In this document: one piece after another, positions 1 through 64,000 of the stretch | How the letters are laid out: each line of letters opens with the position of its first letter | Numbering within the stretch: position 1 is the stretch's first letter | DNA from: a virus | Reading direction: 5' to 3' (one strand) | DNA length: 64,000 bases | IMG/VR virus record: IMGVR_UViG_3300036886_000363 | Location: 19,437 to 83,436 of that record | Notes under the pieces: model-generated | The model's database searches: none | What the model was told of the DNA's origin: nothing | Seen by the model: the letters and a program-made list of their open reading frames with translations, nothing else | Program-made: the position numbers and the translations under genes

Positions 1-2821
1 CCCAGTCTACAGGGAAGAAGAATGTTTTCTCCTCTATATAATTCAGATGAGAAGCAGGGATATCCAGAGCCAGTAGTTTGTCTATATCGGGAAACATGAG
101 ATCAAGATTTCCCCTGAGCAATTTTGGATACATGAGTTTCTTATCAGTGAATACTCTGAAGGAAAAATACTTCCCGACATCTTTTGCAGGCTCATCCCCG
201 AAGGCGCCGATCTCCGTTAACATTTTTTCCAGCTTGCTCATATTCTCTGTTCCCGTCCGGACATTAAAGAAGCCCTGTAGTTGGTTATTGCTCCTTTTTC
301 TTGCAGTCATACATTCAACAGCTGTCACTTCTCCAATTCCCTTGATCTCTTTGAAAGGGATATAAAGAGTATGATTTTTGGCAATCCATTTATCAGCATC
401 GGAAACACCGACCTTTGGCAGGACAATCTTTAGTCCCAGACGATAAGCCTCTTCGATCAGCTCTATTTTTTTTCTTGCATCTGAAGATCCATATGTCAAA
501 TTTGCACAAATAAATTCTGTCGGGTAATGATATTTAATAAAAGCAGTCCAATATCCGATCATTGCATATTCAACAGAGTGAGACCTGTTGAAAGAATAGT
601 TGGCATGCTTTTGTAATGCAGTCCAGAATTCTTCTGCCTCTCGATCCGAGAAGGTCTTCAATTTTCGACAGCCTTCTATAAACGAATCTTTGAAGGGTTT
701 GAACTCTTTTGCATCTCGTTTCTTGCCTATGATCTTGCGGATCTTATCGGCCGTTGCATAGGATAGGCCGGCAACCTTATGAATGACTTCCATGATCTGC
801 TCTTGATATGTTATGATTCCGTAGGTGTTTGCAGTGATCTCTTCATATATGGGATGTTTCTTTTCCCACCTCTCCCCTCTTTTTCTCTTGATGAAATCAT
901 CTGTCATGTGGGAATCAAATGGCCCGGGCCGGACAAGTGCAATGATATCTCCCAGAAGACTAAAATTATCTGCTCCAATATCTTTTGCAAGTTTTGATGT
1001 CGCCCATGCACTAAATTGAAAGACACCAACATTGTTGCCCGCAGATATCTGAGCAAGGACATTTTTATCATCGAGGGGGATCTTCTCAAAAATGATATCT
1101 ATACCATGATTCTGTTTGATAAGGTGTTTTGCCTCACTCAATATTGATAATGTATTCAGTCCGAGGATATCCAGTTTCATCAGCCCGACATATTCGGAGT
1201 CTTCCATATCCCAATTTGAAACAACATTTCCTGATCTCATAACGAGAGTGCATCGGGTTCCCTGAGTCAGATCATCCGCAGAGACAACAACAGCTGCGGC
1301 GTGCTGACCTGTTCCCATAACCTGCCTTTCCAGTTTGATTGCATGCTTGATGACATCTGGATACTTGCGGGCAAATGCCTTGCCTTCCTCTGTATCTCTT
1401 ATCGCTGATTCAATGATATCTTCATCTGGAGTTGTCTGGGCTGCGTTGTCTATAACTTTTGCAAATCCGTCAACTTCTTTATTCTCGATGTCAAAGACCC
1501 GTGCGACATTTCTAATCGCTGCCCGGCCTTTCATTGTCAGGAAGGTGGATAGAGACGACACATTTTTTCTGCCATATAATTCTTCAAGGTGATCTCTGAT
1601 TAAATGTCTCTTGCGATCTTCAAAATCCAGATCGATATCCGGAAGATCAATTCGTTCATCTGATATGAAGCGAGAAAACAAAAGGTTGAATTTAATCGGG
1701 TCGACGGTAGTGATTCCCAGCAGATAAGCAATCAGTGATCCGCCTACACTACCGCGACCCGGGCCAACCATGATATCATTCTTTCTGCACCACTCTGTTA
1801 ATTCCCAGACAATCATGAAATACGGTGCGAACTTTTTGTCATGAATAATTTGCCATTCTTCAATCAGTCGATCTTGATATTCCCTTTTTCCTTCTGGGAA
1901 AATCTCAAAGAGTTTTTCCCTACAAATATCCATGAGGAATTCTTCCGGATCAGCATTTTTATATGCCGGAACCTTTGGCAAATAGATGTCTTGTTTCTTG
2001 ATTGAGAATCCTTTGCATTTTTCTGCTATCTCTATTGTTGACTCAAGAGATTCTTGAATATCGTAATCGCTGAGGATTTCTTGTTGCCTGAAAGCATCGA
2101 TCATTTCCTTTTCTGATCTCAGATGTAATCCATTGATTTCAAATTTATATCGATTTGTATCTGTCCATTTCGCCTTTGTCTGTATGGCAAGCAGTACTTC
2201 ATGAGTCTGATCGTCATCGGCATTTATATAATGACAATCATTTGTAGCCACCAAACGGATATTCCAATTGTCTGCCGTCGAGACACAGAAAAGATTTGTC
2301 TGTTTTTGCCCGGCGAAATTGTGAGGCATTACTTCAAGGTAAAGATCATCTCGAAGCTTCTTATTTAGATCACGGAGAAGATCGATTCCTCCCGGGAGAT
2401 TGACAAAGGAGCTGTGACAGCCGGTCATGATAACCATCCCCTCACAAAATTCATAAAGCAGATCGAAGTCAATCCGGGGACGATGATAGAATCCTTCAAG
2501 ATTGGCAATGGTCAGCATCTTGCACAGATTCTGGAATCCCTGCTCATTCTTTACAAGCAGGGTTACATGCCCTCTGACCTCTTTTTCTTTGATTTCCAGC
2601 TTCTCGACGATATAGGCTTCGCATCCGAGGATTGGAATGATGTTTTGCTTTTTACAAGCTTTTTGGAATTTGATAAGACCGTCAATATTTCCATGATTTG
2701 TTAGTCCAAGATATCTCTGGTCAAGTTCTTTGGCTCTCTTGACATATCCTTCAGCCGTTCCAAATCCATCAAGCAAACTGTATTCATCATGCACATGCAG
2801 ATGACAAAAGTTATCGCTCAT
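1..2821 (-). CDS. dnaE: DNA polymerase III alpha subunit (3' end runs off the window)
   Basis: Manual translation from ATG 2821: MSDNFCHLHVHDEYSLLDG (PHP domain), later GPGRGSVGGSLIAYLLGIT and DLPDIDLDF catalytic motifs. Absent from the ORF track, presumably because it has no stop in the window. Confidence 0.95.
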   Translation of the reverse strand, partial: MSDNFCHLHVHDEYSLLDGFGTAEGYVKRAKELDQRYLGLTNHGNIDGLIKFQKACKKQNIIPILGCEAYIVEKLEIKEKEVRGHVTLLVKNEQGFQNLCKMLTIANLEGFYHRPRIDFDLLYEFCEGMVIMTGCHSSFVNLPGGIDLLRDLNKKLRDDLYLEVMPHNFAGQKQTNLFCVSTADNWNIRLVATNDCHYINADDDQTHEVLLAIQTKAKWTDTNRYKFEINGLHLRSEKEMIDAFRQQEILSDYDIQESLESTIEIAEKCKGFSIKKQDIYLPKVPAYKNADPEEFLMDICREKLFEIFPEGKREYQDRLIEEWQIIHDKKFAPYFMIVWELTEWCRKNDIMVGPGRGSVGGSLIAYLLGITTVDPIKFNLLFSRFISDERIDLPDIDLDFEDRKRHLIRDHLEELYGRKNVSSLSTFLTMKGRAAIRNVARVFDIENKEVDGFAKVIDNAAQTTPDEDIIESAIRDTEEGKAFARKYPDVIKHAIKLERQVMGTGQHAAAVVVSADDLTQGTRCTLVMRSGNVVSNWDMEDSEYVGLMKLDILGLNTLSILSEAKHLIKQNHGIDIIFEKIPLDDKNVLAQISAGNNVGVFQFSAWATSKLAKDIGADNFSLLGDIIALVRPGPFDSHMTDDFIKRKRGERWEKKHPIYEEITANTYGIITYQEQIMEVIHKVAGLSYATADKIRKIIGKKRDAKEFKPFKDSFIEGCRKLKTFSDREAEEFWTALQKHANYSFNRSHSVEYAMIGYWTAFIKYHYPTEFICANLTYGSSDARKKIELIEEAYRLGLKIVLPKVGVSDADKWIAKNHTLYIPFKEIKGIGEVTAVECMTARKRSNNQLQGFFNVRTGTENMSKLEKMLTEIGAFGDEPAKDVGKYFSFRVFTDKKLMYPKLLRGNLDLMFPDIDKLLALDIPASHLNYIEEKTFFFPVDW

Positions 2822-2980
2822 CGATTCTCTCTTTCTTGATTTGTTCTAATCGATATTTGAATTCATCTTGGAATTCTCCACCGATGCAAGAATAATGAAG
2901 GTGTAAAGGCGGTCAGCCTGATAACCCATAAGTGTCTTCTCACGAGGAACGGTTATATTTCCTGCCAAGTAGATTTTCAT
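2811..2980 (-). pseudogene. Mini-gene paralog 5 (MKIYLAG...RLYTF), apparently frameshifted
   Basis: Frame 0 stops at 2846 (44 aa). The -1 frame continues HYSCIGGEFQDEFKYRLEQIKKERIDER to a stop overlapping the dnaE start. Confidence 0.6.
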
Positions 2981-3144
2981 TGTTTACTACATCCCAGAGC
3001 ATAGAAGGCTCCAACCGATGATATGATTATTCCAAGAACGTACTTGCCGGGAAATTCAGGAGCAAAACTAACCAAAGTTAATCCTGCAAACATAGCTATC
3101 GTTCCGAGTGCTTCTTTTTGATATGGAGATATTTTTGTTTTCAT
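2977..3144 (-). CDS. 55-aa membrane protein with two hydrophobic segments
   Basis: MKTKISPYQKEALGTIAMFAGLTLVSF...VLGIIISSVGAFYALG; ATGA-coupled to the next gene. Confidence 0.6.
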   Translation of the reverse strand: MKTKISPYQKEALGTIAMFAGLTLVSFAPEFPGKYVLGIIISSVGAFYALGCSKQ

Positions 3145-3151
3145 AATTTTC

Positions 3152-3339
3152 TGGAGGAGACGGGCATCTTCGGAAGCCTTTCACAATCAGGATATAACCG
3201 GCATCTGACTGCTCTTTGAAGCGCATACTATTTTGGAGCATAGACATAGCCTTATTAGTCGCTCCCCGGTCACTATTAGATGTTTTCAGACCGTCTCGCT
3301 ATCGCTCCCACTCAAAGTAGTTTTTCTTGTCCCGTCTCC
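3152..3339 (-). ncRNA. Putative 188-nt structured ncRNA with terminal stem and 3' UCCA
   Basis: GGAGACGGG/CCCGTCTCC closing stem followed by TCCA; nested stems GGAGC/GCTCC, ATAGC/GCTAT, CGGTC/GACCG, GCAGTCAG/CTGATTGT; no credible ORF. Confidence 0.5.
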
Positions 3340-3346
3340 ATCTGTC

Positions 3347-3420
3347 TGGAGGCGGTGAAGGAGGGTCACAGTTTTCCTCCTGCTGTAACAGGATTTGCTC
3401 CGCATCTCCCTCCCACCGCC
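3347..3420 (-). ncRNA. Putative 74-nt tRNA-sized ncRNA with acceptor-like stem and 3' UCCA
   Basis: GGCGGTG/CACCGCC 7-bp stem followed by TCCA; GGAGGG/CCCTCC extension; internal TCCTG/CAGGA hairpin; no TTC T-loop. Confidence 0.5.
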
Positions 3421-3428
3421 ATAAAATT

Positions 3429-4448
3429 TTAACCCGGTTTGAGAGCCATTAGGTGCTGGAAATTCCCGGCATCAAATAAGGCTCGATTGTCTTTGTAGAT
3501 CATCTTGGAGCTGTGTTCAAGTATCTTCAAGAGGAACATTGGATTAATCGAGAAGATGATCTTGTCATGAGAGGATATGATGTCTGTTTCATTTTCGATC
3601 TCGCCGACCTCACTCTTGCCGCGACACCTGATTTTATTCTTCTCAATCTCGATCTCCACAAGTTTATCAGTATCAAATTCCCCTTCTGTAAGAATCGCAG
3701 CTGTCTCAATCATTGCCCCGATATCTTTTGGCAGATCAATCTGAAGCCCCTCAAAGTTTTCAAAATACTTTGAGTAGTCATTGAATTTGCCTTCGACCAT
3801 CCGGCAACAAAAGAGGACATCATCTTTTGTTGCGAAGAATGCCCATCCTCCGGTGACACAATAATCGACTACCGGAAATTTGATAAGCTCTGTGATCGCA
3901 GTTGCCGGGATCAGGATCGAACAATTCATTGCCTTCTTCATCTTGTATTGGCTGATCCTGAGATCATCGGAAGACATTATATAATCGTCTTCAATGAGCA
4001 GACAGGTCAATGATGGGTGGCTCATGTCTTTGGAAGCCGAGAAGGAACACAGCTCCGCGCCGGCGACAAAATCTTCCGGCAATGGTTCCAGTTTCTTCAT
4101 GATCGCTCCCAGCTCCAGAGTCTTTATCATATCGAGGACCTTCTCTCCAGATGAAGTGGCAAGGCTCGCTTTTGTCTTCGCACTCTTGATCTTCAATTTG
4201 TCCTCTTCAAGGGTTAGTTCGACATCCTCAGCCGACATCCCTGCCATGATCTTATAGAATTCATTGGCAGAGATCGAGCATTTAAAATCTGAATCGAAGG
4301 GGTGGATAATACAAATCTGATCGTTGTATGTCATAACATCCTGGCCAGTAAAAATGAAATGTGTTGCCGCCTCGACGATCTCACGGCGGGCTAATCCGGG
4401 TTTTATTGCTGTTAGAGCTTTTACTAATTCTCCCCTTTTTACTTTCAT
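3429..4448 (-). CDS. DNA polymerase III beta (sliding clamp)-like protein
   Basis: About 340 aa with clamp-like motifs (SSDDLRIS, ILIPATAITEL, RMVEGKFNDY, FSINPMFL); RBS GGAGG before ATG 4448; near dnaE. Confidence 0.8.
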   Translation of the reverse strand: MKVKRGELVKALTAIKPGLARREIVEAATHFIFTGQDVMTYNDQICIIHPFDSDFKCSISANEFYKIMAGMSAEDVELTLEEDKLKIKSAKTKASLATSSGEKVLDMIKTLELGAIMKKLEPLPEDFVAGAELCSFSASKDMSHPSLTCLLIEDDYIMSSDDLRISQYKMKKAMNCSILIPATAITELIKFPVVDYCVTGGWAFFATKDDVLFCCRMVEGKFNDYSKYFENFEGLQIDLPKDIGAMIETAAILTEGEFDTDKLVEIEIEKNKIRCRGKSEVGEIENETDIISSHDKIIFSINPMFLLKILEHSSKMIYKDNRALFDAGNFQHLMALKPG

Positions 4449-4465
4449 AACTCCTCCCTTTATTA

Positions 4466-5272
4466 TTATTGGCTGGCAAAAACCGATTGCCATCCTTCCC
4501 TATCTTTATTTGTTCTACCATGACATGGATGACACAATGTAATAAAATTATCAAAACAGTCGTTTTTCTTATCATAATCTATATGATGAATGACCAATCC
4601 TTGTTTCAAAAGCATCCCTTCTAATTCATTTTCATGAACAAAACATAACTGACATGCATTCCCATCCCTATCTTTTATTATTTTTTTTAAGTTTCTTGAC
4701 CAATTTTGAGAATATGGTTCTTTTGAAATGCCTCCTTGCCAATTAGAATTATTTTCTCCAGTATGTTTTTTCTTAACTTCAGGTTTGTTTTGAGCTATTT
4801 TCATGTTTGCTTTTGCTTCTTCTGATTTTGGTTTCCTCATGTTTTGTTTTGCTTCTTCTGATTTTGGTTTCCTCATGTTTTGTTTTGCTTCTTCTGACCG
4901 CCTTTGCCCAAAATTACCTTCTTTTATTTTATTCCTCGTTTCCTTAGAACAACGTTTAATTCTCGCATCAGTTTCAGCGGTTAATCCCTTTTTTGAAGAA
5001 ATTAATCCTTTTCTTGATTTTCCACTATTTTTACCATATGCAGCAACTCTTTTGTCCGTCTCTTTTGTAAATCCTTTATTCCAAGGTATTTGAGATCCTT
5101 TCATTCCTTTATTCCAAGGAGTCCGTCCCAAATTATGAGAATTTCCTTTTGTGTGATGATTATGAATATATATGTTCCAATTATAAGGAGGAATTTTACT
5201 TCTCTCAACAGGATATCCACAATTACATTTACATAAAGGAGGTATATTTTGAGACTCTCGCTTGACTTTCAT
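4466..5272 (-). mobile_element. Free-standing HNH homing endonuclease with NUMOD3-type repeats
   Basis: CKCNCG, PWNKG and SEEAK repeats, RDGNACQLC...VIHHIDYDKKN...LCHPCH; AT-rich relative to its neighbours. Confidence 0.85.
4802..4897. repeat. 36-bp coding tandem repeat (SEEAKQNMRKPK, ~2.7 copies)
   Basis: Direct repeat visible in both DNA and protein of the HNH gene. Confidence 0.85.
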
Positions 5273-5442
5273 TTCTTCCTCCTTAGTTTTGATGATGCGA
5301 TTCCTGTTGTAACATATTCCGGCAGATATTCCTTCTGCAGGTCTTTCAAATGGAAATAGGAATAGAGCCTGCTCTTGACTGATTGTTTGGTGAGGACGAC
5401 CGCTTGATTATCCTCCATCCATGTTGCGAAGTAGACTTTCAC
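5269..5442 (-). CDS. Mini-gene paralog 4 (57 aa, intact)
   Basis: GTG start coupled to the upstream stop; MKVYFATW...SRLYSYF. Confidence 0.75.
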   Translation of the reverse strand: MKVYFATWMEDNQAVVLTKQSVKSRLYSYFHLKDLQKEYLPEYVTTGIASSKLRRKK

Positions 5443-5606
5443 TTCTTCTTCCTTTTTATCTTCTTTATCTTCTTCCAGATATGGAGAACCCGGCGACATT
5501 GATTCTTTGGATCGAGGGCATAGGAAAACATACGATATAACACTCCTGATTTTCTCAGTTGATTTGAATATTTTGGCTCGCCGCCTCCGACAAAGTAGAT
5601 TTTCAT
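5439..5606 (-). CDS. Mini-gene paralog 3 (55 aa, intact)
   Basis: MKIYFVGGGEPKYSNQLRKSGVLYRMFSYALDPK...KRKKK; overlapping start/stop coupling on both sides. Confidence 0.75.
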   Translation of the reverse strand: MKIYFVGGGEPKYSNQLRKSGVLYRMFSYALDPKNQCRRVLHIWKKIKKIKRKKK

Positions 5607-5756
5607 TTATACCTTTTTATAAGATGTTCCCATTCAGCTTTGCCATCTCCAGTTTGGATTTCAAAAAAGCTGACGAGTTTTGGTTATATACTTCATCCAA
5701 ATTTCAAGTCTTCCAATATTTTGAATTCCTGACATCCCCGCAAAGTAGATTTTCAT
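5603..5756 (-). pseudogene. Mini-gene paralog 2, frameshifted
   Basis: MKIYFAGMSG...MKYIT stops at 5661; the +1 frame continues KLVSFFEIQTGDGKAEWEHLIKRYK to a TGA coupled to the next ATG. Confidence 0.65.
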
Positions 5757-6703
5757 TTGAAGCCGAAGCCTTCCACCTTCTTGATCTTGAAAGCCCATGG
5801 CCATGGAGGCAGATTGTCCTGGAGATCGAGAAAGTATATGATATTCAGTTCATCTCTGAGACGATAGTCATTGCTCAATCCGGCTGTCTTAATTAATTCT
5901 ATGATCCCGTCTTCTTTCCAAGCCGTGATCGGTTTATATCCCATGCCCATCTCGACATATTCTCTCTGGGCGTCTGCAAGCTCTTTCCCATACCAGCGCT
6001 CGCCTTCTTTAGGTTTGTAAGTTTTGGGATCTTCCTGCCGGAACTCACTTTCACCCATCTCAAATCCTTTGGCCATAAAGTACTCGAGGATTTCTTTCTG
6101 CTCCATCTGAGAATATGTCGAGAAGTGCTGTCCTTCCTCTTTGTCTTTAGGAGATCGATTGGAGACATTGATCGTCATCGAGTTCTGCATATAATCATAC
6201 TTGCCCATTTTTTTCTTTGGGACATAGACAGCTCCGAAGCGCCCGGTCAAAACCCAACTTGTCGAATCAACAGAATACCATGGAAATCTGAGCATGAGAT
6301 CAAGAGAGGTCATACCAAAGCCATGGATTTTGACTTTTGGCATTCCCTTGTCGTCACAGATAAATTTGGAGAAGAGATTGTCGAGCCATTCTATTAATGA
6401 GACATTAGGGATCGGGACCATGCCTCCCAGAGAGACATAATCATAATTGTCCAGGTAATTTGTGAGGTAGTTTAAAGGCTCGCCATAGTGAAAGCAGGGA
6501 ATCGGCTTCAATCCGGCATCCTCCATGATCTTCTGATTCTTTAATGTCTGGACGGGATCACCGATTGCATCAAGGACAGAATAGTGATCGAGATAATCAA
6601 TGTGATCCTTGATGAATTGGATATACTCTTGAATATTGATCTCGATCTTTTTTGACCATGCAGAGTATGCACCCGAGTCTAAAAACAATTCCACCTTTTT
6701 CAT
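5753..6703 (-). CDS. TGT-fold (DpdA-like) putative DNA 7-deazaguanine transglycosylase
   Basis: LFLDSGAYS, VLDAIGD, PCFHYGE, SLGGMV, KIHGFG, WYSVDSTSW motifs; sits in a folE/queC/queD/queE cluster; RBS-like GAGG before ATG 6703. Confidence 0.75.
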   Translation of the reverse strand: MKKVELFLDSGAYSAWSKKIEINIQEYIQFIKDHIDYLDHYSVLDAIGDPVQTLKNQKIMEDAGLKPIPCFHYGEPLNYLTNYLDNYDYVSLGGMVPIPNVSLIEWLDNLFSKFICDDKGMPKVKIHGFGMTSLDLMLRFPWYSVDSTSWVLTGRFGAVYVPKKKMGKYDYMQNSMTINVSNRSPKDKEEGQHFSTYSQMEQKEILEYFMAKGFEMGESEFRQEDPKTYKPKEGERWYGKELADAQREYVEMGMGYKPITAWKEDGIIELIKTAGLSNDYRLRDELNIIYFLDLQDNLPPWPWAFKIKKVEGFGFK

Positions 6704-6884
6704 TTTGCCTCTTTCGTAGACCTCCCAAAGTTTTGTCGCTGGTTGGAGCTTACCTACTTCAATGCTATAATATGACATAAGTCTTGATGTCATACCGACA
6801 CTTGCCATCCATCTTTCTTTCAAGCAAATCGATTTCGGCAACTCCACCCGGACGATCTGCATATGAAGCAAGATAGAGTTTCAT
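6704..6884 (-). pseudogene. Mini-gene paralog 1, frameshifted, second half in frame with the DpdA-like gene
   Basis: MKLYLASY... stops at 6765; the +1 frame gives ERWMASVGMTSRLMSYYSI and reads on into MKKVELFLDSG. Confidence 0.6.
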
Positions 6885-7798
6885 CTTTGTATCCTTGCCA
6901 TGAATTCATCTTTGCAACCGTTCCGATTTTCCGCAAAGTATCCCCGAACGGCGATGGGTTCATAAGGGGAATTCCACTTTTTGACTCCTCTCATCTCTTT
7001 GCAAAGATGCCGGGCCTTCATGACCAGTACTTGCCCGAGTGGCTTTGTCACTTCTTCAAAATAGTCAACAACATTATTTATCAATCTCTCTGCAATTTGA
7101 AGTCTCCCAGAATAATAGTCAATGACCCGCGCGATCTTGCTTGTTCCCATGATCCATTTATCTGGAATGTAAGCATAATAATATTCTCCGAAGAAAGGAA
7201 TCATGTGATGTTCACAATAAGAAAAGAAGTATCCTGAGTCAATGAGCATCTCATTATAAATGACTCCATCGATGCCATTTTCAAAAAGAGTTACTTTTGG
7301 CATGCGGGCAGGATCATAAGCGCAGAAGAATTCATTATACATCTTTGCGATTCTCTGGGGAGTATCTTTGAGCCCGGGCCGATCAGGATCTTCTCCGATA
7401 AATTCGAGGATGCGGACAATGTTATCTTCGATGGTGGAATCTGCATCACTGACTTCCCAGAAGTATTGAATCCAACCATCAACTTGATTTGCATGATAGG
7501 TTGGCAAGGAATCTATAGGAGTTGTTGATTTGATATGCAGGCAGGCAAAATCGTGTTGTGAATATCTCTTTCTTGTCTGCCCACTATCAACAACATCATC
7601 GACAACAAGAGTCTCTCCCACCCATGCGATTTCTGTCATTGGAATTTGTAATAGATGAGACAGATCTATCGCCAATGGGATTCCTCCCCGTGGAACACCA
7701 TAGATATTTTTGTATGTTCCCCCTGCCTGCATGATTTGCTGTGCAAGCTTTGCCGCATCTCTATAAAAGTCGTCCAGACTATAGATAATGTCTATCAT
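6881..7798 (-). CDS. folE: Phosphoribosyltransferase - GTP cyclohydrolase I fusion
   Basis: N-terminal YGVPRGG and LVVDDVVDSGQT (type I PRTase); C-terminal GEDPDRPGLKDTPQR, SYCEHHMIPF, RLQIAE, HLCKEMRGV (FolE). Confidence 0.9.
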   Translation of the reverse strand: MIDIIYSLDDFYRDAAKLAQQIMQAGGTYKNIYGVPRGGIPLAIDLSHLLQIPMTEIAWVGETLVVDDVVDSGQTRKRYSQHDFACLHIKSTTPIDSLPTYHANQVDGWIQYFWEVSDADSTIEDNIVRILEFIGEDPDRPGLKDTPQRIAKMYNEFFCAYDPARMPKVTLFENGIDGVIYNEMLIDSGYFFSYCEHHMIPFFGEYYYAYIPDKWIMGTSKIARVIDYYSGRLQIAERLINNVVDYFEEVTKPLGQVLVMKARHLCKEMRGVKKWNSPYEPIAVRGYFAENRNGCKDEFMARIQR

Positions 7799-8472
7799 TT
7801 CTTCACCGGGCTTTCATATTGAATAGGGTCGGTTCTTCCGATATTTGCAAAAGCCTCAAGTCTTTCCTGACAAGAGCCGCATTTCCCGCAGCTTAGAAAT
7901 TGATCTTTGTAACAAGTTCTGGTCAGCTCGTAGGGAACAGCAGGAGAGATTCGATATCCCAATTTTAAGATTGAAGTTTTGTTATCGTAAAGAAAGGGAG
8001 CTGAGAGCTGCACCCTTGCTCCGGATCCATCGACGACTGCTTTCTGCATCGAGAAGATAAACTCTGGTCTGCAATCTTCATAAATGGCATGATCGCCTGC
8101 ATGAACTCCAACTGCAACAATATCGGCTCCAATCGACCATGCATATCCCATCATGATTGCGACGAAGATAGTGTTTCTGCCGGGGACGACTGTCTGAGAC
8201 ATCGATGCATCGTTATAATGACCTTCGGGGATATCTCCGCCTGTCTTGAGAAGATTGGATTTGAAGAGCTGGCCGATGAAGGGGAGATCGATGTTGACAA
8301 TTTCAGGCAGCTCATAAAACTTCGCGATCTTTTCAGCTGCCTCTGTCTCGTATTTGTTGTGCTTGCTCCCATAATTAAAATTGACAGGGTGTATCTCCGC
8401 TCCGAGATGTCTAAAATACCCACAAAGAGTAGCACTGTCCATACCGCCGGATAGACCTAACACTACTTTCAT
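7795..8472 (-). CDS. queC: 7-cyano-7-deazaguanine synthase
   Basis: SGGMDS, VPGRN, YEDCRPEF, TRTCY...CGKCGSCQER. Confidence 0.95.
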   Translation of the reverse strand: MKVVLGLSGGMDSATLCGYFRHLGAEIHPVNFNYGSKHNKYETEAAEKIAKFYELPEIVNIDLPFIGQLFKSNLLKTGGDIPEGHYNDASMSQTVVPGRNTIFVAIMMGYAWSIGADIVAVGVHAGDHAIYEDCRPEFIFSMQKAVVDGSGARVQLSAPFLYDNKTSILKLGYRISPAVPYELTRTCYKDQFLSCGKCGSCQERLEAFANIGRTDPIQYESPVKK

Positions 8473-8507
8473 ATCTCTGCCTCCTATATAATGTTTGATA
8501 TTTGATT

Positions 8508-8540
8508 ATATTATATCATGATTTTTTGCTGTGCGATAAA
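8508..8540 (-). promoter_or_regulatory. Class A promoter (ATCGCA...CATGATATAATAT)
   Basis: Motif recurs at about 9244, 13345 and 17908, each upstream of a minus-strand gene; contains a perfect TATAAT. Confidence 0.7.
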
Positions 8541-8542
8541 AT

Positions 8543-8575
8543 AAAAAGGGGGAGCATCAATGTGCTCCCCTCTCT
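8543..8575 (-). terminator. Intrinsic terminator
   Basis: GGGGAGCA/TGCTCCCC hairpin followed by a T-run on the minus strand, downstream of the 8602 gene. Confidence 0.8.
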
Positions 8576-8601
8576 TCAGATAGAGGCACAATCACGAATA
8601 T

Positions 8602-9174
8602 TTACTTTATGCTGTATTCACCCTTCTCACTCTTGACGAATTTGACCTTCTTTTCCTTTTCCATGCGGGTCTGTTTCTTGCCGCCGATCTGGACTTGAAC
8701 CGTCTTTGCCATCTTCGCCTCTTCCCTGTCAGGAAACTTCTTGACAAGCGCGGCCAGGATCTTCTCTTTGGTGATCGGACCTTTCTCTTTGATGATCTCA
8801 AGAATTGATTCGATGACTCCCGGGCCTTTGTCAGCTTTCTTCTCGCCCTTCTTGCCTGCTGCCTTTTTCTTTCCCTTTGTCTTGCCGTCGCCTGCTTCGG
8901 GTGTGCCTGCTTCAGCTGCCTTTGCGGCTTTCTCTTCCATCTCGAGAACGAGGTTGTTGAATGCCAGAGCTTCTTTCGGGCCGGGGAACTTGCCTTCGAC
9001 ATCGGGGATAACTCCCATCGCGTCCATGAACTTTTTGAGGATGACTTCTTTCTCTGCTCCAACGAGTTCGATCAAGGCCAACTTATTGGCTTCGAGGATC
9101 CCACTTTTGTTGAGGGCGGTTACTGCCACTCTCAAATCCTTAAACTTTACATCAACCACTGCTGTCTTTCCCAT
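8602..9174 (-). CDS. Lys-rich basic putative DNA-binding protein
   Basis: K/A-rich linker and a C-terminal winged-helix-like segment; has its own promoter, AAGGAG RBS and terminator. Confidence 0.6.
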   Translation of the reverse strand: MGKTAVVDVKFKDLRVAVTALNKSGILEANKLALIELVGAEKEVILKKFMDAMGVIPDVEGKFPGPKEALAFNNLVLEMEEKAAKAAEAGTPEAGDGKTKGKKKAAGKKGEKKADKGPGVIESILEIIKEKGPITKEKILAALVKKFPDREEAKMAKTVQVQIGGKKQTRMEKEKKVKFVKSEKGEYSIK

Positions 9175-9243
9175 AATCTTTTCTCCTTTCATCTTTTGTC
9201 TGGTTTGAATTTCTGTATCGCCTGTACCTCTCTGATCTTGAAT

Positions 9244-9275
9244 ATATTATATCATGCGGTTTGGCCAATGCGATA
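9244..9275 (-). promoter_or_regulatory. Class A promoter
   Basis: TATCGCATTGGCCAAACCGCATGATATAATAT on the minus strand. Confidence 0.7.
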
Positions 9276-9300
9276 TTTTTGTTTGGTGTCGGTTTGTACT

Positions 9301-10863
9301 CTACAAAACATCAAGAAATTTATGTAGTTGTAGAGAAATTACCACTCCTTTTTTCTTGAGCATGTTCACTTTGTCCATCCATCCTACAAGGATTTTTGGA
9401 TCGAGCTTGTCATGAGAGGGTGAAAAGGCAAATCGACAGCCTTGATGTCTGAAAAGATGGACAATATAAAGAGCATCTTCGAAGTCAGCCCAATCTGCAA
9501 TAACAAATTTAATGAAAGATTCTCTGCCTAAGTTTTCAAAGTTTTTAACCCACTTATAATGACTCATTCCGCTTGATGGACCTTTCCAATCTGCGACATA
9601 ATGGATCCCCGGATATGGATGCATATAGATCGAGCCATTGGTTTCAATCGAGACTTGAAATTTATCCATGAAAAGTTCTTTAGCAACCATGATAATATCT
9701 GATTGCAGAAGGGGCTCGCCTCCTGTGATAGTAATGTTTGTATTCCCGAAGGAGACAGTCTTTTTGAGAACATCATCGATTGACATCTCTTGCCCGGCGG
9801 TCTCATCTTGAGCATAAGGGGTATCGCAATTATGAACCCACATATAATCAAGCAAAAAACTATTATAAGGAGAACAAGACAAATTATACACTTTCAATAG
9901 ATTTGGCCTCAGAGAAGGAGGATAATTATTCCTATTAATTTCCTTGATTGAAAGGATTTTAAGTCCATTTATTGCAGATAATTTTTTGCCGTCTTTTCTA
10001 TTATTTTTCCAAAAGTTATATCCTATTTCATGGGTAGAATAATGACAAGATTCACATTCAACTTTTAGATTTTCTGAAGAATCATTTTTTCTATTGCTGT
10101 CTTTATGATGAACATCTAAAGACTTCTTTCTTTTGCAAATAGAACATTCTTTTATTTTTCCTTCTTTTATATCTTGTTTTAATTTATCATAATTGGGTGT
10201 TTTTGATCCTCCACTCCAATTAGGATTTTTGTCTCCCATTTTTGGTAAGGATTGTTTTTTTCTTAATTCTTCTTTTTGTTTTTTTGAAAGAGAATTATAA
10301 GGAGAAATATAAGTTCCTTCTTCTTGTTTCTTTTTAATTGTGTTGCTAATTTTTTTTCCAGAGATACTATAGTTAGTGTTTTCAATAGATTTTTTCTTAA
10401 TATCATTGTCTTTCATCGGATTTTTAATTCCTGTTATTCTAAATGATAATTTATCCTTGAAATTAGAATGATAGATTTCGTTCCCTATTTGTAAATCTTT
10501 AGCTTTCTTTATTCCTTGAGTTGTAAAAAAGGGATGCTCTTCAGTTACATAATACTCGTGTTTTTCTATTTTTATTCTTAACCAAGAATTAACCTCTCTA
10601 ACAATGATATTTGTAATTTCTGTTTCTACCAAATTCTTTTCTTTATCAAAGGTCAATAATTTATCTCCAACTTCAACATTATATATTTTTTTGTTGGGTT
10701 TGGAAGACAGAATGACTTTAGGGACATGGCGTCCTGGCATAACCCCAAAACAGTAACTACATTTCAGATTGCAGCCCGCGAGACGGATGAAGGTACAAAG
10801 ACTCCCTTGATGTGAGGCAGAGATTTCCCCATTGATGCTACTAAAAATACTATGAACTTTCAT
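9301..10863 (-). CDS. queE: 7-carboxy-7-deazaguanine synthase (radical SAM), intein-interrupted
   Basis: IFSSINGE, FIRLAGCNLKCSY|...|CDT, ITITGGEPLLQ, IETNGS, SLQLHK. Confidence 0.9.
   Translation of the reverse strand: MKVHSIFSSINGEISASHQGSLCTFIRLAGCNLKCSYCFGVMPGRHVPKVILSSKPNKKIYNVEVGDKLLTFDKEKNLVETEITNIIVREVNSWLRIKIEKHEYYVTEEHPFFTTQGIKKAKDLQIGNEIYHSNFKDKLSFRITGIKNPMKDNDIKKKSIENTNYSISGKKISNTIKKKQEEGTYISPYNSLSKKQKEELRKKQSLPKMGDKNPNWSGGSKTPNYDKLKQDIKEGKIKECSICKRKKSLDVHHKDSNRKNDSSENLKVECESCHYSTHEIGYNFWKNNRKDGKKLSAINGLKILSIKEINRNNYPPSLRPNLLKVYNLSCSPYNSFLLDYMWVHNCDTPYAQDETAGQEMSIDDVLKKTVSFGNTNITITGGEPLLQSDIIMVAKELFMDKFQVSIETNGSIYMHPYPGIHYVADWKGPSSGMSHYKWVKNFENLGRESFIKFVIADWADFEDALYIVHLFRHQGCRFAFSPSHDKLDPKILVGWMDKVNMLKKKGVVISLQLHKFLDVL
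9829..10752 (-). mobile_element. Intein (308 aa) with HNH endonuclease
   Basis: Starts with Cys, block B VTEEHPF, ends VYNLS...WVHN before a Cys; internal CSIC...VHHKD.N..N...CESCH; AT-rich. Confidence 0.9.
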
Positions 10864-10864
10864 T

Positions 10865-11041
10865 TTATGCTCTCCCTATTATTTGCTTTTCTACTCCCTT
10901 TTGTACTCTTTTAATATACTCCATAGTTTTTACTTGATTTGCCAGTATGTCTAACCAAGGCTTTAGTTCACAATTGTCCTTGTGTTTTTCTAACATTTCT
11001 TTTGATTCTCTAATGGCATCTTCTATCGACTCATTTTTCAT
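10865..11041 (-). CDS. Hypothetical protein (58 aa)
   Basis: Manual translation MKNESIEDAIRESKEM...; fills the gap between neighbouring genes. Confidence 0.5.
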   Translation of the reverse strand: MKNESIEDAIRESKEMLEKHKDNCELKPWLDILANQVKTMEYIKRVQKGVEKQIIGRA

Positions 11042-11234
11042 TTTTGTGTCCTCTCCTCAGACAATCTTTCGTGATACAATTGCCCTCTGGATCAACCTGA
11101 ATATGACCGCATCCTTCGCAAATTACACACGCAGCCATATCCTTTGCCCAGTCCTCAGGTTTGGTTATTCCTTTCATATCTCCAAAATCTTGCCTGAAAA
11201 TTTTCTCAGAACATTGCTTGCAATAATCGCTCAT
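11031..11234 (-). CDS. Small Cys-rich (Zn-binding) protein
   Basis: MSDYCKQC...CEGCG...C...C; ATGA-coupled start. Confidence 0.6.
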   Translation of the reverse strand: MSDYCKQCSEKIFRQDFGDMKGITKPEDWAKDMAACVICEGCGHIQVDPEGNCITKDCLRRGHKNEK

Positions 11235-11440
11235 GATTTGTGACTCCTGATTCCCCTGACTTGTTGAATGGCAAACCATACTGAGACAAAAAGCATTCCC
11301 CATTGCTCGGCTGTCCACTCTGCATATAACCAAAATGGTGCCCCGCAAAGTCCGCAGATGAATCCTTGCCTATATCTCTTCCCTGCCAGAAGCCAGATCG
11401 AGAGACAAGAACAAATTACAATCCCTGTCTGACAGATCAT
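11231..11440 (-). CDS. Small membrane protein, PnuC-half-like
   Basis: Three hydrophobic segments, GFICGLCGAPFW...QWGML pattern. Confidence 0.5.
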   Translation of the reverse strand: MICQTGIVICSCLSIWLLAGKRYRQGFICGLCGAPFWLYAEWTAEQWGMLFVSVWFAIQQVRGIRSHKS

Positions 11441-11799
11441 GGGATTACCTCGCAGAAACTATTCTCTGTTTCCTTGAGAATAATCTTTTGGATATAAACA
11501 CCCTGATTCATGAAAGGGCCAATCAACATATTAACAATATGGTTGGCCAGCAATTCGGATGTTGGAATAAAATGGACAACCTCATTGAGAACCTTATGAT
11601 CGAATTGATCGATGACATTCTCTTCAACAATCTTTTTCAGATCGGCATAATCCATTACCATCCCATTTTGAAGCATACCTGCAATTTCAACGATCAACTC
11701 CCAGCGATGGCCATGGAGATTCTTGCATTTGCCCGGGTGATCCGGCAGGAAATGTGCCGCCTCAAAAGTAAACCTTCTACTTATTTTTGTTTTTGACAT
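11437..11799 (-). CDS. queD: 6-carboxytetrahydropterin synthase
   Basis: FEAAHFL, CKNLHGHRW, GMVMDY, FDHKVLN, PTSELLA, LKET. Confidence 0.95.
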   Translation of the reverse strand: MSKTKISRRFTFEAAHFLPDHPGKCKNLHGHRWELIVEIAGMLQNGMVMDYADLKKIVEENVIDQFDHKVLNEVVHFIPTSELLANHIVNMLIGPFMNQGVYIQKIILKETENSFCEVIP

Positions 11800-13328
11800 T
11801 AATCCTCCTCCTTTCTATTCCACTCTGAATCGAGAAATGGCTGGCCAAGTTTTAATTGTTGCAAGACGATGACCTGCCCTTTCTCTATTCCCTCATCATG
11901 ACGATGAACGAGAATTTCAAACCTTATCATCCCCCGTTTTTTCTCTTGCTCTGTCTGGTTAAGAGTTATGTCCATATCAACATGCTGGAGCTTCTTGATA
12001 TTTCCACCAGTATGTTTTTGCTTCATGTTTTTACTTTCTTCTGATCCTCTATTTCCTTGATTGCAATTAACAAAGAGAAGATGCAATAATCCTGCCAGAC
12101 CTTTTGATCTCTTCCATTTACGATTCTCATCTTCAAGCTCATTTGCTACTTCTGCAGCTGTGATATCGAGATAATCAAAGAGGACGACATCGGCATCAAA
12201 TCCTTGTCGTCTTAAATTCTCAAGCTCTGCAATCGCTTCATCTAATCCGGCAGTGAAAGCCGGAAAGCAACGAAGGCGAAGATTGTCTCCAAAAAGTTTC
12301 TTGAATGTTTTGACCTTCTTTTTAATTGCCTCCGGAGATAGATTTTCCTTTTGGTATTGTGTTTGCCACCATGATGTCGGTTGATAATCTTTTGTTTTTA
12401 ATTTGCGACATGCAGTGCATGGCTTGTAATCCATATCTTTTGTATAGGTAGGAAGTTCATCTGCACTATTCAAGAGAGTGATTTTGTTTTCTCTTTCTGT
12501 TTTAGTGCAGGTTCCTTTTTGATTTCTCTTGCAGTCAAAGACAGGGAAGGCATATTCTCCTCCGTTCTCTGCCATTGCCGTCATTTTTTTGTAGACTCTT
12601 TTTTTATAAACAGTTTTATTCATCTCAAATGAGAAAATAGCAACCTTGAGACCAGCGCAAAGAGCATGGAACCCGATTTCCCATTCATAGAAAGACTTCC
12701 CCTTTTTTGCGGAACCCATGATTGAGACAAACCAGCCTCTCTGCAACCATCCTATCAGATCGCCCAGAGGCCCGGGCAGCTTGAACAATTTGTTTTCTTC
12801 ATCTTCATCAAAAGTTTTATCTATCTCCGACTCATCAAGAGGATTTATCCATTGACTCACATTCTGGGCAACTTTGCCATAATTAAAAAGTGTCTCCTCT
12901 GCTTTTGTAAAATTGCCTTCGAGTCTGTATCCCTCAATTGTCTTTTGTAAAATTTCCAGACTTCGATCTCTGCAGAAAGTAACGGTCTCATCAAATCGCA
13001 ACTCTTTATTAAAAGGGTAAGAATCTTGATTGTCAGAAATATATTGGTCAGAAAGACTTTGAAGGAAAGACTCCATGATCTCCAGTTCTGCTGCTTTGAG
13101 CTTTGCCGTCTTCGCATAAAAGATCGACTCAAAATCTTTCCCGGGAGCAGCTTTATATTTTTTATAATACTCGAGGATCCATTGTGAGATTTTTCGAATA
13201 TAATCTACCTTGAAATGTTTGGGATCGATCATTAAGTGAGTATCTCTGAGATAGTCAGAGCTGACAATCATTGCTGTCAGAATGCGTTTCTCGATATCAG
13301 AATTTACTTCGATGCGGCTGTATTCCAT
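11799..13328 (-). CDS. DnaB-like replicative helicase
   Basis: Walker A GSAKKGKS, FSFEM, Walker B VLFDYLD, NQGNR. Confidence 0.85.
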   Translation of the reverse strand: MEYSRIEVNSDIEKRILTAMIVSSDYLRDTHLMIDPKHFKVDYIRKISQWILEYYKKYKAAPGKDFESIFYAKTAKLKAAELEIMESFLQSLSDQYISDNQDSYPFNKELRFDETVTFCRDRSLEILQKTIEGYRLEGNFTKAEETLFNYGKVAQNVSQWINPLDESEIDKTFDEDEENKLFKLPGPLGDLIGWLQRGWFVSIMGSAKKGKSFYEWEIGFHALCAGLKVAIFSFEMNKTVYKKRVYKKMTAMAENGGEYAFPVFDCKRNQKGTCTKTERENKITLLNSADELPTYTKDMDYKPCTACRKLKTKDYQPTSWWQTQYQKENLSPEAIKKKVKTFKKLFGDNLRLRCFPAFTAGLDEAIAELENLRRQGFDADVVLFDYLDITAAEVANELEDENRKWKRSKGLAGLLHLLFVNCNQGNRGSEESKNMKQKHTGGNIKKLQHVDMDITLNQTEQEKKRGMIRFEILVHRHDEGIEKGQVIVLQQLKLGQPFLDSEWNRKEED

Positions 13329-13344
13329 ATCTCTCCTTTTGCTT

Positions 13345-13375
13345 ATATTATATCATGGAGATGGTCTGTGGATTA
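13345..13375 (-). promoter_or_regulatory. Class A promoter
   Basis: ATCCACAGACCATCTCCATGATATAATAT directly upstream of the helicase RBS. Confidence 0.7.
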
Positions 13376-13377
13376 TT

Positions 13378-14691
13378 TTAATTCTCTCTGTCAAGAATGT
13401 CGTGGTGTTTGAGATAGCGGGGGAGATTGCTTTCAAACATTGATGGGTGACAGAGCCATCCCGGTGTGACATTGAAATCATTCTCTCGTCCTTCTATTCT
13501 AAATAGGATTGCATCAACGAGATATTTGACCAGTGAACTCGGTTCATTTATACTTTCAGTGGAATCTGTACTTATCTTCCTGCCATTCTTCTTTAGATAA
13601 TCAACAAAGAGACCAGAAGCCTTTATGAAACAGTTTTCGTCTTGAGGTCTTGAATTGGTAAAGCCTTTTTGTTTCCAGATTGATTTGAGACGGGCAGTCA
13701 CATTCGGATATGGATCTTCAAGGGCAGCAGGTTTGAGTCCATAAGCTCCGAGAAGATATTCTTTGCCCTGCACGCATTCCCAAAACCATGAATCGATGTT
13801 CTTTGCGATGTTTTGTGTTTTTAAAGCTTCTTTTTCTATCCTGTCTTGTTTCATAAATCTGGAAATGCTGACCCGATGCCCTATATAATTTATTCGTAGT
13901 TTGTATAAATCCGGATTGTCGAGCATTTCATGATATAAGTCCATTGCCTCTGCTATCTCTGCTTTTGTATATCCTCTTTCAAGCTCGCCTTTAATTCGAG
14001 AGATAGCTGTCTCAAATAACTTTGTTGGTTTGCCTTTTATTTCTTTAACATGAGAAAGGAGGGGTTCTCCAATCATATTCCAATAATCGAAAAGATCCTC
14101 TGCTGTTTTATAAAGAGGCTCTGGAATGGCAACAGCGCTATCGGCGCTGATCCCTACTGGGATATACTTATTTAAATCTATATTTATATTCGTGGACGAA
14201 ATTGTCCTGCCCTCTGGACTTGTTTGTCCTGCCTCATTTTCCGCTGGACTTGTTTGTCCTGGGGCATGGACTTCCACGATTTTATTTATCATTGTTGATA
14301 GCAACTCATAAAGGGGTGTTGCCTCTAATTCATTTGCATATTCAAAATATGTATTGACGAGGGGCTTATAAATAATAGTATATTCGGGATTGATTGCGAT
14401 TACTCTTGAAGTGCCTTGACGGGAAGGAATTAATTCGATGGTTATGTAGGAGTAATTTTGAAGATTTTTTAGAGCCCTTGAAATTACTCGGGGGACAACC
14501 CCTCCGACCAGCTTCCCCAAATACTCGTTTGATGCCCAGCAGTGCTTTGATGTCCGATCTAAGTTTTGTAAATATCCAAAGAGGATTTTTTCTGTCTGAG
14601 TAAGGAAACAATTATATGCGACTTCTCCCGGGATTCCTATTCCTCCCGGTCTTTGCTCATGTTGTTCTATTTTTGGATTTTCCTGTTCCAT
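13378..14691 (-). CDS. Replication initiator-like protein (N-terminal HTH)
   Basis: CWASNEYLG...ISRALKNL HTH pattern; carries internal iterons; lies between primase and helicase. Confidence 0.7.
   Translation of the reverse strand: MEQENPKIEQHEQRPGGIGIPGEVAYNCFLTQTEKILFGYLQNLDRTSKHCWASNEYLGKLVGGVVPRVISRALKNLQNYSYITIELIPSRQGTSRVIAINPEYTIIYKPLVNTYFEYANELEATPLYELLSTMINKIVEVHAPGQTSPAENEAGQTSPEGRTISSTNINIDLNKYIPVGISADSAVAIPEPLYKTAEDLFDYWNMIGEPLLSHVKEIKGKPTKLFETAISRIKGELERGYTKAEIAEAMDLYHEMLDNPDLYKLRINYIGHRVSISRFMKQDRIEKEALKTQNIAKNIDSWFWECVQGKEYLLGAYGLKPAALEDPYPNVTARLKSIWKQKGFTNSRPQDENCFIKASGLFVDYLKKNGRKISTDSTESINEPSSLVKYLVDAILFRIEGRENDFNVTPGWLCHPSMFESNLPRYLKHHDILDREN
14161..14275. other. Putative replication origin (iterons plus AT-rich tract)
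   Basis: GGAC-N6-GTCC at 14194, 14216 and 14246, next to a 30-bp AT-rich run at 14161-14190. Confidence 0.65.
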
Positions 14692-14711
14692 ATTTCTCCT
14701 TTCGGTTAAAA

Positions 14712-14900
14712 ATAAAAACCCCTTAGAAGAGGAATCAAGATCGATGAGAATCAGCCAAGACTTTCAACGATCCTGCCTTGGGAGCGAGGACTCGTTTTAG
14801 CATCGAATCCCGATCCCTCTTCTAAAGGGTTTTTGCAAAACATTACTTGGCTGATTCCTTTCTAAGAACAATCAATAGGGTTGCCCAGACTTCTATTGAT
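14712..14900 (-). promoter_or_regulatory. Structured leader / attenuator of the initiator gene
   Basis: Long stem AAAAACCCTTTAGAAGAGG/CCTCTTCTAAGGGGTTTTT ending in a T-run; alternative pairing AATCAGCCAAG/CTTGGCTGATT. Confidence 0.65.
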
Positions 14901-14903
14901 CTT

Positions 14904-14945
14904 TATCTATATAAACGATTTTGAGGCAGTTGTAAATTTATTATT
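14904..14945 (-). promoter_or_regulatory. Class B promoter (AATAATAAATTTACA-N17-TATATAGATA)
   Basis: Similar copies at 24932 and 46724. Confidence 0.75.
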
Positions 14946-14949
14946 TTTT

Positions 14950-15867
14950 TTAGAAGCCTATGTCCTTCTTTAACTTCCTGATTGTGTCGGGATTCATGTC
15001 TTTGGGATCTCCTTCTTTGAAAGAGATTTGCTCGACATAGGGTATGATACCGGAGAGCTGAGTTGCCATGTCCTTACCTTTGCTTTCCGCATCTGGATCA
15101 AAGAGAACGAAAGCCCTCCTGATCTTCTTGCGGGCAATCATTGCAATCTGCTCCTTTGTCAGATGGGAAGTAAAAGAAGCAACAGATTCATCTCCAAATC
15201 GCCAAACCCCGGTGCAGCCTTCAAACATCAGCATCTTGTCCTTGACGGTATCGATATTATATATGCAATGCTTGACCGGGATGATCGCCCGCTCCGGAGG
15301 GCAATCGAGATATGGAGGACGTTTGTCTTGACGTAAAATATCCATCCCCGTAAAGCTTACAATCTGCCGATTGATAATGATCGGGATAATGACTCTAAAT
15401 CGATATTGCCCGAGTTGCCAGACTGGGTGGAGATGGTATTTCTTAATGAGAGAATGTGGTTCGAAGCCCCTTGATCTGAGGTAGTCAAGGTGGATTTGTG
15501 GCCAAGTTTTCTCGATCTCGTTTTCCGGGAGTAGACTTTGCCATGTCCTTTTAGGGGGAGCAGGATCTTCCCATGGTGATTCGTTTGTTATATCCAGAGG
15601 GAATTCCCGGGCAATCTTTCTTGCCTGTTCATAATTGCAGTTTTCAATCAACTCGATGAGATGATAGACATGACCGGGCGGATTGTCGCACATCCAGCAT
15701 TTGTATTGGAGGCTCTTGAGATTGATGCCTAAGTGCTCGCTGTGATCGACGCAGCCCGGGAGAATGCAATTTATCTCTATCCAGCCTCGTGTAACATTCT
15801 TTCCGCCTGTCTTGATCTTGATATCCCGGGAAGTCAGATAGGCTTTTATGTCAAAGTTGTTTTTCAT
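14950..15867 (-). CDS. DNA primase (Zn finger plus TOPRIM)
   Basis: C..P.C...H...YKCWMC; YLRSRG; RVIIPI; MFEG; LFDPDA; GDPKD. Confidence 0.85.
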   Translation of the reverse strand: MKNNFDIKAYLTSRDIKIKTGGKNVTRGWIEINCILPGCVDHSEHLGINLKSLQYKCWMCDNPPGHVYHLIELIENCNYEQARKIAREFPLDITNESPWEDPAPPKRTWQSLLPENEIEKTWPQIHLDYLRSRGFEPHSLIKKYHLHPVWQLGQYRFRVIIPIIINRQIVSFTGMDILRQDKRPPYLDCPPERAIIPVKHCIYNIDTVKDKMLMFEGCTGVWRFGDESVASFTSHLTKEQIAMIARKKIRRAFVLFDPDAESKGKDMATQLSGIIPYVEQISFKEGDPKDMNPDTIRKLKKDIGF

Positions 15868-16043
15868 TTTTTAAACTTCAAATACACTCTTCTCATTTGA
15901 ATTCATGAATGTCTGTTGGTCCCCATTTTTGCCAACTCCAATTTGTTAAATTATCAAGAGACTGTCCGATGAATCTTTTTATGATAGGAGCAGCGTCTAT
16001 AATTATTTTATTCTTATCTGTCTGGACATAACAAGTAAATTTT

Positions 16044-17453
16044 TTATTCGATATTTGGAGTTCCATAATTTAGCCACCCCTCCTCAGCATAGACAATCAG
16101 CCGGGCAACAGTATGCCGGGCGACGTATTCATAAGGATCCAAAAAGTCAGTGATCTTGATTACCTTCTTGTCAGCTGTCGCCCGGGATCCTCTGCCGATC
16201 TTTTGAAGAGTTGTTCTTTCTTTTAATCCCCCTGCCGCATTGATGACATGATTGAGTGAAGGGATATTGATGCCCTCCTTCCAAACGACGTTGGAAATCA
16301 CTGCCTTGATCTCTTTTGATTCAAGCATATCTTGCAGCTCTTGCCGGGACTGCTTATCTGTTTTGCCATAGACAAAAGGGATATCCAGATCGAAGAGATC
16401 CATCGCCATTTCTTTTAAGATATGTCCGTGATCTGTATCGGCAGATGTTAAGATCAAAACAGATTCACCTGCTAAGATAGACTTATGAGCCTCTGTTAAG
16501 ATCATACGATTGCGGGCGCGGTTTTCCATGATCCCTTTTTGATAGATGTCTTTGAATCTCTGAAGTTCTCCGATAGTCGGAGAATAGGGAACAGCCAGTA
16601 AGTTTATTAGTGGTCGTGCCAAAATTCCTGCCTCCATTCCTTCTTGATAGGAGAAGTCTCCTATGATCGGGCCTAAGTATCCTTCAAGAGTTAATAGTTC
16701 TTTCCTTTCTTTGATTTTGTGAGAAGGAGGGGTTGCTGTCAATCCGATTCTGATAGGGGCCAAAGTGTCTTCGAGGACTTTTGCAAACATTCCATTTTTA
16801 TCTGAAAGATGGTGACATTCATCAAGTATGATGATATCTGCCCAGTCACAATGTTTTCTCAAATCTAAGTTTTTGTAAGTCTGGATTGTTGATATGAGGA
16901 TTGTTGGTTCCTCAGGCCAATCAAAATAATTCTCTCCTCCTCCCAGTACCCAAACATTATTGAACTTGAATTGTTGCCTGAATACACGTTCTGCCTGACT
17001 TAGCAGATCGAGAGTGTGGCAGAGAAAGGAGATATGCCGACTGGGCCAGATAGAGCATATCCCTCCGGCGAGGATAGTCTTGCCCGTTCCTGTCGCACTT
17101 TTAATGACTCCTCTTTGGTTATCTATAATCGATTCAAGTATACTGATTTGATCTTCTCTGAATGTGATCCCGGGAAGCCGGGGAAGTTGTTCTGGCAGGA
17201 GTTCTTCGGGGAGATAGGGAATTGTCAAGGAGATGCCATTTTCATGACAATGTTTTTGAATACGAGGGAGGAGGCCTGAGAGAAATTTGCCTCCTCCCCT
17301 ATGGATCATGCTTGCTTCATATTTGTTTTTTGTTTTCCCGTAAACCCCTCTCCTCCAATGTTCATGGGGATAAGACAAGCAGGGAATAACCAGCTCTAAG
17401 TCTTCGAGGGGTTTTAATCGGGAATAAGTTTGATCGATGACTTCAACTTCCAT
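16044..17453 (-). CDS. SF2 DEAD/DEAH-type helicase
   Basis: FREDQ, SATGTGKT, ILDECHH, GLTATP, EGINIPSL, LQKIGRGSR. Confidence 0.9.
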   Translation of the reverse strand: MEVEVIDQTYSRLKPLEDLELVIPCLSYPHEHWRRGVYGKTKNKYEASMIHRGGGKFLSGLLPRIQKHCHENGISLTIPYLPEELLPEQLPRLPGITFREDQISILESIIDNQRGVIKSATGTGKTILAGGICSIWPSRHISFLCHTLDLLSQAERVFRQQFKFNNVWVLGGGENYFDWPEEPTILISTIQTYKNLDLRKHCDWADIIILDECHHLSDKNGMFAKVLEDTLAPIRIGLTATPPSHKIKERKELLTLEGYLGPIIGDFSYQEGMEAGILARPLINLLAVPYSPTIGELQRFKDIYQKGIMENRARNRMILTEAHKSILAGESVLILTSADTDHGHILKEMAMDLFDLDIPFVYGKTDKQSRQELQDMLESKEIKAVISNVVWKEGINIPSLNHVINAAGGLKERTTLQKIGRGSRATADKKVIKITDFLDPYEYVARHTVARLIVYAEEGWLNYGTPNIE

Positions 17454-17886
17454 TATTGAGAGCCTCAATCTTTGCTGCAAAGTTGAATATCTCGTTGAAC
17501 ATTTGCTTGACAGGGCGAGCCTCGCCCCACTGCTTTTTTATAAGTTTCATGAGTCTTTTTATGTTGACCTGATCCAGCTGATCCCTGACACAGATTCTTA
17601 TCATTTCAGCCGGGCAGTCAGCAATGATTGCGATTGCCTGTTTGGCTTCCTCTGATAAAGAAGCGAACAGTTTTTTCTTCTTCTCTGCGATCTCTTTCAT
17701 CATATAGAGAGATTCCGGAGTATGAGCATTGGTGGAATCTGCGATCTCTTTTTCTATCTGAGAGATCATATTTCTTTCCAGAGTTGCAAGATGATCGAGA
17801 TGAATATAATTGTTAAGATTGAGAACAGCCAGCGCCGCATCAAGAGCAAAAGAAGATTGAGGATCTTTTTGCTTTTTCTTTTTCAT
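17443..17886 (-). CDS. Hypothetical protein
   Basis: ORF with GGAGG RBS, below a class A promoter. Confidence 0.6.
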   Translation of the reverse strand: MKKKKQKDPQSSFALDAALAVLNLNNYIHLDHLATLERNMISQIEKEIADSTNAHTPESLYMMKEIAEKKKKLFASLSEEAKQAIAIIADCPAEMIRICVRDQLDQVNIKRLMKLIKKQWGEARPVKQMFNEIFNFAAKIEALNNGS

Positions 17887-18275
17887 GATTTCTCCTCCTC
17901 CTCAGTGATATTATATATCAGATTTTCGCTGTGGATAGATTTATTTTTCTTCTTGCCGCAGAGTGCATGTTGCCTTCTGAATTGATCGAGATATTCTTTT
18001 TCCAGATAAGACGGATGGATATCCTCGAAACACCATCTCTTTGCCCCGCACCAACATTCTGCGAGGAGCCTAAATTCAACTTCCTCTTCGACAATTGTTT
18101 CTACCCTTCCTCCCGGAATGACTCTTTTGACAATCCAGTTTTCAATCACATGATCCCAAACGATAAAGCGATCATCGTCAGGTAGAGTAATAATTAGAGG
18201 GCCTTTGTAATCTTTGCCGAAGTCTTCATGATCTTCAAAGTGTCTATGTCTTGCCATTAGCGCCTCCTTAGACAA
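17883..18275 (-). CDS. Hypothetical protein
   Basis: ORF track; gene packing. Confidence 0.55.
   Translation of the reverse strand: MSKEALMARHRHFEDHEDFGKDYKGPLIITLPDDDRFIVWDHVIENWIVKRVIPGGRVETIVEEEVEFRLLAECWCGAKRWCFEDIHPSYLEKEYLDQFRRQHALCGKKKNKSIHSENLIYNITEEEEKS
17908..17940 (-). promoter_or_regulatory. Class A promoter (variant, inside the upstream ORF)
   Basis: TATCCACAGCGAAAATCTGATATATAATAT. Confidence 0.5.
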
Positions 18276-18520
18276 TCAATGGCAGCTTGTATTCTGCCAG
18301 CAGCCCTTAGTGAGTTAAGTTTTTCTTTTAGTTTGATGAATCCCTTTTTGTCTTCGGAGGCGGCGAGGAAATAAGTTCCATCTTCTTCTTTGATATAATC
18401 AAAGAGATGATAGTCGTAGATTCTTTGCCCTGCAATTGTGTCGTGGATCTGATATCTTTCCGGGATTGGATTTCGAACTTCTGCAACGGGGATTTCATTG
18501 AGTCCTGTTGTTTTTGTCAT
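18257..18520 (-). CDS. Hypothetical protein
   Basis: ORF with AAGGAGG RBS. Confidence 0.6.
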   Translation of the reverse strand: MTKTTGLNEIPVAEVRNPIPERYQIHDTIAGQRIYDYHLFDYIKEEDGTYFLAASEDKKGFIKLKEKLNSLRAAGRIQAAIDCLRRR

Positions 18521-18532
18521 GGTCTGGCCTCC

Positions 18533-18724
18533 TTATCGTGGTGGTAAGTAATGAGTTTCGATACCGCACTTTTCCCGCCTGATAATTCTCCGGGCTTCCT
18601 TTTCAAGAACTTCAGAAGCGTAGGTGGCAGGCAATATATTATTTCGCTTTGCCTCTCTTTGCAAGGCTTTTTTTGCATCCACAGAGATATATGATCCCTG
18701 CACAACTCGTTTAATCCTTGGCAT
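18533..18724 (-). CDS. Ribbon-helix-helix-like small DNA-binding protein
   Basis: RVVQGSYISVDAKKALQREAKRNN...ASEVLE pattern. Confidence 0.5.
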   Translation of the reverse strand: MPRIKRVVQGSYISVDAKKALQREAKRNNILPATYASEVLEKEARRIIRREKCGIETHYLPPR

Positions 18725-19013
18725 TATCTATTCCCTCCTGATCGTAGAATTTTTCCCACTTCTTTGACTCTCCTTTTTTGCAAGTTTTGTAATGGACGAT
18801 GAGATCGGGATCATCGTCGGCAAGGGCTCCACAATTGATGCATTCATAGACATCCAGATTATCTGTGTGATGAATGACTTCAAGCTCATTGCATTTTTCT
18901 TTATCAATCAAAGTTTTTGTTTCTTGTTTGTGATCTTCCCATGTTCTTCTAAATTGCCAACCCAACCAAAAGGATATTCCGATAAGCAAAATCACTCCTA
19001 TTGCCAATTCCAT
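18711..19013 (-). CDS. Membrane-anchored protein with CxxC
   Basis: N-terminal transmembrane segment; YECINCG...H...C. Confidence 0.6.
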   Translation of the reverse strand: MELAIGVILLIGISFWLGWQFRRTWEDHKQETKTLIDKEKCNELEVIHHTDNLDVYECINCGALADDDPDLIVHYKTCKKGESKKWEKFYDQEGIDNAKD

Positions 19014-19164
19014 AATTTACCTCCTTATCCTTTTCCTTTATTAATTTTGAGCTTCATTTGATAGATGTCTTGTTTGCGGATTACTTTTCCTCCAGTTGCT
19101 TTAATCATAGCAAGATGCAAATGCCATGGGGCTTTGATCCATTCAGTTTTCATCTCTGCCTCCC

Positions 19165-19352
19165 TCAGGTTATTTCCCAGCAGATTAAATCCTCATCGAC
19201 GCGGACAAGTCTCAACTCTTCACCGTTTTTCTTTGGCTTGTTTTCTCTTGCCTCTTTTAGAGTCTCGTAGTTTTGCCCTTTTGAAACCAGTTCTCGCCTT
19301 TAAGGACTTCCCAGTGATAGCTTGTTTTGGTTAATTGGTAGATTCGTTTCAT
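19165..19352 (-). pseudogene. Small hypothetical gene with a 1-nt frameshift
   Basis: MKRIYQL...FQKG continues as NYETLKEARE...CWEIT only if one A is added to an A4 run; the repaired gene ends just before the next RBS. Confidence 0.45.
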
Positions 19353-19777
19353 GATTCCAAAGTCTCCTTTACAAAGTTTTTGAGATTGCGATTCATCTTC
19401 ATCATTAACTCGATGACCTTCTCTACTCCGGCAGTGCATTTGAATTCCCACTGGATTGGATTGCCGAGAAAGTCTGTCTCTTCATTCATCATCTCTTTGG
19501 CCAATCCTCCCGGGCTGATTGTGTAAGTATACCAGTTGGCTGGATCGATGAATCTTGCCTGACCGATAGGAGTTATTTTTTGCAAGAAACTTGACCATCT
19601 CGCAATTGTTGGTTTCTTGTTGTTGATATAGGCGACAACTCCCGGGTAATCATCACAATGATAGCAATGATCGTATCGGAGCATATCGCCTATTGGTAGG
19701 GTTGCCGGATTGAGTTGATCTTCGACTTCATACATCTCGATCTTTTTCACTATGATTTTTGTTGACTTCTTTTTCAT
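19349..19777 (-). CDS. Hypothetical protein
   Basis: ORF track; DMLRYD...PTIARWSSF. Confidence 0.6.
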   Translation of the reverse strand: MKKKSTKIIVKKIEMYEVEDQLNPATLPIGDMLRYDHCYHCDDYPGVVAYINNKKPTIARWSSFLQKITPIGQARFIDPANWYTYTISPGGLAKEMMNEETDFLGNPIQWEFKCTAGVEKVIELMMKMNRNLKNFVKETLES

Positions 19778-19998
19778 GATTTCTCTTCCTCCTTTATTTT
19801 ATGTTTGTTGAGAAGGGCAAGAGCTGTGCCATGCAGTCCTCTTCCCTTCTTGTAATACATCTCAAACCTGCGGGAAATATATTCCGATTTGAGATGATAG
19901 GTATATCTCTTAATATTGTCTGGCTCTTTAACGACAAATAGAGAGATATCAATCACGCCATCTGGATGTTTTACTGTTGCTTCATGAATCAAATGCAT
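19774..19998 (-). CDS. Hypothetical protein
   Basis: ORF with AAGGAGG RBS. Confidence 0.6.
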   Translation of the reverse strand: MHLIHEATVKHPDGVIDISLFVVKEPDNIKRYTYHLKSEYISRRFEMYYKKGRGLHGTALALLNKHKIKEEEKS

Positions 19999-20014
19999 TT
20001 GTCTTGCCCTCCTT

Positions 20015-20221
20015 TCAGGCTGACCCTTCTGTTCTCAGTGCTTCGGCAAGATCGCCCAGTTCGTTATATGCCTTGTCAAAAGCGCTTTCTACAAAGGGAA
20101 TCTTTTCTTCTTTAAAAATAGGCTCCATTATTTTTCGGATTTCGTTTTTTGGGATGTAAAGTGTTTTCTTTTGATTGGCGATGTCAAGGACAAAATCTGT
20201 GTAGTCAATTAATGTTGGCAT
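20015..20221 (-). CDS. Hypothetical protein
   Basis: ORF with AAGGAG RBS. Confidence 0.6.
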   Translation of the reverse strand: MPTLIDYTDFVLDIANQKKTLYIPKNEIRKIMEPIFKEEKIPFVESAFDKAYNELGDLAEALRTEGSA

Positions 20222-20242
20222 GATTGTCTCCTTTCTCTAAGT

Positions 20243-20644
20243 TTAAAAATCGAGGGCTCTTTTTAGATGCCCTTCCTGTGGTTTCGGTTTGTCTGGTTTC
20301 TTTTGAGGTATAAAGGGAGGATATTCACCCGGTCTTAAATCCCTTCGTTTGTTTGCCATGTCTTGTAAAGTTCGGGAAGTTTTTCGGAGAGGCTTCCCAT
20401 CCGATAATTTTCTTGCATCATATCGTCTGCGATCTGTATCCAGAGACTCTTTAATAGTTTTATTTCCCAGTGAAGACAATCTTCTCTCTGCAGCTCTTGC
20501 CAATGCAGGGTATCCAAATACTTCAGCTGCTTTTATGAAGCTTCTGAGCTTATCTGTCTTTGTGATTTTGTTGAGACGGGTAAGAAGCTGTCCGGTAGTC
20601 ATTTCTTGAAATCTTTTCCTTTCGTGATCCATCAGGTCTTTCAT
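20243..20644 (-). CDS. Basic hypothetical protein ending KRALDF
   Basis: Strong RBS immediately downstream of a hammerhead. Confidence 0.65.
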   Translation of the reverse strand: MKDLMDHERKRFQEMTTGQLLTRLNKITKTDKLRSFIKAAEVFGYPALARAAERRLSSLGNKTIKESLDTDRRRYDARKLSDGKPLRKTSRTLQDMANKRRDLRPGEYPPFIPQKKPDKPKPQEGHLKRALDF

Positions 20645-20675
20645 ATCTCCTCCTTTCTCTTCTCTAAGTTTTGTT

Positions 20676-20735
20676 TGATCTCATCAGTGCTGTCATTAAC
20701 AGCAGACCCGGGCATTCTATCCCGGGTTTCGATCT
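20676..20735 (-). ncRNA. Type II hammerhead ribozyme
   Basis: GATC-GAAA-CCCGGG/CCCGGG-TC-TGCTGT/ACAGCA-CTGATGA-GATC: complete core and three stems; predicted cleavage between 20705 and 20704. Confidence 0.92.
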
Positions 20736-20740
20736 TTGAG

Positions 20741-21625
20741 TTAGAATTGGATATCTCTCTTGAGTGGTGTATCAATGTAAGTATTGATCTGCTCAAGGAG
20801 CTTCTCCGCTACTTTGGCGACCTTCGTCTTCGTCTTGTCATTTTGCAGGTCTGTATCAGAGATGCTTGCCACCTTCAAATTTACCTCGCCCAGAGTTTCC
20901 GTGAGGGCTTTGTCTCCGGAGATATTGAGAACCGGGAGCAACGAGATCAAATCGCGCAGGCCTGACATGACAGCCTTATCTTCTTGAAATCTCATTCTAT
21001 CGGCGCTCAGGCGATCAACGATTGTCTTCACCGCCTCTGCCAATCTCTTCCAAAGATCCTTGGAGATATTGCCGTAACGATCAGAGATCGAGCCGACTAA
21101 GTTTTTCCTGACCTCTGCGAGAAGTTTTTTGTTTGCTTCGATTACAAAATGCCCGCTATTAGGAACCGGGAAGTAATCAATCTGGATCGACCACTTTGCC
21201 GCGAATTCGTCGAAGCTCAGATAATCATTTTCATCCCAGAGATCGCCCAGCGATGCCTTCGCCTTTACAAAGACCGCCTCTTGATACTTCGGTTTAAAGT
21301 CTATCAATTTGTCTTTCAATTCCTGAGAAAGCTCTTCATGGGTTTTGTTAAGTTTCTCCATGTTGGCGACGGGCAGCATCCGGACTCCTTTTGTCCATGG
21401 AACGGTCAGGGAATAAAACATCTTGAGCATTTTTCTTTGAGTATAATGGAGAGGTCCGGCATCTGTCAAGAGCTTCTTGATTACCCGGGCGCTGGTCTCA
21501 TCGGCATGCTTTCTCGTTGTAAGTTCATCGGAAGCTTCTTTGTCATGTTTATTGACACCAAACTCTGTCATGGTAAGGTCAGCCAGTACCGCCACTTTTC
21601 CTAAATCTTGAATTTCTTCTTTCAT
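20741..21625 (-). CDS. DUF3150-like protein
   Basis: KKLL...TVPW..GVRMLP pattern, helical; context next to an AAA ATPase. Confidence 0.5.
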   Translation of the reverse strand: MKEEIQDLGKVAVLADLTMTEFGVNKHDKEASDELTTRKHADETSARVIKKLLTDAGPLHYTQRKMLKMFYSLTVPWTKGVRMLPVANMEKLNKTHEELSQELKDKLIDFKPKYQEAVFVKAKASLGDLWDENDYLSFDEFAAKWSIQIDYFPVPNSGHFVIEANKKLLAEVRKNLVGSISDRYGNISKDLWKRLAEAVKTIVDRLSADRMRFQEDKAVMSGLRDLISLLPVLNISGDKALTETLGEVNLKVASISDTDLQNDKTKTKVAKVAEKLLEQINTYIDTPLKRDIQF

Positions 21626-21662
21626 GATTGTTCTCCTTTTTATATGAGTTGTAAGTTATTGG

Positions 21663-21863
21663 TTAGTGAGAATGTGCATGATCGTGATCGTGAGCCCCGT
21701 GATCGGCATCTGGATCCTCTTCAATAGTGACCTTGCCGCCCATAAGTTTATCCATCTTTGTGAGAAGCTCGTCAGCCGACATATGATTGCCGCTGCTGAT
21801 CTCAGATGTCGTGACAACGATCGTTCCGTCTTCCAATATTTTGAATGTGATGCTATCTGCCAT
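21663..21863 (-). CDS. DUF2997-like small protein
   Basis: ITFKILEDGTIVVTT...LMGG; His-rich tail. Confidence 0.55.
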   Translation of the reverse strand: MADSITFKILEDGTIVVTTSEISSGNHMSADELLTKMDKLMGGKVTIEEDPDADHGAHDHDHAHSH

Positions 21864-21874
21864 GATTGACCTCC

Positions 21875-22207
21875 TTAAAATCTTTGGAGCTGGAAAGTAT
21901 TTTCGTCCAGCTGATTTTTGAACCACTGATCCTCTTCGCTGATCTCATCAATGACACACTCGCTATATGTCCTCTTGAGCGAGTTGGAGAAGTCTGCAAG
22001 TTCTCTGTCATTCATGCTTGTGCTTTGCAGCATCCCGTTTCGGAGATCGATGACAAAAGAGTTGTATCCACCGCTATTTGCGACGATTGTATATCCATCG
22101 CTTCTCATATAATGTCCGAGTCCTTGTTTCTCCAAAGCCTTTTTCAGGATATCAATATTCTCAACTCTGAATTGAACTGTTGCTGTTCTTATCTCGTAGC
22201 AAGGCAT
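21875..22207 (-). CDS. DUF1257-like protein
   Basis: NIDILKKALEKQG...LKRTYS...; follows a Ycf46-like AAA gene. Confidence 0.55.
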   Translation of the reverse strand: MPCYEIRTATVQFRVENIDILKKALEKQGLGHYMRSDGYTIVANSGGYNSFVIDLRNGMLQSTSMNDRELADFSNSLKRTYSECVIDEISEEDQWFKNQLDENTFQLQRF

Positions 22208-22263
22208 ATTCTGTTCCTCCTCTAAGTTTTGTGAAGGGGCAGGGATGACCTGCCCTTGTTTGA

Positions 22264-23820
22264 TTACATATCAAGTTTGCGACCGGAAGATTTCTTTTCG
22301 GCGACGACCATTGCCTTTGATGCCGGGACTGTCCTGCCTTCCTTCCATTGAAGCAACCAATCGATATCTTCCTTCATAGTTTTGCTTATGGGAAGAATGA
22401 GCTGATCGGCGTCGTTGGCATCTTTGCCTTTTGAAATCTTCTTAGCTGCGAGCTTGCACCAAGTCTCAAGTTCTGCTCCCGACCACCCTTCTGTATCTAC
22501 TTTCGGGCATGCCTTTGCAGGCAGACCGTAGACTTTTTTGTGATGATTGAGAATCGCTTCTCTCTCTGCGATGTTCGGCAGATTGACAAAGATCGGAGCT
22601 GTATCCCACCTGCCTGCCCGTAAGTATTCAGCGGGCAGAGAGGAGATATCGTTGCAGGTCGCGAAGACAATTATTCCCGGGATCCGATTGCTCAGAAATT
22701 TAAGGAGCAGTGAATTGCTTCTGTCTGTCGATCCGCTATCTCCACCACCTTGTCTTCCCATCTTTGATGTTCCGGCTAATCCTTTTTCCAGTTCATCGAT
22801 GAAGACATAAATCGGATTTAATGGATTTGCATTGGCTGTGATGACTGCGATTGATTTCGCATAGGCATTCTCTTTCTGCCCGACGAGACCTTCACCTTGC
22901 ATCTGCGCCAATTCCCACTCGATGCACATTGTATCGTAATGCGCGGCGAGCAGCTGAACGAATCTTGATTTGCCAGTCCCTGGAGGGCCGACAAAGATCA
23001 TGCCCTTTGCATTTGGATCATCTCTCCACTCATCGGCTAATTCTTTGGCAATCTCGAAGCCAATCAGATCAGTGAGCTTGCCTGTATACTTACCAATCTT
23101 TAATCCGGGTGTTGAGTTGATCTCTTCAGCCCTCAATTCCTCGACTGTCTTTGGATCAAAGTATCCAGCATTCTTGACGAGGCTGTAAGAGAAAACTTTG
23201 ATGATCTCTGCGCTGCTCAGACCTTTCGCGCCGGCAATGATCCTCTGCTTATCTTTGGTATCTGGCTCTTTGAACTGTGGATTTCCCTTTGCCGAGTAAA
23301 CAATAAACTGATAAAGGGTCTCGATCTCTTTTTCATCGGGCAGGTCGTAGCTGACCTTTGCAAATTCCCTCTTGAGAATAGACGGGATCGCTTTATCGAA
23401 GCTTTCCTCTCCGACGATGATAAGTATCTTGCGATACTCGGGAGATGAAAACTTCGTCGATCTGTTTAGCAGCCATGCAACGGTCTCTTTATTTGACTTG
23501 CCGTATTGATCGACGACAAACCAGTTATAGTTTTTTGCGATCACGATTTGCCCGGCTTCGATCTGGTCTCTCTCCTCTCTGATATTTTCGAGGAGGTTAA
23601 TCATCTCTTTTGGATTGTTGTACTTGCTCTGCCCATTGTCTCCTGTCGACTCATAATCCCAAACGGCAACCCGATATTTCGTGCCGTTGGTGTTTGCCTT
23701 GAAATATTCTTCGAGGCTGTCTTTGACATCTTGGACTGTCTTGTTTGGTTCTTGAGTCTCAATGTAAAAATAAGCATATCCGCTCTTGATACCGAATATC
23801 AATTCTGATGTTCCTTTCAT
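22264..23820 (-). CDS. AAA+ ATPase (Ycf46-like, degenerate N-terminal AAA domain)
   Basis: GPPGTGKS, VFIDELEK, ATCNDISSLPAEYLRAGRWD, TEGWSGAELE. Confidence 0.9.
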   Translation of the reverse strand: MKGTSELIFGIKSGYAYFYIETQEPNKTVQDVKDSLEEYFKANTNGTKYRVAVWDYESTGDNGQSKYNNPKEMINLLENIREERDQIEAGQIVIAKNYNWFVVDQYGKSNKETVAWLLNRSTKFSSPEYRKILIIVGEESFDKAIPSILKREFAKVSYDLPDEKEIETLYQFIVYSAKGNPQFKEPDTKDKQRIIAGAKGLSSAEIIKVFSYSLVKNAGYFDPKTVEELRAEEINSTPGLKIGKYTGKLTDLIGFEIAKELADEWRDDPNAKGMIFVGPPGTGKSRFVQLLAAHYDTMCIEWELAQMQGEGLVGQKENAYAKSIAVITANANPLNPIYVFIDELEKGLAGTSKMGRQGGGDSGSTDRSNSLLLKFLSNRIPGIIVFATCNDISSLPAEYLRAGRWDTAPIFVNLPNIAEREAILNHHKKVYGLPAKACPKVDTEGWSGAELETWCKLAAKKISKGKDANDADQLILPISKTMKEDIDWLLQWKEGRTVPASKAMVVAEKKSSGRKLDM

Positions 23821-23862
23821 GGCTTTTCTCCCTTTAAGTTTTGTCTGAGTTATTTGTTCATT

Positions 23863-24213
23863 TTATAGTTTTTCATGTATCTTCTGGATCTCTCTCCATG
23901 AGAGACTATTGAAACATTCTTCGCTGCAAAAATCTCCCTTATTTGTTTTTTTGTAGGCTTCATTGTGGAATAAGAATTGACCGCATACAACACAGGAATT
24001 TTCATAATCTTCTTTTTTATTGATTTCTTTGTCCATCAGATTTTTCAGCTCGGTGTAAATCAGGCTCTTGCATGTCTGGTGGCTAAGCTTATCCAGATCA
24101 TAATTGTAATCCATCAAAAGTTCTGTGATGTCATCTGTCCATGAATCTTCGAGTTTGTCGAAGAGATATGCCGCTAATTGATCGATCGTCTTTTTTGTAA
24201 GTTTTGTCTTCAT
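23863..24213 (-). CDS. Hypothetical protein with C-terminal CxxC...FCSEEC
   Basis: ORF with GGAGG RBS before MKTKLTKK. Confidence 0.6.
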   Translation of the reverse strand: MKTKLTKKTIDQLAAYLFDKLEDSWTDDITELLMDYNYDLDKLSHQTCKSLIYTELKNLMDKEINKKEDYENSCVVCGQFLFHNEAYKKTNKGDFCSEECFNSLSWREIQKIHEKL

Positions 24214-24320
24214 GATTATCTTCCTCCCTCTCTTAAACAAGCGTGCATGAAAATGATTATCCAAATAACTAAACCGCCCATCATTGCCGCAAATCCTGTC
24301 ATGATATTTTCCTCCCTAAG

Positions 24321-24545
24321 TTATGCTCCGATTGTTAAGTAATAACCGGCGGCTGTTACTCTGATTTTGCCGTTTGGCTTGTTGATAAATAATGGACATG
24401 ATCCGGTAAAATGGATGATTGCCTCTGCAATCAGGTCCAGATTCTCTTTTGAAGAAATTGTTGAGTTTATCCGGTTTTTCCAGTTCTTTTTATTGCTGAC
24501 TTTGTTAAACGCTTCTTTCAATTGTTCCTGAGAATATTTTTTCAT
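24321..24545 (-). CDS. Hypothetical early protein
   Basis: First gene after the hammerhead; NWKN.I...EAIIHFTG...AAGYY. Confidence 0.65.
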   Translation of the reverse strand: MKKYSQEQLKEAFNKVSNKKNWKNRINSTISSKENLDLIAEAIIHFTGSCPLFINKPNGKIRVTAAGYYLTIGA

Positions 24546-24569
24546 GATCTTTTCCTCCAAAATTTATTT

Positions 24570-24625
24570 TGATCTCATCAGTGCTGTCATTAACAGCAGA
24601 CCCGGATTTAACCGGGTTTCGATCT
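24570..24625 (-). ncRNA. Type II hammerhead ribozyme
   Basis: GATC-GAAA-CCCGG/CCGGG-TC-TGCTGT/ACAGCA-CTGATGA-GATC; predicted cleavage between 24599 and 24598. Confidence 0.92.
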
Positions 24626-24771
24626 AATAACCTCATGGGAGATTTCCAGTCATCCCTCAGATCAAGACTTGATGTTGCCCTGCCAACCTTCTGGCAGGAT
24701 CGGCGTTGGATCGCCTCTCTCTGATTATGTGCATGTTGTTTTTTTCTTGATCCCTCTGTCTTGTTGACCTA

Positions 24772-24800
24772 AATATATGATATTGAGATGTTCATGTCAA
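24772..24800 (-). promoter_or_regulatory. Sigma70-type leftward early promoter
   Basis: TTGACA-17 nt-TATATT. Confidence 0.8.
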
Positions 24801-24931
24801 CATAATTCTGCATCCCAAACGAAAAAAGATTGTATATAATATCACATAGTTAGCTCAATATATTTTAAAAATCCTTTAAAAAACAGCTGTTTCCGGCGAA
24901 AACAGAGGAAAAATCAGGTTTCTGCCATACC

Positions 24932-24976
24932 AAATAATAAATTTACAGACGAGGGAAAATCGTTTATATAGATAGG
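24932..24976 (+). promoter_or_regulatory. Class B promoter upstream of terS
   Basis: TTTACA-17 nt-TATATA; about 45 bp almost identical to 46724-46768. Confidence 0.8.
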
Positions 24977-24985
24977 GAGACAATC

Positions 24986-25582
24986 ATGAGTAGCACAGAT
25001 ATCGAAGTAGTTTATAATTTCATCGATGAGGAAGAGGATCCTCAAATCAAAAAGAAAACCAAGAAAGAATCCAAAACCAAAACAGAGGAGAAAAAGAAAA
25101 ATGGCAGACCTTCCCTATACTCAGAGGAGCTTGCAAACAAGATATGTCAATGGCTGAGTGAAGGGAAATCTCTTACAAGTCTGTGCAAACAAGACGACAT
25201 GCCGACATACGCAACTGTGATGAATTGGTTGTGGAAGGAATCTGATTTCAAGAAGGGGTTTTTAGAGAGATACGAGACAGCCCGTGAGCAGCAGGCAGAA
25301 TGCCTGGCTGACGAGTTGATAGACATAGCGGATGACGGGACAAATGATTACATGGAAAAGACCAGAAAGGACGGATCCAAATTTATCGTTGTTGATGGGG
25401 AGAATATACAGAGGAGCAGATTGCGGGCTGATACGAGGAAATGGATTGCAGCCAAGCTGAGGCCCAAGAAGTATGGAGACTCTTCCCAGTTGAAACTGAC
25501 AGATGGAGAAGGGACGGGCTCTGCCATTTTCAAAGTTATTTATGAGAATCGCCCGATACCAAAGAGAGAGGACGGATTATGA
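24986..25582 (+). CDS. terS: Terminase small subunit (Sf6 gp1-like)
   Basis: GRPSLYSEELANKIC...MPTYATV..W; RSRLRADTRKWIAAKLRPKKYGD. Confidence 0.9.
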   Translation: MSSTDIEVVYNFIDEEEDPQIKKKTKKESKTKTEEKKKNGRPSLYSEELANKICQWLSEGKSLTSLCKQDDMPTYATVMNWLWKESDFKKGFLERYETAREQQAECLADELIDIADDGTNDYMEKTRKDGSKFIVVDGENIQRSRLRADTRKWIAAKLRPKKYGDSSQLKLTDGEGTGSAIFKVIYENRPIPKREDGL

Positions 25583-25983
25583 AATATATCGTAGAGAAGA
25601 GGAGAGATAAGGATTTATGGTTGGTGATTCCTTTTCAAGAAATGGCTGAAGGAGATATTGTCAGATTCCGTTTCCCCGACACCCTTGAATTAGTTTCTCT
25701 CCTTGATGAAACGATATTTAGAGTGGCTTCTAAACCGGAACCATTCAGCGATCCAAATAATCCAGATGTGGAATGGATGGTCGAGATTGATGTCGGGAAT
25801 CTTACTGTCTTGCAATCAAATGACAGGATCGTAGATCCGAGAGATGTCCCCGAAAATTATGTTTATTTTGGGACTGCGGCAATCCCAGCCTTTAAAGGAG
25901 GAAGGGAATACGACGAAGAAGAGATTTCAGAACCTGTCAATCGTTTCAGAGAATCAATAATAAAAGGAGAACCCAGGCAATGA
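25579..25983 (+). CDS. Hypothetical protein
   Basis: ORF track; overlapping coupling with neighbours. Confidence 0.6.
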   Translation: MKYIVEKRRDKDLWLVIPFQEMAEGDIVRFRFPDTLELVSLLDETIFRVASKPEPFSDPNNPDVEWMVEIDVGNLTVLQSNDRIVDPRDVPENYVYFGTAAIPAFKGGREYDEEEISEPVNRFRESIIKGEPRQ

Positions 25984-26522
25984 AAATCCAGATAATAAAA
26001 GAATTGGCGGAGAAGGTGGAGAGGATTGATACTCTTATTGGAAGGAGGCAGTCTCTTCAGAAGGGGGTAAAAGAGATAGGATTGGCAGGATTTAAAAGAG
26101 ATAGTATTGAATGCGTGATGGTTCCGGCTGAAATATTTATGAGTGTCACAAAAGAAATCCTCTACTATTATGATAGAGAGATAGAGAGACAGAAAAAAGA
26201 GATCGAGGATTATCACGAAAAGCCTATCACTTATGGAAGACTTAGAGCAGAAGAAGGAGGGTCTCCTCGTCATTGGGATCCGGGTAAGCCTCCTCAGTTT
26301 CTTGCTGGGGTTGATCGCGGCCAGGAAAGGGATCAGGTAGTTGTTGCTCTTTGGGGAAGTGATCCTGCCGGGAATTTTAAATTACTCAGAATGAAGACAA
26401 CGGTTTATTTTTCGCAGGATCGCCCTTCAAGCAGAGAGATAGAAGAGCAAATCAGGGAAATGTGTATGGCAGAAAGTTTGTCAACAAAAGAAACAGAAGA
26501 TGTACTCAGATCCTTGAGGTAG
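25980..26522 (+). CDS. Hypothetical protein
   Basis: ORF track; ATGA coupling. Confidence 0.55.
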   Translation: MKIQIIKELAEKVERIDTLIGRRQSLQKGVKEIGLAGFKRDSIECVMVPAEIFMSVTKEILYYYDREIERQKKEIEDYHEKPITYGRLRAEEGGSPRHWDPGKPPQFLAGVDRGQERDQVVVALWGSDPAGNFKLLRMKTTVYFSQDRPSSREIEEQIREMCMAESLSTKETEDVLRSLR

Positions 26523-26525
26523 GAA

Positions 26526-26717
26526 ATGAAAAAGCAACAATTGACAATCGCAGAACTTGAAGCCCTTCTCGATCAGGATGAAGAGACGGCAATTGTTCTC
26601 TCTGCCGGAAAAGTTGATGATTATATCCGCTGCGATATAAAAATTACCAACGAAGAATTATGGGAAAGAGCAATGATGCAAGGAAGGCCATTACAAGTGA
26701 GGGTGGGGTATAAATGA
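26526..26717 (+). CDS. Hypothetical protein
   Basis: ORF track; RBS. Confidence 0.5.
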   Translation: MKKQQLTIAELEALLDQDEETAIVLSAGKVDDYIRCDIKITNEELWERAMMQGRPLQVRVGYK

Positions 26718-27340
26718 ACTCTCAAGAGATAGAAAAGATATATAGAGACGAACCAAGATTCCAGAGAGTCTTCCAGCTCAAGCATGTCCAGAAATACTCG
26801 ACATATGCAGTCGCCTCAATTATAAACTGGCTGGTCGAAAAGATGAATCCGCAATATTGTTATCTTGATGTTGGTGTGTGGCATGGTTTCTCCCTCCTCG
26901 CCGGTGCAATAGGCAATCCTCAAAAGCGTTGCATCGGCGTTGATAATTTCTCCCAGACTGACGGGATCGATGATCTGGAGCGTAATATCGAGCCATTCGA
27001 GAATGTCGAATTCTTCAAGATGGGGTATCAAAAATATCTTCAGCAGATTCACAAACAATCAATAGGGGTGTATCATTATGACGCAGACCACAGAGAGGAT
27101 AGCCAGTATTATGGGCTTACCCTTGCAAAACGCTTCCTTCGAGAAGGCTCAATTATTATTATTGACGATTGGTCTTGGCTCCATGTCCAGACTGCGACGA
27201 GATGGTTCCTTAAAGACAATCCCGAATATCATATCATCTTTGAAGAGACCTATAACAAGCCGATAGAGGAATGTAATCTCTGGAATGGAATCTGCCTAAT
27301 CAAAAAAGGCAAAGAAGGAAGGGCATATTATGGGTATTAG
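26714..27340 (+). CDS. Class I SAM-dependent methyltransferase (Methyltransf_24-like)
   Basis: YLDVGVWHGFS, GVDNFS, YHYDADH, GSIIIIDDW. Confidence 0.8.
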   Translation: MNSQEIEKIYRDEPRFQRVFQLKHVQKYSTYAVASIINWLVEKMNPQYCYLDVGVWHGFSLLAGAIGNPQKRCIGVDNFSQTDGIDDLERNIEPFENVEFFKMGYQKYLQQIHKQSIGVYHYDADHREDSQYYGLTLAKRFLREGSIIIIDDWSWLHVQTATRWFLKDNPEYHIIFEETYNKPIEECNLWNGICLIKKGKEGRAYYGY

Positions 27341-27530
27341 TCCGCAATATACATGGGGCGAGTTTGTCGAATATTTTAAGAAAGATGACTTGGTGCAATT
27401 TTTTACTCAGCCTCAGCCTGGAGGGAATGTTTTCCTTTATAGATCAAAGGATCCATCAGTTCCGATGGAGATTCAAGAGAAGCAGCCTGAGGAAAAGAAT
27501 ATTGTGTTGAAAAGAGCTTTGGAGTTTTAA
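27330..27530 (+). CDS. Hypothetical protein ending KRALEF
   Basis: ORF track. Confidence 0.55.
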   Translation: MGISPQYTWGEFVEYFKKDDLVQFFTQPQPGGNVFLYRSKDPSVPMEIQEKQPEEKNIVLKRALEF

Positions 27531-27705
27531 TTATGCAAGAATGGCAACAAGGGCATGATCGATTTACAAAGGCAAAACAAAAGCAGCTTGCCGCCAATAG
27601 GGAAAGGCTTATAAGGGAAAGGATCGGCAGGAAGTGCTCAAAGGTCGCTAACGACAACTATCTAAATCATTATGACGAGACATTCGGGAAGAAGGAGGAG
27701 AGATC

Positions 27706-28128
27706 ATGAAGAAAAGATTTGGGACAATGTTGTGGATAATTTTGATTTGCCTTTTGGTTTCATATGGGATTGTTCATGCCGGCGCTCTGACTTCGATGAA
27801 AGCGGTCAAGGCTGTCCCAGATGGAGCGCAAGTATTTCTTGATGGATATGTCTCTCCGGGATTTGTTGATGCGGAAGTCCTGACAGGCGGAGCAGCGGTA
27901 GTTCATTATGTTCCATATCAGGGAACGACGACTCTTGTAAAAATAAAATGTACTGGCGATGTCTGGGTGAATGTGGGAGCAGCCGCCGCTGTCCCCGGAG
28001 CTGCCATAACAGATGGCTCCAGTTCAATATTGAATCCACCCGGCTTCTTATCTATCGGATCGGCGACATATATAGGATTGATCGCAGCGGCGAATAATAA
28101 GTGTTCTCTTGAGTGGTTCAAGCCATAG
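27706..28128 (+). CDS. Ala/Gly/Val-rich protein with predicted signal peptide
   Basis: MKKRFGTMLWIILICLLVSYGIVHA|GA; beta-rich, virion-like composition. Confidence 0.65.
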   Translation: MKKRFGTMLWIILICLLVSYGIVHAGALTSMKAVKAVPDGAQVFLDGYVSPGFVDAEVLTGGAAVVHYVPYQGTTTLVKIKCTGDVWVNVGAAAAVPGAAITDGSSSILNPPGFLSIGSATYIGLIAAANNKCSLEWFKP

Positions 28129-28246
28129 ATGAAAATCATATATGTCTATACTGACCAGACATATTGCAAGAAGACAGGCGAGCCCTGTAAAGAGCCAGAT
28201 AAACCTTGTCCTCATAAAGTGAGGAAGGAAGATATGGAGAGAGAAG

Positions 28247-28423
28247 ATGAAGGGAGAGGATTTGCACGGAGGCGAGATACTTAGTAAGGAGGAATATCCG
28301 GAGTTGTATGCAGCCATCTGTTCTTCATATAGGTTTGTTCCAGAAAAATTTACTCTGCCGGATTTGAGAGGCAGATTTATGAGAGGATGGACTGAAGACT
28401 TTTCAGATGGAGGAGGAATATAA
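28247..28423 (+). CDS. Stand-alone tail collar domain (58 aa)
   Basis: Manual translation: GEILSKEEYPELYAAI...FTLPDLRGRFMRG. Confidence 0.7.
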   Translation: MKGEDLHGGEILSKEEYPELYAAICSSYRFVPEKFTLPDLRGRFMRGWTEDFSDGGGI

Positions 28424-28424
28424 A

Positions 28425-28925
28425 ATGTCAAGATCACAGACAGGAAATAGAAATGCCTTCTTAGACATGATTGCAGATTCGGAATTAGGCCAGAGGATAC
28501 TCGCCGGATCTGATGATGGATATAATGTCGAGGTCGGCAGTACCCCGGATAACATTATCCTGATCGCGAACTACGACGATCATCCCCATATTGTTGAGCA
28601 TATTCATCGCAGAGACGGGACGGATATTCCCTCAAGTGCTGCCGGGCGTTATCAGGCGCTTGGACATATTTTCGATTCTTATCGGAAGAGCCTCAATCTG
28701 CAAGCTCCTTATTTTTCTCCTGAAAATCAAGATGCAGTCACAATCCAGCAAATAAGAGAATGTCATGCACTGCCGGATATCGATGCAGGCAATATCGAAT
28801 CTGCTATTCCAAAGGTCGCGCATCTCTGGGCAAGTTTCCCGGGTGCAGGATATAAAGATCAGCACATGAATAAGATCACTCAACTACTCGCAGCATTTAC
28901 AGCTGCTGGTGGAATATTGGCATAG
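28425..28925 (+). CDS. Endolysin, lambda R-like lytic transglycosylase
   Basis: NRNAFLDMIADSE, SSAAGRYQ, FSPENQD, WASFPGAGY. Confidence 0.92.
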   Translation: MSRSQTGNRNAFLDMIADSELGQRILAGSDDGYNVEVGSTPDNIILIANYDDHPHIVEHIHRRDGTDIPSSAAGRYQALGHIFDSYRKSLNLQAPYFSPENQDAVTIQQIRECHALPDIDAGNIESAIPKVAHLWASFPGAGYKDQHMNKITQLLAAFTAAGGILA

Positions 28926-28937
28926 GGAGGTGAATAT

Positions 28938-29126
28938 ATGGTAACATTGAAGGTCATCATTGCAATTGTGATTGTTCTTTTGATTCTCGCCGTTGTTGGA
29001 GTTTTTGTCTATCGAAATAACAAGGCGAAGATTCTCGCAGCAGCCGACAAGGCGACAGCAGTAGCAGACAAGGTGGTTGATGCAGAACAGAAAGCAAAAG
29101 ATATTGCGGCGACATTAAAGAAGTAA
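28938..29126 (+). CDS. Single-TM membrane protein (lysis-associated)
   Basis: Long hydrophobic N-terminus; directly after the endolysin. Confidence 0.6.
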   Translation: MVTLKVIIAIVIVLLILAVVGVFVYRNNKAKILAAADKATAVADKVVDAEQKAKDIAATLKK

Positions 29127-29162
29127 CGGCGCAAAGAAAAGTGATGACAAGCTAACGAAAAA

Positions 29163-29235
29163 GGAGAGGGTGTGAAACAAACTAAACTATCGTCCGCAAC
29201 GAGGGTTAGGTCACGACATTCCCTCTCCATTTTTT
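29163..29235 (+). other. Structured intergenic element (ncRNA or terminator)
   Basis: GGAGAGGG/CCCTCTCC closing stem, internal TCGT/ACGA hairpin, ends CTCCA then a T-run. Confidence 0.45.
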
Positions 29236-29249
29236 AAAAAGGAATTATC

Positions 29250-29438
29250 ATGACAACAGCAAATACAATGTCAATAGGCGATATCCAGCAGGCATTAAAT
29301 GAGTTCAATAATAAAGACCTTGCAGTTTATGTATCGATTGCCGGTGTCGCATATTCGATTTCATCGATAGGATTAAATCCGGTGCTGGGGCAAGATGTCC
29401 AGATAGTTATCTATTGTCAACCAATGGCAATTTCATAA
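29250..29438 (+). CDS. Hypothetical protein
   Basis: ORF with RBS. Confidence 0.55.
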   Translation: MTTANTMSIGDIQQALNEFNNKDLAVYVSIAGVAYSISSIGLNPVLGQDVQIVIYCQPMAIS

Positions 29439-29451
29439 AAGGAGGTCAGAG

Positions 29452-29772
29452 ATGCCAAGTCCAGATGAGAATAAAAAGGTCAATGAAGGGTTTTTTAGAA
29501 TGCTCAATTCGGAGCCGAGGAATGGTGCGGGCGCCTTCTTGAATAATTATGAGGAGAGAATGAATGTTCAAATCGGCAGTCCTTTCCTCAAAGTTCTTCA
29601 GGAAGAAAAGGTGGAGGAAGATACATATTACAATCTTGTTTGCAGAATTGACAAACTTGAAAAGAAGATCAATAAAATAATGATCCATCTGGGCATCGAT
29701 GACAAATCAGAAATTTTGGTTGTTGGAAAGGCAATGATAAATCCATATAAGATGAAAGGAGGTCAGTCATGA
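29452..29772 (+). CDS. Hypothetical protein
   Basis: ORF with AAGGAGG RBS. Confidence 0.55.
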   Translation: MPSPDENKKVNEGFFRMLNSEPRNGAGAFLNNYEERMNVQIGSPFLKVLQEEKVEEDTYYNLVCRIDKLEKKINKIMIHLGIDDKSEILVVGKAMINPYKMKGGQS

Positions 29773-30041
29773 AATTTAGCGAGCAAGCAAAGGTCTGGTT
29801 GAAAGGATTTATCTCTGCGGTCATCTCAGGGTTGTCAGGTGGGGTAGGATGTTTAATCGCAGAGCCTACTACCTTTAATTTTACGGAGACCGGATTTATA
29901 TCGCTGGCAAAGGTTTGCGGAGTGTCTGCATTGATAGGAGCTGCCAATTATATAAAGCAGTCGCCATTGCCATCCAGTAATTGTGGGCCTCCGCCTGCAA
30001 TGCCTGATCCGGCGGCAGCTCCCGGGACACCGACAAAATGA
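29769..30041 (+). CDS. Holin-like protein
   Basis: Two hydrophobic segments, YIKQSPLP; in the lysis region. Confidence 0.6.
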   Translation: MKFSEQAKVWLKGFISAVISGLSGGVGCLIAEPTTFNFTETGFISLAKVCGVSALIGAANYIKQSPLPSSNCGPPPAMPDPAAAPGTPTK

Positions 30042-30065
30042 CGATAAAGGGAAAGGAGACCAGTC

Positions 30066-30347
30066 ATGAAAAAGGATGAAATAATGTTAACGGCCTTTGC
30101 AGATAAATTGATGGCCAAATTTATGGAGTTGAATCCGGACGACAAGCCGATATCATGGTGTATAAAACTTATTAGCAACGATCAGGAATATAAGAATGCT
30201 GCATTGATGAGTCTTTCAAATGATGTTAGTCTTCTTTGTCTTCCTGAGAAGATCCACGATGTCATAACAAACGAAGCTGTCTTTGATTTCTTTGAAATGG
30301 AAGATAGTTGGTATTTATTCGCTCTCGTACAGAGCAAATTTGCATAA
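30066..30347 (+). CDS. Hypothetical protein
   Basis: ORF with RBS. Confidence 0.55.
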   Translation: MKKDEIMLTAFADKLMAKFMELNPDDKPISWCIKLISNDQEYKNAALMSLSNDVSLLCLPEKIHDVITNEAVFDFFEMEDSWYLFALVQSKFA

Positions 30348-30358
30348 GGAGAATAATC

Positions 30359-30838
30359 ATGTTAGGACTACCGCCTTATCTAAATCCGAAAAACATATTG
30401 CTGACTCTTCTGGGCATCGCACTGATCTCAACCGGATTCCTCTATCTTACCCAGAGGACGACCCTCGCGACAACGAAGGCCAATCTCGAAAGTTGCCAGA
30501 AAGACCTTTCTATCGAGAAGATTGATCTTGCCGATTGTGAAAAGAATGTCGCAGCTGTGAAGACCCAGTACGAGCAGGCAGAGCAGACCAATGCCAATAC
30601 AAATACCGTGAGAGATAAAATATGGACGATTGTTAATAAACATACAGTCACGGCGCCCGGGCCTGCCCAAACAAATCCTCAAATAGTAACCGCTGCCCCT
30701 GCAGCCCAGCCAAAGGAGATGGTGATCGACAATGAAACACAGAAAAAACTTGATGATCTGTTTGCTGTTGCCAATAGTACTGTCGTTGCTTTTAATACAA
30801 GGGTGCGCGCATCGGCAGGAGTTGGTGGTTCCAAATGA
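30359..30838 (+). CDS. Inner-membrane spanin (Rz-like)
   Basis: N-terminal TM plus coiled coil; overlaps a lipoprotein gene. Confidence 0.7.
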   Translation: MLGLPPYLNPKNILLTLLGIALISTGFLYLTQRTTLATTKANLESCQKDLSIEKIDLADCEKNVAAVKTQYEQAEQTNANTNTVRDKIWTIVNKHTVTAPGPAQTNPQIVTAAPAAQPKEMVIDNETQKKLDDLFAVANSTVVAFNTRVRASAGVGGSK

Positions 30839-31037
30839 GCCTGTAAAGTGCGGGGATCCCCTTGCTCCTCAGCTCATAGCAACGAAGCCCTGCATTCCAT
30901 TGACGACAATGGAAGATTATCTTCAATGTCTTGTCGCCAATACTGGCATCCTCGCAAATGATCTCAATGAAATGAACGGATATACGGAGAAGCTCGAAGA
31001 TGCAGTACGCTGCTACAAATCTTCAAACACAAAGTAG
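30732..31037 (+). CDS. Outer-membrane spanin lipoprotein (Rz1-like)
   Basis: Lipobox-like LLIQG|C; Pro/Cys-rich; overlaps the i-spanin 3' end. Confidence 0.7.
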   Translation: MKHRKNLMICLLLPIVLSLLLIQGCAHRQELVVPNEPVKCGDPLAPQLIATKPCIPLTTMEDYLQCLVANTGILANDLNEMNGYTEKLEDAVRCYKSSNTK

Positions 31038-32349
31038 CACTATTCCGGAGATCATTGTCCGGCTCCCGATGCCGACTCCGAAGCAGCGGGATTTTATTTA
31101 CAGTCCTGCCAAACGGAAAATAGTTAAAGCCGGAAGGCGAGGAGGCAAGACTGTTGGTGTCGGTATAATGGGGATCGAAGACTTTATGTCTAATTATAGG
31201 GTCTTGTATGCAGCGCCGACTCAGGAACAGATTGCGAGATTCTGGTTTACGGTTTGCAAGGCATTGGAAGAGCCCCTTGAAAAAGGATATCTCTACAAAA
31301 ATGAATCGGATCACATTATTGAATGGGAAGATTGGATCCTCAAGAAATGGCAGGAACAGGGAATCGACCGATCTGAAAATAGGATACGGGCAAAGACAGC
31401 ATGGAATGCAGATACCCTTCGAGGAGATTATGCAGACAAGCTGCTTCTCGATGAGTGGCAGTTAATGAATGAGGATGCATGGGGATATGTCGGAGCGCCC
31501 ATGCTCATGGATACAAATGGAGATGTCGTTTTTATTTACACCCCTCCGAGTCTCCAATCAAGATCGGTAAGCAAAGCGCGGGATCCCCAGCATGCCGCAA
31601 AGCTCTTTAAAAAGATATCAGCGCTACAGAAGGTAAGGCCAGACAGATATGCTGCATTCCATTTTACATCTCGTGACAATCCTCATCTCAGTGAAGAGGC
31701 TCTAAACGAGATCGCAGATGATATGACATCTGAAGCTTATAGAATGGAAATTCTCGCAGAGGATCTTGATGAAGCGCTCGGCTCTCTCTGGAAGCGTGCG
31801 ACAATCGAGAAGTATCGAATCCAGACATGGGATACAGAAAAGCTTCCCCGCGAGTATGAACTTATTATGGTTGGTGTCGATCCCTCTGCAACAAGTACGG
31901 GTGATGAGGCGGGGATAATTGCAGCAGGCAAGAAAGGGAAAGAAGGATTTACACTTAAAGATGCGTCTGTCCAAGGATCTCCTCTCACATGGGCAAAGGC
32001 CGCTGTTGCTTTGTACCACGATCTCAAGGCGAATAAGATCGTGGCAGAAGCTAACAATGGAGGAGAGATGGTTTCGACGGTTATTGCTCAGGTTGATCCC
32101 AATGTCCCCGTCACTCTTGTCCATGCGTCAAGAGGCAAGCAGACAAGGGCTGAACCTGTTTCTGCTCTTGCCGAGAAGGGGAAGGATCATCATGTAGGCA
32201 ATTTCCCATATCTCGAAGATGAAATGTGTTTATGGGTGCCCGGAAGGCCATCTCCGAATAGGATGGATGCAAAGGTCTGGGCTTATACAGGACTTGGATT
32301 GGTCGGTACTGGCGGTACTGATTGGGAGGCAGTTGTCGGAGGAAATTAA
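31000..32349 (+). CDS. terL: Terminase large subunit
   Basis: AGRRGGKT, LRG...LLLDE, VGVDPS, VAEANNGG, GKQTRAEP, SPNRMDA; start position uncertain. Confidence 0.95.
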   Translation: MQYAATNLQTQSSTIPEIIVRLPMPTPKQRDFIYSPAKRKIVKAGRRGGKTVGVGIMGIEDFMSNYRVLYAAPTQEQIARFWFTVCKALEEPLEKGYLYKNESDHIIEWEDWILKKWQEQGIDRSENRIRAKTAWNADTLRGDYADKLLLDEWQLMNEDAWGYVGAPMLMDTNGDVVFIYTPPSLQSRSVSKARDPQHAAKLFKKISALQKVRPDRYAAFHFTSRDNPHLSEEALNEIADDMTSEAYRMEILAEDLDEALGSLWKRATIEKYRIQTWDTEKLPREYELIMVGVDPSATSTGDEAGIIAAGKKGKEGFTLKDASVQGSPLTWAKAAVALYHDLKANKIVAEANNGGEMVSTVIAQVDPNVPVTLVHASRGKQTRAEPVSALAEKGKDHHVGNFPYLEDEMCLWVPGRPSPNRMDAKVWAYTGLGLVGTGGTDWEAVVGGN

Positions 32350-32351
32350 AA

Positions 32352-32711
32352 ATGCCAACAATTCAATTGAGTGATGCAAATGGAGTTAAATATTATTTTC
32401 AATGTACTCAGGGAGATGGATCTTTAGCCAACCCATTCATCCCAGATAGTGAAGATACTAATCTTGAATTTATGCTTCATATTCTGCTTGATCTGCTTTC
32501 AAACCCTGTCTGGTTAAATGCAGCTTTGAATGCTCTTCAAGTTTCTCAGGCGACAGCTGCAAACTTGAACTGCACGGCTTCAATCGCCGGCGCTCAAACC
32601 CTTGCGACCTTAACAAACGTGGCTCAACATGGAGCAGTTCCTGCGGATCCTCTTGTCCCCGGGATGATGGATGCCGCGTGGGGATCAGATATCAGAGCGA
32701 TTTTGACATAG
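32352..32711 (+). CDS. Hypothetical (probable virion) protein
   Basis: RBS and ATG at 32352; A/T/N-rich. Confidence 0.55.
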   Translation: MPTIQLSDANGVKYYFQCTQGDGSLANPFIPDSEDTNLEFMLHILLDLLSNPVWLNAALNALQVSQATAANLNCTASIAGAQTLATLTNVAQHGAVPADPLVPGMMDAAWGSDIRAILT

Positions 32712-32720
32712 GAGGATAAA

Positions 32721-34352
32721 ATGCCAATACTTGATAAGGTAAAACCAATAATAGATTACCCGCGTTGGAGACAACCTGCACCAACCCTTAACGCTCATGC
32801 TGCTGGATCTGCGATTTGTTTTGACAAGAGGAATGATAATAGCAGGCATCCCCTTCTATATCAACTTGTCTCCGCGGCGGTATTGAATGCCTATGATCCA
32901 AGACAGGACGGATGGTCATTCGTTGGCAACCCCGGCCTCTCTGCCTTTGGAGCTGGATCGTGTGCAGTATTTTGTCCTTCTCAGGGAGTCAGGGGAACAC
33001 TGGGCAGCGGTTCGACGAGCACTTCAATTGTCGTTGGAAGTGTTCTTACTGCGGTTATCGCAGGGCAACTTACGGGAAATAGAATCCGCATGATCGGGAA
33101 TAATAATGCGGGAAGTTGCGGGAGAATAGAAGAGAGAATGATAATTGGCAACTCTGCAGGAACAAGTCCTACAATTTATCTCGATAGTCCTCTTTCATAT
33201 TCCTACATAAGTGGCGATGCATTTGAAATTCATTCGGGCAGGGTCTATATGTTGGGCACGACAGCTGGAGCAACCCAGTTGAGATATTATGATACGATTT
33301 ATCAGACATTGACAAGTGCAGGCAATACCACCTTGACAATCGCGGTTGATTCTGAAATGGTTTGTCTCGATGAAGACTATGTCCCTTATGATAGAAAGCC
33401 TGGCGAGGGGTTGGTTGTTACATCTTCTTCTCCTGCAATCACTTACGATACTGGAGGGATCGTAAAGTATTGTTTACAGGCATCTGCGGTGGGAGTTGGA
33501 ACAGTGACAGGATCTGCAGCGGGGGGAGACAATAATATTCTTGCAAATGAATATCGAAATTTCCAGATTAGGATTGTCGAAGATACGACAACTCCAACTG
33601 CTGTTGGACAAAGGGCTACAATCGCGTCTCATACGGCAGGAGCTGCTTCTCCTCTTATTGTTTATACTCTGGGCGCCAACTGGGGAGTGAGGCCTTCAAA
33701 CAATGCCAAGTATGTCATCGAGAATCCGAATGTCATATTGCTCTTCGCTCAGGCTGCGGGCACAACAATTTATACTTATAATCCGACACCTGCGACAATC
33801 AATAATGGAACAAATACGATCACAACAGGAGCTTTCTCCACGCCCTATTTCGGAGTGAGGGGTTCGGCTGTTGGAGCAGGAACTTTTTATCTTCCATCAT
33901 GGTCTCATGAGCCTGTTCTCAATGCAGACGGAACAAAACAATCTCGTCATAGTTTCATTTACTCTATCAGGGGAGGAGGCGGCACTCAGATTGATATGCT
34001 TGATATTGCCGGAGGTACGACAGGAGCCTGGACAAATGCTCTTGCATATATTGGTCAGCAGACAGCATTCAATACTGCTTCTTGTGGGAATATGGCTCCA
34101 TTCGATCAGAATGGAATGTATGGATATTGTATTCTAAATGCAACAAATAATATGTATCGTTTTGATATCAAGAATAGAATCATGTGGCCATGGAAGCAGT
34201 TGCCTGTTCAGTCCGGAGCCGCGGCAGTGGGAGGAAGAGTTGAAATAATTCCATATATGACTACAGGAAATTCTCCGACAGACAAAGTGAGTCTGGTATT
34301 TGTAAACAGTCATCTTTCAACGGTCATGTATAGGGCGGAGGTAATATCATGA
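32721..34352 (+). CDS. Beta-rich probable virion protein (543 aa)
   Basis: G/T/S/A-rich with an internal repeated pattern (RIRMI...ERMIIGN / QIRIV...QRATIASH). Confidence 0.65.
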   Translation: MPILDKVKPIIDYPRWRQPAPTLNAHAAGSAICFDKRNDNSRHPLLYQLVSAAVLNAYDPRQDGWSFVGNPGLSAFGAGSCAVFCPSQGVRGTLGSGSTSTSIVVGSVLTAVIAGQLTGNRIRMIGNNNAGSCGRIEERMIIGNSAGTSPTIYLDSPLSYSYISGDAFEIHSGRVYMLGTTAGATQLRYYDTIYQTLTSAGNTTLTIAVDSEMVCLDEDYVPYDRKPGEGLVVTSSSPAITYDTGGIVKYCLQASAVGVGTVTGSAAGGDNNILANEYRNFQIRIVEDTTTPTAVGQRATIASHTAGAASPLIVYTLGANWGVRPSNNAKYVIENPNVILLFAQAAGTTIYTYNPTPATINNGTNTITTGAFSTPYFGVRGSAVGAGTFYLPSWSHEPVLNADGTKQSRHSFIYSIRGGGGTQIDMLDIAGGTTGAWTNALAYIGQQTAFNTASCGNMAPFDQNGMYGYCILNATNNMYRFDIKNRIMWPWKQLPVQSGAAAVGGRVEIIPYMTTGNSPTDKVSLVFVNSHLSTVMYRAEVIS

Positions 34353-34552
34353 GGGCTGTAAGAAAAGCATTGGAAGTAGATGTCCAGATAGTTGCGTTTG
34401 CTTGTCTGATTCCTGTAAAGTCTCCAAATGGAGGCCCAGATAAATTGGAACAGGCAAATCCGGGAGACTATTTAATAACAAATTCTCAGGGAGAAAGTTA
34501 TCCGATACGGGCAGACCTTTTTCTTGCCCAGTATGATATAGTGGAAGAATAA
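34349..34552 (+). CDS. PGDYG-like small protein
   Basis: ANPGDYLITNSQGESYPI...F...Y. Confidence 0.6.
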   Translation: MRAVRKALEVDVQIVAFACLIPVKSPNGGPDKLEQANPGDYLITNSQGESYPIRADLFLAQYDIVEE

Positions 34553-35211
34553 TGAACGTTACTCAGGAAATATTGCTGAAACTTCTCAATCCGACTATTG
34601 CAAAAAAACAAGTCGCATCTGGAGGATTGTTAGTATCCGGACAAGCTCAGACAATTGAGAAGATGAAACAGATCGCATCTGGAGGCCTGACGATATCAGG
34701 GAGTCCGAGATATCTTTCAAAGATGGTCTGTTCTGCGACGGGAGGGATCAATGTCGGAGGGGCAGCGGGATTCCTTGCAAAATTGGCATGTTCTCCTTCT
34801 GGAGGACTCTTTATATCCGGACATGCTCTTGCGACTATACTTCAGGATTTTGTTGCTATCGGACAGGGAGGATTGCTTGTTTCCGGGCAGGCGAGTTATC
34901 GCTTAAAGCCTTCAGCCTTTAATTATATCGGATCCGGAGAGTTAGATATTGCCGGCATTTCTCAGATTGCATTCATATTGAAACAGATTACCGAAGGAGA
35001 GATTGATGTAAGCGGTCATGCTCTCTATGCCCATAATGTCGGCAAGATGAAATTTGGAGTTGTTGTTGATTGCCCATTTGCAAAAGCTCGTGTGATAACG
35101 ATGACCGGCAGTGCAAGGGTGGTATCTCCGTCGGCAAAGGGAGAAACAATTGTAACTGAAGCGTCCTCGGAAGTGCTTGCTCCATCCGGGACAGCAAAAA
35201 TATTAGATTAG
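34552..35211 (+). CDS. Repeat-containing probable virion protein
   Basis: About 19-aa repeats of ASGGLxISGxA. Confidence 0.65.
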   Translation: MNVTQEILLKLLNPTIAKKQVASGGLLVSGQAQTIEKMKQIASGGLTISGSPRYLSKMVCSATGGINVGGAAGFLAKLACSPSGGLFISGHALATILQDFVAIGQGGLLVSGQASYRLKPSAFNYIGSGELDIAGISQIAFILKQITEGEIDVSGHALYAHNVGKMKFGVVVDCPFAKARVITMTGSARVVSPSAKGETIVTEASSEVLAPSGTAKILD

Positions 35212-35217
35212 GAGGGA

Positions 35218-35631
35218 TTGAAAATGACATTACTTGCTCCCAATGTTGGTGATGCGCAACTTCTGGGAATCGCATTGAATAAGAATGCTCAGGAGAACCA
35301 GATATTGAAGCTATTTACAAATAATAAAGTCCCGGCAAAGGGAGATACCGCCGCCAACTATACAGAAGCTGCCGGCAATGGATATGCGGCAATCCCTCTC
35401 ACCGGAGCAAACTGGTCGATTGCCCTTGCCGGATCCCCGTCTGTTGAAACGGCTTCATACGCGATGCAGGAATTTGATTTCACCGGGGCGCTCGGAAATG
35501 TCTACGGCTATTTTATTGTCGGAGCGATCTCCGGGATACTTCTCTGGGCGGAAGCTTTTACCGGTGGTCCTTTTAATGTAACCGGATCCCAGACACCGAT
35601 CCAAGTAACACCGCAGATCACATTGAATTGA
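35218..35631 (+). CDS. Probable virion structural protein
   Basis: LKLFTNN...YTEA.G.GYAA...VYGYF...LLWAE pattern. Confidence 0.65.
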   Translation: MKMTLLAPNVGDAQLLGIALNKNAQENQILKLFTNNKVPAKGDTAANYTEAAGNGYAAIPLTGANWSIALAGSPSVETASYAMQEFDFTGALGNVYGYFIVGAISGILLWAEAFTGGPFNVTGSQTPIQVTPQITLN

Positions 35632-35639
35632 GGTGAACC

Positions 35640-35987
35640 ATGAGCAGCACACAGCTTCTACCAAATGCGAGAGAGCAGAGCAGTTATGGGATCGAGGTTT
35701 CGAGTTTTGATTCGGCGGGAAATCCCTGCATCCCAAAGACGATGAATTGGTCTCTCATGGATAAACAAAAGAATATCATCAACAGCCGACAGAATGTTCC
35801 TATCATCCCCACAGGTGTCTTCACGATCATAACTCTTGAAGGGGATGATCTCCAGATCGTAGATCCTACGATGATTGTAGAGAATCGGGTTCTTGTTGTA
35901 CAGGGAACAAATGATGATATCACGCTTGGCCAGGATTCTCCCTTTGAATATAGTTTCTTATTTGATGTGGAAAGCATGGTGACATAA
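35640..35987 (+). CDS. Probable virion protein
   Basis: Beta-rich ORF within the same cassette. Confidence 0.55.
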   Translation: MSSTQLLPNAREQSSYGIEVSSFDSAGNPCIPKTMNWSLMDKQKNIINSRQNVPIIPTGVFTIITLEGDDLQIVDPTMIVENRVLVVQGTNDDITLGQDSPFEYSFLFDVESMVT

Positions 35988-36199
35988 TGCAAGAGAGCTG
36001 GACTCCCCGTCGGGCAAAATCGACCTCTTGTATTTGTCCTCGTTGTATGGTCAAACATAGGATGAAATTGTTTTGGACGGGTGAATTGCCAGCTCGCAAG
36101 TTTTGCAATAGTTGTAATCAGATCGCGGAGAGAGATTATACTCCAGATTCTCTTTCAATCAGCCCAGATATACTGGAGGTTATGAATGCTTCTTTATGA
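35987..36199 (+). CDS. Small CxxC...CxxC protein
   Basis: CICPRC...FCNSC. Confidence 0.55.
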   Translation: MQESWTPRRAKSTSCICPRCMVKHRMKLFWTGELPARKFCNSCNQIAERDYTPDSLSISPDILEVMNASL

Positions 36200-37226
36200 T
36201 TTCTTGAAAGGTCTTCCCGGAAGCAGATATTTGAAAACCAGAGATGCTGGTTTCAAGGAGGAAGAGCATCCTCGTGGACAGCCGAATAATCCCGGGCAAT
36301 TTGTTGAAGGGGGAGGATCGAGTTCATCCGGATCCGAGGAGTCTGAATCAAAGAAGGAAGAATCACAGTCACAGGAGAAGAGTAACGAAGAGAAACTGAA
36401 AGAGGCGAGAAAGGCTCACAAGGAAGCGCGGGAGAAAAATGATTTTGATGAAATGGTAAAACATCGAAAGACCATAAATGAACTCGAAAAAGTATTGGCT
36501 CCTCCTCCTACAGAGATCGGCAAGACGACATGGGAAGAACAGGCAAAGAGACAGGTCGCGAATAGATATATCAAGGCCAACTTCAATATTAATAGTGTCT
36601 CTGGATCAATCGAGCAGGTCAATGCAACTGGCAGTCATTTATCGAAGCTTTGTAATCAATTCCCGGAAGTGCATTTCCAGTTAAAGAAACATCGTATGAG
36701 TTTTATTAAGTATCAGGGAGAGAATGAAGTTCTTAAATCGAGATATGGACATGAAATGGGAAGAAGATCTCGGGGAGTTTATGAGGACAAAACGGGAGAT
36801 GGTGCAATGCCTGCAATTACAATGAAGGCTTTGAAAAGAAGAGATGCACTTAAATTTGATACAGATGCTGGCAAGGTTGGATATGTTTTTGGCTCGGAGA
36901 ATAATGGGCACAGCGATGGAGATGTTTTGAATCATGAATTAGGCCACCACATGATGTTTTGCATAGGTAAAAAAGCCCGAAGAGAATGGTATGATGTTTG
37001 TGAAAAAATGGGAGGGTCTATTGCTCTGGAAAAGACAGTTTCAAAGTATGCTGGAACAATAATAAAAGCAACTCCAATGGGAGTTGATAGAAATCCGGAA
37101 GATTGGTATCAGGAAGGATTTGCAGAGAGTTTCGCAAAATTTACAAATCCTAATTATAAGAAAGGCAATCTGCCTCAATCAATTGAAAATTATATGACCA
37201 AGTATTTTAAAAAGGACAAATCATGA
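36186..37226 (+). CDS. Zincin-like metallopeptidase with shared N-terminal leader
   Basis: NHELGHH (HExxH), VSKYA, QEGFAESF; leader MLLYDFLKGL...TRDA and FKEEEHPRG...GQF. Confidence 0.75.
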   Translation: MLLYDFLKGLPGSRYLKTRDAGFKEEEHPRGQPNNPGQFVEGGGSSSSGSEESESKKEESQSQEKSNEEKLKEARKAHKEAREKNDFDEMVKHRKTINELEKVLAPPPTEIGKTTWEEQAKRQVANRYIKANFNINSVSGSIEQVNATGSHLSKLCNQFPEVHFQLKKHRMSFIKYQGENEVLKSRYGHEMGRRSRGVYEDKTGDGAMPAITMKALKRRDALKFDTDAGKVGYVFGSENNGHSDGDVLNHELGHHMMFCIGKKARREWYDVCEKMGGSIALEKTVSKYAGTIIKATPMGVDRNPEDWYQEGFAESFAKFTNPNYKKGNLPQSIENYMTKYFKKDKS

Positions 37227-37426
37227 TCGGAGAACCGAATTGTTATAAGCGTAAATGCAAATGGCTAAGAGGAGTGATTCAACCAGAGGGGACAGAAAAA
37301 GATGAGTCTCCGTCTTGTAAAGCTTTCCCAGAGGGGATCCCCGACGAGATAGCATACGGAGATAATAAACATTTGGCTCCGATCAAAGGACAGAAAAACG
37401 ACATTGTCTACGAGAAGGAGAAGTAA
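37223..37426 (+). CDS. Small Cys-containing partner (candidate immunity) protein
   Basis: C...CK...CKAFPEGIPDEI...H; ATGA-coupled to the peptidase gene. Confidence 0.6.
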   Translation: MIGEPNCYKRKCKWLRGVIQPEGTEKDESPSCKAFPEGIPDEIAYGDNKHLAPIKGQKNDIVYEKEK

Positions 37427-37996
37427 ATGCTTCTCTATGATTTCCTAAAAGGATTGAAGGGCAGCAAGTATCTCAAGACAAGAGATGCGATGTCGATTCC
37501 CTTCACTCCCGAGCATTTTAGTGAAGAGTGGAAAGCAGATCAGAAGAAGGTTTTGAAAGAGACTTATCCAGATTTGAGTGAGGATGACTCCCTTCACGAG
37601 ATCAACTTTCAAGGACTGACGATCTCGATAGAGAATCCGGAGGGATCAACCCGGGAAGGCACGAAGCCTGACGGCTCTCCATGGCAGACAAAATTCTTTC
37701 ATCCATATGGCTTTATAAAACATACATTAGGAGTTGATGGGGATGAGGTTGATTGTTTCATCGGCCCGAATCCGACATCACAGAATGTTTATATCATCCA
37801 TCAGAGGATTAATGGAAAGTATGATGAAGATAAGGTCATGCTGGGCTTCGATGATGAGGAGCATGCAAGAGATGCCTATTTGGCGCACTATGACACCCAG
37901 CAGAGGTTAGGCCCTATTACATTCATGCCGTTCAGCCAATTCAAGGAAGTTCTTGAAGAGAAGGGCAAAGCAGGAATCAAACTAAAAGAGGATTAA
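37427..37996 (+). CDS. Inorganic pyrophosphatase-like (InPase) domain protein with shared leader
   Basis: ISIENPEGS.R, YGFI...GVDGDEVDCFIGP, YDEDKVMLGF. Confidence 0.8.
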   Translation: MLLYDFLKGLKGSKYLKTRDAMSIPFTPEHFSEEWKADQKKVLKETYPDLSEDDSLHEINFQGLTISIENPEGSTREGTKPDGSPWQTKFFHPYGFIKHTLGVDGDEVDCFIGPNPTSQNVYIIHQRINGKYDEDKVMLGFDDEEHARDAYLAHYDTQQRLGPITFMPFSQFKEVLEEKGKAGIKLKED

Positions 37997-37999
37997 TCA

Positions 38000-40771
38000 A
38001 TGTCAAAAAAGAAGACAAAAGATTCAACGCCGGATTTCAAGAGAGATTTTGTTGAACCAATAAGAAGAGCAGCAGACAATATCGGAGGAGTATTGCCTCC
38101 ACAACTTGTCTCTTCAGCTCTCCCTCTCTTGCAGCCTTATCCTGTAATTACTCAACCTCCGGTCTGGAGAAAAAGATATGGTGTAGATGATTCTGTCCCC
38201 AAAGATGCGACATTGAAACAATCATCGATGGCAACAGACAGCTTCGCAAATTTTACTGCTCGTCTGGGGATCCAGGCCAGCAATATATCTTCTACGGCAG
38301 GATATGCACTCGGACCTTTCATCACGAGAAACAGAATCGCTCTTGAAGCAGCTTATCGTGATAGTTGGGTTGTCGGGAAGGCGATTGATTGCATCGCCGA
38401 AGACATGACTCAAGCTGGGATTTCGATGCATTCCAAATTGAAACCAGCGGAGATCAAAGATATGCAAGTTGCTATCAGCGAATTCAAGATATGGCATGAT
38501 CTGGGAATGGCGATCAAGTGGGCAAGACTTTATGGAGGTTGTCTTGCTGTCATGATGATAGACGGACATAATTATGAAGCTCCTCTCGACATTACAAGAG
38601 TCGGGAAAGATAAATTCAAGGGGCTTGTTGTCCTTGATAGATGGATGGTTCAACCCAGTATGGGAGAGTTAATAACCGATCTGGGAACGGATATTGGCAT
38701 GCCGAAATTCTATCAGGCGATGCCGGGGGTCTCTACTTTCCCATCAAAGAAGATCCACCATACACGCTGTCTCCGATTTGACGGGATCGAGCTTCCTTAT
38801 TATCAGAAATTGTTTGAAAATCTCTGGGGATTGTCTGTCGTCGAAAGATGCCTCGATCGTCTTCTGGCCTTCGATTCTGCAACTCAGGGTGCTGCCCAGT
38901 TGTTGTATAAATCTCATCTCCGGGTTATCAGGGTGAAGGATTTTCGTCTTGCCCTTGCTGCAGGTGGCAATCAGGAAGAGGCCATGATGAAGATGTTCAT
39001 GTATATCCGGTCAATGCAGACAAATGAAGGATTGACAGTCCTTGATGCTGAAGACGAATTTGCGACTCATTCATATACCTTTGCAGGTGTGTCGGATGCC
39101 CTCCAGCAGTTCGGCCAGCAGATCGCCGGTTCTATTGATACTCCTCTCGTCAGGTTATTTGGACAGAGTCCTGCCGGATTCAGTACGGGAGATACCGACA
39201 TAAGAAACTATTATGACGGGATTAAGAAGAGACAGGAGAACGATCTCCGTCCCCGGCTTGATCCATTGCTTGCAGTCATAGCGATGTCGAGGTTAGGCCA
39301 TGCCCTCCCCGATGACTTTGAATTCAAGTTTATCCCATTATGGCAAATGTCTGAGAATGAAAAATCAGAGATTGCAGGCAAGGTTGTTGATACGGTTGTC
39401 AAGGCAAAGGATGCCGGGTTAATCCCTCTGCATACCGCGATGAAAGAGTTGCAGGAATCTTCCCGGATAACTGGAGTATTTACAAATATAACCGATGAGG
39501 ATATTGAAGAAGCCGAGAATAATCCTCCTGAAGCTCCGATGCCGGGAGCACCCGGTGCTGAGGGCGGGCCAGAAGGAGGAGAGAAGAAGCCAGATGAAAC
39601 AAAAGGAGCCGAAAAGCCAAATGAGAGACTCGGAGCTGCGGATCCCGATGTTGAAAAGGAGAAGATTCCTGAAAAAGAAACTCAAGATGTCGGGAGATCA
39701 TCTGTTAGAGATATTTTTAATATTTGGAGAGAGAAGAGAAGGAAGATATTAAATTCTCTTGATACGATTTTTAAAGAGGAAGAACATCCCAGAGGATCAG
39801 GGGAGAAAGGCGGGCAGTTTGTCAGCAAGGGGGAAGGTGGAACATCGGGAAAGAAGGAAGGAGAAGGTAAAGAATCTAAAGCGGGAACACAGACAGTCAA
39901 GCGCACTAAGTCTACCCAGTCTTTTGAAGAGACGAAACGGGATAAAGAAGGCAAGGTCGTATTGTCATCGGGCAAGCCTCTTCCAAAGCATATGGTTAAT
40001 ACCTATATAGCACCGGCGTGGGAAAATGTCCTTATTAATCCCGATCCCAAAGGAGACTTGTGGGCTGTTGGTCATAACAAGGAAGGTAAAATTGTTGGCT
40101 GGGTCTATAGTGATGAGCATAATAGTGGGAAGGACATTGCTAAGGATAGTATGTACCAAGAGCTGAGAAAGCAATATACGTCTATCGTTCAACAGCTCAA
40201 TAACGATTATAAGGATAAGGATAAAAAGGAGTCAGCTTTCGTTACAAAGATAATAGCTAACACTGGTGCAAGGATAGGCAGTCAGAAAGAAGCTATCGGC
40301 ATAAAGGGGATAAAAACTTACGGCGCATCGACGCTAGAAGCGAGACATATAGTTGCTGAGAAAGACGGTACGGTTAAATTAGATTTTATTGGTAAAGACG
40401 CCAAGCGTAATATCTACACTGTTACAGATAAGAAGGTTGCCGATGAGTTGAAGAGTTTGGTAGCAGGTAAGAAGCCTGCGGATAATTTATTTGCTGCCAA
40501 TTATAATATGTGTCTTAATTATGTCAAGTCTCTTGATGGTGGAGGATTTACTCCTAAGAGTTTTAGGCTTAAGATAGCGACGGACTTAGCATTGCAAACA
40601 ATGAAGACAATGGGAGCGCCAACAGATCCAAAAGATTATAAGAAGAAGGTTTTGGCGGTTGCCAAAACAGTAGCCGAACAATTAAATAATACTCCAGCAA
40701 TAGCTTTGAAGCAGTATATAGTCGCAAGTATATGGACTGACTGGAAGACTAAAGCCGGAGTCGGGGTATAA
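38000..40771 (+). CDS. Portal protein (DUF1073/Acb1-like family) fused to a type IB topoisomerase domain
   Basis: Portal: AIDCIAEDMT, WARLYGG, IHHTRCLRF, PLVRLFGQSPAG, NYYD. Topo IB: IAPAW, RIGS, TYGASTL...H, DFIGK, KSFR, LNNTP...QYI. Confidence 0.9.
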   Translation: MSKKKTKDSTPDFKRDFVEPIRRAADNIGGVLPPQLVSSALPLLQPYPVITQPPVWRKRYGVDDSVPKDATLKQSSMATDSFANFTARLGIQASNISSTAGYALGPFITRNRIALEAAYRDSWVVGKAIDCIAEDMTQAGISMHSKLKPAEIKDMQVAISEFKIWHDLGMAIKWARLYGGCLAVMMIDGHNYEAPLDITRVGKDKFKGLVVLDRWMVQPSMGELITDLGTDIGMPKFYQAMPGVSTFPSKKIHHTRCLRFDGIELPYYQKLFENLWGLSVVERCLDRLLAFDSATQGAAQLLYKSHLRVIRVKDFRLALAAGGNQEEAMMKMFMYIRSMQTNEGLTVLDAEDEFATHSYTFAGVSDALQQFGQQIAGSIDTPLVRLFGQSPAGFSTGDTDIRNYYDGIKKRQENDLRPRLDPLLAVIAMSRLGHALPDDFEFKFIPLWQMSENEKSEIAGKVVDTVVKAKDAGLIPLHTAMKELQESSRITGVFTNITDEDIEEAENNPPEAPMPGAPGAEGGPEGGEKKPDETKGAEKPNERLGAADPDVEKEKIPEKETQDVGRSSVRDIFNIWREKRRKILNSLDTIFKEEEHPRGSGEKGGQFVSKGEGGTSGKKEGEGKESKAGTQTVKRTKSTQSFEETKRDKEGKVVLSSGKPLPKHMVNTYIAPAWENVLINPDPKGDLWAVGHNKEGKIVGWVYSDEHNSGKDIAKDSMYQELRKQYTSIVQQLNNDYKDKDKKESAFVTKIIANTGARIGSQKEAIGIKGIKTYGASTLEARHIVAEKDGTVKLDFIGKDAKRNIYTVTDKKVADELKSLVAGKKPADNLFAANYNMCLNYVKSLDGGGFTPKSFRLKIATDLALQTMKTMGAPTDPKDYKKKVLAVAKTVAEQLNNTPAIALKQYIVASIWTDWKTKAGVGV

Positions 40772-40780
40772 GGAGGCGTT

Positions 40781-40939
40781 ATGGAAGATTATCCAGAGAC
40801 ACAATACGGAAATATTAGAACAGATAAATTTGATTGGCGCAAGTATAGTAACGATACGGATGACGATGTTGATGAACCTGCGTCTGCTATGCTAATTAAA
40901 ATGTTGGGGTTCAATCCCGACGAGGACGAAGAGGAATAA
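40781..40939 (+). CDS. 52-aa acidic protein (candidate Topo IB inhibitor)
   Basis: AAGGAGG RBS; MEDYPETQYG...DWRKYSNDTDDDVDEP...MLGFNPDEDEEE. Confidence 0.65.
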   Translation: MEDYPETQYGNIRTDKFDWRKYSNDTDDDVDEPASAMLIKMLGFNPDEDEEE

Positions 40940-41109
40940 TGTACACCCTCCCATACAGAACGACAGAAGCTCCCAAAGATGAGAAGGCCTATAAAAAAGC
41001 GGTTCTCAAGGTTGCAAAAGAGGTCGCAGCCAAACTCGGCAATACTCCTGCAGTTGCTCTGAAGGCCTATATTAGTCCTGTAGTTTTTGCGCAATGGAGG
41101 ACAAAGTAA
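40939..41109 (+). pseudogene. Orphan second Topo IB C-terminal fragment (56 aa)
   Basis: APKDEKAYKKAVLKVAKEVAAKLGNTPAVALKAYI aligns with APTDPKDYKKKVLAVAKTVAEQLNNTPAIALKQYI of the portal fusion. Confidence 0.8.
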
Positions 41110-41561
41110 TGTTGCTCACCGATATGAGGATAAGGAAGGGAAGATTCATACAAAAAGATGCTGAAGAGGTTTACAAAGGAATCGGCTCTTTATTGGGAGA
41201 AGCAGGTCATGTTGAATCTGGATTAATCGAATTATTCGCCGATAACAAAAAAGTGAAAGATAGCGAGATTCATAAAATGGCTGAACAACTGGGTTGGGAG
41301 GCTGATAAATTGGAAGAGATGGTTTATTCCCTCCTTCAGTCATTCCTTTCTCAGGGCAAGTTTATGAAGGAGGGGCAGGGCAAACAATTCGATGATAAAG
41401 AAGTTGAGATGGGAAAGAAAGTCGAGCTTGAACATACAAACAATCCCATTCTCTCATTGAGAATAACATTGGATCATTTAACAGAGATACCAGACTACTA
41501 TACTCGATTGGCGCAGATGGAGAAAGAAGGGAAGGCGGCAATGAAGGGAGGACAAGAATAA
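41109..41561 (+). CDS. DUF5661-like protein with shared leader
   Basis: MGKKVELEHT...ITLDHLTEIPDYYTRL; likely start MLLTD at 41109 (TAATG coupling). Confidence 0.7.
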   Translation: MLLTDMRIRKGRFIQKDAEEVYKGIGSLLGEAGHVESGLIELFADNKKVKDSEIHKMAEQLGWEADKLEEMVYSLLQSFLSQGKFMKEGQGKQFDDKEVEMGKKVELEHTNNPILSLRITLDHLTEIPDYYTRLAQMEKEGKAAMKGGQE

Positions 41562-42313
41562 TGGCAGACCTGATTCAAGACTTACCGGAAGCTCCTTTTC
41601 AAAAGTCAAAGGCGATCCAGGAGGAGTATGCCCGTGCTCTGAGAGGGGTATCCAGACAAGTTGGAAATTTAATTAAAGGTTACAACCCGACCGATCCTCT
41701 TTCAGCAGAGAGGTTAAGGAAAGCGCTGAGAGCTTATTCAGAACTTATTGGGCCATGGGCAGAGACAATCAGCAAAAGGATCCTTGTGGCTGTCAACAAT
41801 CAAGATTACAATGCTTGGAGGCAGCATAGCCGGGAAATGTCCCTCAAGATGAGGCAAGAGATATTGTCGTCAAATGTGGGCGAGACCTTTCAAAGACTCA
41901 TGAGGGAGAATGTCGAACTCATCAAATCGATACCTTTGAAGGCTGCAGAGAGAGTCCATGAATTGGTCACAGAGAATCTTATGCAGAGCGCCCGGGCAGA
42001 TGAGATATCACAGAAGATAATGGAGTCCGAGAAGGTATCCAAAGTGGTCGCAACCCGGATTGCCCGGACAGAGATTGCAAGAGCATCGAGTACTTTGCTT
42101 CAATCAAGGGCTTTGTCTATTGGGAGTACGGGCTACATTTGGAAGACCTCTAAAGATTTGTTAGTTAGGAAATCACACAAGATAATGGAAGGCAAATTTA
42201 TTAAGTGGAATGATCCGCCAAAACTAAGTGATGGTACGATAACCCATGCCGGGCAAATTTACAATTGCAGATGCTGGCCGGATGTTCAAATTCCTGAAGG
42301 AAATTATTCATGA
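41561..42313 (+). CDS. Head morphogenesis protein (Mu gpF / SPP1 gp7 family)
   Basis: NVELIKSIP, RIARTE, YIWKTSKD..VRKSH, HAGQIYNCRC. Confidence 0.9.
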   Translation: MADLIQDLPEAPFQKSKAIQEEYARALRGVSRQVGNLIKGYNPTDPLSAERLRKALRAYSELIGPWAETISKRILVAVNNQDYNAWRQHSREMSLKMRQEILSSNVGETFQRLMRENVELIKSIPLKAAERVHELVTENLMQSARADEISQKIMESEKVSKVVATRIARTEIARASSTLLQSRALSIGSTGYIWKTSKDLLVRKSHKIMEGKFIKWNDPPKLSDGTITHAGQIYNCRCWPDVQIPEGNYS

Positions 42314-42975
42314 AATATGAACTTTATAATTTAATCTTTCTGAATGGGAAAAGATACATTGGAATTTCTCAGGATTCAAAGAAAAGATTTGTAACCCATA
42401 AAGCGCTTGCGAGAAGTGGATATCCTCAAGCTGTTTATAGAGCAATTAGAAAATATGGAGATAATTCAGTCAAACTTAAAATTTTGGCTGTTGGAGAAAA
42501 GGATTATATTCTTGAAATGGAAAAGAAAGCTATTTTTATTTTTAAAACAATGAATAAGAAGTTTGGGTATAATATGTCTCCCGGAGGAGAAATAAGTCCT
42601 GTTGCTGGCATTGGTCATTCGAAGAAGAGTAAAAGAAAAATGAGCATCTCTCAAAAAAATAGAATTCATACTCCAGAAGAAATTGCTAAGATGGCTGCTT
42701 CTTTAAAGGGAAGAGTTTTTTCAGAAGAACATAAAGAGAAGTTAAGCTTTGCCGCCTCCAAAAGAAAGATCCCAGAACAGATAAGAACAAAAATAAGTGC
42801 TTCTTTAAAAGGAAATATCCCGTGGAATAAAGGGATCCCTCGTTCTAATGAAGTTAAAAGAAGAATATCTGATTCTTTAAAAGGACATTCAGCGACGATT
42901 GGTTTTACTGGCAGAAAACATTCTGAAGAAACAAAACAGAGAATGAGAGAATCTCATTTGAAAAGGGTTGCGTAA
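42310..42975 (+). mobile_element. GIY-YIG homing endonuclease with NUMOD3 repeats
   Basis: LY...NGKRYIGIS...R, GYNMSPGG, HSEETKQRM; AT-rich. Confidence 0.85.
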
Positions 42976-42990
42976 ATAGGAGGGAGTGAA

Positions 42991-43356
42991 ATGTTGCTCA
43001 GTGATTTTTTATCCAAAGGCGTCAAGAACGGGATGTATGCAAAGACAAAAGAGGGGAAGGCTTTTGCCCGGGATGCCTCAATATTAAAATCAAATAAAGA
43101 CTCCGACATCATAATCAATATTAATGTTGGAGAAGGAGATCAGCCCGGGCCAGAGATCATAGCGGCAGAGAATGTTGAAATCCCCGCAGAGACACCGACC
43201 AATACAGAGGGCACAGAGTATAAGGGATATACAATCAAGCAAGAGAATGATGGCAGATTTCTTATCTACTCGATTGGCGGTGCACTGATAACCGAAGCGG
43301 CTTCCCTTGAGCTTGCCATGAATATCATTAATGGAATGGCGATAGATGGAGAATAA
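42991..43356 (+). CDS. Hypothetical head-associated protein with shared leader
   Basis: MLLSDFLSKG...ARDAS. Confidence 0.65.
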   Translation: MLLSDFLSKGVKNGMYAKTKEGKAFARDASILKSNKDSDIIININVGEGDQPGPEIIAAENVEIPAETPTNTEGTEYKGYTIKQENDGRFLIYSIGGALITEAASLELAMNIINGMAIDGE

Positions 43357-43359
43357 AAT

Positions 43360-43683
43360 ATGAGCCAGCAAGTTCTACCTCCCGATCCTACAAGGGCGCA
43401 GATATATCAGAACTCAAATTTCATAGCAACGAAGGTCTTGCTCCCCGATGGATCGGTTGTTGATGGTCTTCCCGTTGATGTTCAGGGGAGTATAATCAAT
43501 CTTAGTGATCTTGTTCCCTATCCCAAAGATGAGGCTGATTGCAGTTATGATGTGAATATGAATTTGTCACAGGTAGACTTTTATTATCAGGGAGTAAAAG
43601 TGGCAACACTTGTATTGAGTTATGTGTCTGCCGGATCCCCGGTTTCATATTATATTTCTAAGATCAAGAGGACATTTCCATAA
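43360..43683 (+). CDS. Probable virion protein
   Basis: G.KVATLVLSY...ISKI.R pattern. Confidence 0.55.
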   Translation: MSQQVLPPDPTRAQIYQNSNFIATKVLLPDGSVVDGLPVDVQGSIINLSDLVPYPKDEADCSYDVNMNLSQVDFYYQGVKVATLVLSYVSAGSPVSYYISKIKRTFP

Positions 43684-43910
43684 TGGGAAAATTTATCTTC
43701 AACCCTTTTACTTGCAATCTCGACTATACAGAAACTGGTGGAGGAGGCGGAACTCCCGGTCCTCCTGGCCAAGGTGTCCCAGTTGGTGGGTCTCCTAATC
43801 AAGTTTTAGCTAAGAAAACTGCTGCCGATTATGATACTCAATGGCAAGACCAATCTGGTGGCGGGATAACTGTTCAGCAAGCAATCATGTATTCATTAAT
43901 AGGTGGATAA
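43683..43910 (+). CDS. Short fibre-associated protein
   Basis: FNPFT.NLD; GPPGQG; GG..NQVLAKKT..DYDTQW. Confidence 0.6.
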   Translation: MGKFIFNPFTCNLDYTETGGGGGTPGPPGQGVPVGGSPNQVLAKKTAADYDTQWQDQSGGGITVQQAIMYSLIGG

Positions 43911-45761
43911 ATGTTAGCATTAAATAATGGAGATATAATCCAAGGAGATGCTACCAATGCAAATCAGGTAGATTATTCCTTTTATGGATATAAAAATAGC
44001 GTATTGACAGCTCTCGCAAATGGGCAGCTCCCAGCGGTCAAGGGGATTCTTTATACAGCGGCTTCTGCTGATGCTGTTTTATCTATCGTCCTTGTTAATA
44101 CAGGCGCAATGGTAAACAATATCAATCTTTATTATCTTCCAGCGTCTTCTCCTCAAACTTCAAGAAGGCTTATTGCCCAGAACTTACAGCTGCCGGCTGG
44201 ATATTCTTTGCATTTTGATGGGCACACTGTAACAGTTCTTAGCAATACTGGAGCTGTTGTTTATGTAGGTGCAACAGGTCAGGGATTTAATTGGCGTGGT
44301 GCATGGGTCTCGGGCAATAATTATGCAGCTTACGATGTATTGACTAATGCCGGGAATAGTTATCAGTGTATTCTTGCAATAAATAATTCAATTACAGTTC
44401 CGGGATCAGATCCAACTCACTTCTCATTGTTTGTTTCAATAGGCAGCACAGGGTCTCCTGGTTCTGTCTGGTATAATAGTATTGGTGTTCCAAGTGGAGC
44501 AACAGGAATTCTTGGCGATTATGATTTGAATGTTGTGAATGGAGATGTTTACCAGAAGCAGGGCAGTTCTCCATCTTGGACTCTTGTAGGAAATATAAGA
44601 GGTCTTCAAGGCATTCAAGGTCCCGCCGGAAATATCCCAAATGTGATAGCAACAGGAACTTCCGACGCAATCATAGTAACATACACACCTCCAATCGTCC
44701 TTACAGATTTAATGATAGTTGCTTTTAGAGCAACAGCTAAGAATCTAACCACATCTCCATCCTTCACTCCTAATGGTTTAGCAACGCTGCCTCTTAATAA
44801 GTACGGTGGTCAATCTGTAGCAATAGGTGATATACCAGCCGCCGGAGCAGATTGTATAGTTCAGTATAATGCAACTTCTCCAGCTTTTTGGGATTTGTTG
44901 AATCCAGCAAGTGTAGGTCTCACCCCCGCCACCGCCGCACAGATTATCGCAGGGTCTCCGGCAGGGGTGTATATTGCACCTGATCAGTTGAATCTGGCTA
45001 ATATTGTCTTAGCTCCACAGATCAGACCTATTTCTGCTACTGTTGGGGCAAATGCTCTGACTATCAACCTTGCGAATACTGCACTTGATTTCCGATCCGC
45101 TACACTCACAAGCGGAACAATCACTTCGGCGATAGCAACAGGTGCATTATCCATAGTAGTTCCATCTACTGCAACTCTTGGAACTATCAACGCTGTTCAG
45201 GCAATGCTTGCCGTATTGGTGGCGTATAACGCAGGGACTCCTATTCTTTGCATTGTTAATATGGCAGGGGGAGTAAATCTTGATGAAACAACCGTCATCA
45301 GTCCAACGACAATAGATACGGGAGCTGACTTGGCAAGCATAATCTATTCTGCTTCGGCTTGTGGGGCGAGCACACCTTTCAGAGTTGTCGGCTATATCCT
45401 TATTACGGAGGGCACGGCAGGGACATGGGCAACTGCCCCATCTTTAATTCAAGGTGTAGGTGGTCAAGCCTTCGTTAATCAGCAGACACTTGGCATGGGG
45501 CAAACATATGTAAATTACACAAGTTCTGGAAGGACATTAGGCACTACTTATTATAACACAACAAGTAAACCTATCGCTGTTGATGTAAGCACATATAAGG
45601 TAGTCGGGAATGACACATTAGTGGGGTACGTTGCTGGACAGCCTATAGCCAACACCCTATGTGTTGCTAATAACCAAGGAAACATTTATTTCATCGTTCC
45701 TCCGGGAATGTCTTATGAAGTTACAGGGACAACTATAAATTCATGGTGGGAGCTTCGATAA
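43911..45761 (+). CDS. Fibre protein
   Basis: WRGAW...Y...DV module, short collagen-like Gly-X-Y run, C-terminal TYYNTT.KPI...FIVPPG.SY...WWELR tail-fibre tip. Confidence 0.8.
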   Translation: MLALNNGDIIQGDATNANQVDYSFYGYKNSVLTALANGQLPAVKGILYTAASADAVLSIVLVNTGAMVNNINLYYLPASSPQTSRRLIAQNLQLPAGYSLHFDGHTVTVLSNTGAVVYVGATGQGFNWRGAWVSGNNYAAYDVLTNAGNSYQCILAINNSITVPGSDPTHFSLFVSIGSTGSPGSVWYNSIGVPSGATGILGDYDLNVVNGDVYQKQGSSPSWTLVGNIRGLQGIQGPAGNIPNVIATGTSDAIIVTYTPPIVLTDLMIVAFRATAKNLTTSPSFTPNGLATLPLNKYGGQSVAIGDIPAAGADCIVQYNATSPAFWDLLNPASVGLTPATAAQIIAGSPAGVYIAPDQLNLANIVLAPQIRPISATVGANALTINLANTALDFRSATLTSGTITSAIATGALSIVVPSTATLGTINAVQAMLAVLVAYNAGTPILCIVNMAGGVNLDETTVISPTTIDTGADLASIIYSASACGASTPFRVVGYILITEGTAGTWATAPSLIQGVGGQAFVNQQTLGMGQTYVNYTSSGRTLGTTYYNTTSKPIAVDVSTYKVVGNDTLVGYVAGQPIANTLCVANNQGNIYFIVPPGMSYEVTGTTINSWWELR

Positions 45762-45771
45762 GGAGGTTTGC

Positions 45772-46041
45772 ATGTACTATCAAGATACTACAGGAAATAT
45801 ACATTTTCTAAGTGACGAGGACATAGCAAGAGGTGGTGAGAAATTATTGCCTCAAAATTGTGTGCAGATAACCGATGAACAAGCGGCAGCGATTCAGGCG
45901 GCTATCCCGCAACCCGCACCGCCGCCGCCCCCAGACCTGCTCGGCGACATTGCATCCTGGATAGCGACACAGGCTAATCCGCCACAGTCGGTGGTAGACG
46001 TGGTGGCGATGAAGATGGCCGTGAATAAGGTAAAGACATGA
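45772..46041 (+). CDS. Fibre assembly/chaperone-like protein
   Basis: MYYQD...LP..CVQITDEQA; follows the fibre gene. Confidence 0.6.
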   Translation: MYYQDTTGNIHFLSDEDIARGGEKLLPQNCVQITDEQAAAIQAAIPQPAPPPPPDLLGDIASWIATQANPPQSVVDVVAMKMAVNKVKT

Positions 46042-46571
46042 GCAGATTATCCCCAGAGAGAAAGCAAGAAGTTATCGATTCATTTCATAAAGGAAATGGA
46101 TTGAAGAGGACTGCCAGGCTTTGCAATGTCAATAGAGATACCGTTAAGTTGATCTATCGCAATTTGAAAGAAGCGACGGGCAAAGATATAATATGTCCAT
46201 GTGGTAGACCAGTCACTCATCAAGGATGGTGTGCTCATAGATATGAATCAGCCGGACGGACAAAGAAGGTAAGAATCCGTAAACCATATATCAGTGTACA
46301 GAGGGAAAAACTAAAGGGTCTTGGAGATGGATTCAAGAGAGACAATCGTGAGAGCTGGATCAAATATATGTTGGCGAACCCTTATTATTTTGAAGAGACC
46401 TTTGGCATTGTATGGTCTTATGAAAATGTTCATACAATAGCTGACGAACAATTCTCCAAAATGAAGTGTCAATGCTGCGGGCAAGTATTTGAGATCATAC
46501 GATGCATGCCCATAAATGAATACGATCTTTTTGCCGAAGGATTTGAAGATTCCAGAGAGGCTATTCACTAA
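46038..46571 (+). CDS. HTH plus Cys/His motif protein (putative regulator)
   Basis: GNGLKRTARLCNVNRDTV; CPCG...HQGWC. Confidence 0.55.
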   Translation: MSRLSPERKQEVIDSFHKGNGLKRTARLCNVNRDTVKLIYRNLKEATGKDIICPCGRPVTHQGWCAHRYESAGRTKKVRIRKPYISVQREKLKGLGDGFKRDNRESWIKYMLANPYYFEETFGIVWSYENVHTIADEQFSKMKCQCCGQVFEIIRCMPINEYDLFAEGFEDSREAIH

Positions 46572-46729
46572 TGGCTGACGAAGACAAGATCAAGGAAAAG
46601 AAGAAAAGAGTCTTTAATTTTTTGAAGTCGGAAGGGCTCTTACAAGATAAAAGGGCTGGGACTCTTCTTATACACTACAACGACGGAGGGGTGACGAAGA
46701 TCGCAGATCATAGGGATATCCTAAAATAA
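46571..46729 (+). CDS. 52-aa hypothetical protein
   Basis: Manual translation MADEDKIK...GTLLIHYNDGGVTKI; coupled start. Confidence 0.5.
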   Translation: MADEDKIKEKKKRVFNFLKSEGLLQDKRAGTLLIHYNDGGVTKIADHRDILK

Positions 46730-46768
46730 TAAATTTACAGACGAGGGAAATTCGTTTATATAGATAGG
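46724..46768 (+). promoter_or_regulatory. Class B promoter upstream of the capsid operon
   Basis: Near-identical copy of 24932-24976. Confidence 0.8.
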
Positions 46769-46864
46769 AGAAGTATTTTTTGATTTGACACTTTTGATTG
46801 ATTAGACAAATTCATTCAACAGAAAGGATGCTCCAGATGAGATGATTATCTTTTAAAACCGGAT

Positions 46865-46966
46865 AGTTCATACCCTTTTGATCTCACAAGGATCTATGAA
46901 ACCCGCAGAACTCGATCTATAACACCTGTCACCAGCAGGTAATGATCGGCTGCGGGTTTTTATTTT
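46865..46966 (+). promoter_or_regulatory. Structured leader with terminator-like hairpin
   Basis: AAACCCGCAG/CTGCGGGTTT stem with inner GATC and ACCTG/CAGGT helices and a T-run; preceded by a TTCATA/TATGAA stem. Confidence 0.55.
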
Positions 46967-46978
46967 GGAGGAAAGACA

Positions 46979-48118
46979 ATGTTATCATCGGAAGTAAACA
47001 TAGTCAATGGAAGAGTGGTCTCGACGAGAGATGCTGGCATCTCATTTTCGATAGTTGAAGGTATTATTAAACATCATGCTCAATATGAGTGGAAAAGAAA
47101 TATTACCACTTCTGAAGCTAAAAAGATATATGAAAATGTTTCACCCTTCACTGAAGAAAATGTCGTCGCATATCTTAAACGCCATTATTATGAAAAAGAC
47201 ACCGCCGACAAATCCATTTCCTGCCCGGAATGCCAAACGCTTCTTTCAACATTGAAGCATGGGGAGATCAACAATCACATCGACGATCATATCCGCAATC
47301 TTTATAACAAGGCAGCACTCGGAGATAAGGTTACCCAGAAGATCATCAATCTGGAGAGGGCTCGCAAGAATTCGATTTATGATTCGACGGCTACAGAGGG
47401 CAAGTTTTATGTCAAGAAAATAGAGGGAACCAGTCTGTACGGTGTTTTTGAGGAAGGTCGTCCCAATCCCTTAATTCGCTTAGAGAACAAAGAAGAAGCT
47501 GAACGAAAAGCCAAAAGGATGAGAGAAGTGAGAAGAGATTCCAGAGATGCTCCCCGCTGCCAGACAAAAGATATCGGCTTTGGAGGGAAGGGTTATCAAT
47601 GCAGTATCTGCGGAGCGACAGATAGTGTCGCCGGGCATATCAAGCATGTCAAAGATGATGTTCTATATAGTGAGGGCAAGACGAAAATAAGCAAACATGA
47701 AGATGGGAAATATACAGTCGTTAAGGAAGGCAAGTATGTCGGAGAGTATTCTTCTTACGAAGAAGCATTGAAGCATGTCAAGGATGCAGGAGTAATTGGG
47801 ATAGGTTCTCAAGTGAGAGTGAATGCAGGACATCACAAAAATGAATTGGCAAAGATTATTTCCATGGGAGAAGACGGGAACAATTATAGAGTAGAATTTC
47901 CCAATGGGGTTAAAGCCATAGTTTTTCCGATGGATATTACATTGGCCAATGATGCCAAAGATGATGAAGAAGATGTTTTCACAGAGGATCCCCTGACAGG
48001 AGGATCAAGTGAAGAAGCAATTTCTCATAATATAGCTGAAATGGTTAAAGCTGGTCATCCTCAGAAACAGGCAATAGCCGCAGCAATGAAAAAAGCGGGG
48101 AAGAGCAATCAGAGTTAG
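46979..48118 (+). CDS. Putative polyprotein of head-packaged mini-domains
   Basis: Leader ...STRDA; modules separated by xxD sites; includes CxxC modules, a KOW-like module and C-terminal PL..GSS..AISHNIAEMVKAGHPQKQAIAAA. Confidence 0.65.
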   Translation: MLSSEVNIVNGRVVSTRDAGISFSIVEGIIKHHAQYEWKRNITTSEAKKIYENVSPFTEENVVAYLKRHYYEKDTADKSISCPECQTLLSTLKHGEINNHIDDHIRNLYNKAALGDKVTQKIINLERARKNSIYDSTATEGKFYVKKIEGTSLYGVFEEGRPNPLIRLENKEEAERKAKRMREVRRDSRDAPRCQTKDIGFGGKGYQCSICGATDSVAGHIKHVKDDVLYSEGKTKISKHEDGKYTVVKEGKYVGEYSSYEEALKHVKDAGVIGIGSQVRVNAGHHKNELAKIISMGEDGNNYRVEFPNGVKAIVFPMDITLANDAKDDEEDVFTEDPLTGGSSEEAISHNIAEMVKAGHPQKQAIAAAMKKAGKSNQS

Positions 48119-48793
48119 TTAAGGAGACTTATGAAAAGATTTCCATCTGAATTTTCCAGTTTTTGTTTTCCAATGGATTTCATCATGACAATTAGGACAA
48201 AGAATCTGAAGATTTGTCCTAATATTATTTTCATGATTCATATCTTTGTGATGTCTTTCAAGGATGTCAGGAATTTTATTATATCCACATTTTTCGCATT
48301 TTTTAAACTCTTTTCTATTAATGGTTTCAGAAGGTCTCGTTTTGTATTGATGATTTCTGTAACGATAATTAGCTCCACATTCGCGAGAGCAATGCTTTCT
48401 CTTTTTGTAGGGAGAATGAAGGAATGTTTTGCCACATTGCAGGCAGGCACTTTCTACTTGTTTCTTTTTTGTCCAGATCGATTTGCATTTATGAGAACAA
48501 GTTTTTCGAGGATTTGCAGAAGGAACAGTTTTAAATTCTTTGTCGCAAACAGGACATTTAATAAAGAATGCGGTTTTGATAATTCCTTTGGCCCAACCAA
48601 AAGTAGATTTTGCACATTTTGCAGAGCAATGTTGAGAGCTTTTTCTAAATACTTTTCCACAAGTAGGGCATTTCTTTTCAAACACTTTTCTTTTCTTGAA
48701 TCCAGCACATTTTTTGGAGCAGCAAGTTCTTTCTGGATGTTTGTTGGCCAGAAAATTTTTCGAACAAATAGGGCATGTTTTGATTTTATCCAT
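48119..48793 (-). mobile_element. HNH endonuclease with Cys-rich repeats, antisense insertion
   Basis: Repeated CPxC...CSxxC; CEKCG...HHKD.N..NN..NLQILCPNCH; promoter-like TTGATA...TGATATAAA just upstream. Confidence 0.85.
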
Positions 48794-48836
48794 GCCCCTT
48801 TATATCATATAGCTTAGAAGATATCAAGGATTAACG

Positions 48837-50348
48837 ATGCCCGATAAATTTCGGTTTTATATTGAAGAGCAGCTCTCTGAGAATATTGGTAGGACTCCAG
48901 AGGGGTTTCTAATTTGCAAGGATGTCCCGATCACGAGGATCGGAGAGTTCCTTTATAAGGAATCTGAAGTCCCTGTTCAAGCAGGGGCAGATGGTCTTGT
49001 TCGTATACAAAGAGACGAGCCCGATGTTTTTGCAGAAGATACAATCAAATCGTTTGAAGGGAAGCCGGTTACAATCGATCATCCCGATCAGGCGGTTACT
49101 CCTGACAATTGGTCTGATCTTGCAGTAGGGCATGCGAGCAATGTCCGTCGGGGAGATGGAGTCCAGGCCGATTTGCTTTTGGCTGATCTTACGATCACGA
49201 CAGCAAAGGCAATAGAGCTTATTGAGGCAGGGTTGAGGGAAATTAGTTGTGGATATGATGCCAACTATGAACAGATCAGTGAGGGTTATGGTCGGCAGAA
49301 GGACATAGTGGGAAATCATGTGGCTCTCGTTATGAAAGGGAGAGCAGGGGCAAGGTGTGCAATCGCAGATAAGGAATGTACCAACTGCGGAACTTGTAAT
49401 TGTCAAAACAAAAATGTGGGTAAGGAGGTAGATATGAAGAAATCTGTAGTGGACAAGCTCAAGAGCATCAAGCGTTTTCTCGATAGTATCAAGGATGCTG
49501 ATCTTGAGGAGACTGAGGAAGAGAAGAAGAAAAAGGCAAAAGATGCCGAAGAGCTTCCGAAGAAACTTCAGGATATCAAGGACAAGCATGCATCATGGTA
49601 CAAAGATGTCGAATCCGGGAAACTGGATGTCTCTAAACTTCCTATTGAGCTGAAAGAAATTAAAGATGAAGTCGAAGGCTCAAGCAAGAAAGATGAAAAA
49701 GAGACAGAGAGGGCCAAAGAAGCCAAGGATGCCGATGAGGAACAGAAGAAGAAGGATGAGGAAGCCGCAAAGATCAAGGCGTCAGACAAGAAGTTCAGAG
49801 ATCAGGAAGGAAAGATCACTGGGCTTGTCGGGAAGGTTAAGGAGCTTGTCGGCCTCATGGAAGAGCTGGCTGAGAATGACGATGAGGCGGAGGAAGCTCT
49901 GGACAAGAAAATGAGAGATGCCGAAGAGGCGGAGAAGGAGAAAGAGGAAGAGAAGGCTTTTTCCGAGAAGAAAAAGGCAGAGGATGCCTGGCCCGATTTG
50001 GTTCATCGCGTTGAAGTTCTCAATCCCGGCATGCGGATTCAAGTTCCTACAAAGGATCATGCGAAGATCATCCGGCAGATCAAGCTCAACGCTCTCAAAG
50101 GCGCCTACACAAGAGATGAAGACAAACCGACAATCGAAATCTTTGTCAAGGGCGGCCTCGTCGATAAACTCACAAATGACGGATTGGATGCAGCTTTCAT
50201 CGGTGCTTCCGAGTTGATAGCGAGGGGCAGAAATGGCGGGATTCAGAGATCGTCAATGGCCACCCAGGATTTTGCAGCGGCAAATACGGTCAGAGCAATC
50301 AACGAGAAGAATAAGGCTTTTTACGCGGCGAAGACTAAAGTCGCGTAG
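48837..50348 (+). CDS. Head maturation protease (DUF2213) with scaffold region
   Basis: TPEGFL, SFEGKPVTIDHP, EISCGY, NHVALV.GRAG..C; charged C-terminal half. Confidence 0.9.
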   Translation: MPDKFRFYIEEQLSENIGRTPEGFLICKDVPITRIGEFLYKESEVPVQAGADGLVRIQRDEPDVFAEDTIKSFEGKPVTIDHPDQAVTPDNWSDLAVGHASNVRRGDGVQADLLLADLTITTAKAIELIEAGLREISCGYDANYEQISEGYGRQKDIVGNHVALVMKGRAGARCAIADKECTNCGTCNCQNKNVGKEVDMKKSVVDKLKSIKRFLDSIKDADLEETEEEKKKKAKDAEELPKKLQDIKDKHASWYKDVESGKLDVSKLPIELKEIKDEVEGSSKKDEKETERAKEAKDADEEQKKKDEEAAKIKASDKKFRDQEGKITGLVGKVKELVGLMEELAENDDEAEEALDKKMRDAEEAEKEKEEEKAFSEKKKAEDAWPDLVHRVEVLNPGMRIQVPTKDHAKIIRQIKLNALKGAYTRDEDKPTIEIFVKGGLVDKLTNDGLDAAFIGASELIARGRNGGIQRSSMATQDFAAANTVRAINEKNKAFYAAKTKVA

Positions 50349-50394
50349 TTAGATCAACAAAAAATTAAACTTCTATTGAAGGAGGAATGAGATT

Positions 50395-51066
50395 ATGGAA
50401 CTTTTCAAAAAGTACAAAATGTTTTTCATGGTTGCGTTTATTCTTCTGATGACCGCAATCCTTTATCTGGTCACAGGGGATATCAGCCCTGTCCTTGCTT
50501 CTCCGGTTGTTATCGGATTGGCTTATAGCAACACTTTCCTTTACAGAATGCCCTCAGGAATCGCCGGCGATCTCACCCGTAAGGAATGGGCGGTTGTCGA
50601 GTCGGGGATCTATGATTCAAATTATCCGTGTTTACTTTATGGGATTCTCATCAAGTATGTCTCTGGTAAAGTCCGGCCGATAGCTGCCGCAGATGTTATT
50701 GCATCTGTTCAGCAGGGATTTTTGGTTAGGACTTACCCTCTGCAAGATCCGATGGGCACGACACAGGCTGCTGAAGCTCCCGGTGGCAGTATTGCTCCTA
50801 ATTTGACACTTGCCGCAAGCATTCTCAAGAGTGGATATATGACTGTCCAGCTTGGCAATACAGGCGGTACCGTATATCAGGGACTTACCGCTTATGCAAA
50901 CATCGCAAAGGGCGATCAGGTTTATTGCAGGAAGACCGTAAATGGAGCAGGTCTTGCCGGAGATTTGGAAGCAGGATCGGTTACAGGCAATGAAGCAATC
51001 ACCAACTGCTTCTTCCTCGGCCCGGCAGATTCAAACGGAAATACTGAGATCGCTTTTAACGTTTAA
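50395..51066 (+). CDS. Head decoration/cement protein with hydrophobic N-terminal extension
   Basis: FLYRMPSGIAG, GFLVRTYP, LKSGYMTV, GPADSNGNTEIAFNV; position between protease and capsid genes. Confidence 0.75.
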   Translation: MELFKKYKMFFMVAFILLMTAILYLVTGDISPVLASPVVIGLAYSNTFLYRMPSGIAGDLTRKEWAVVESGIYDSNYPCLLYGILIKYVSGKVRPIAAADVIASVQQGFLVRTYPLQDPMGTTQAAEAPGGSIAPNLTLAASILKSGYMTVQLGNTGGTVYQGLTAYANIAKGDQVYCRKTVNGAGLAGDLEAGSVTGNEAITNCFFLGPADSNGNTEIAFNV

Positions 51067-51107
51067 TTAATTAACCCATCAAATAAGTATTGAAGGAGGA
51101 TACGAGT

Positions 51108-52079
51108 ATGACTTACGATAAGATGACAATTGACTCAACCGGCGCCTTTCTTGTCGGAGAGCTTGAGAGATTGGATCAGAAACTTCATGAACCCCTTGTT
51201 GCCGTGACATGGGGGCGTGATATTGATTTGAGAGAAGATGTTTCGATAGCGGATGAAGCATCGAGTTACACAAACAGTACCTTCGCGGCAGTGGGCGGTA
51301 TTTCACCGAAGGGCAAGAACTTCATTGGCAAGAATGCCAATGCGATCCCGGGCATCGGGCTCGATATCGGGAAAACGGTCAGTCCCTTGTATTTGTGGGG
51401 AACTGAGATTTCCTATTCGATCCCCGAATTGCTTTCCGCCCAGCAGCTCAGCCGTCCTGTCGACGAACAGAAGTTTGCCGGTATGCAGTTGAAGTGGCAG
51501 ATGGATATTGACGAGATGGTGTACATCGGCGATACCGATTTTGTCAAATATGGTTTGATTAACTCCACAGCAGTAAGTGGTGGTTTTGTCGCGGCAGGTG
51601 CTGCTCTGTCTACGACATGGGTAAAAAAGACCCCTGCAGAGATTCTCTACGATGTCAATGCCCTGTTGAACTCCTGCTGGCAGGCAGCGGGCTTTGCAGT
51701 ATGCCCGAGCAAGCTGCTTCTGCCTCCGGCTCAGTTCTCTTATATTACTTCGCAGGTTGTGTCTACTGCCGGTAATATTTCGATTCTGAAATTCCTTGCA
51801 GAGAACTGCATTTCCAACTCGGTCAACGGCAGGCCTCTCGACATTCAGCCCCTCAAGTGGGCAACTGGTCGTGGCGTCGCCGCAGGATCTCCCCTGACTG
51901 CAACTGATCGTATGGTCTGCTATACACAGGACAAGATCAGGGTTAGATTCCCGTTGGTGCCTCTGCAGAGAACTCCTCTGGAATATCGGTCGATCTATCA
52001 CTTGACGACTTATTTCGGCCGCCTTGGAGTCCTCGAAGTGGTGTATCCAGAAACTTTGTATTTTGGCGACGGCATTTAA
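51108..52079 (+). CDS. Major capsid protein (DUF2184)
   Basis: DSTGAFLVGELERLD, TWGRDIDLREDV, MDIDEMVYIGD, DRMVCY, YFGDGI; AAGGAGG RBS before ATG 51108. Confidence 0.92.
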   Translation: MTYDKMTIDSTGAFLVGELERLDQKLHEPLVAVTWGRDIDLREDVSIADEASSYTNSTFAAVGGISPKGKNFIGKNANAIPGIGLDIGKTVSPLYLWGTEISYSIPELLSAQQLSRPVDEQKFAGMQLKWQMDIDEMVYIGDTDFVKYGLINSTAVSGGFVAAGAALSTTWVKKTPAEILYDVNALLNSCWQAAGFAVCPSKLLLPPAQFSYITSQVVSTAGNISILKFLAENCISNSVNGRPLDIQPLKWATGRGVAAGSPLTATDRMVCYTQDKIRVRFPLVPLQRTPLEYRSIYHLTTYFGRLGVLEVVYPETLYFGDGI

Positions 52080-52128
52080 CAAGTAAGCAGTACGCTGCTG
52101 AATAGCATAATTAAAAGGAGAAATAATT

Positions 52129-52845
52129 ATGTCCCCGCGAGTTACATTAAAAAGATCATTTGATTTTGAGTTCGGATCAGGGAAGCCCCCGACACCTGCC
52201 GGGAATCATTCCTTTACCGAAGAACAGATGAAACATATAGCAGTACCGGGACTCATAGCTGCCGGAGATTTGGTTATTGAAGACCCTTCGGCAGCTCCCA
52301 AACCATTAGTTTATCCAGGCCCAGTCCCGGGATCTCAAGGCAACTTGATGAATTATGAATCGAGGAGGATTCTTTTCAAGGAAGGCGGCGGGACGGAAGT
52401 AATTGTTGATAAGACAGAGAATCTTCTTGCCAAGAAAGAACTTGCATCGGCTCCCATTCCCCCTGCAGTTGCGGGAACGGAAGGTCCTACAAAACCGGAT
52501 TTCAAGAGAGATTTTGAGGAGCCGATCAATGAAGATATCACTGATAAAAAAGAAGAAAAGATTGTTGTTGATCCTGCCTCTCAAAATGGCCAAACTTCTC
52601 TCAAAAAGGAAGTTGGCGAAAAGGTCGAAGATGGATCTGCGCCCGCGGCCACCTCTGTTGAGGAATCTGGCCTTCAAAATGTTGAAGGGGATGCAACTGA
52701 AGGTAAGGGAGATGAGACAGATAAAACTGGCGATCTCTCTGAATCAATAGAGACAGAAGAAGAGAAAACCAAGAAGGCAGCTGAAGCCGGTAAAGAAAAT
52801 GTGGAAAGTAAAGAGCAAGCTCCTGTGAGAAGGAAGAGAGAATGA
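52129..52845 (+). CDS. Head-associated protein with long acidic tail
   Basis: Position after the capsid gene; low-complexity C-terminus. Confidence 0.6.
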   Translation: MSPRVTLKRSFDFEFGSGKPPTPAGNHSFTEEQMKHIAVPGLIAAGDLVIEDPSAAPKPLVYPGPVPGSQGNLMNYESRRILFKEGGGTEVIVDKTENLLAKKELASAPIPPAVAGTEGPTKPDFKRDFEEPINEDITDKKEEKIVVDPASQNGQTSLKKEVGEKVEDGSAPAATSVEESGLQNVEGDATEGKGDETDKTGDLSESIETEEEKTKKAAEAGKENVESKEQAPVRRKRE

Positions 52846-53231
52846 TAATTACCGCCGATCAGTTCAGGACAGATTTTCCGGAGTTTGCCAGTACGACAAA
52901 ATTCCCTGACGGGTGGATTGACTTCTGGGCAAAGTTTGCGGACAATTTACTTCCCGCAAATCGCTGGGGCAATCTGTTGGAAATGGGATCAGAATTGCTC
53001 ATTGCCCATAATGTCACTCTTCAGAGGATGGATATGGATTCAGCAAATGCTGGGCAGGCTCCCGGGACTGGCGATGGTCTTGCCAGCAATCAGGGTGCCG
53101 GATCGGTCTCATTAGGCATCGACACTCAAGCGACAATCGAGGATACGGGCGGCAATTATAATGCGACGATGTATGGAGTCCGATTTTTAAGGATGGCTCG
53201 TATCGTCGGTATAGGAGGCCTTCAGCTTTAA
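52842..53231 (+). CDS. Head-tail adaptor (DUF4054)
   Basis: FRTDFPEF, LLIAH, GSVS, TMYG.RF. Confidence 0.85.
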   Translation: MIITADQFRTDFPEFASTTKFPDGWIDFWAKFADNLLPANRWGNLLEMGSELLIAHNVTLQRMDMDSANAGQAPGTGDGLASNQGAGSVSLGIDTQATIEDTGGNYNATMYGVRFLRMARIVGIGGLQL

Positions 53232-53809
53232 TGCTTTCCTTCAATGCAAGAATGCAGGTGGTCGTGGACAATGCAAATAAGGTTATCCAGGATCTTTTGG
53301 ATCTTTCAAAAAAGCAGGTTCTTGTTGGAGTCCCAGAAGAGAAGGATCCACGGACAGTAAAAGAGCCTTCGAAAATTGGGAATGCAGCTCTCGCTTATAT
53401 CCATGAGAATGGATCTCCAGTCAGGGGAATCCCTCCGAGACCTTTCATTGATCCGGGGATTAAGAATGCTCAGGAAAATATAAATGCCGAGTTGTTAGAA
53501 GTGGCAATGGCACAGCTTGATGGCGATCAAGAAAAATCAGACTTGCATTTGAATCGTGCGGGATTAATTGCCGCAAGCTCTATAAAAAGAGTTCTTAATG
53601 AGGGAGAAGGATTTGCTCCGTTGAAAAGATCGACAAAATTAGCTCGATTAAGGAGACGGAAGGCAATGAGAAACAAACCCGATGAAGAGAGGGAAGCGGT
53701 CATGGAGAGTATGCACCCATTAGTTGATACGGGTCAACTCAGAAATAGCATTAGTTTTTCCATCGGAAGTAAGGATTCAATTTCATATGTAGTGGCGGAT
53801 AAAAAATGA
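53231..53809 (+). CDS. Neck/tail completion protein
   Basis: VLVGVP, NAALAYIHENG...IPPRPF, PLVDTGQLRNSI. Confidence 0.8.
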   Translation: MLSFNARMQVVVDNANKVIQDLLDLSKKQVLVGVPEEKDPRTVKEPSKIGNAALAYIHENGSPVRGIPPRPFIDPGIKNAQENINAELLEVAMAQLDGDQEKSDLHLNRAGLIAASSIKRVLNEGEGFAPLKRSTKLARLRRRKAMRNKPDEEREAVMESMHPLVDTGQLRNSISFSIGSKDSISYVVADKK

Positions 53810-54177
53810 TTAATCTTGCAAGAGTAGTAATGTCGCCGGGCCTCAATAATCAGGAACTAACTGTTTTTAGAAGCAATGGCAGTTATGTTGCCGGAAGATG
53901 GGTCGAGGAAACTCAGTTTTCTGTGACATTGGAAATCAGATGCATTGCATATCCGTCAACAGCAAAAGAGCTGGAGATGGTCCCGGAAGGAGATAGAGTT
54001 ACAGGGGCAATGACCTTTCTCACAACCGATCCTCTTTATATTACACAAGGCCCTCCTGATTCTCGGATTTCGGATAAGATCCAGTGGAGAGAAGAGTTGT
54101 ATAAAATCATCTCTGTTCTCCCATGGGCTGATTACGGATATTATATGTCTATTGGAGAAAGAGTCGCTGGTGATTAA
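53806..54177 (+). CDS. Head closure protein
   Basis: LEMVPEGDR, DKIQW; synteny. Confidence 0.75.
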   Translation: MINLARVVMSPGLNNQELTVFRSNGSYVAGRWVEETQFSVTLEIRCIAYPSTAKELEMVPEGDRVTGAMTFLTTDPLYITQGPPDSRISDKIQWREELYKIISVLPWADYGYYMSIGERVAGD

Positions 54178-54729
54178 ATGGAACTCAAAGATTTAGAAAA
54201 TTTGTTCCAATCTGTGATCGCAGGAATCACCGGACTTGATCCTGTTTCCGGGGTTCGCATATCATGGCCTACAGATGGAGCGCCGGCATGGGGAAATCAA
54301 GACAATGTTATTTTTATCAGGGTGACAGAAGACGATGAACCGATTAATAAGCAGAAGGATGAATCAATCGACAATACTCCAGACGGAACAGCTCTTGTCC
54401 AGACGATTACTTTCAACAGGGTTGATAAATTGGCATTAGTAATATATGGCCCTGACAGCTGGAAAAATGCCCAGAAAATTAGGACACAAATGTTTTACCA
54501 ATCAGTACATGATCTGCTCGCATTGCAAGGTATTTATTTGGTCACAGATATTGCAGCTCCTGTTCGATTCCCAGAGGTATGGAGCAAGAAGTGGTGGGAG
54601 CGGGTAGATTTGTCCATAAGGTTTAATGAACAGATAATTGACACTTTAATCACTCCTTATATTACGAGTGGTGAAGTTATCGTCGAAACAGACGATGGAG
54701 TAGTCCGCGCCGATATTACGGCGACATAG
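54178..54729 (+). CDS. Neck/tail terminator protein
   Basis: YGPDS...WWERVDL; synteny. Confidence 0.7.
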   Translation: MELKDLENLFQSVIAGITGLDPVSGVRISWPTDGAPAWGNQDNVIFIRVTEDDEPINKQKDESIDNTPDGTALVQTITFNRVDKLALVIYGPDSWKNAQKIRTQMFYQSVHDLLALQGIYLVTDIAAPVRFPEVWSKKWWERVDLSIRFNEQIIDTLITPYITSGEVIVETDDGVVRADITAT

Positions 54730-54738
54730 GAGGATATT

Positions 54739-56169
54739 ATGACAGTAAATCCAGCAACCCTTTCTTTAAATTCGATAGTAAATGTTGTTGTCAATGTAAC
54801 TCCTCAGGCCGCCCCCAGAAGTACTTTCAATCAGCTTCTAATTCTGGGCAACTCTGGGAGAATACCTCAGTCGATGAGAATCATGCAGGTCGATCAGAAT
54901 TTTGCGACTGAGATGATCGCACAAGGATTTCTTACAAGTGATCCTGAGTATATTGCTGCATCTCTATATTTTGGATCGGTTCCCGCACCGACATCCGGAT
55001 ATATAGGAATGATGGATCCGACAGCGATTCAATCTGTGATACCTCATCTTGGAGCTATTGGAAACAATTATGCTCTGGGAGATATTATCACAGTTGTCCA
55101 AACTGGAGGATCGGGAGCGCAGTTCACAGTCACAGGTATTACTTCAAGTCCGGCAGGGGCAGTCACCGGATTGACAAAAATCAATGGATCACAGGGAACC
55201 GGATATACTGCAGGGTCAAATCTTTCGACGACGACCACCGGATCCGGGTCAGGCCTCAAAGTAGACATTACGGCGCTTGGAGAATCTTGTCTCGACGCCC
55301 TTCAAGTTTTACGACAGATCAATATTCAATGGTATGTCGCGGTGGCGTTAACTGCCGTTGATGCCGATCACGAAGCCATTGCTCTTTGGGTTCAGTCCTG
55401 CCAACCTCCTTCAGTCTATGCGTATTCAACTTCTGAGGCAGCGGTCCTTTCGGGCTCCCTGATTGGATCTCCTCCGACAGAGAGTATAGGAGCTTATTTA
55501 AAGGCTTTGAGTTATGGAAGAGTCGTCGGGCAGTATTCGACTCTTCAGGCCGGACAAAATCCTTATGTCGCATATGCGATCTGTGCAATTCTCGGATATG
55601 CCATGGGGCAGAATACAGGCCTCATCAACTCTGCCTATAGTTTAAAATTTAAGGGCGAAGTTGGAATCGCAACAGAGCCGTTGACCCTCACGCAGATTGC
55701 CAACATTGAAGGCGCCAATGTCAACCTGTATCTCAGCTATGGAAATTTCTACAATTGGTTTGAGCAAGGTGTCATGGCAAACGGGACTTTCTTCGATCAG
55801 GTCATCAACCGGGATATGCTCGTTAATGATATCCAACTCAATCTGGCAACACTTCTTAATGGGACTCCGAAAATCCCGCAGACAGATCCCGGGCAGACTC
55901 AACTCATTCATGCAGTCAATCAGGCTGCTCAGAAAGCAGTTGATAGAGGATATCTTGCTCCCGGGGTGTTTAATCCATTGAATGGATTGCCCTTGCTGAG
56001 TCTAAATCCGGGAGAGGCGATGCCTCTCGGATATACGGCCATGTCAGCTCCGTATTCTACCCAGTTGTCTGCAGACAGAATCGCAAGAAAGGCAATGCCA
56101 ATCTATCTTGTGATCCATGAGGCAGGAGCAGTCCATAGTGTTACGGTGCAGGTAAATGTCCAAATCTAA
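54739..56169 (+). CDS. Tail sheath protein (DUF3383)
   Basis: IVNVVV, PEYIAASLYF, LKFKGEVG, G.FFD, KIPQTDPG, AGAVHSV. Confidence 0.9.
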   Translation: MTVNPATLSLNSIVNVVVNVTPQAAPRSTFNQLLILGNSGRIPQSMRIMQVDQNFATEMIAQGFLTSDPEYIAASLYFGSVPAPTSGYIGMMDPTAIQSVIPHLGAIGNNYALGDIITVVQTGGSGAQFTVTGITSSPAGAVTGLTKINGSQGTGYTAGSNLSTTTTGSGSGLKVDITALGESCLDALQVLRQINIQWYVAVALTAVDADHEAIALWVQSCQPPSVYAYSTSEAAVLSGSLIGSPPTESIGAYLKALSYGRVVGQYSTLQAGQNPYVAYAICAILGYAMGQNTGLINSAYSLKFKGEVGIATEPLTLTQIANIEGANVNLYLSYGNFYNWFEQGVMANGTFFDQVINRDMLVNDIQLNLATLLNGTPKIPQTDPGQTQLIHAVNQAAQKAVDRGYLAPGVFNPLNGLPLLSLNPGEAMPLGYTAMSAPYSTQLSADRIARKAMPIYLVIHEAGAVHSVTVQVNVQI

Positions 56170-56190
56170 TGGATAAAAAGACGGAGGAAA

Positions 56191-56640
56191 TTGAATATGT
56201 ATGTTTACTCTTTTAAAGATTTATCAGGGGCGTTTATCCATCCTTTGGTGCCTATCCCTCTTGTTTTTTCCGGATCCATCGGTGTCAAGAGCATCACGGT
56301 TAAGATGGCAGGAGAAAAAACACATCAGGATATTGCCGCGGATGGGGCTATCCAATCGTCATATATCCCGGGAGATAATGGATCGGTTTCCATTGTCTGT
56401 CAGCAGAATTCACAGACCCATCAGCAGCTTCTTATCTGGTATAATCTTGTTAAGGCTGCTGCCGATTTAGGGAATGTAAGTGCTTTTGCTCTCGGAGCAA
56501 TGACATTGAGAAGTATTTCCGCCCAGACTGGTCATGTAATAACAGGAATCAGTATCCCGAAGCTCGGAGATAAGCCTTATGGAGCGCAGGGTGCCGATGT
56601 GACATGGGATCTGCCCGCAGCAAGTATTCAGAGCATTTAG
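56191..56640 (+). CDS. Tail tube protein copy 1 (DUF3277-like)
   Basis: YSFKD, AADG, GSVSIVCQQNS. Confidence 0.8.
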   Translation: MNMYVYSFKDLSGAFIHPLVPIPLVFSGSIGVKSITVKMAGEKTHQDIAADGAIQSSYIPGDNGSVSIVCQQNSQTHQQLLIWYNLVKAAADLGNVSAFALGAMTLRSISAQTGHVITGISIPKLGDKPYGAQGADVTWDLPAASIQSI

Positions 56641-56677
56641 TAGCAGTTAGTTTAGATATTCTAAAGGAGAATATAAC

Positions 56678-57199
56678 TTGACGACTCTCAACGATGCAGT
56701 AATGGTGTCCGGTGCAGTTGGTGGGATTGTCTATGGATATTTCGCCGGGCCTCGAGTATATAGTTTCAAGGATCTGTCGGGAGCATTCACCCATCCTCTG
56801 CTTCTTCTTCCTCTGACCTTTACATCCTATTCAGGAATCGGTTTGAAAAAAATCACTGTCATGATGAAAACTGAAAGGACTAAACATATAGTAGGAGCAG
56901 ACGGAGTAGTTATCCCTATTTATGTTCCCGGGAATGATGGATCGATTGTTATTACTTGTCAACAAAATTCCGCTGCCCATAAGACATTGCTTAATTGGTA
57001 TAAGATGGTAAAGACAGCTATCGATGGTGGAGATGTCTCTAATTTTGCGACAGGGACAATGACGGTTAGGACTATGTCAACAGGAATAGGGCATATAATT
57101 GATGGTATTAGTATACCCAAACTCGGAGAAAAGGTGTATGCAATACAGGGAGGAGATGTTGAATGGCCTCTCCCCGCTGCGAACATAAGAAATATTTAA
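56678..57199 (+). CDS. Tail tube protein copy 2
   Basis: Colinear paralog of copy 1, with an N-terminal extension. Confidence 0.75.
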   Translation: MTTLNDAVMVSGAVGGIVYGYFAGPRVYSFKDLSGAFTHPLLLLPLTFTSYSGIGLKKITVMMKTERTKHIVGADGVVIPIYVPGNDGSIVITCQQNSAAHKTLLNWYKMVKTAIDGGDVSNFATGTMTVRTMSTGIGHIIDGISIPKLGEKVYAIQGGDVEWPLPAANIRNI

Positions 57200-57212
57200 A
57201 AGGAGAAAGCAG

Positions 57213-57656
57213 ATGATTCAAATGTTTAAAGATATTGAAATCAAAGGTCACAAATATCAAATTGGGCGTATGACTGCCCGCGATGGATCTTGGATCGCAA
57301 TGCAGATTCTAACGAAGATTCTTCCTCAAGTTATTGGCAGTCAAATAGAGAACATTGAAGGATTGGAGAATCTTCCAACTGGAAGGTCTGAGATGTCGGA
57401 ATCTGAATTCCGTAATTTGCAGGATCATTGTTTGGCTGTCTGTCGTCGGTATGAAACGGTCGGCACACAGGAGGCTCCGTTGCCTATTATAGCCAGGCCC
57501 GGTGTCTTTGCGATTGCAGAACTTGAATATGATCTAATAACTATTTTTACACTAACAGCACAAGCATTGATTTATAATATTGCCCCTTTTTTCGAAGAGG
57601 GCGGGTTGACATCGATTCTGGAGAACTTCCCGGGCCTGAACCCGCAAAAGCAATAA
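57213..57656 (+). CDS. Tail assembly chaperone
   Basis: Between the tube and tape measure genes; YQIGRMTA...NIAPFF. Confidence 0.75.
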   Translation: MIQMFKDIEIKGHKYQIGRMTARDGSWIAMQILTKILPQVIGSQIENIEGLENLPTGRSEMSESEFRNLQDHCLAVCRRYETVGTQEAPLPIIARPGVFAIAELEYDLITIFTLTAQALIYNIAPFFEEGGLTSILENFPGLNPQKQ

Positions 57657-57841
57657 ATATAGATTTTTTTGTATTTAGGCCCGTGATCGCTGGATTGTGG
57701 ACACAAAAAGAAACTTTTGACGGGACATATTCATTTGAAGACCTTCTTGATATTCACGAACTTCTCGATATTCAGATCGTGAATGATCGACGTCAGAGAG
57801 AGTGGGACGAAGCTCAAAACAGAAGTAGAGGGAATGATTAA
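57584..57841 (+). other. Programmed -1 frameshift extension of the tail chaperone
   Basis: Slippery C CCT TTT at 57584-57590; -1 frame is open to TAA 57841 (RPVIAGLW...DGTYSFEDLLDIHELLD). Confidence 0.75.
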
Positions 57842-59553
57842 TGGATGTTAATGTTGTAAAAGAATATCTTGTGTCTATCGGATTTTCTATTGACAAAGGT
57901 CAATATGATAAATTTAACGGCACAATAAATTCCATAACCGAAGTAGTTACTAAGCATACTGAGGGCATGACTAAACAGTTTGCTAAGGCAGGAGCTGCGA
58001 TCATCAGCGCTTATGCTTCTGTAGGGACAGCTGCCCTGACGCTTATGGATAAGATGGCTACCGCCGATCTTGGATATCAACTTTATGCGGTAAGAATGTT
58101 GACATCTGTTGATGCGGCGAAGAAATTGAAGATAGCGACTGATGCCCTTGGTCATTCCTTAGATGAGATTGCATGGAATCAAGAATTAAGAGAACATTTT
58201 AAAGAGCTGGTAGAAATACAAAAAACAATGCAAACCGGTCTCGGCACAAATTATGAATCCAATATGAAGGGAATCAGAGACATAATGTTTGAGGTAACCA
58301 AATTCAAAGTGGAGATGGGTTACCTTGGACAAGGGATTGCATCTTCTATTTTTAAGGCCTTTGGAGGAGAGGGAACTTTTCTTGACAAATTAAAGGAATG
58401 GAATACATGGATAATTGAACATCTTCCGCAGATAAGAAATAAGATTAATGAGTATCTAATCCCCATCCTCAAAGACTTCTGGGCGATACTAAAAAATATT
58501 GGAATAGTGGGGAAAGAGCTTTTTAATGTCTTTGCTGATTTCATCGGAGTATTATCTGGTGACGACAAGATAATGAAAGCCAAAACTTCGATGGATAAGT
58601 TTGGTCAAACAATGCTTGCCCTGAGCGGGTTTATAAAGAGATGCTCCGACTACCTTACGACTTTTGTTTCAATTCTTATACAAGTCGCAGGTTATCTTGT
58701 TGGATCGAGGATGGGCGCAGCCATAGGAGGATTCATTGGGGGAGTAATAGGAGGCCCAGCCGGCGCTGTTGTCGGTGCCGGAATAGGATCGCAGATATTT
58801 GGATTGTTAGGACTTGGAGTTGGAACCATAGAAGCAACAAAGTTTGAAAATAGGATTAAGGCGTCTGAGAAAGAAAGAATGTTGGAAGAGAGTAATGTAG
58901 GTTATTCTAAACGTTCTGCTGAAGGGGTTAAGTCTCGCATGACTTCAGATGAATGGGGCAGAAGGGAGAAAGAGAAATCCTTTGCTTCTATTGGAGAGAC
59001 TTTCGAAGAAAAGGCTGCTTTTTGGGAAAAGCATTTCGGTCTCCCTCCCGGTCTCGTTAGAGCCGTAGGAATGAGGGAATCGAGCGGAAAATTGAATATA
59101 GGACTTCACGATCCGAGCAAAAGTTCGGCATACGGCCCAGGAGGGATTACATATGCCACAGGGCAATTTCTTGGGATAGACAGAAAGAACCCTGATGAAA
59201 ATGTGATGGGAATGGCCAAATATCTTCGGTATTTGTTGGATCTTAAAGGTGGAGATTTACAAAGGGCAATCGCAGGGTATAAAGAAGGCCCTGGAGGAGA
59301 AATTACTGCTTCCACCAACCGTTATGTCAGAGATGTGAGCAGATATATGGGAGGGGCAACTCAAGTGGCCAAGCAAGGAGACACTTACCATATCATTGTA
59401 TATGCTCGTACCAATGATGGGGATGAGATTGGCAGAGGAATAAAGAGACAATTATCATCAATAAACAAGAATAAAGTAGGGCAGAATACGATCGAGCCCA
59501 AAGGCTCGTTTTCTGATAATTTAAAAGGGCCTATTTTAGCACCGGGGACATAG
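57841..59553 (+). CDS. Tape measure protein with lytic transglycosylase (SLT) domain
   Basis: KEYLVSIGF N-terminus; AVGMRESSG...ENVMGMAKYL...AGYKEGPG. Confidence 0.85.
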   Translation: MDVNVVKEYLVSIGFSIDKGQYDKFNGTINSITEVVTKHTEGMTKQFAKAGAAIISAYASVGTAALTLMDKMATADLGYQLYAVRMLTSVDAAKKLKIATDALGHSLDEIAWNQELREHFKELVEIQKTMQTGLGTNYESNMKGIRDIMFEVTKFKVEMGYLGQGIASSIFKAFGGEGTFLDKLKEWNTWIIEHLPQIRNKINEYLIPILKDFWAILKNIGIVGKELFNVFADFIGVLSGDDKIMKAKTSMDKFGQTMLALSGFIKRCSDYLTTFVSILIQVAGYLVGSRMGAAIGGFIGGVIGGPAGAVVGAGIGSQIFGLLGLGVGTIEATKFENRIKASEKERMLEESNVGYSKRSAEGVKSRMTSDEWGRREKEKSFASIGETFEEKAAFWEKHFGLPPGLVRAVGMRESSGKLNIGLHDPSKSSAYGPGGITYATGQFLGIDRKNPDENVMGMAKYLRYLLDLKGGDLQRAIAGYKEGPGGEITASTNRYVRDVSRYMGGATQVAKQGDTYHIIVYARTNDGDEIGRGIKRQLSSINKNKVGQNTIEPKGSFSDNLKGPILAPGT

Positions 59554-59557
59554 AATT

Positions 59558-60265
59558 ATGGCACAAGGAAAATACATACCGGGAAACTGGTGGAAACCAC
59601 AATTGTTTTTTATGACAGCACAGGTCAATGGTAGTCCCGTGTACTTTTTCTTTGACGCTGTTGTAAGGGCCGAGCACTCACAAGAAATGATTATTACTCG
59701 ACATCCCGTGCAGGATGCAACCAACATAGCAGATCATGCGTACAGGTCTCCTGCAAGACTTGTTTTAGAAATAGCCATGTCTGATGCTGTCGCTCAATAT
59801 ATGCCTCTATCAAGTTCACAAATGAGTGCACCTTATACAAGCGATATATCAAAATCAAAATCAGCGTATCGAACATTTTTAGATTTAGAAAAGCAAAGAG
59901 CGGCATTGCAAGTAACAACAAGGCTTAATACTTATAATAATATGATTATCCAATCGTTGAGACCGGTGGAAGAACAGGAAACTCTTTATGCATTGAATTG
60001 CACCATGATTCTTGAAGAGATTTTGGTGGCTCAGATAGGAACCACTACCAATATGTTGATCCCGCTAAACCCCACACAAAAGGGACTTCAACCTACAGAG
60101 GCTGTATCTTCTGCAATAGGAGCAAAGGCAATTCCATTAGCTGTCCCTCCAAGTCAGTATACACAATATGACAATTTGTGGGGAAATCAATTTGTCGATG
60201 AGAATTCTGTAGGCCCGTCGTCTACCAATCTTTATGGTGGAAGCGGTTATAATATGAGTAATTGA
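59558..60265 (+). CDS. Baseplate/tube-initiator (Dit-like) protein
   Basis: FDAVV..EH...ITRHPVQ...IADHAY; YNNMII. Confidence 0.75.
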   Translation: MAQGKYIPGNWWKPQLFFMTAQVNGSPVYFFFDAVVRAEHSQEMIITRHPVQDATNIADHAYRSPARLVLEIAMSDAVAQYMPLSSSQMSAPYTSDISKSKSAYRTFLDLEKQRAALQVTTRLNTYNNMIIQSLRPVEEQETLYALNCTMILEEILVAQIGTTTNMLIPLNPTQKGLQPTEAVSSAIGAKAIPLAVPPSQYTQYDNLWGNQFVDENSVGPSSTNLYGGSGYNMSN

Positions 60266-60266
60266 T

Positions 60267-60614
60267 ATGAGTATTCAAATAATACCATTAACAAGTGATT
60301 CAATACAGCAGTTTCAGGTTAATATCAGTGTAAACAATGTGATATTAAATCTGGCCTTGACTGTGGAGTGGAATAGAGTGGGCGGTTACTGGGTAATGTC
60401 AGTTACCAATGTTATTACCGGGATATTGCTTCTTGATTCCATACCCCTTATTTGTGGAAACTATCCTGCTGCTAACATTCTTGGTCCATACCTATATTTA
60501 AATATAGGGGCAGCTTATATAATCAATGCAAGTGGAGTTCCGTTGGATATCCCGGGAGAGAATGATCTGGGAACAGATTTTGTACTTTTTTGGACGGATA
60601 ATCAAGCAGTATGA
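60267..60614 (+). CDS. Baseplate-associated protein
   Basis: IIPLT...WN...W...IPL..G...LG; synteny. Confidence 0.7.
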   Translation: MSIQIIPLTSDSIQQFQVNISVNNVILNLALTVEWNRVGGYWVMSVTNVITGILLLDSIPLICGNYPAANILGPYLYLNIGAAYIINASGVPLDIPGENDLGTDFVLFWTDNQAV

Positions 60615-61636
60615 CTACTTATGATACAGTCAATGGACTTTTTGGAAGACGCTGGTCACTTGCTATAAACGCAAATGCAGCACAGAGAGTAGGACCTGTT
60701 GCTTCAGGATCCGGAGGAACAATCCCTCTTTTGGTAGCTGAGTGTTCTTCCTTTCAAGATCCTGAATCAATTCAGGTTTCATTTGATGTTATAAAGAAGT
60801 TGAATGCATTCTGGTGGTGCGATGTAACTCTTTATAATCTAAATGCGGCAACATTCAACACAGTATTTCAGAGTGGTACGGAAGTGATATTAAGTGCTGG
60901 ATATCAGGGCAAAGCTCCATATGGGGAGATATTTAGAGGAAGAGTATTTCAGACTATGTGGGACAGAAGAGAAGTTGTAGATTTCTGCATGACTTTAAGA
61001 TGTGTAGTCGGGAAATTTGAATCGGCTGATAACATAGTGATAGGCAATTTGACAGCTGAAATGACTTCTCAGAAGAACATTGTTGGAACGATGATGAATG
61101 CAAGTTTTTGTGCGAATCCTATTGGACAGGGCAGCATTCCTTCTACTTTGGCTGAGGATACTAATCCCAGAGGAAAAGTAATAATGCAACAGCCTCAAGA
61201 TATTGTTGAGGAAATCGCAGAGAGTCGTGGAGAACAGTGGTTTTTTAATCACTTGGGCTTTAATTTTGGAAACTCTCGATCATCTGTTCCGCCAAATCAA
61301 GCCATAGTTATTAGTTCTAAAACTGGATTGATAGGGGTTCCTCAGCAAATAGAAGAGAGTGGTATAACATTCAAGACACTTCTTGATCCCCGACTTGATA
61401 TAAAAATAGAACCTATGACACAGGTTTATATTGACAATAAACTTATCAGACAGGCGAAAAGGCAGTTGGGAATAAATCCTTCCATGCTTGATAATAGCGG
61501 GTATTATAATGTTTCGAGCGTTCGTCATTACGGAGATACCCGCGGGAATGATTGGCATACGGAAGTGATCGCGTGGTCGCCAGTATATGGAAGAGCTGGA
61601 CTTGAAGCAGGGTTGGCTCAGGAGATAAACCAATGA
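60611..61636 (+). CDS. Baseplate hub protein
   Basis: TLYNL, LSAGY, PRGKV, TGLIGVP, GDTRGNDW. Confidence 0.8.
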   Translation: MTTYDTVNGLFGRRWSLAINANAAQRVGPVASGSGGTIPLLVAECSSFQDPESIQVSFDVIKKLNAFWWCDVTLYNLNAATFNTVFQSGTEVILSAGYQGKAPYGEIFRGRVFQTMWDRREVVDFCMTLRCVVGKFESADNIVIGNLTAEMTSQKNIVGTMMNASFCANPIGQGSIPSTLAEDTNPRGKVIMQQPQDIVEEIAESRGEQWFFNHLGFNFGNSRSSVPPNQAIVISSKTGLIGVPQQIEESGITFKTLLDPRLDIKIEPMTQVYIDNKLIRQAKRQLGINPSMLDNSGYYNVSSVRHYGDTRGNDWHTEVIAWSPVYGRAGLEAGLAQEINQ

Positions 61637-62424
61637 CAGAACCAACATCTCCTTCGGTAACAAGTTTAGCCACAAGATTAGAAATTGATTGTGAGCAGTG
61701 GGGACTTGCTATTGACAAAGAGGTGCGAGGTCTACGAGTAGCCCTTCCCGGGATAATTGTTTCATTCAATCCAGTGGCGCAGACGGCTATTGTACAGTGC
61801 GCAATAAGGGAGACGCTTACTATTAATGGCATACCAACTCATGTAAATATACCGCAGTTGCTTGATGTCCCGGTTATCTTTCCCAGAGGGGGAGGATTTG
61901 TATTGACCTTTCCTGTCTCTGAAGGAGATGAATGTCTTGTAATTTTTTCCGATCTTTGTATAGATATGTGGTGGCAAAATGGAGGAATACAAAATAGAAG
62001 AGAGGCAAGAAGACATAATTTTTCAGATGCCTTTGCAATCTTAGGCCCTTTTAGTCAGCCGAATGTTTTAAGTAGCACAGTACGATGGATGATTGGAGGG
62101 AATTATACTGCGGGCAATATCGTCGAGTTTCAAGGCAAGAATTATTTATGTTTGAATGATGTAGATAATTCTACCGATAGTCCGGAAGAGGACACTGATA
62201 ATTTTAGTCTTGTTGAAGAGCCCTTTTCAAATACCAGTCTCCAGCTCCGAAAAATAGATGGATCAGTTATGCTGGAAATAACAGATAGTGAAATAAATCT
62301 GACAGGCAATGTAAATACAACAGGGAATAGCAGTTCAGATTCTGGCTGGTCGGGATCTTTCCAGACTTTAACGGGAAAGATAGTTACAGTTCAAAATGGG
62401 ATTATTGTGGATGTAGGAAATTAG
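61633..62424 (+). CDS. Baseplate spike (Gp138-like)
   Basis: VALPGII, DVPVIFP.GGGF..TFPV..GDECLVIF, RRHNFSDA. Confidence 0.85.
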   Translation: MTEPTSPSVTSLATRLEIDCEQWGLAIDKEVRGLRVALPGIIVSFNPVAQTAIVQCAIRETLTINGIPTHVNIPQLLDVPVIFPRGGGFVLTFPVSEGDECLVIFSDLCIDMWWQNGGIQNRREARRHNFSDAFAILGPFSQPNVLSSTVRWMIGGNYTAGNIVEFQGKNYLCLNDVDNSTDSPEEDTDNFSLVEEPFSNTSLQLRKIDGSVMLEITDSEINLTGNVNTTGNSSSDSGWSGSFQTLTGKIVTVQNGIIVDVGN

Positions 62425-62433
62425 GAGAATATT

Positions 62434-62793
62434 ATGACTATGCCATCCGAAGCGGGATCTGTTAATTCACCGGAAATCAAAGCATGGCTCAAACAGATTG
62501 AAGAGATAACAAATTGTGATGAGCTGCAAAAGCTTTATGACCAGCTGAAAAAGTATGTTGAGGATCAACTTGCGGCGGTGAATGATGAAGTGGGAGTGAT
62601 AGAATCCCTTCTTGTGAATCCCACGAATTTGGATAGTGCTATAAATTGGATAAAAACATTTATTAATTTAATGTCTGGAGGATACACGACAATGATTGCT
62701 CAGTTGGTTGCGTATGCTCAGACATTGGAAACAATTATCCAGAAGATAACAGAAAAAAGTTCTTCTCTGGGATGCAACAATTTTAAACTTTAA
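62434..62793 (+). CDS. Hypothetical baseplate-region protein
   Basis: Helical ORF with RBS. Confidence 0.55.
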   Translation: MTMPSEAGSVNSPEIKAWLKQIEEITNCDELQKLYDQLKKYVEDQLAAVNDEVGVIESLLVNPTNLDSAINWIKTFINLMSGGYTTMIAQLVAYAQTLETIIQKITEKSSSLGCNNFKL

Positions 62794-62808
62794 ATATAGG
62801 TCAGAGAT

Positions 62809-63231
62809 ATGCCAACAGTAGTTTACAGAAGATTGTCATCCGAGTATGAACCGGTGTACGGGCAAGGGCAAAACGATTTTGTGGCGGATATTTATGCAGT
62901 TGCTCAGGCTATCCAGACAAGACTTAATTTATGGTTGGGGGAATGGTGGGCAGACTTGAATGATGGTCTTCCCATGCTTCAAGGAATTCTTGGAGTCATG
63001 GGAGCAGGGCAGGGCAATTATGCAGAACTCTTAATTCAAGAAAGAATTTTGGGAACTCCATATGTTGGTAGTCTTTCTAATGTTTCATCAACATATAATC
63101 CGGCAACGAGGGCGCTTACTTTTTCTTGTCAAACCAATGTTGTATTTGGAGGGATTATACAAATAGTAGGAACATACAATCCTACTCAAAGCAATAGTCA
63201 AGCATGGACAGCAATACCTGTAGGGGGATAA
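62809..63231 (+). CDS. Baseplate wedge / sheath initiator-like protein
   Basis: AVAQAIQTRL.LW.GEWW.D...G.P; RILGT. Confidence 0.75.
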   Translation: MPTVVYRRLSSEYEPVYGQGQNDFVADIYAVAQAIQTRLNLWLGEWWADLNDGLPMLQGILGVMGAGQGNYAELLIQERILGTPYVGSLSNVSSTYNPATRALTFSCQTNVVFGGIIQIVGTYNPTQSNSQAWTAIPVGG

Positions 63232-63234
63232 ATT

Positions 63235-64000
63235 ATGTATGCACCGCCTTCAATTTCAGCAAGTGGGCTTACCATCCCGAGTTATAATGATATACTGAAC
63301 AACCTTATCTCTAATTTTCAGACCATTTATGGACAAAATGTCTATCTTGCTAATGATTCATCTGACTATCAGTTTCTATCCGTGCTTGCTCTGAAAATAA
63401 GTGATGCAGTACAAGGATTGCAATTAGAGTATAATAGTAGAAGTCCTTGGACGGCAATAGGATCGCCCCTTGATTCCATAATTAAGTTGAATGGATTAAC
63501 GAGAAAATCCGCATCATACTCTACCTGTGTTGTCATTTTGACAGGGACTCCCGGGACAACAATTACAAATGGAATTGTCGGAGATATCAACGGCAATAAG
63601 TGGGATCTGGGATCGACTCCGATTCCGATAGGATCAGACGGGACAGCGACAGCGACAGCTATTTGCGAAACTATTGGAGCGATAACCGCATTGGCCGGGA
63701 ATATTATCAATATCATGACTCCTCAATCGGGATGGACTTCTGTTACAAATATTGCGGCAGCGAGTGTAGGGCAACCTGTAGAAACAGATTCCCAGTTAAG
63801 GGCACGGCAAGCTCTAAGCACAATGATATCTTCGGAAACAATGCTTGCCGGGACGATCGCCGCCATTGCAGCCACCCCTGGAGTAACGAGATATAATGTT
63901 GTAGAAAATTATACCAATGCATACGATGGATATGGCAATCCTCCTCATTCCATTTCAGCTGTTGTTGAAGGAGGCACTCAACTTGCGTTGGCCACAGCGA
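63235..64000 (+). CDS. Baseplate J-like protein (partial)
   Basis: Manual translation MYAPPSISASGLTIPSY...IYG..VYL..DS.D.Q...LNGLTRK...ETDSQLRARQ; runs off the window end. Confidence 0.85.
   Translation, partial: MYAPPSISASGLTIPSYNDILNNLISNFQTIYGQNVYLANDSSDYQFLSVLALKISDAVQGLQLEYNSRSPWTAIGSPLDSIIKLNGLTRKSASYSTCVVILTGTPGTTITNGIVGDINGNKWDLGSTPIPIGSDGTATATAICETIGAITALAGNIINIMTPQSGWTSVTNIAAASVGQPVETDSQLRARQALSTMISSETMLAGTIAAIAATPGVTRYNVVENYTNAYDGYGNPPHSISAVVEGGTQLALATA

Follow-up and report, generated by a model that had tools for sequence, protein, structure and literature searches.

The enzyme gene and its small neighbors

The window analyzed here, 64,000 nt at positions 19,437-83,436 of the 83,436-bp viral record IMGVR_UViG_3300036886_000363 (all coordinates below are those of the window), carries on its minus strand a gene for a 316-aa DpdA/TGT-like protein, the core (5753-6703), present as a single copy in the genome, and five paralogous mini-genes of the pattern MKxYxA...RLxSY that start at 6884, 5756, 5606, 5442 and 2980. 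A sequence-only reading of this DNA had described the mini-genes, and on the minus strand their starts and end motifs are as it claimed; the core gene indeed has its own ribosome-binding site (AAGAGG, 5 nt upstream) and begins with MKKVE, five residues before LFLDSG. Scanning the whole record for the start motif returns these five mini-genes and one unrelated plus-strand match; they are the sole copies of their kind in the 83-kb genome of this peat phage. That each start overlaps the upstream stop is directly true of copies 1, 2, 4 and 5 (ATGA or GTGA overlaps); copy 3 overlaps copy 2 solely in the latter's +1 frame, which ends in ATGA, and not in its start frame. An HNH endonuclease gene (4466-5272, minus strand; PHROG HNH families, best 4.8e-12) lies between the fourth mini-gene and the clamp gene and is context, not part of the enzyme. 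Peat-metagenome contigs of X12 and X14 show loose ends and a gap in cover within the HNH gene region.

Judged by homology, the core gene product is a 7-deazaguanine DNA transglycosylase of the DpdA1 type, which upholds the earlier assignment. It matches phrog_887, "queuine tRNA-ribosyltransferase" (1.5e-57, 196.6 bits), and in tblastn the DpdA of phage CAjan (43% identity over core residues 4-214, E 4e-45); 245 phage records contain such matches, among them CAjan, Seurat and BASEL Queuovirinae with the annotation "7-deazaguanosine inserting enzyme". A Pfam TGT search of the core returned no match, and the NCBIfam DpdA model a marginal one (E 0.0014, 17.5 bits, cut-off 200). Genes for FolE, QueD, a radical-SAM QueE-like protein and QueC adjoin the core gene, with preQ0-pathway domain matches to PF01227 (1.5e-47), PF06508 (2.3e-53), PF01242 (1.1e-32) and Radical_SAM (2.2e-9). 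LFLDSG, with the general acid/base Asp, spans core residues 6-11, and its D, S and G do not vary in alignments of 27 and of 118 sequences; the Asp of SVDSTSW (D146), likewise invariant in them, is on the final barrel strand, with a long insertion after it. Strand order suggests that D146 is equivalent to DpdA Asp256, the nucleophile at the end of β8, and both candidate catalytic Asp residues lie in the core. Because the CxCxxC zinc motif is missing from the window's protein and from all 120 best homologs, a structural zinc site does not define the phage DpdA1 branch; none was seen by eye in the CAjan sequence either.

The missing quarter of the barrel

The core had been proposed to lack the barrel strands that precede DSG, and fold comparison bears this out. 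The bacterial DpdA of Salmonella Montevideo (PDB 7UI4) is described as a (β/α)8 barrel that lacks the N-terminal lid found in tRNA TGTs; β3 ends with the DSG motif and its Asp95, another Asp precedes a large β8/α8 insertion, and Ins1 and Ins2 lie in the β1/α1 and β2/α2 loops (PMC10164549). This structure is the best match of the AF2 model of P0093, a relative in which the N-terminal part is fused to the enzyme and to which the window core is 57% identical (VIA-align Z 17.3, rmsd 3.3 Å, 262 aligned residues); residue 1 of the model aligns with 7UI4 residue 4, and DSG falls at the end of β3. Foldseek returned the ArcTGT 1j2b (E 2.3e-5), TGT and DpdA 7ui4. The fused model comprises two strands from the N-terminal module, hereafter the head, and six from the body. 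The module thus corresponds to strands β1-β2 of the DpdA TIM barrel, and therefore the 316-aa core, with β3-β8, the β8/α8 insertion and α8, is headless. Confidence in the head was low in the first fused model (pLDDT just 50-66), which counts against a split-barrel reading; in the P0134 model, the head adjoining the body reaches pLDDT 86-98.

The mini-proteins are homologous to the roughly 50 N-terminal residues that are fused to the enzyme in CAjan DpdA1, where 57 residues with the same two-strand pattern precede FLDSG, and, among closer relatives, in about one in four. This sustains the idea that they derive from TGT/DpdA N-termini and amends its detail: the module is β1-α1-β2-α2, with two strands, not one β-α-β unit. 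Among the 120 best homologs of the core, at least 30 residues precede the DSG strand in 31 and fewer than 15 in 84. Of 30 fused homologs, 28 retain a Met, a candidate internal start, within 17 residues before that strand, where composition alone would predict about 38%. A six-frame search with a head profile built from 24 N-termini of fused relatives only found pieces of the five copies as seven of its top ten matches, each individually weak (best E 0.0014, the remainder 0.015 to 1.9).

Completion of the barrel in trans, as the earlier reading proposed, is predicted for one intact head, copy 4. The modelled complex with the core scores an ipSAE of 0.89 (runs 0.91, 0.89 and 0.88) against 0.01 for the best control, a pass that may reflect likeness to solved single-chain TGT/DpdA structures, since the halves of a split fold can pass in this way; 58 of 80 solved complexes reach this mark, compared with 2 of 110 mismatched pairs. 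Partner pLDDT is 83 or higher, and the runs agree on at least 96% of contacts. In the prediction, head residues 24-29 touch core residues 4-9 and residues 2-4 of the head touch core residues 144-146, placing head β1 beside β8 and head β2 beside β3.

Intact and broken heads

The five copies are in unequal condition. Reading frames and relatives identify head 1 (6704-6884, minus strand) as the enzyme's own β1-α1-β2-α2 module plus a linker. Its 5' part (6822-6884) follows the frame of the ATG at 6884, which as recorded stops at 6765 (39 aa), and its 3' part (6704-6817) follows the core's frame; a tandem 4-nt duplication at 6814-6821 (coding GAAA GAAA, TTTC TTTC on the plus strand) shifts head 1 by +1 relative to the frame of the core. 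When one GAAA unit is dropped in silico, a single frame runs open from 6884 into the core, consistent with the suggestion that a repaired copy 1 would be the enzyme's own N-terminus; head 1 also resembles heads L003:4699 and L022:5788 and the P0009 N-terminus. Strains and assemblies were compared through independent peat-metagenome contigs. The duplication recurs in all three other spanning contigs (X12 rec 8, X13 rec 15 and X14 rec 24), and the single chain of β1-β2 plus β3-β8 that is a feature of phage DpdA1 is encoded neither in the record nor in any of three other assemblies. A variant-strain contig (X13 rec 16) seems to have a single unit: its alignment ends at 6817, and its 8 loose letters match the single-unit sequence at 7 of 8 positions. 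In the variant strain, seven substitutions at 6712-6779 bring just two residue changes in the core's frame.

Head 2 (5603-5756, minus strand) is frameshifted by +1 at an A4 run (5678-5681) in four of four spanning contigs; aligned with the intact head L026:6981, its two parts cover residues 1-22 with 15 identities and residues 28-49 with 11. Head 3 (5439-5606, minus strand), intact at 55 aa, is the most diverged copy, with a weak score against the head profile (E 0.34), V at position 6 where A is usual, and a Lys-rich tail like those of L026:7136 and L011:6954; one variant-strain contig skips 5441-5509. Head 4 (5269-5442, minus strand), an intact 57-aa protein with a GTG start, belongs to the conserved "ATW" subfamily, a cluster of 38 members that in related loci mostly lie directly 3' of the core gene and that keep M1, A6, R25, L26, S28 and Y43 invariant in a 32-row alignment. 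Head 5 (2811-2980, minus strand) is broken by -1 at 2896/2897 in this record alone: an extra base, present in all three runs with cover, restores an intact 56-aa head that overlaps at its end with the start of dnaE, and the intact heads L002:8369 and L009:8428 match its two parts in alignment.

In the record, three of the five copies (1, 2 and 5) are thus frame-broken, none at a long repeat, and simple repeat tracts inside the window's reading frames amount to the two GAAA units and the A4 run; part of the array therefore resembles decay. Because heads 3 and 4 alone are intact in the record, joined by head 5 in other samples, the notion of five working alternatives does not hold here. The mini-genes could be decaying debris of repeated partial duplication and recombination of the dpdA 5' end, with a body that works alone or a crippled DpdA. 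The divergence of head 3 and the homing-type HNH gene inside the array fit such an origin, yet most changes between strains in head 4 are synonymous (7 versus 3 non-synonymous in the peat contigs) and the full preQ0 pathway is retained.

Heads in related phages and known systems

The relatives weigh further on this question. Variable arrays, which the earlier reading expected in related phages, were found by a head-profile survey of 80 viral loci with a dpdA-like gene, 55 of them headless and 25 fused: 149 matches, all on the enzyme's strand, are spread over 68 of these loci. The headless enzyme is accompanied by one or more intact stand-alone heads in 48 of 55 loci, with no head within 6 kb in six and a shifted head only in one. 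More widely, the head profile matches 921 representative proteins at E <= 1e-3; among 150 matches listed, 136 are 45-94 aa long. By sequence, a headless DpdA with separate head genes is a common layout in uncultured phages, and both pieces are separately encoded, co-occurring and conserved; no description of a split DpdA with stand-alone heads was found in the literature searched.

Several head tails resemble degenerate copies of strand β3, as expected of leftovers from partial duplications, and 27 of the 199 heads counted in relatives have shifted frames; both agree with debris. Against it, 147 stand-alone and 25 fused heads are intact, head subfamilies are conserved and keep their position even between loci with no more than 40-67% identity in the core, and headless cores, themselves highly conserved, make up the majority. 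Decay as the whole explanation is unlikely.

Fused enzymes keep extra stand-alone heads in 21 of 25 loci, and in multi-head fusions only the head adjoining the body is modelled with confidence. Together with the many heads per locus that would compete for one body, and with the same predicted docking of head 4, this would suit heads that bind the body as regulators, one being productive while others compete, time its activity or chaperone it. No head subfamily bears a mark of inactivity, since every catalytic residue is in the body; this speaks against such a role. This reading is improbable. A role on other targets, as decoys for host TGT/Dpd proteins or as a small DNA-binding family unrelated to catalysis, could draw on the very large size of the head family and on the Lys/Arg/Ser-rich tails of many stand-alone heads, but the heads are homologous to the enzyme's own β1-β2 and lie beside the dpdA-like gene on its strand in most of the loci (which were chosen by the body), and when an unrelated protein replaced the body, the pairing with head 4 scored 0.01; it is very improbable.

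The phage DpdA1 is probably a naturally split TIM barrel. The earlier interpretation stands in its enzyme type, headless core, head homology, predicted docking of head 4 and variable arrays, and falls short in the single β-α-β unit and the five working copies. The body would contribute β3-β8, both catalytic aspartates and the large β8/α8 insertion, and the missing quarter would arrive as a separate protein of about 55 aa that docks between β8 and β3 and closes the barrel. The body would require a head for activity and draw on a small family of diverged heads encoded in the same translationally coupled operon. Head 1 would have been the enzyme's own N-terminus until the 4-nt duplication severed the connection, head 2 would be dead, and heads 3 and 4, plus head 5 in most of the population, would be the likely working partners. 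Different heads would give isoenzymes that differ mainly in the β1/α1 and β2/α2 loops on the catalytic face; the split layout may thus allow one enzyme body to use several interchangeable pieces.

It is a further and rather doubtful step that each head reprograms the guanine context or the 7-deazaguanine inserted, with short slippery sequences switching heads within a population; specificity tuning by heads is speculation. In relatives, (AG)n tracts of 8-17 nt number 40 in 32 kb of heads versus 31 in 871 kb elsewhere; frameshifts cluster in them, and 17 of 36 tracts of at least 8 nt are out of frame. Variation within the population here, judged from contigs only, consists of the apparent single GAAA unit in one variant-strain contig and one base in head 5 that differs between the record and three runs. 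If such switching were real, the switches would be (AG)n tracts in relatives and, in this phage, the GAAA duplication and the single-base indels; the heads would carry the β1/α1 and β2/α2 loops that flank the active site, and one core could cover many restriction-site contexts. The locus would then be a phage counterpart of phase-variable restriction-modification specificity and a case in nature of a TIM barrel put together from quarter-barrel units.

Among known systems, the closest is the DpdA of Escherichia phage CAjan (Seuratvirus, Queuovirinae), annotated as queuosine tRNA-ribosyltransferase, with relatives such as 9g, Seurat and iggy; the window's core belongs to the same enzyme family and PHROG. 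Phage enzymes of this type are described as inserting preQ0-type bases into phage DNA at short motifs. The CAjan neighborhood shares FolE, QueD, clamp and polymerase with the window, but its DpdA is one 306-aa chain with the head fused, whereas here the head is detached and multiplied; the small genes examined beside CAjan dpdA are not heads. The bacterial DpdA is a single chain that needs DpdB; the phage enzyme, probably split, lacks the CxCxxC zinc motif. In phase-variable restriction-modification, repeats switch Type III mod and Type I hsdS genes of bacterial methyltransferases, and the switching is proven. The likeness, an analogy, lies in one catalytic machine with alternative switchable parts that bear the specificity, with relatives' heads carrying frame-breaking short repeats; here, by contrast, the parts would be quarter-barrel pieces of a phage base-exchange enzyme, the window has no long repeat, and switching and specificity are conjectural. 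In the laboratory, fragment complementation of TIM barrels (split HisF, half- and quarter-barrels) rebuilds a (β/α)8 barrel from separate pieces cut between β/α units. Those are engineered pairs, whereas in the phage enzyme the 2+6 split would have arisen in nature, and a family of several genes would encode the small piece.

The core enzyme and its missing head

One of the major ways in which phages withstand restriction and Cas9 is 7-deazaguanine modification of their DNA, whose signature enzyme is DpdA; the motifs that DpdA targets vary among phages. The sequence-only reading had described a TGT/DpdA-like gene deprived of the barrel strands that precede its DSG motif, and had proposed that nearby mini-genes, each a beta-alpha-beta unit, complete the barrel in trans. 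The family assignment of this 316-aa core (the body; 5753-6703, minus strand) holds: the core matches phrog_887 at 1.5e-57, and tblastn with the core matched 245 phage records, with 43% identity over residues 4-214 to the enzymes of CAjan, Seurat and BASEL Queuovirinae. DpdA1 enzymes of this type are reported to insert preQ0-type bases in phage DNA. Pfam returned no family at E <= 1 for the core or the five mini-ORFs, NCBIfam gave for the core the bacterial DpdA model only, far below cut-off, and the 372-aa ORF, searched by sequence against the PDB, gave a single irrelevant match (E 0.63). An AF2 model (mean pLDDT 87.4) of P0093, a relative in which head and body are fused into one chain, matched archaeosine TGT, bacterial TGT and DpdA in Foldseek; its best VIA-align match is DpdA 7UI4 (Z 17.3, rmsd 3.3 Å, 262 residues), with residues 1-326 of the model spanning 4-409 of the 7UI4 chain.

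A protein search gave 1215 core homologs; among the best 120 of these, the stretch ahead of the LFLDSG strand is under 15 residues long in 84, 15-29 in 5, 30-44 in 7 and at least 45 in 24, and the long forms open with the mini-gene pattern, 'MKxxLAG ... RLxSYY'. The published DpdA structure report places the DSG Asp (Asp95) at the end of strand β3, and Ins1 and Ins2 in the β1/α1 and β2/α2 loops (PMC10164549). In the P0093 model, the head contributes two strands and the body six parallel ones. Because of the shared N-terminal pattern, the β3 position of the DSG Asp and these strand counts, each mini-protein is a copy of β1-α1-β2-α2, and the 316-aa core is the barrel minus a quarter. The loss of the strands ahead of DSG is thus borne out; the mini-gene is indeed an N-terminal barrel module, although the unit is β1-α1-β2-α2 rather than beta-alpha-beta. 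Counting against a split barrel, the head in the first P0093 fold is poorly modelled. With a deeper alignment, the body-adjacent head of P0134, a chain with three heads, reaches pLDDT 86-98 and runs strand-helix-strand-helix into the DSG strand; the other two heads of P0134 are placed with low confidence (pLDDT 42-50).

The mini-gene array and its neighbourhood

From the start of the window to 24 kb, every gene lies on the minus strand. QueD and a radical-SAM QueE-like gene are directly upstream of a region that opens with QueC (7795-8472) and a phosphoribosyltransferase-FolE fusion (6881-7798; PF00156 at 2.3e-6 ahead of GTP cyclohydrolase I, PF01227, at 1.5e-47). Mini-gene 1 (head 1, start 6884) follows, then a long reading frame whose final 316 codons are the core (6703-5753), heads 2, 3 and 4 (starts 5756, 5606 and 5442, the last a GTG), an HNH endonuclease gene (5272-4466), a sliding-clamp gene (to 3429), a hydrophobic 55-aa ORF (3144-2977), head 5 (start 2980) and dnaE (2821 onward). 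A terminator-like site lies ahead of QueC at 8570-8549, with no further one between it and 2700. ATGA/GTGA start/stop overlaps occur at heads 1, 2, 4 and 5, the HNH gene and dnaE, so the overlap originally ascribed to every copy applies to four of them; head 3 overlaps only with the +1 frame of head 2. The virus record (83,436 bp), of which the window covers bases 19437-83436, is rated about 90% complete, and the core is single-copy. ARAGORN found no tRNA in 1-12000, the gap at 3145-3428 contains no ORF and, by ARAGORN, no tRNA, and blastn of 2700-7000 against phage records gave only two short matches, both within the clamp gene.

The QueE-like gene (9301-10863, minus strand) has a ~300-residue interruption near its start, in which a sub-cut-off HINT-like match (PT-HINT, 2.3e-5) and Cys/His motifs of HNH-like type occur; the insert resembles an intein that contains a homing endonuclease. 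In assemblies of other peat-metagenome runs, the HNH gene has loose contig ends at 4540-4598 (X12, X14) and lacks cover at 4718-4991 (X14), so some strains may lack the gene or have a different one. In X12, position 2980 of a diverged strain connects straight to 3345; the 364 nt passed over contain the hydrophobic 55-aa ORF, and the strain also shows small indels at 2935 and at 3426.

The five 'MKxYxA...RLxSY' mini-genes exist as first described: a whole-genome scan for their start motif returns the five copies and one unrelated match. With a profile built from the N-termini of 24 fused relatives, pieces of the five copies make up seven of the ten top six-frame matches; taken singly, the matches are weak (E 0.0014 to 1.9), owing to the shortness of the module and the division of three copies between two frames. 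In 80 related viral loci, 244 head start motifs lie on the enzyme's strand versus 32 on the opposite one. On the motif scan, the N-terminus profile and this strand bias, a reading of the mini-genes as chance ORFs was rejected. PHROGs gave nothing for the heads except a match of head 4 to an unnamed family (0.034), and an ESM Atlas search with head 4 gave no usable match. Outside the array, a 44-aa frame near 16999 (minus strand) matches the head profile weakly (E 0.11).

Heads 3 and 4 are intact. Head 1 shifts by +1 at a tandem GAAA GAAA (6814-6821) and then runs on in the core's frame; removing one GAAA unit yields a single open frame from 6884 through the core, in agreement with the proposal that a repaired copy 1 would be the enzyme's own N-terminus. 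Head 2 has a +1 shift at the A4 run 5678-5681, and the pieces on either side match successive segments of an intact head in a relative (L026:6981); head 5 has a -1 shift at 2896/2897, with counterparts for its pieces in the intact heads L002:8369 and L009:8428. Part of the array is broken at non-repeat sites, a further point against a split barrel. Programmed ribosomal frameshifting was discarded as the principal explanation for heads 1 and 2, since the copies break at different sites, head 1 through a simple duplication of 4 nt, and intact orthologs occur.

Nineteen public runs contain some or all of the stretch; 15 contain half or more of its sampled words, and these best-covering runs are all labelled peat metagenomes, with none recorded as RNA. 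Among contigs (as opposed to raw reads) of four runs not flagged as the possible source, the GAAA duplication of head 1 is present in all three that span it and the head 2 break in all four, and the three runs that cover head 5 carry an extra base which gives an intact 56-aa head ending over the dnaE start. A diverged-strain contig (9 differences in 136 nt) departs from the alignment exactly at 6817, and seven of its eight loose letters match the sequence after a single GAAA unit, hinting that this strain still has the fused gene; it has 7 substitutions in 6712-6779, with only 2 residue changes in the core's frame. A head 4 variant differs by seven synonymous and three non-synonymous changes, and has 3 nt inserted in frame close to its end. 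The head 3 tail also differs between strains, since an X12 variant contig skips 67 nt within 5441-5509, the 3' end of head 3.

Heads in related phages

A viral-contig scan gave 583 core relatives, of which the best 80 loci were kept with up to 6 kb of each flank. The head profile has 149 matches at i-E < 0.01 in these loci, all on the enzyme's strand and in 68 of the 80, with up to six per locus; the arrays vary among related phages, a point that the earlier reading had proposed to survey. A slightly wider motif counts 25 fused, 147 intact stand-alone and 27 frame-shifted heads, and divides the loci into 25 fused and 55 headless. At least one intact head accompanies 48 of the headless bodies and a shifted head only 1; the remaining 6 headless loci, which have none, speak against a split barrel. 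Extra heads are found in 21 of the 25 fused loci. The subfamilies are conserved and occupy conserved positions, e.g., members of head 4's 'ATW' group (38 in all) mostly follow the core gene directly. In 159 heads, 10-26 residues (median 18) separate the two strands.

A 144-head profile finds 921 representative clusters at E <= 1e-3 among 1.84 billion proteins; 136 of the 150 matches listed are 45-94 aa long. Thirteen longer sequences include double heads and single chains in which 2, 3 or 4 heads come before a body; P0189, also among the thirteen, is an unrelated repetitive protein. Tandem chains of two to four heads with a body, and head-head proteins without one, are seen in P0128, P0217, P0134, P0184, P0137, P0235 and P0124-P0126, with each internal head in the tandem chains retaining its own Met. 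In 28 of 30 fused homologs, a Met lies no more than 17 residues before the DSG strand, which fits an internal start for a headless body. No circularly permuted form was seen: a head-like motif follows the core in none of 389 proteins, a set assembled for other purposes.

Many stand-alone heads (e.g., L016:7051 and L017:4450) carry '..NENI..' and a Ser/Arg/Lys-rich tail after the second helix. Some tails resemble a degenerate LFLDSGAFSAW (β3) strand, which points to a possible origin of heads by partial duplication reaching into β3 and also weighs against the split-barrel reading. In L030:6921-7112, a head ORF continues into a motif resembling the 'GLCNDY.QRD' helix at the C-terminus of the core, which looks like the product of a deletion that fused a head to a body's end.

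Eleven shifted heads were checked base by base: nine break in an (AG)n tract, e.g., (GA)8 in L027 and (AG)7 in L069 and L044, which encodes Arg-Glu repeats after strand β1. Tracts of at least 4 units number 40 in 32 kb of head DNA versus 31 in the 871 kb of remaining locus sequence, and heads with a tract of at least 8 nt are in frame in 19 cases and out of frame in 17. The window has no (AG)n tract of this kind.

Predicted docking and its implications

Complex prediction for the core with head 4 gave an ipSAE of 0.89 (runs 0.91, 0.89 and 0.88) versus 0.01 for the best control, passing a mark that was attained in 58 of 80 solved complexes and in 2 of 110 mismatched pairs, counts that apply only roughly here because custom alignments were used. 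Partner pLDDT is 83 or higher, and the runs have 96% or more of their contacts in common. Head 4 residues 24-29 (RLYSY) are predicted to lie against core 4-9, the DSG strand, and residues 2-4 against core 144-146, the SVDS strand; these predicted contacts have the β8-β1-β2-β3 order of a closed barrel. The pass may stem from a resemblance to TGT and DpdA structures already solved as single chains. For the proposed barrel completion in trans, the prediction speaks for compatibility between core and head and falls short of binding.

In the split-barrel mechanism, a head supplied in trans would complete the body. The body probably needs such a head, because the phage keeps the whole preQ0 pathway while its single body has its own head cut off. 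Different heads might alter the target context, a suggestion made in part because heads differ most in the β1/α1 and β2/α2 loops.

Neither a split DpdA nor head mini-genes are described in the main texts of those papers on phage DpdA and 7-deazaguanine that were searched; a term search of PMC6884629 found no occurrence of split, truncated or N-terminal, and a search on split TIM barrels yielded nothing useful. If the split-barrel reading is true, this would be a natural 2+6 barrel split, a rare non-covalent TIM-barrel assembly from a quarter-barrel unit, in which the small piece comes in conserved subfamilies and offers a testable handle on specificity. Headless DpdA genes in metagenomes would then not be pseudogenes, and heterologous tests of such enzymes would require the mini-genes, which gene callers often overlook. 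The family is large, with the 921 clusters found by the head profile and the 583 core relatives on viral contigs. The CAjan enzyme, from the validated family, carries 57 residues with the mini-gene pattern ahead of FLDSG in its own chain.

Follow-up and report, generated by a model that had tools for sequence, protein, structure and literature searches.

The DNA analysed here (the whole 64,000-nucleotide stretch, hereafter the window) comes from a phage of peat soil and includes a head module in which the portal gene sits between the terminase genes and the genes for MuF, protease and major capsid protein (Table 1). The portal open reading frame (ORF) runs without an internal stop through a portal domain, a low-complexity linker and a type IB topoisomerase (TopIB), which confirms the earlier note's observation that portal and topoisomerase share one frame. 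The match to the portal family is near full length (profile positions 2–355 of 357), and the PHROG portal profile phrog_146 covers residues 68–580 (E = 2.8e-134). Portals usually form a dodecameric ring at one capsid vertex, and in solved portals the C-terminal end lies on the crown side, toward the head interior.

Table 1. Features of the portal–TopIB locus and its surroundings (positions are those of the window; residues are those of the fusion protein).
Feature	Position	Strand	Basis or remark
Protein with leader, FKEEEHPRG..GQF motif and HELGH motif	36186..37226	+	sequence
InPase (PF18823, polyvalent-protein-type pyrophosphatase), leader MLLYDFLKGLKGSKYLKTRDA	37427..37996	+	Pfam
Portal–linker–TopIB fusion protein	38000..40771	+	one ORF, 923 aa; same in independent contigs
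Portal domain, residues 114–466	38339..39397	+	PF06381 Phage_portal_3, E = 3.1e-105
Low-complexity Gly/Glu/Lys/Pro-rich linker, ~140 aa (about residues 510–654)	39527..39963	+	sequence
Boundary 'HPR motif' FKEEEHPRGSGEKGGQF	39770..39820	+	also at the N terminus of ORF 36186
Type IB topoisomerase, small N-terminal beta domain and catalytic domain (about residues 655–915)	39964..40744	+	Pfam, PDB, model
Catalytic residues	R758 40271–3, K799 40394–6, R856 40565–7, N897 40688–90, Y906 40715–7	+	
Small acidic ORF, 52 aa	40781..40939	+	directly downstream of TopIB; conserved there
56-codon relic ORF from the C-terminal end (~50 residues) of another, older TopIB	40939..41109	+	contains LGNTP....AYI Asn/Tyr motif
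DUF5661 protein, leader MLLTDM..	41109..41561	+	ORF listing puts the start at 41094
MuF-like head morphogenesis protein	41561..42313	+	Pfam, PHROG
121-aa ORF, leader-like start MLLSDFLSKG..	42991..43356	+	sequence
379-aa ORF, leader MLSSEVNIVNGRVVSTRDA	46979..48118	+	sequence pattern
DUF2213 (PF09979) protein, 'head maturation protease' in PHROGs	48837..50348	+	candidate processing enzyme
Starts of head-module genes	terS 24986, terL 31000, portal 38000, MuF 41561, protease 48837, major head protein 51090		PHROG

Profile searches, a check that the earlier note had proposed, recognize both halves of the protein. Beside PF06381, PF01028 (Topoisom_I) matches residues 710–902 (E = 4.2e-20; 72.5 bits against a cut-off of 23.7) and scores 75.5 bits on the C-terminal part alone; Top1B_N_bact matches residues 670–692 weakly, at 18.9 bits, below its cut-off of 27. 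The best PDB match by phmmer is the TopIB of Deinococcus radiodurans (2f4q, E = 8.2e-12). R137, K174, R239, N280 and Y289 of 2f4q, which we take to be its catalytic positions, align with R758, K799, R856, N897 and Y906 of the fusion. All five motifs that had been picked out from the sequence pair with this pentad: ARIGS supplies the first R, FIGK the K, SFR the second R, LNNTP the N and KQYI the Y. The codons of N897 and Y906 were verified against the bases. The domain itself stands as first described but its proposed start at 39761 does not: that position falls at linker residue 588, and the globular part begins near residue 655 (nucleotide ~39964).

An AlphaFold model of the domain (pLDDT 94, pTM 0.84) has the two-domain clamp fold, with beta strands at model residues 4–64 followed by a helical catalytic domain. 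Foldseek comparison with the PDB returned only type IB topoisomerases at E ≤ 1e-3, with tyrosine recombinases appearing only above E = 0.01; the leading matches (3m4a, 2f4q, 2h7f and human Topo I) each have a probability of 1.00. R758, R856 and Y906 are invariant both in 22 aligned fusions, in which K799 is almost so, and in 33 aligned TopIB domains, in which K799 and N897 are almost so. One subclade of fusions (P0005–P0009) has Asp at the catalytic Asn/His position, and full activity is therefore not required of every fusion. The window's domain is a complete and apparently active topoisomerase IB of the bacterial or pox type. Pfam, the 2f4q alignment, the relatives, the model and Foldseek thus bear out that the portal's frame also encodes a type IB topoisomerase, which is apparently intact.

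The fusion is real rather than an assembly artefact: independent contigs match it without a difference and the same architecture recurs in relatives. Logan contigs of 5,136 and 20,798 nt show 0 differences over 38000–41600, and the same interval is tiled, also with 0 differences, by short contigs of two further studies. An assembly artefact at the portal–TopIB junction had been named in the earlier note as a possible refutation. The whole junction is present in Logan contigs from 14 peat-metagenome runs, among which the source sample may be included. For runs X15 and X19, the evidence is limited to identical pieces, with depth and partial cover set aside. A PF06381+PF01028 architecture was found in 31 of 36 database relatives (507–1616 aa; 31–54% identity). 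When clues to the host were sought in genomes, only four MAG contigs matched, all of them phage-like, so that no host can be named.

The linker differs in content and length between aligned relatives. The element that is truly conserved at the portal–TopIB boundary is an EEHPRG..GQF motif, which in 60 of 150 related proteins precedes TopIB by no more than 160 aa; motifs of this HPR type recur ahead of each cargo domain in the multi-domain proteins P0032, P0097, P0120 and P0162. A recombination crossover maps to the same element, which marks a recombination joint. The proposal that TopIB is released at an 'LD/T' site found no such support. A profile built from 17 leaders of neighbouring genes gave nothing significant when an internal leader was sought (best match in any fusion, E = 0.46) and had no match in the linker of the window protein (P0001); we rejected an internal leader copy at 'LD/T', for which a by-eye resemblance was all that was left after the profile search. 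Behind the fusion, the relic ORF is identical to the C terminus of P0016 at 36 of 45 positions, versus 28 of 50 for the fusion ORF's own C terminus. This remnant of an older TopIB implies that the TopIB cassette was replaced.

A MLLxD.. leader is common to five nearby head genes, four of which fit a strict pattern (36186, 37427, 41109 and 46979) and one of which was recognized by eye (42991). Across 85 loci, the pattern occurs in 19 of 8,092 plus-strand ATG frames versus 0 of 2,540 on the minus strand. In phage T4, the internal proteins IPII and IPIII carry a capsid-targeting sequence (CTS; PMC9958956). Both the T4 CTS and the window leader are short N-terminal peptides on several otherwise unrelated head-module proteins, and by this analogy the shared leader hints that its bearers reach the prohead by a common pathway, although the window leader does not resemble the T4 CTS in sequence and the window TopIB has a portal fusion in place of a leader. 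One leader-bearing protein, encoded at 36186, may be a metallopeptidase judging by its HELGH motif; an assignment as a zincin peptidase was rejected, as the ORF has no Pfam match at E ≤ 1. In PHROGs at E ≤ 0.01 it matches one weak unknown family only, and its relatives match just its first ~50 residues.

The phage TopIBs to which the fusion belongs form a large clade of their own, with 377 cluster representatives at E ≤ 1e-30, seen so far in metagenomes only. In 65 further cluster representatives, the portal partners are PF06381 (14) and PF06074 (1), and the other partners are MuF (6), InPase (4), ADP-ribosyltransferase (2), Zeta toxin (1), NUDIX (1), GATase (1) and a DUF2213 prohead protease (1); 35 of the 65 have no second Pfam domain. 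Fusions to ART-PolyVal are found in P0031 and P0032, and one to Zeta and ART in P0037. The window's fusion has one cargo domain, and P0015, P0031, P0032 and P0042 have two. Free-standing TopIBs P0044, P0066 and P0077 carry an N-terminal leader and an HPR motif, as in the neighbouring head genes, and some other 'free' TopIBs (for example, P0052 and P0038) are visible fragments of fusions. In deposited phage records, TopIB matched 7 of 50,697, all of them free-standing genes in jumbo phages. The jumbo-phage TopIBs (Ralstonia phiRSL1 and the Rhizobium RHph_I42 group; PMC7824862) are unfused to structural proteins. They match a portion of the domain at 30–32% identity and presumably serve in replication or transcription after being expressed in the cell.

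Portal- or MuF-fused PBECR, 2H and InPase domains have been described, with packaging and injection predicted (Iyer et al. 2017, PMC5512222). These effectors resemble the window protein in their head-module gene context and in carrying an enzyme on the portal C terminus, as in the portal–InPase of Burkholderia phage BcepF1. The partners of the TopIB clade overlap the same polyvalent network (InPase PF18823, ART-PolyVal PF18760 and MuF), and TopIB relatives are also fused with ADPrib_exo_Tox, Zeta toxin and NUDIX. The polyvalent proteins described there have 2–15 functionally distinct domains per polypeptide; the window protein is a portal with one cargo domain, and some of its relatives have two. 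The main text of PMC5512222 does not have TopIB among the domains it discusses ('topoisomerase' occurs once, in a reference), and the HPR-type motif and the N-terminal leader go unmentioned in it ('linker' and 'conserved motif', 0 times). Our literature search found no paper on a portal–TopIB fusion or on polyvalent proteins as phage capsid cargo, and no relevant paper on topoisomerase IB packaged in bacteriophage virions.

The D. radiodurans TopIB (2f4q/3m4a) is the best match in both sequence and fold and shares the R-K-R-N-Y pentad and the two-domain organization; it is a cellular, free-standing enzyme with about 22–25% identity to the window TopIB. Poxviruses offer a functional parallel. 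The vaccinia type I topoisomerase acts chiefly in early transcription, and its encapsidation has been cited (PMC12188299). The poxvirus enzyme (vaccinia/variola; PDB 2h7f, 1a41) has the same family and fold as the window domain (TM 0.69 for variola; Foldseek identity 18–19%) and travels in the virus particle, whereas for the window TopIB we infer packaging. It is a free protein of 314 aa whose fourth catalytic residue is His; in the window enzyme this residue is Asn, as in bacterial TopIB, and the enzyme is joined covalently to a structural protein. Because this TopIB lies on the portal end that faces the inside of the head, the phage, too, probably has the enzyme in its particle.

Because the clade recurs on portals, MuF, DUF2213 and polyvalent proteins and in leader-bearing free forms, we read TopIB as virion cargo that is probably released and injected. 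The explanation that we prefer, to which we give a probability of about 0.6, is that a portal-borne TopIB is cleaved in the head, leaves with the DNA and serves as an ATP-independent swivel in the cell; head-interior location, cleavage, injection and target are all inferred. The fusion would be one of several routes by which a widespread TopIB clade enters the head. Because portals are usually dodecameric, placement in the portal ring would put up to 12 TopIB copies in each virion, the number suggested in the earlier note, next to the DNA end. Most likely, the DUF2213 prohead protease or else the HExxH protein encoded nearby would cut the enzyme off, at the conserved linker motif or close to it, and the freed enzyme would exit together with the DNA. 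Once inside the cell, it would swivel the topologically constrained incoming genome, in early transcription or replication, or act on host DNA, much like the encapsidated vaccinia topoisomerase.

The earlier note had left two roles side by side, relief of torsion within the particle and injection, and the comparative sequence evidence favours the second. Under the first, portal-tethered TopIBs would nick and reseal DNA in the head, relieving the twist of packaging or ejection, and would never enter the host. The fusion partner is indeed the portal, through which all DNA passes, and a second, unrelated portal family is likewise fused to TopIB (a Mu-type PF06074+PF01028 architecture in 1 of the 36 relatives). 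MuF, another TopIB partner, binds the portal in SPP1, according to the available part of PMC5576092, and the leader profile detected no cleavage site. The portal-fused state is also clustered on the TopIB tree (26 changes versus a mean of 49 in 300 shuffles), which leaves room for a portal-specific role. A portal-specific swivel nevertheless fits less well, because the same clade occurs on MuF, on a prohead protease, on polyvalent effectors and free with a leader; it leaves unexplained the ART, Zeta, NUDIX and InPase polyvalent proteins and the free leader-bearing TopIBs, and the long disordered linker with its conserved, repeated boundary motif resembles features of release and modularity. 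We consider this role unlikely.

An injected TopIB might instead be directed at the host, relaxing or damaging its chromosome for shut-off or counter-defence, with the small acidic ORF encoding an inhibitor or chaperone. This ORF, with 17 acidic versus 5 basic residues (counted by eye), was detected by a local profile at 9 of the 12 loci with TopIB and at none of the 73 with a portal only, an association that may partly reflect relatedness because the portal-only loci are mostly other phage types. It was co-transferred with the TopIB cassette in the window and also lies behind free-standing TopIBs at loci L086 and L088. The small downstream ORFs of MuF toxins are putative immunity genes (Jamet et al. 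2017, PMC5576092; the text available to us has 0 mentions of topoisomerase), and relatives of the fusion are co-fused with toxin-type Zeta and ART domains. Against this, the acidic ORF has no family match and no usable ESM Atlas match, and kinship may account for part of its distribution; we hold a host-directed effector to be rather improbable.

Pox-type TopIBs are site-specific and capable of strand transfer. The enzyme could thus form a covalent 3′-phosphotyrosyl link near the genome end, protecting it or circularizing the genome by strand transfer, a role for which family chemistry and a position adjoining the last-packaged DNA end are the only arguments. The 83,436-nt record is a linear contig that CheckV puts at 90% completeness; a simple start-of-record test found no terminal repeat in it, and the comparative data give no specific pointer to such a role, which we think very improbable. 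That the fusion is an assembly chimera, or that the domain is inactive and merely fills space, is close to refuted: although the window is a metagenome assembly and Asp replaces the catalytic Asn/His in one subclade, the junction is identical in independent contigs, the architecture is shared by divergent relatives, the catalytic residues are kept in both alignments and the model is of high confidence.

TopIB is rare in cultured phages, yet a large metagenomic clade is wired into the head, whether by portal, MuF, protease or leader. Should the enzyme be packaged as in our preferred explanation, tailed phages and poxviruses would both bring their own swivel into the cell, and a DNA-topology activity would join the known list of injected phage proteins. 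If it acts as a swivel in the capsid instead, no earlier enzyme would be known that acts on DNA within a phage capsid, and the phage would have a built-in means of dissipating twist during packaging. New here are the boundary motif and its recombination joint, the fossil of a cassette swap, the leader on five neighbours and the small acidic protein as a putative dedicated partner, four features that provide testable handles on the loading and exchange of cargo. The portal-tethered geometry would open the long-standing question of torsional stress in packaging and ejection to a single point mutant, Y906F.

In one uninterrupted frame of 923 codons, the portal gene of this phage encodes a full-length portal (PF06381, residues 114–466, E = 3.1e-105), an interdomain stretch rich in Gly, Glu, Lys and Pro (residues ~510–654) and the catalytic core of a type IB topoisomerase (TopIB; PF01028, residues 710–902). 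This confirms the observation of an earlier note, made from the sequence alone, that the portal carries an apparently intact TopIB. The core scores 72.5 bits in the HMM search, where the curated cut-off is 23.7; residues 670–692 give a weak match, under the cut-off, to the bacterial TopIB N-terminal domain. The top PDB match by sequence search is Deinococcus radiodurans TopIB (2f4q, E = 8.2e-12), whose R137, K174, R239, N280 and Y289, which we take to be its catalytic residues, align with R758, K799, R856, N897 and Y906, exactly the positions of the motifs RIG, FIGK, SFR, NNTP and QYI picked out earlier. An AlphaFold2 model of residues 640–923, from a 33-sequence alignment, has a mean pLDDT of 94 and a pTM of 0.84; its Foldseek matches in the PDB at E ≤ 1e-3 are all type IB topoisomerases (bacterial, variola and human), and tyrosine recombinases appear only at E above 0.01. 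When portal–TopIB fusions are aligned, one subclade of database relatives (P0005–P0009) has Asp ('INDTP' or 'LNDTP') at the catalytic Asn/His position (N897 column), so its members need not be fully active.

The 1-kb stretch spanning the linker is complete in Logan contigs from 14 peat-metagenome runs, which may include the source sample. Two contigs (5,136 and 20,798 nt) cover 38000–41600 with 0 differences, and short contigs of two further studies tile the same region, also with 0 differences. Stronger evidence is the recurrence of the architecture in relatives at 31–54% identity: among 36 database relatives (507–1616 aa) found using the TopIB part, 31 combine PF06381 with PF01028 and one combines the Mu-type portal PF06074 with PF01028, leaving four with neither arrangement (P0003, P0011, P0035 and P0037). 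The TopIB part is also encoded in 7 of the 80 IMG/VR loci retained for portal. Identical contigs and recurrent architecture therefore rule out an assembly artefact for practical purposes.

Scored against 1.84 billion cluster representatives, residues 640–923 have 3,106 matches at E ≤ 1e-3, of which 377 reach E ≤ 1e-30. A local TopIB profile detects the domain in all of the best 150, and in 128 of these no more than 40 residues separate it from the C terminus. We ran Pfam on 65 of the 150 and scored second domains at E ≤ 1e-6: PF06381 portal (14), Mu-type portal (1), MuF (6), InPase (4, one also with portal), ADP-ribosyltransferase (ART; 2), Zeta toxin (1, with methyltransferase and pentapeptide repeats), NUDIX (1), GATase (1) and DUF2213 prohead protease (1); 35 had no second Pfam domain at this threshold. 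Combinations among the 36 database relatives include portal, ART-PolyVal and TopIB (P0031 and P0032), portal, TopIB and InPase (P0015) and Zeta, ART and TopIB (P0037). These partners belong to the 'polyvalent protein' network of Iyer et al. 2017, as proteins of the head interior or as effector domains; that paper reports PBECR, 2H and InPase as fusions to portal or MuF and predicts injection. Its main text does not discuss TopIB (its one mention of 'topoisomerase' is in a reference). In a set of 50,697 deposited phage records, 0 of 1,515 portal matches cover 80% of the query, so the set contains no fused form; matches to the TopIB part are limited to 7 records, all of them free-standing jumbo-phage genes. 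Portal-fused cargo is of a known kind; TopIB as that cargo appears to be new in print, as far as literature searches reach.

The linker contains a boundary motif, HPR..G.F, of which the six-frame translation of the window has two copies, the other one standing just after the N-terminal leader of the ORF at 36186. An HPR-type motif lies at most 160 residues (mostly 20–60) upstream of TopIB in 60 of the 150 best relatives, and is present several times in the multi-domain relatives P0097, P0120 and P0162. Other fusions have a different conserved peptide, LRAPKGGV.IKGK.F.GGEFIPS, which in P0032 stands on either side of the ART domain. Related polyvalent proteins carry further boundary peptides ([DQ]xPRDxxG[RQ][FW], GSGNxGHxGRPGxVGG and W[VI]T[VI]xG); short peptides of several kinds precede cargo domains, sometimes each of them (P0097, P0120, P0162, P0032, P0043, P0079 and others), and the main text of Iyer et al. 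2017 does not, as far as we found, describe them.

By sliding-window identity the fusion protein is nearest P0016 and P0017 across the portal (66–67%) to about residue 620, and past that point nearest P0002 and P0004 (53% versus 38%), which indicates a recombination crossover at the HPR motif. Searching the source record with the fusion protein returned a second, short match downstream, a relic ORF that is identical at 36 of 45 positions to the C terminus of P0016 and at 31 of 48 to that of P0017, and at only 28 of 50 to that of the portal–TopIB gene preceding it. Its stop overlaps the ATG of the DUF5661 gene, with TAATG overlaps at both relic ends, and the same overlap joins the intact P0017 gene to its DUF5661 neighbour in the viral locus L004. 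Read most simply, a cassette of another lineage took the place of an ancestral P0016/P0017-like TopIB from the HPR motif onward, the relic being the leftover 3′ end.

TopIB genes in the window and in L004, L009, L011, L020, L026, L085, L086 and L088 are followed at once by a conserved small acidic ORF (motif PAS..LI..LGF[ND]PDE; most copies about 50–65 aa, with a longer one in L088). A profile built from six such ORFs finds it in 9 of 12 TopIB-bearing loci, a count that includes the seeds and one duplicate; the independent matches are L086 and L088, behind free-standing TopIBs in the order portal–MuF–TopIB. A diverged version can be seen by eye in L010 and L012, and L087 has none. The profile finds it in 0 of 73 portal-only loci, although these are mostly other phage types and relatedness may inflate the contrast. 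The ORF has no family match in PHROG or Atlas. Its co-transfer with the TopIB cassette in the window argues for a putative functional pair. It bears a resemblance to the small immunity ORFs that follow MuF polymorphic toxins (PMC5576092), and an immunity-like role of that type is a lead only.

Features of the window (position in nt; a single number is the start)
Feature	Position	Strand	Detail
7-deazaguanine cluster	6884–11799	−	GTP cyclohydrolase I (PRTase-like N terminus), QueC, radical-SAM, QueD/PTPS
Small terminase	24986	+	
Large terminase	31000	+	
HELGH-motif protein	36186	+	leader MLLYDFLKGLPGSRYLKTRDA
InPase	37427	+	leader MLLYDFLKGLKGSKYLKTRDA
Portal–TopIB	38000–40771	+	
HPR motif	39770–39820	+	FKEEEHPRGSGEKGGQF, in portal–TopIB linker
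Acidic ORF	40781–40939	+	52 aa, between portal–TopIB stop and relic
Relic ORF	40939–41109	+	56 codons; repeats last ~50 TopIB residues including Asn and Tyr motif
DUF5661	41109	+	leader MLLTDMRIRKGRFIQKDA
MuF	41561	+	
GIY-YIG homing endonuclease	42310–42975	+	between MuF and next leader-bearing ORF
Fifth gene	42991	+	leader-like start MLLSDFLSKG..
Head-module gene	46979	+	leader MLSSEVNIVNGRVVSTRDA
DUF2213 protein	48837	+	head maturation protease per PHROGs
Major head protein	51090	+	
Sheath	54739	+	
Tape measure, baseplate	after sheath	+	

The source record (IMG/VR, linear, 83,436 nt) is 90% complete by CheckV, and the window spans its bases 19437–83436. On its plus-strand arm the window carries a myovirus structural module; genes for a DnaE-type polymerase, helicases, a methylase, a RecA-like protein, FEN and the 7-deazaguanine pathway (FolE, QueC, QueD and a radical-SAM protein) lie on the other arm. 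The DNA of this phage is probably modified. Outside the window, record bases 1–19436 (L084) encode a NADAR-domain protein (5174–5662, −) and a helicase–DNA methylase fusion (16617–18890, −). In a related viral contig, L059, InPase is fused to the portal ORF (7899–9878, +), the arrangement noted by Iyer et al. for BcepF1; in the window, InPase has its own gene, with a leader, immediately before the portal.

Four otherwise unrelated head-module genes begin with a similar peptide of ~20 residues (consensus ML[LS]x[DE]hh..K/N-G..h..T-[KR]-D-A). This leader also occurs in L004, L009, L020, L024, L026, L038 and L085, in relatives on InPase, DUF5661 and unknown genes, and, together with the HPR motif, on free-standing TopIBs such as P0044. 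Across 85 loci the strict pattern starts 19 of 8,092 plus-strand ATG frames versus 0 of 2,540 on the minus strand. The leader may be a capsid-targeting signal or a propeptide; the T4 capsid-targeting sequence (PMC9958956) offers an analogy under which it would be a candidate route into the prohead.

In solved portals the C terminus is in the crown, on the inside of the head, so fusion would place up to 12 TopIB domains beside the DNA end. Possibly the enzyme works there as a swivel inside the capsid while still tethered to the portal, and the portal-fused state does cluster on a FastTree of 183 TopIB domains (a quick tree in which some rows are fragments), requiring 26 changes versus a mean of 49 and a minimum of 42 in 300 shuffles, or 24 when rows without an initial M are dropped. 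The tree shows portal-fused TopIBs to be both clustered and repeatedly exchanged. The same clade would also be loaded through MuF, prohead protease, polyvalent proteins or the leader; what these routes share is then the head interior and not the portal channel, which favours TopIB as a cargo that exits with the DNA, probably once freed by proteolysis. Release at an 'LD/T' site, as proposed in the earlier note, would require an internal copy of the leader in the linker, where the leader profile finds none. That interpretation is supported in part: the fusion is real and the enzyme appears intact, and we infer release of TopIB, its injection and its target. For a TopIB cargo that would exit the head with the DNA, the closest functional precedent is the encapsidated topoisomerase of vaccinia, which acts mainly in early transcription (PMC12188299).

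Follow-up and report, generated by a model that had tools for sequence, protein, structure and literature searches.

The question raised by the locus described here is why the gene for a portal protein fused to a type IB topoisomerase (Topo) should be followed by a small acidic gene and then by what looks like a second C-terminal end of the same enzyme. The locus belongs to an uncultured peat phage, and the stretch of DNA that was analysed, referred to here as the window, is a head-gene module of 64,000 nt. An earlier reading made from the letters alone (the sequence-only reading) proposed that the last part of the Topo, its tip, had been swapped in by recombination together with an inhibitor, displacing the older tip, as with the orphan modules of polymorphic toxins. 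In this study, the window was compared with related loci, metagenome assemblies and protein families, and the complex of the Topo with the acidic protein was predicted. The orphan tail is probably a recombination leftover between two phage lineages and no spare part for switching.

Results

Gene arrangement and assembly support

The features of the locus are collected in Table 1; the gene upstream of the fusion encodes InPase (Pfam). The acidic open reading frame (ORF) has its own Shine–Dalgarno sequence, AAGGAGG, 9 nt past the TAA of the fusion, and a chain of overlapping stop and start codons then runs from the acidic gene through the 56-residue ORF and the DUF5661 gene to the MuF gene. The ATG of the 56-residue ORF overlaps the stop of the acidic gene (ATAATG) and is preceded by GAGGA, and its own stop overlaps the ATG of DUF5661 (TAATG).

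Table 1. Features of the locus, in window coordinates.
Feature	Position	Strand	Description	Evidence
Portal–Topo IB fusion gene	38000..40771	+	923 aa	Pfam PF06381 and PF01028
Left breakpoint zone	39440..39770	+	Fusion residues ~480–590, low-complexity linker	Sliding-window identities, modules, trees, AU tests
EEHPRG..GEKGGQF..GGG linker motif	39770..39844	+	Opens the Topo module	Motif scan
Tip A	40604..40771	+	Final 55 residues of the live Topo, A-type (...NNTPAIALKQYIVAS...)	
Acidic partner gene	40781..40939	+	52 aa, A-type, unnamed family	Local HMM
Chimeric 56-aa ORF	40939..41109	+	Putative MuF 5' fragment and B-type Topo IB tip	
GAAGCTCC (Glu-Ala-Pro), joint J1	40966..40973	+	Exact repeat at 41588–41595 (joint J2)	
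DUF5661 gene	41109..41561	+		Pfam PF18905, 1e-11
MuF ORF, first 13 codons (MADLIQDLPEAPF)	41561..41599	+	Resemble the N-terminus of a B-type acidic gene, not MuF	
MuF/SPP1 gp7-type head morphogenesis gene	41561..42313	+	B-type body	Pfam PF04233

Run X1, possibly itself source data, has a 17.6-kb contig that covers positions 37000–43500 without a difference, and positions 40762–41136 are spanned, again with 0 differences, by a 375-nt contig of run X15, which comes from another study and is not flagged as a source; the latter contig crosses the joints between the acidic gene, the 56-residue ORF and DUF5661. The gene arrangement cannot be put down to faulty assembly of a single data set. All sampled words were present in 13 runs, many of which may belong to one campaign or be the source itself, and the contigs are of DNA throughout. 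No alternative arrangement or population variant was seen in the partial holders X15, X16 and X19, which are identical, low-depth fragments.

Only distant relatives of the locus were found. A blastn search (distant mode) of positions 38000–42400 against phage records gave no match, and tblastn of the Topo domain against the same records returned only five Rhizobium phages, at 31–32% identity over half of the query. Scans of viral contigs by single proteins yielded no locus for Topo, one for MuF and one for DUF5661, all distant, and PHROGs held no family for the acidic ORF, the 56-residue ORF or DUF5661. The closest relatives found for any segment are at ~50–70% protein identity.

The portal–topoisomerase fusion

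The portal domain occupies residues 114–466 of the fusion (3e-105) and the Topo IB core residues 710–902 (4e-20; 72.5 bits against a cut-off of 23.7). PF21338, the N-terminal domain of bacterial Topo IB, scored 18.9 bits on the fusion (cut-off 27) and is a precomputed annotation in several relatives. The active-site positions are R758, K799, R856, N896 and Y906, and the Arg, Lys, Arg and Tyr columns are invariant across 12 fusions. The fusion could be aligned to the solved Topo IB of D. radiodurans (2f4q; E 5e-12), in which all of these positions, including N896, fall on the motifs RVGS, KGK, DFR and GNTP...SY. By its Pfam core and catalytic positions, the live fusion is a type IB topoisomerase.

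Vaccinia Topo IB is packaged in virions. The phage enzyme resembles the poxvirus and bacterial enzymes (PF01028; 2f4q and vaccinia 2h7f) in its aligned Arg, Lys, Arg, Asn/His and Tyr and in its C-terminal ...GNTP...Y(I/V).P tail. However, the phage Topo, known here from sequence, is fused to the portal through an EEHPR linker or lies in other virion polyproteins, and always precedes a small acidic gene. Its partners in relatives are a portal with a methyltransferase (P0001), a portal with InPase (P0011 and P0021) and NUDIX (P0022); as in virion-anchored effectors, the enzyme is fused to a portal within a head-gene cluster and the partners vary. The EEHPR linker is identical to that of locus L112 at 56 of 75 nt, with a 17-nt identical run, in proteins that are 40% identical overall. 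Polyvalent virion proteins of phages, in which effector domains are attached to portal or MuF proteins and pass from one phage to another, have been described (Iyer et al., 2017; PMC5512222). InPase is named in passages of that paper, and shares a polyprotein with the Topo in P0011 and P0021, whereas those passages name neither the acidic module nor the EEHPR linker; the only 'topoisomerase' in the main text is in its list of references. A full-text literature search returned no paper on a portal–Topo IB fusion or on the acidic family.

The acidic gene and its linkage to the topoisomerase

The very acidic 52-residue ORF that the sequence-only reading placed after the fusion is there, with 17 Asp or Glu (33%) and five Lys or Arg (a fraction of 0.10). 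Its relatives have 52–62 residues, 33–44% of them Asp or Glu. An acidic gene stands just downstream of the Topo in 19 of 19 Topo-bearing sources and in none of 145 Topo-less relatives. Among 80 loci sampled by their portal, an acidic-HMM match was found downstream of the Topo in all 12 Topo-bearing loci, as well as in the window (E<=1e-10 in 11 loci; 0.035 in L072, where the motif is nevertheless clear), and no match below E 1 in the other 68. A set sampled with an IUPAC pattern for MLGF[DN]PD[DE] comprised 27 loci, 23 of which were chance matches; the true modules, in the remaining four, all have a Topo directly upstream. Furthermore, in a MuF-sampled metagenome set, two of 80 loci carry the Topo, with the acidic gene 9–30 nt after it in both, one further acidic module lies at a contig start, and 77 loci have neither gene. 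The acidic gene still follows the Topo where the latter is not fused to a portal (L043, L072 and L115). It was also considered as a general portal- or MuF-linked gene, which is ruled out by its absence from the 68 and 77 Topo-less loci.

The family comprises 157 cluster representatives at E<=1e-3. Most members are free-standing proteins of 47–90 residues without cargo; ~25 of the 150 representatives listed exceed 100 residues, mostly with the module at the N-terminus, and the long members that were read have an EEHPR-type linker after the module. Pfam domains were found in eight of 20 scanned proteins (InPase, GNAT, kinase-like, S78 protease, ferritin-like and SAM-lyase-like). In L072 the module lies in frame between the Topo and the next EHPR-linked domain, and in L109 a longer ORF that follows the Topo directly begins with it. 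Pfam has no family for the acidic ORF and the ESM Atlas gave no usable match. Judged by homology and gene order, the acidic gene belongs to a conserved, unnamed family that accompanies the Topo.

Predicted complex of the topoisomerase and the acidic protein

Prediction of the complex of the Topo and the acidic protein, in a single job, gave a score of 0.67, the best of three controls reaching 0.02. Of 80 solved complexes, 58 attain the mark adopted for such scores, as do two of 110 mismatched pairs; these counts are rough, the alignments having been our own. Runs had at least 59% of the contacts in common, and the pLDDT of the partner was at least 63. The acidic protein is predicted to lie in the active-site cleft and on the C-terminal tip, which takes up roughly half of its interface. 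Among the residues that it would contact are the catalytic Arg758 and Lys799 and those near the catalytic Tyr. The predicted interface includes Topo residues 758–760, 799, 848–854, 897–905 and 909–922, and residues 3–47 of the acidic protein, including the conserved F17, W19, L38, M41–F44 and P46. Together with the linkage in every Topo-bearing source, this predicted placement over active site and tip agrees with the earlier description of the ORF as a partner gene, and the acidic protein is probably a binding partner of the portal-attached Topo IB.

DNA-mimic inhibitors include Ugi, p56, SAUGI, Ocr and Gam. The acidic protein is, as such inhibitors are (PMC3902945, PMC5218532), small and strongly acidic and is predicted in the DNA-binding site of its target. 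In contrast to such inhibitors, its target would be the virion enzyme of the phage itself and not a host enzyme, and it has no sequence relation to known ones.

The 56-residue ORF and its joints

BLASTP of the 56-residue ORF against the 923-residue fusion gave 28 identities in 50 over fusion residues 869–918 (E 3e-15), in accordance with its description as a diverged second copy of the last ~50 Topo residues with the Tyr region. It retains the ...GNTP...KAYISP... motif, with the active-site Asn and Tyr positions at N35 and Y44. It is not, however, the clean orphan module that had been supposed: codons 1 to ~9–13 (MYTLPYRTT-EAPK) appear to be a MuF 5' fragment, a B-type Topo tip follows from codon 10, and all that would survive of the cognate B-type acidic gene is ~13 codons with which MuF begins. 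DUF5661 would thus be flanked by the broken remains of a B-type Topo–acidic pair, beside the intact A-type pair. Tip B is 65–72% identical to the tips of L004, L010, L043, L072 and P0018 and 45–56% to A-type tips; P0018 carries its tail, 72% identical to tip B, in frame on a full portal–Topo fusion, the kind of allele that the sequence-only reading had suggested should be sought in relatives. A second tip occurs in one of 19 Topo-bearing sources (one of 17 in a tip-HMM scan of 110 sources, and neither of two in a later metagenome set).

Since no relative is closer than ~50–70%, both joints were placed from protein motifs of 9–13 residues. At J1, the first 13 residues of the ORF best match residues 6–14 of the L010 MuF protein (E ~0.1, in a set of 13,763 six-frame ORFs and 120 MuF homologues), a match that is not significant alone; 12 of the 120 homologues start in an M..Y..DAPK-like manner. 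At J2, a pattern describing the MuF start, written post hoc after the data had been viewed, was found in 13 of 150 acidic-family representatives listed and in none of the 120 MuF homologues. In addition, the ten residues before PFQKS carry a net charge of -3, whereas 29 homologues range from -2 to +4 (27 positive). The sequence GAAGCTCC stands at codons 10–12 in both the 56-residue ORF and the MuF ORF and forms an exact 8-nt direct repeat flanking a block of 622 nt (40966–41587). The stop/start overlap of Topo tip and DUF5661 was found elsewhere only in L004, where the gene order, Topo–DUF5661–acidic gene, likewise has stops overlapping starts and agrees with the block at both of its ends.

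Readthrough or a frameshift joining tip B to the fusion was considered and is ruled out, tip B being in another frame, 170 nt downstream, with a complete gene between.

Portal and topoisomerase of different types

Residues 1–520 of the window's portal are 66–67% identical to those of L004 and L010 (B-type) and 45–56% to others, whereas the Topo body is 47–49% identical to L003 and L015 and 34–37% to L004 and L010. Sliding-window identities place the switch from B to A at fusion residues ~480–590, with L004 and L010 closest upstream of this left breakpoint and P0009, P0001 and L015 (A-type) closest downstream. The EEHPR linker, the Topo domain and the acidic gene are of A-type throughout. The MuF body is 59 and 56% identical to L010 and L004, 64% to L112 and 32–43% to the other loci compared. 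In the Topo tree the window falls in a starred clade (99/97), apart from L004, L010 and P0018, and in the portal tree it groups with L004 and L010 (88/83 and 86/96), a clade that is not starred. The opposite groupings, which were chosen after the other results were known, were rejected by AU tests (p 2.8e-5 and p 1.75e-4). Topo body and tip diverge jointly across relatives.

The composition of the DNA (GC, GC3 and dinucleotides) did not distinguish a foreign segment, with no significant difference in GC3 (0.43–0.44 for tip B and DUF5661, 0.44–0.47 for portal and MuF, and 0.38–0.40 for Topo A and the acidic gene), and further window genes (31–50 kb), compared with the loci, told nothing more about the lineage of the backbone than portal and MuF had. 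The sequence comparisons support a recombinational exchange of the entire Topo domain together with the acidic gene and not of the tip alone. The swap proposed by the sequence-only reading therefore stands in so far as a foreign version of the Topo appears to have entered; the unit that it envisaged does not, being the linker, the Topo and the acidic gene in place of the tip.

Discussion

History of the exchange

The explanation that we consider the most probable overall, with some way to go to confidence, is that an A-type Topo and an acidic partner that binds it travel as a module, now in a B-type backbone, and that the orphan tip is a scar of recombination. The Topo and the acidic gene would move together as a single module; the A-type module (the EEHPR linker, the Topo, the acidic gene and the ~10 first MuF codons) would be set in a backbone represented by the portal, the DUF5661 junction and the MuF body. 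The 56-residue ORF would be an exchange joint, in which a MuF start was fused at a short EAPK similarity to a B-type Topo end of ~46 codons, and the matching acidic gene would have shrunk to ~13 codons that now form the start of MuF, so that the orphan tip would be a recombination scar. The ORF is probably still open only because it lies within the chain of overlapping stops and starts. As to the order of events, it is slightly preferred that the A cassette took the place of the Topo body in a resident L004-like arrangement, Topo(B)–DUF5661–acidic(B)–x–MuF, and that the redundant stretch from acidic(B) through x to the MuF 5' end was deleted later.

A possible but less probable history is that a 622-nt L004-like piece, comprising the last ~46 Topo codons, DUF5661 and the first ~9–13 codons of an acidic gene, was inserted into the MuF 5' end through joints at two microhomologies. 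Before that, MuF (starting MYTLPYRTTEAP...FQKSK) would have come directly after the A-type Topo and acidic gene, and tip B, never part of the Topo of this genome, would have hitch-hiked with DUF5661, the chimerism of portal and Topo being older and separate. This history obtains both joints from one event and accords with the exact repeat that bounds a block contiguous in L004 gene order and with the MuF fragment before tip B, which resembles B-type MuF starts (L010 and L004) as the MuF body does. However, it needs an extra, scar-free replacement for the chimera of B portal and A Topo, and the MuF pieces joined at the repeat would lack the basic stretch before PFQKS that 27 of 29 homologues have, so that ~12 more codons must have been lost. 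Tip B, portal and MuF, moreover, all indicate the L004/L010 lineage, as vertical inheritance of the block predicts, and the GC3 of tip B and DUF5661 comes closer to the portal and MuF values than do the values for Topo A and the acidic gene, though not significantly. The 8-nt repeat and the B-like MuF fragment fit insertion slightly better than replacement. Two similar tails 350 nt apart might also suggest that the 3' end of the Topo was duplicated in tandem on the spot or that the metagenome assembly is chimeric, readings to which we give hardly any credence: duplication is contradicted by the 57% DNA identity of the tips and by the nearness of tip B to other lineages (65–72%, against 56% to tip A), and the strings common to the joints, of 8–12 nt, are far below assembler word sizes, one joint having been independently assembled without a difference in a run of another study. 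That the 56-residue ORF has a function of its own, as a decoy titrating the acidic protein, a trans-acting C-terminal fragment or a leader for translational coupling of DUF5661, is improbable. The ORF is open, its start, behind GAGGA, and its stop overlap neighbouring genes, and the Asn and Tyr motif is kept, but 56 open codons are expected by chance soon after such an event, the runs containing the locus are all DNA contigs and, because the ORF occurs once in 19 sources, it shows no conservation indicating selection.

Orphan C-terminal toxin/immunity cassettes are known from polymorphic toxins such as CDI and Rhs, and the sequence-only reading likened the locus to them. In such a system the tip and its inhibitor would be swapped as one small cassette, with the orphan tip kept in reserve for recombining back. 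The order of tip A, partner and orphan tip B does resemble a toxin–immunity–orphan array, in that a truncated alternative C-terminus comes after the main gene and its partner; the tip accounts for some half of the interface predicted for the acidic protein, and relatives have in-frame alleles like tip B. Nevertheless, the likeness is contradicted on its defining features, and this reading is very improbable. The foreign type extends over the whole Topo domain. Because the tips agree at only 86 of 150 nt (57%) and at 19 of 50 third positions, the longest identical run being 8 nt, there is no substrate for homologous tip switching. A MuF fragment and not a Topo homology arm precedes the orphan, DUF5661 and no intact partner follows it, the cognate acidic gene being destroyed, and the second tip is a single occurrence; thus, of the hallmarks of orphan cassettes (a homology arm, an intact cognate partner, and recurrence with conserved bodies and variable tips), none was found. 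One orphan tail is no evidence of a diversifying system like that of polymorphic toxins, and a tempting analogy is thereby corrected.

The locus has a closer counterpart in phage mosaicism through illegitimate recombination at short similarities, the model of Hendrix and Hatfull, since neighbouring segments conflict in their phylogenies and are joined at 8–12-nt similarities at or near gene starts. In contrast to usual mosaicism, datable remnants of both members of a gene pair persist at the window locus; the event can for that reason be reconstructed, and the scar records module exchange between phage lineages at single-joint resolution. This suggests that enzyme and acidic partner must match.

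Role of the acidic protein

As for function, the acidic protein, separately translated, would bind across the DNA-binding cleft of the Topo, contacting Arg758, Lys799 and much of the tip, and most likely keeps the Topo off DNA until needed, as a plug resembling a DNA mimic. It is rather unlikely that the module serves instead as a docking tag or assembly chaperone, for itself or for fused cargo, in capsid packaging. The members above 100 residues, the Pfam domains in eight of 20 scanned proteins, which are typical of virion-packaged polyvalent proteins, and the arrangements in L109 and L072 point that way, and a dedicated inhibitor is less obvious because long members carry fused EEHPR linkers and domains. 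On the other hand, cargo-less proteins are most of the family, and the predicted contacts at the catalytic Arg and Lys and around the Tyr, in a protein that is one-third acidic, suggest occupation of the DNA site. The roles of plug and tag are mutually compatible.

A more far-reaching proposal, which we hold only tentatively, is that 12 portal-tethered Topo IB copies lie inside the capsid, each inactivated by a dedicated, co-evolving acidic DNA mimic that plugs its active site and grips its C-terminal tip, and that mutually incompatible pair types (A, B, ...) are exchanged as units at conserved EEHPR linkers; the mismatched B-type plug would have been lost with the B-type enzyme because the types are incompatible. 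If so, this would be a new kind of in-virion enzyme/anti-enzyme pair, behaving as an effector–immunity module. If the acidic protein plugs the portal-tethered Topo, it would in any case represent a new virion enzyme with a built-in inhibitor and extend the catalogue of phage proteins delivered with DNA. The Topo–acidic pair is compact (~280 and 52 residues) and directly testable in vitro.

Gene arrangement and assembly

The window is a piece of an 83-kb virus record with a completeness of about 90%. Fifteen peat-metagenome runs dated 2018-2023, many of which may stem from a single campaign or be the source itself, contain 0.74-1.00 of the sampled words of window 39400-42400; freshwater and lake runs contain small shares, as short identical fragments only. 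The joints between the acidic gene, the 56-residue ORF and DUF5661 are spanned by a contig from another study's run with 0 differences, so a one-off misassembly does not account for the arrangement.

Features of the portal-topoisomerase region, in gene order
Feature	Window position	Strand	Description
InPase			
Portal-Topo IB fusion	38000-40771	+	923 aa; portal (PF06381) and type IB topoisomerase core (PF01028, 72.5 bits, cut-off 23.7)
EEHPR linkers	36252-36320; 39770-39844		
Tip A	40604-40771	+	last 55 residues of the fusion
Acidic ORF	40781-40939		52 residues; 17 Asp/Glu, 5 Lys/Arg
56-aa ORF (tip B)	40939-41109		residues 7-56 ungapped to fusion 869-918; 28/50 identical, E 3e-15
Joint J1	40966-40973		in the 56-aa ORF
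DUF5661	41109-41561	+	
MuF	41561-42313	+	
Joint J2	41588-41595		near the MuF start
GIY-YIG endonuclease	42310-42975		with NUMOD3; homing-endonuclease-like; overlaps MuF stop
121-aa ORF	42991-43356		C-terminal module YKG.TIKQ..G.F.I.S.GGAL...LELA

A chimeric fusion gene

Among solved structures, D. radiodurans Topo IB (2f4q; E 5e-12) comes nearest to the fusion's topoisomerase, and R758, K799, R856, N896 and Y906 fall at the aligned active-site motifs. On sequence comparison, the gene is a chimera of a B-type portal and an A-type topoisomerase (A and B being two Topo lineages). The portal part is nearest to the related loci L004 and L010 (66-67% identity versus 45-56% for others), whereas the Topo body is nearest to L015, L003 and the proteins P0009 and P0001 and shares only 34-37% identity with L004/L010. 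In the portal tree the window groups with L004 and L010 (88/83, 86/96; clade not starred); in the Topo tree it lies in a starred clade apart from L004, L010 and P0018. AU tests, with groups chosen after other results were known, reject two groupings: portal with Topo sisters (p = 2.8e-5), and Topo with L004 and L010 (p = 1.75e-4). The switch falls between residues about 480 and 590, at or just upstream of the EEHPR linker. The MuF protein is also B-like (59% identity to L010 and 56% to L004, versus 32-43% for the other loci compared).

In these virion proteins the linker, EEHPR..G.F..GGG, lies where one domain meets the next, at 17 further places in the loci besides those in the window. Between the window and L112, 56 of 75 nt are identical here, including a 17-nt identical run, in proteins only 40% identical; the linker is a candidate recombination joint or processing site.

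The acidic partner

As the sequence-only reading had described, a very acidic ORF follows the fusion; it starts 9 nt past the fusion stop with AAGGAGG ahead of the start. The two share a frame (window 40769-40783; TAA and three codons between), probably by chance, because the frames differ in L015.

With an HMM of nine acidic ORFs, we scanned the six-frame ORFs of three locus sets, each sampled in a different way. Among 80 portal-sampled loci the HMM matched all 12 that hold a Topo, as well as the window (the L072 match being weak, E 0.035, with a clear motif), and gave no match below E 1 in the other 68. Four true acidic modules were found in 27 motif-sampled loci, with Topo directly upstream in 4/4. 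In 80 MuF-sampled metagenome loci, Topo occurred in two, both with an acidic gene within 30 nt downstream; one more acidic module stood at a contig start, and 77 loci held neither gene. Overall, the acidic gene accompanied Topo in 19/19 Topo-bearing sources (including the near-duplicates L015/L016 and L011/L012/L017), also where Topo is unfused to the portal (L043, L072 and L115). By this distribution, the acidic gene is a conserved partner gene of Topo.

In a profile search, 1.84 billion cluster representatives yielded 157 family members at E ≤ 1e-3, mostly of 47-90 residues, and no Pfam or PHROG model matched the family. About 25 of 150 listed representatives exceed 100 residues, with the module N-terminal in most; 8 of 20 long members scanned carry Pfam domains (InPase, GNAT, kinase-like, S78 protease, ferritin-like and SAM-lyase-like). 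In the high-GC relative L072 (9367-9700), one open frame takes in Topo, its acidic module, an FVESEHPR linker and one more domain; therefore, the acidic partner can belong to the same polyprotein as Topo.

For a complex of the acidic protein and Topo residues 640-923, structure prediction gave a score of 0.67, the best of three controls reaching 0.02. The score mark was reached by 58/80 solved complexes and 2/110 mismatched pairs, counts that are only rough owing to the custom alignments. At least 59% of contacts were common to runs, with a partner pLDDT of at least 63. The predicted interface comprises catalytic Arg758-760, Lys799 and residues 848-854, 897-905 and 909-922 of Topo, about half of it carried by the tip, and conserved F17, W19, L38, M41-F44 and P46 of the acidic protein. 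The model supports binding of the acidic protein to Topo and suggests that it would occlude the DNA site.

The C-terminal half of the family HMM weakly matches the Topo LI.K.G.RPG helix (E 0.012, 22-protein set), pairing acidic residues about 33-48 with the helix at the catalytic Arg (P0019 146-175, for example); the match may have arisen by chance or may mimic an intramolecular contact.

Origin of the orphan tip

The 56-residue ORF keeps the GNTP...KAYISP motif and is, as first read, a diverged copy of the last ~50 Topo residues with the Tyr region. Its B-type tip begins at EAPKDEK and shares 65-72% identity with the tips of L004, L010, L043, L072 and P0018, versus 45-56% with A-type tips and 56% with tip A (86/150 nt identical, longest run 8 nt). 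Relatives with such a tip in frame, with which a comparison had been proposed, exist: P0018 and others, all full portal-Topo fusions. The opening 9-13 residues (MYTLPYRTTEAPK) are non-Topo sequence; compared with 13,763 six-frame ORFs and 120 MuF homologues, they match L010 MuF residues 6-14 best (E about 0.1), and the nearest MuF homologues begin MAVVIPYRTTDAKKP, MTYTLDAPKNKP or MPYICDAPKDQK. The ATG overlaps the acidic-gene stop, as the MuF start does in A-type loci, and the joint lies within an EAPK/EAPKD.K patch native to both MuF starts and B-type tips.

The window MuF opens with MADLIQDLPEAPF ahead of conserved PFQKSK; in B-type acidic genes the start reads M..I.DLP.[AV].F. A pattern derived from MADLIQDLPEAPF, written after the data were seen, occurs in 13/150 acidic-family representatives, 0/120 MuF homologues and, across background ORFs totalling 1.03 million residues, six times. 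Net charge before PFQKS is -3 in the window, versus -2 to +4 in 29 homologues (positive in 27). The L004 order is Topo(B), DUF5661, acidic(B), x and MuF, with overlapping stops and starts, and the window block of tip B, DUF5661 and acidic-like start agrees with it at both ends. Remnants of a broken B-type Topo-acidic pair probably flank DUF5661, beside an intact A-type pair.

We lean slightly towards a history in which an A cassette, ending about 10 codons into the donor MuF, would have replaced the linker and Topo body of an L004-like resident, and the acidic(B)-x-MuF 5' part, by then superfluous, would have been deleted later; portal, tip B and MuF belong to one lineage, and GC3 shows a weak trend, both of which favour this history. 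To the rival history, insertion of a 622-nt L004-like block into the MuF 5' end of an already chimeric genome, we give a little under an even chance: exactly the same 8 nt, GAAGCTCC, recur at each joint, and the MuF fragment is B-like, both of which speak for it. Under both histories, illegitimate recombination left the orphan tip behind as a scar. The proposed swap of tip and partner stands in part: the partner gene is real, and so is the exchange, as seen in the trees and AU tests; however, the whole Topo module moved rather than the tip, and the orphan is a scar, not a stored cassette.

Comparison with known systems

The proposed likeness to orphan modules of polymorphic toxins fails: those have a homology arm, an intact cognate partner and recurrence, whereas this locus lacks all three, a second tip occurring in 1/19 Topo-bearing sources (1/17 in the tip-HMM scan; 0/2 in the metagenome set). 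The locus fits the polyvalent/virion-effector theme of Iyer et al. (2017; PMC5512222), in the main text of which topoisomerase occurs only in the reference list. In a full-text literature search, no paper came up that describes either a portal-Topo IB fusion or a Topo IB inhibitor from a phage. The point of interest is the Topo-acidic pair itself.

Neighbouring head genes

An N-terminal leader, MLL.DFLKGL.GS.Y.KT(R/K)DA, opens head-cluster ORFs starting at window 36186, 37427, 41109 (DUF5661, variant MLLTDMRIRKGRFIQKDA) and 42991, and recurs at L004:9061, L112:1764, L120:23, L015:9816 and L003:8735; it may serve internal head proteins as a signal for capsid targeting or as a propeptide. The C-terminal module of the 121-residue ORF also terminates proteins starting with the acidic module (P0154, P0155, P0158, P0161, P0168, P0182 and P0196). 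The homing-endonuclease-like gene has a GC content of 0.33 versus 0.43 for the window; L004 and L010 lack such a gene, and L112 has a homologue (49% identity) at the same site after MuF.
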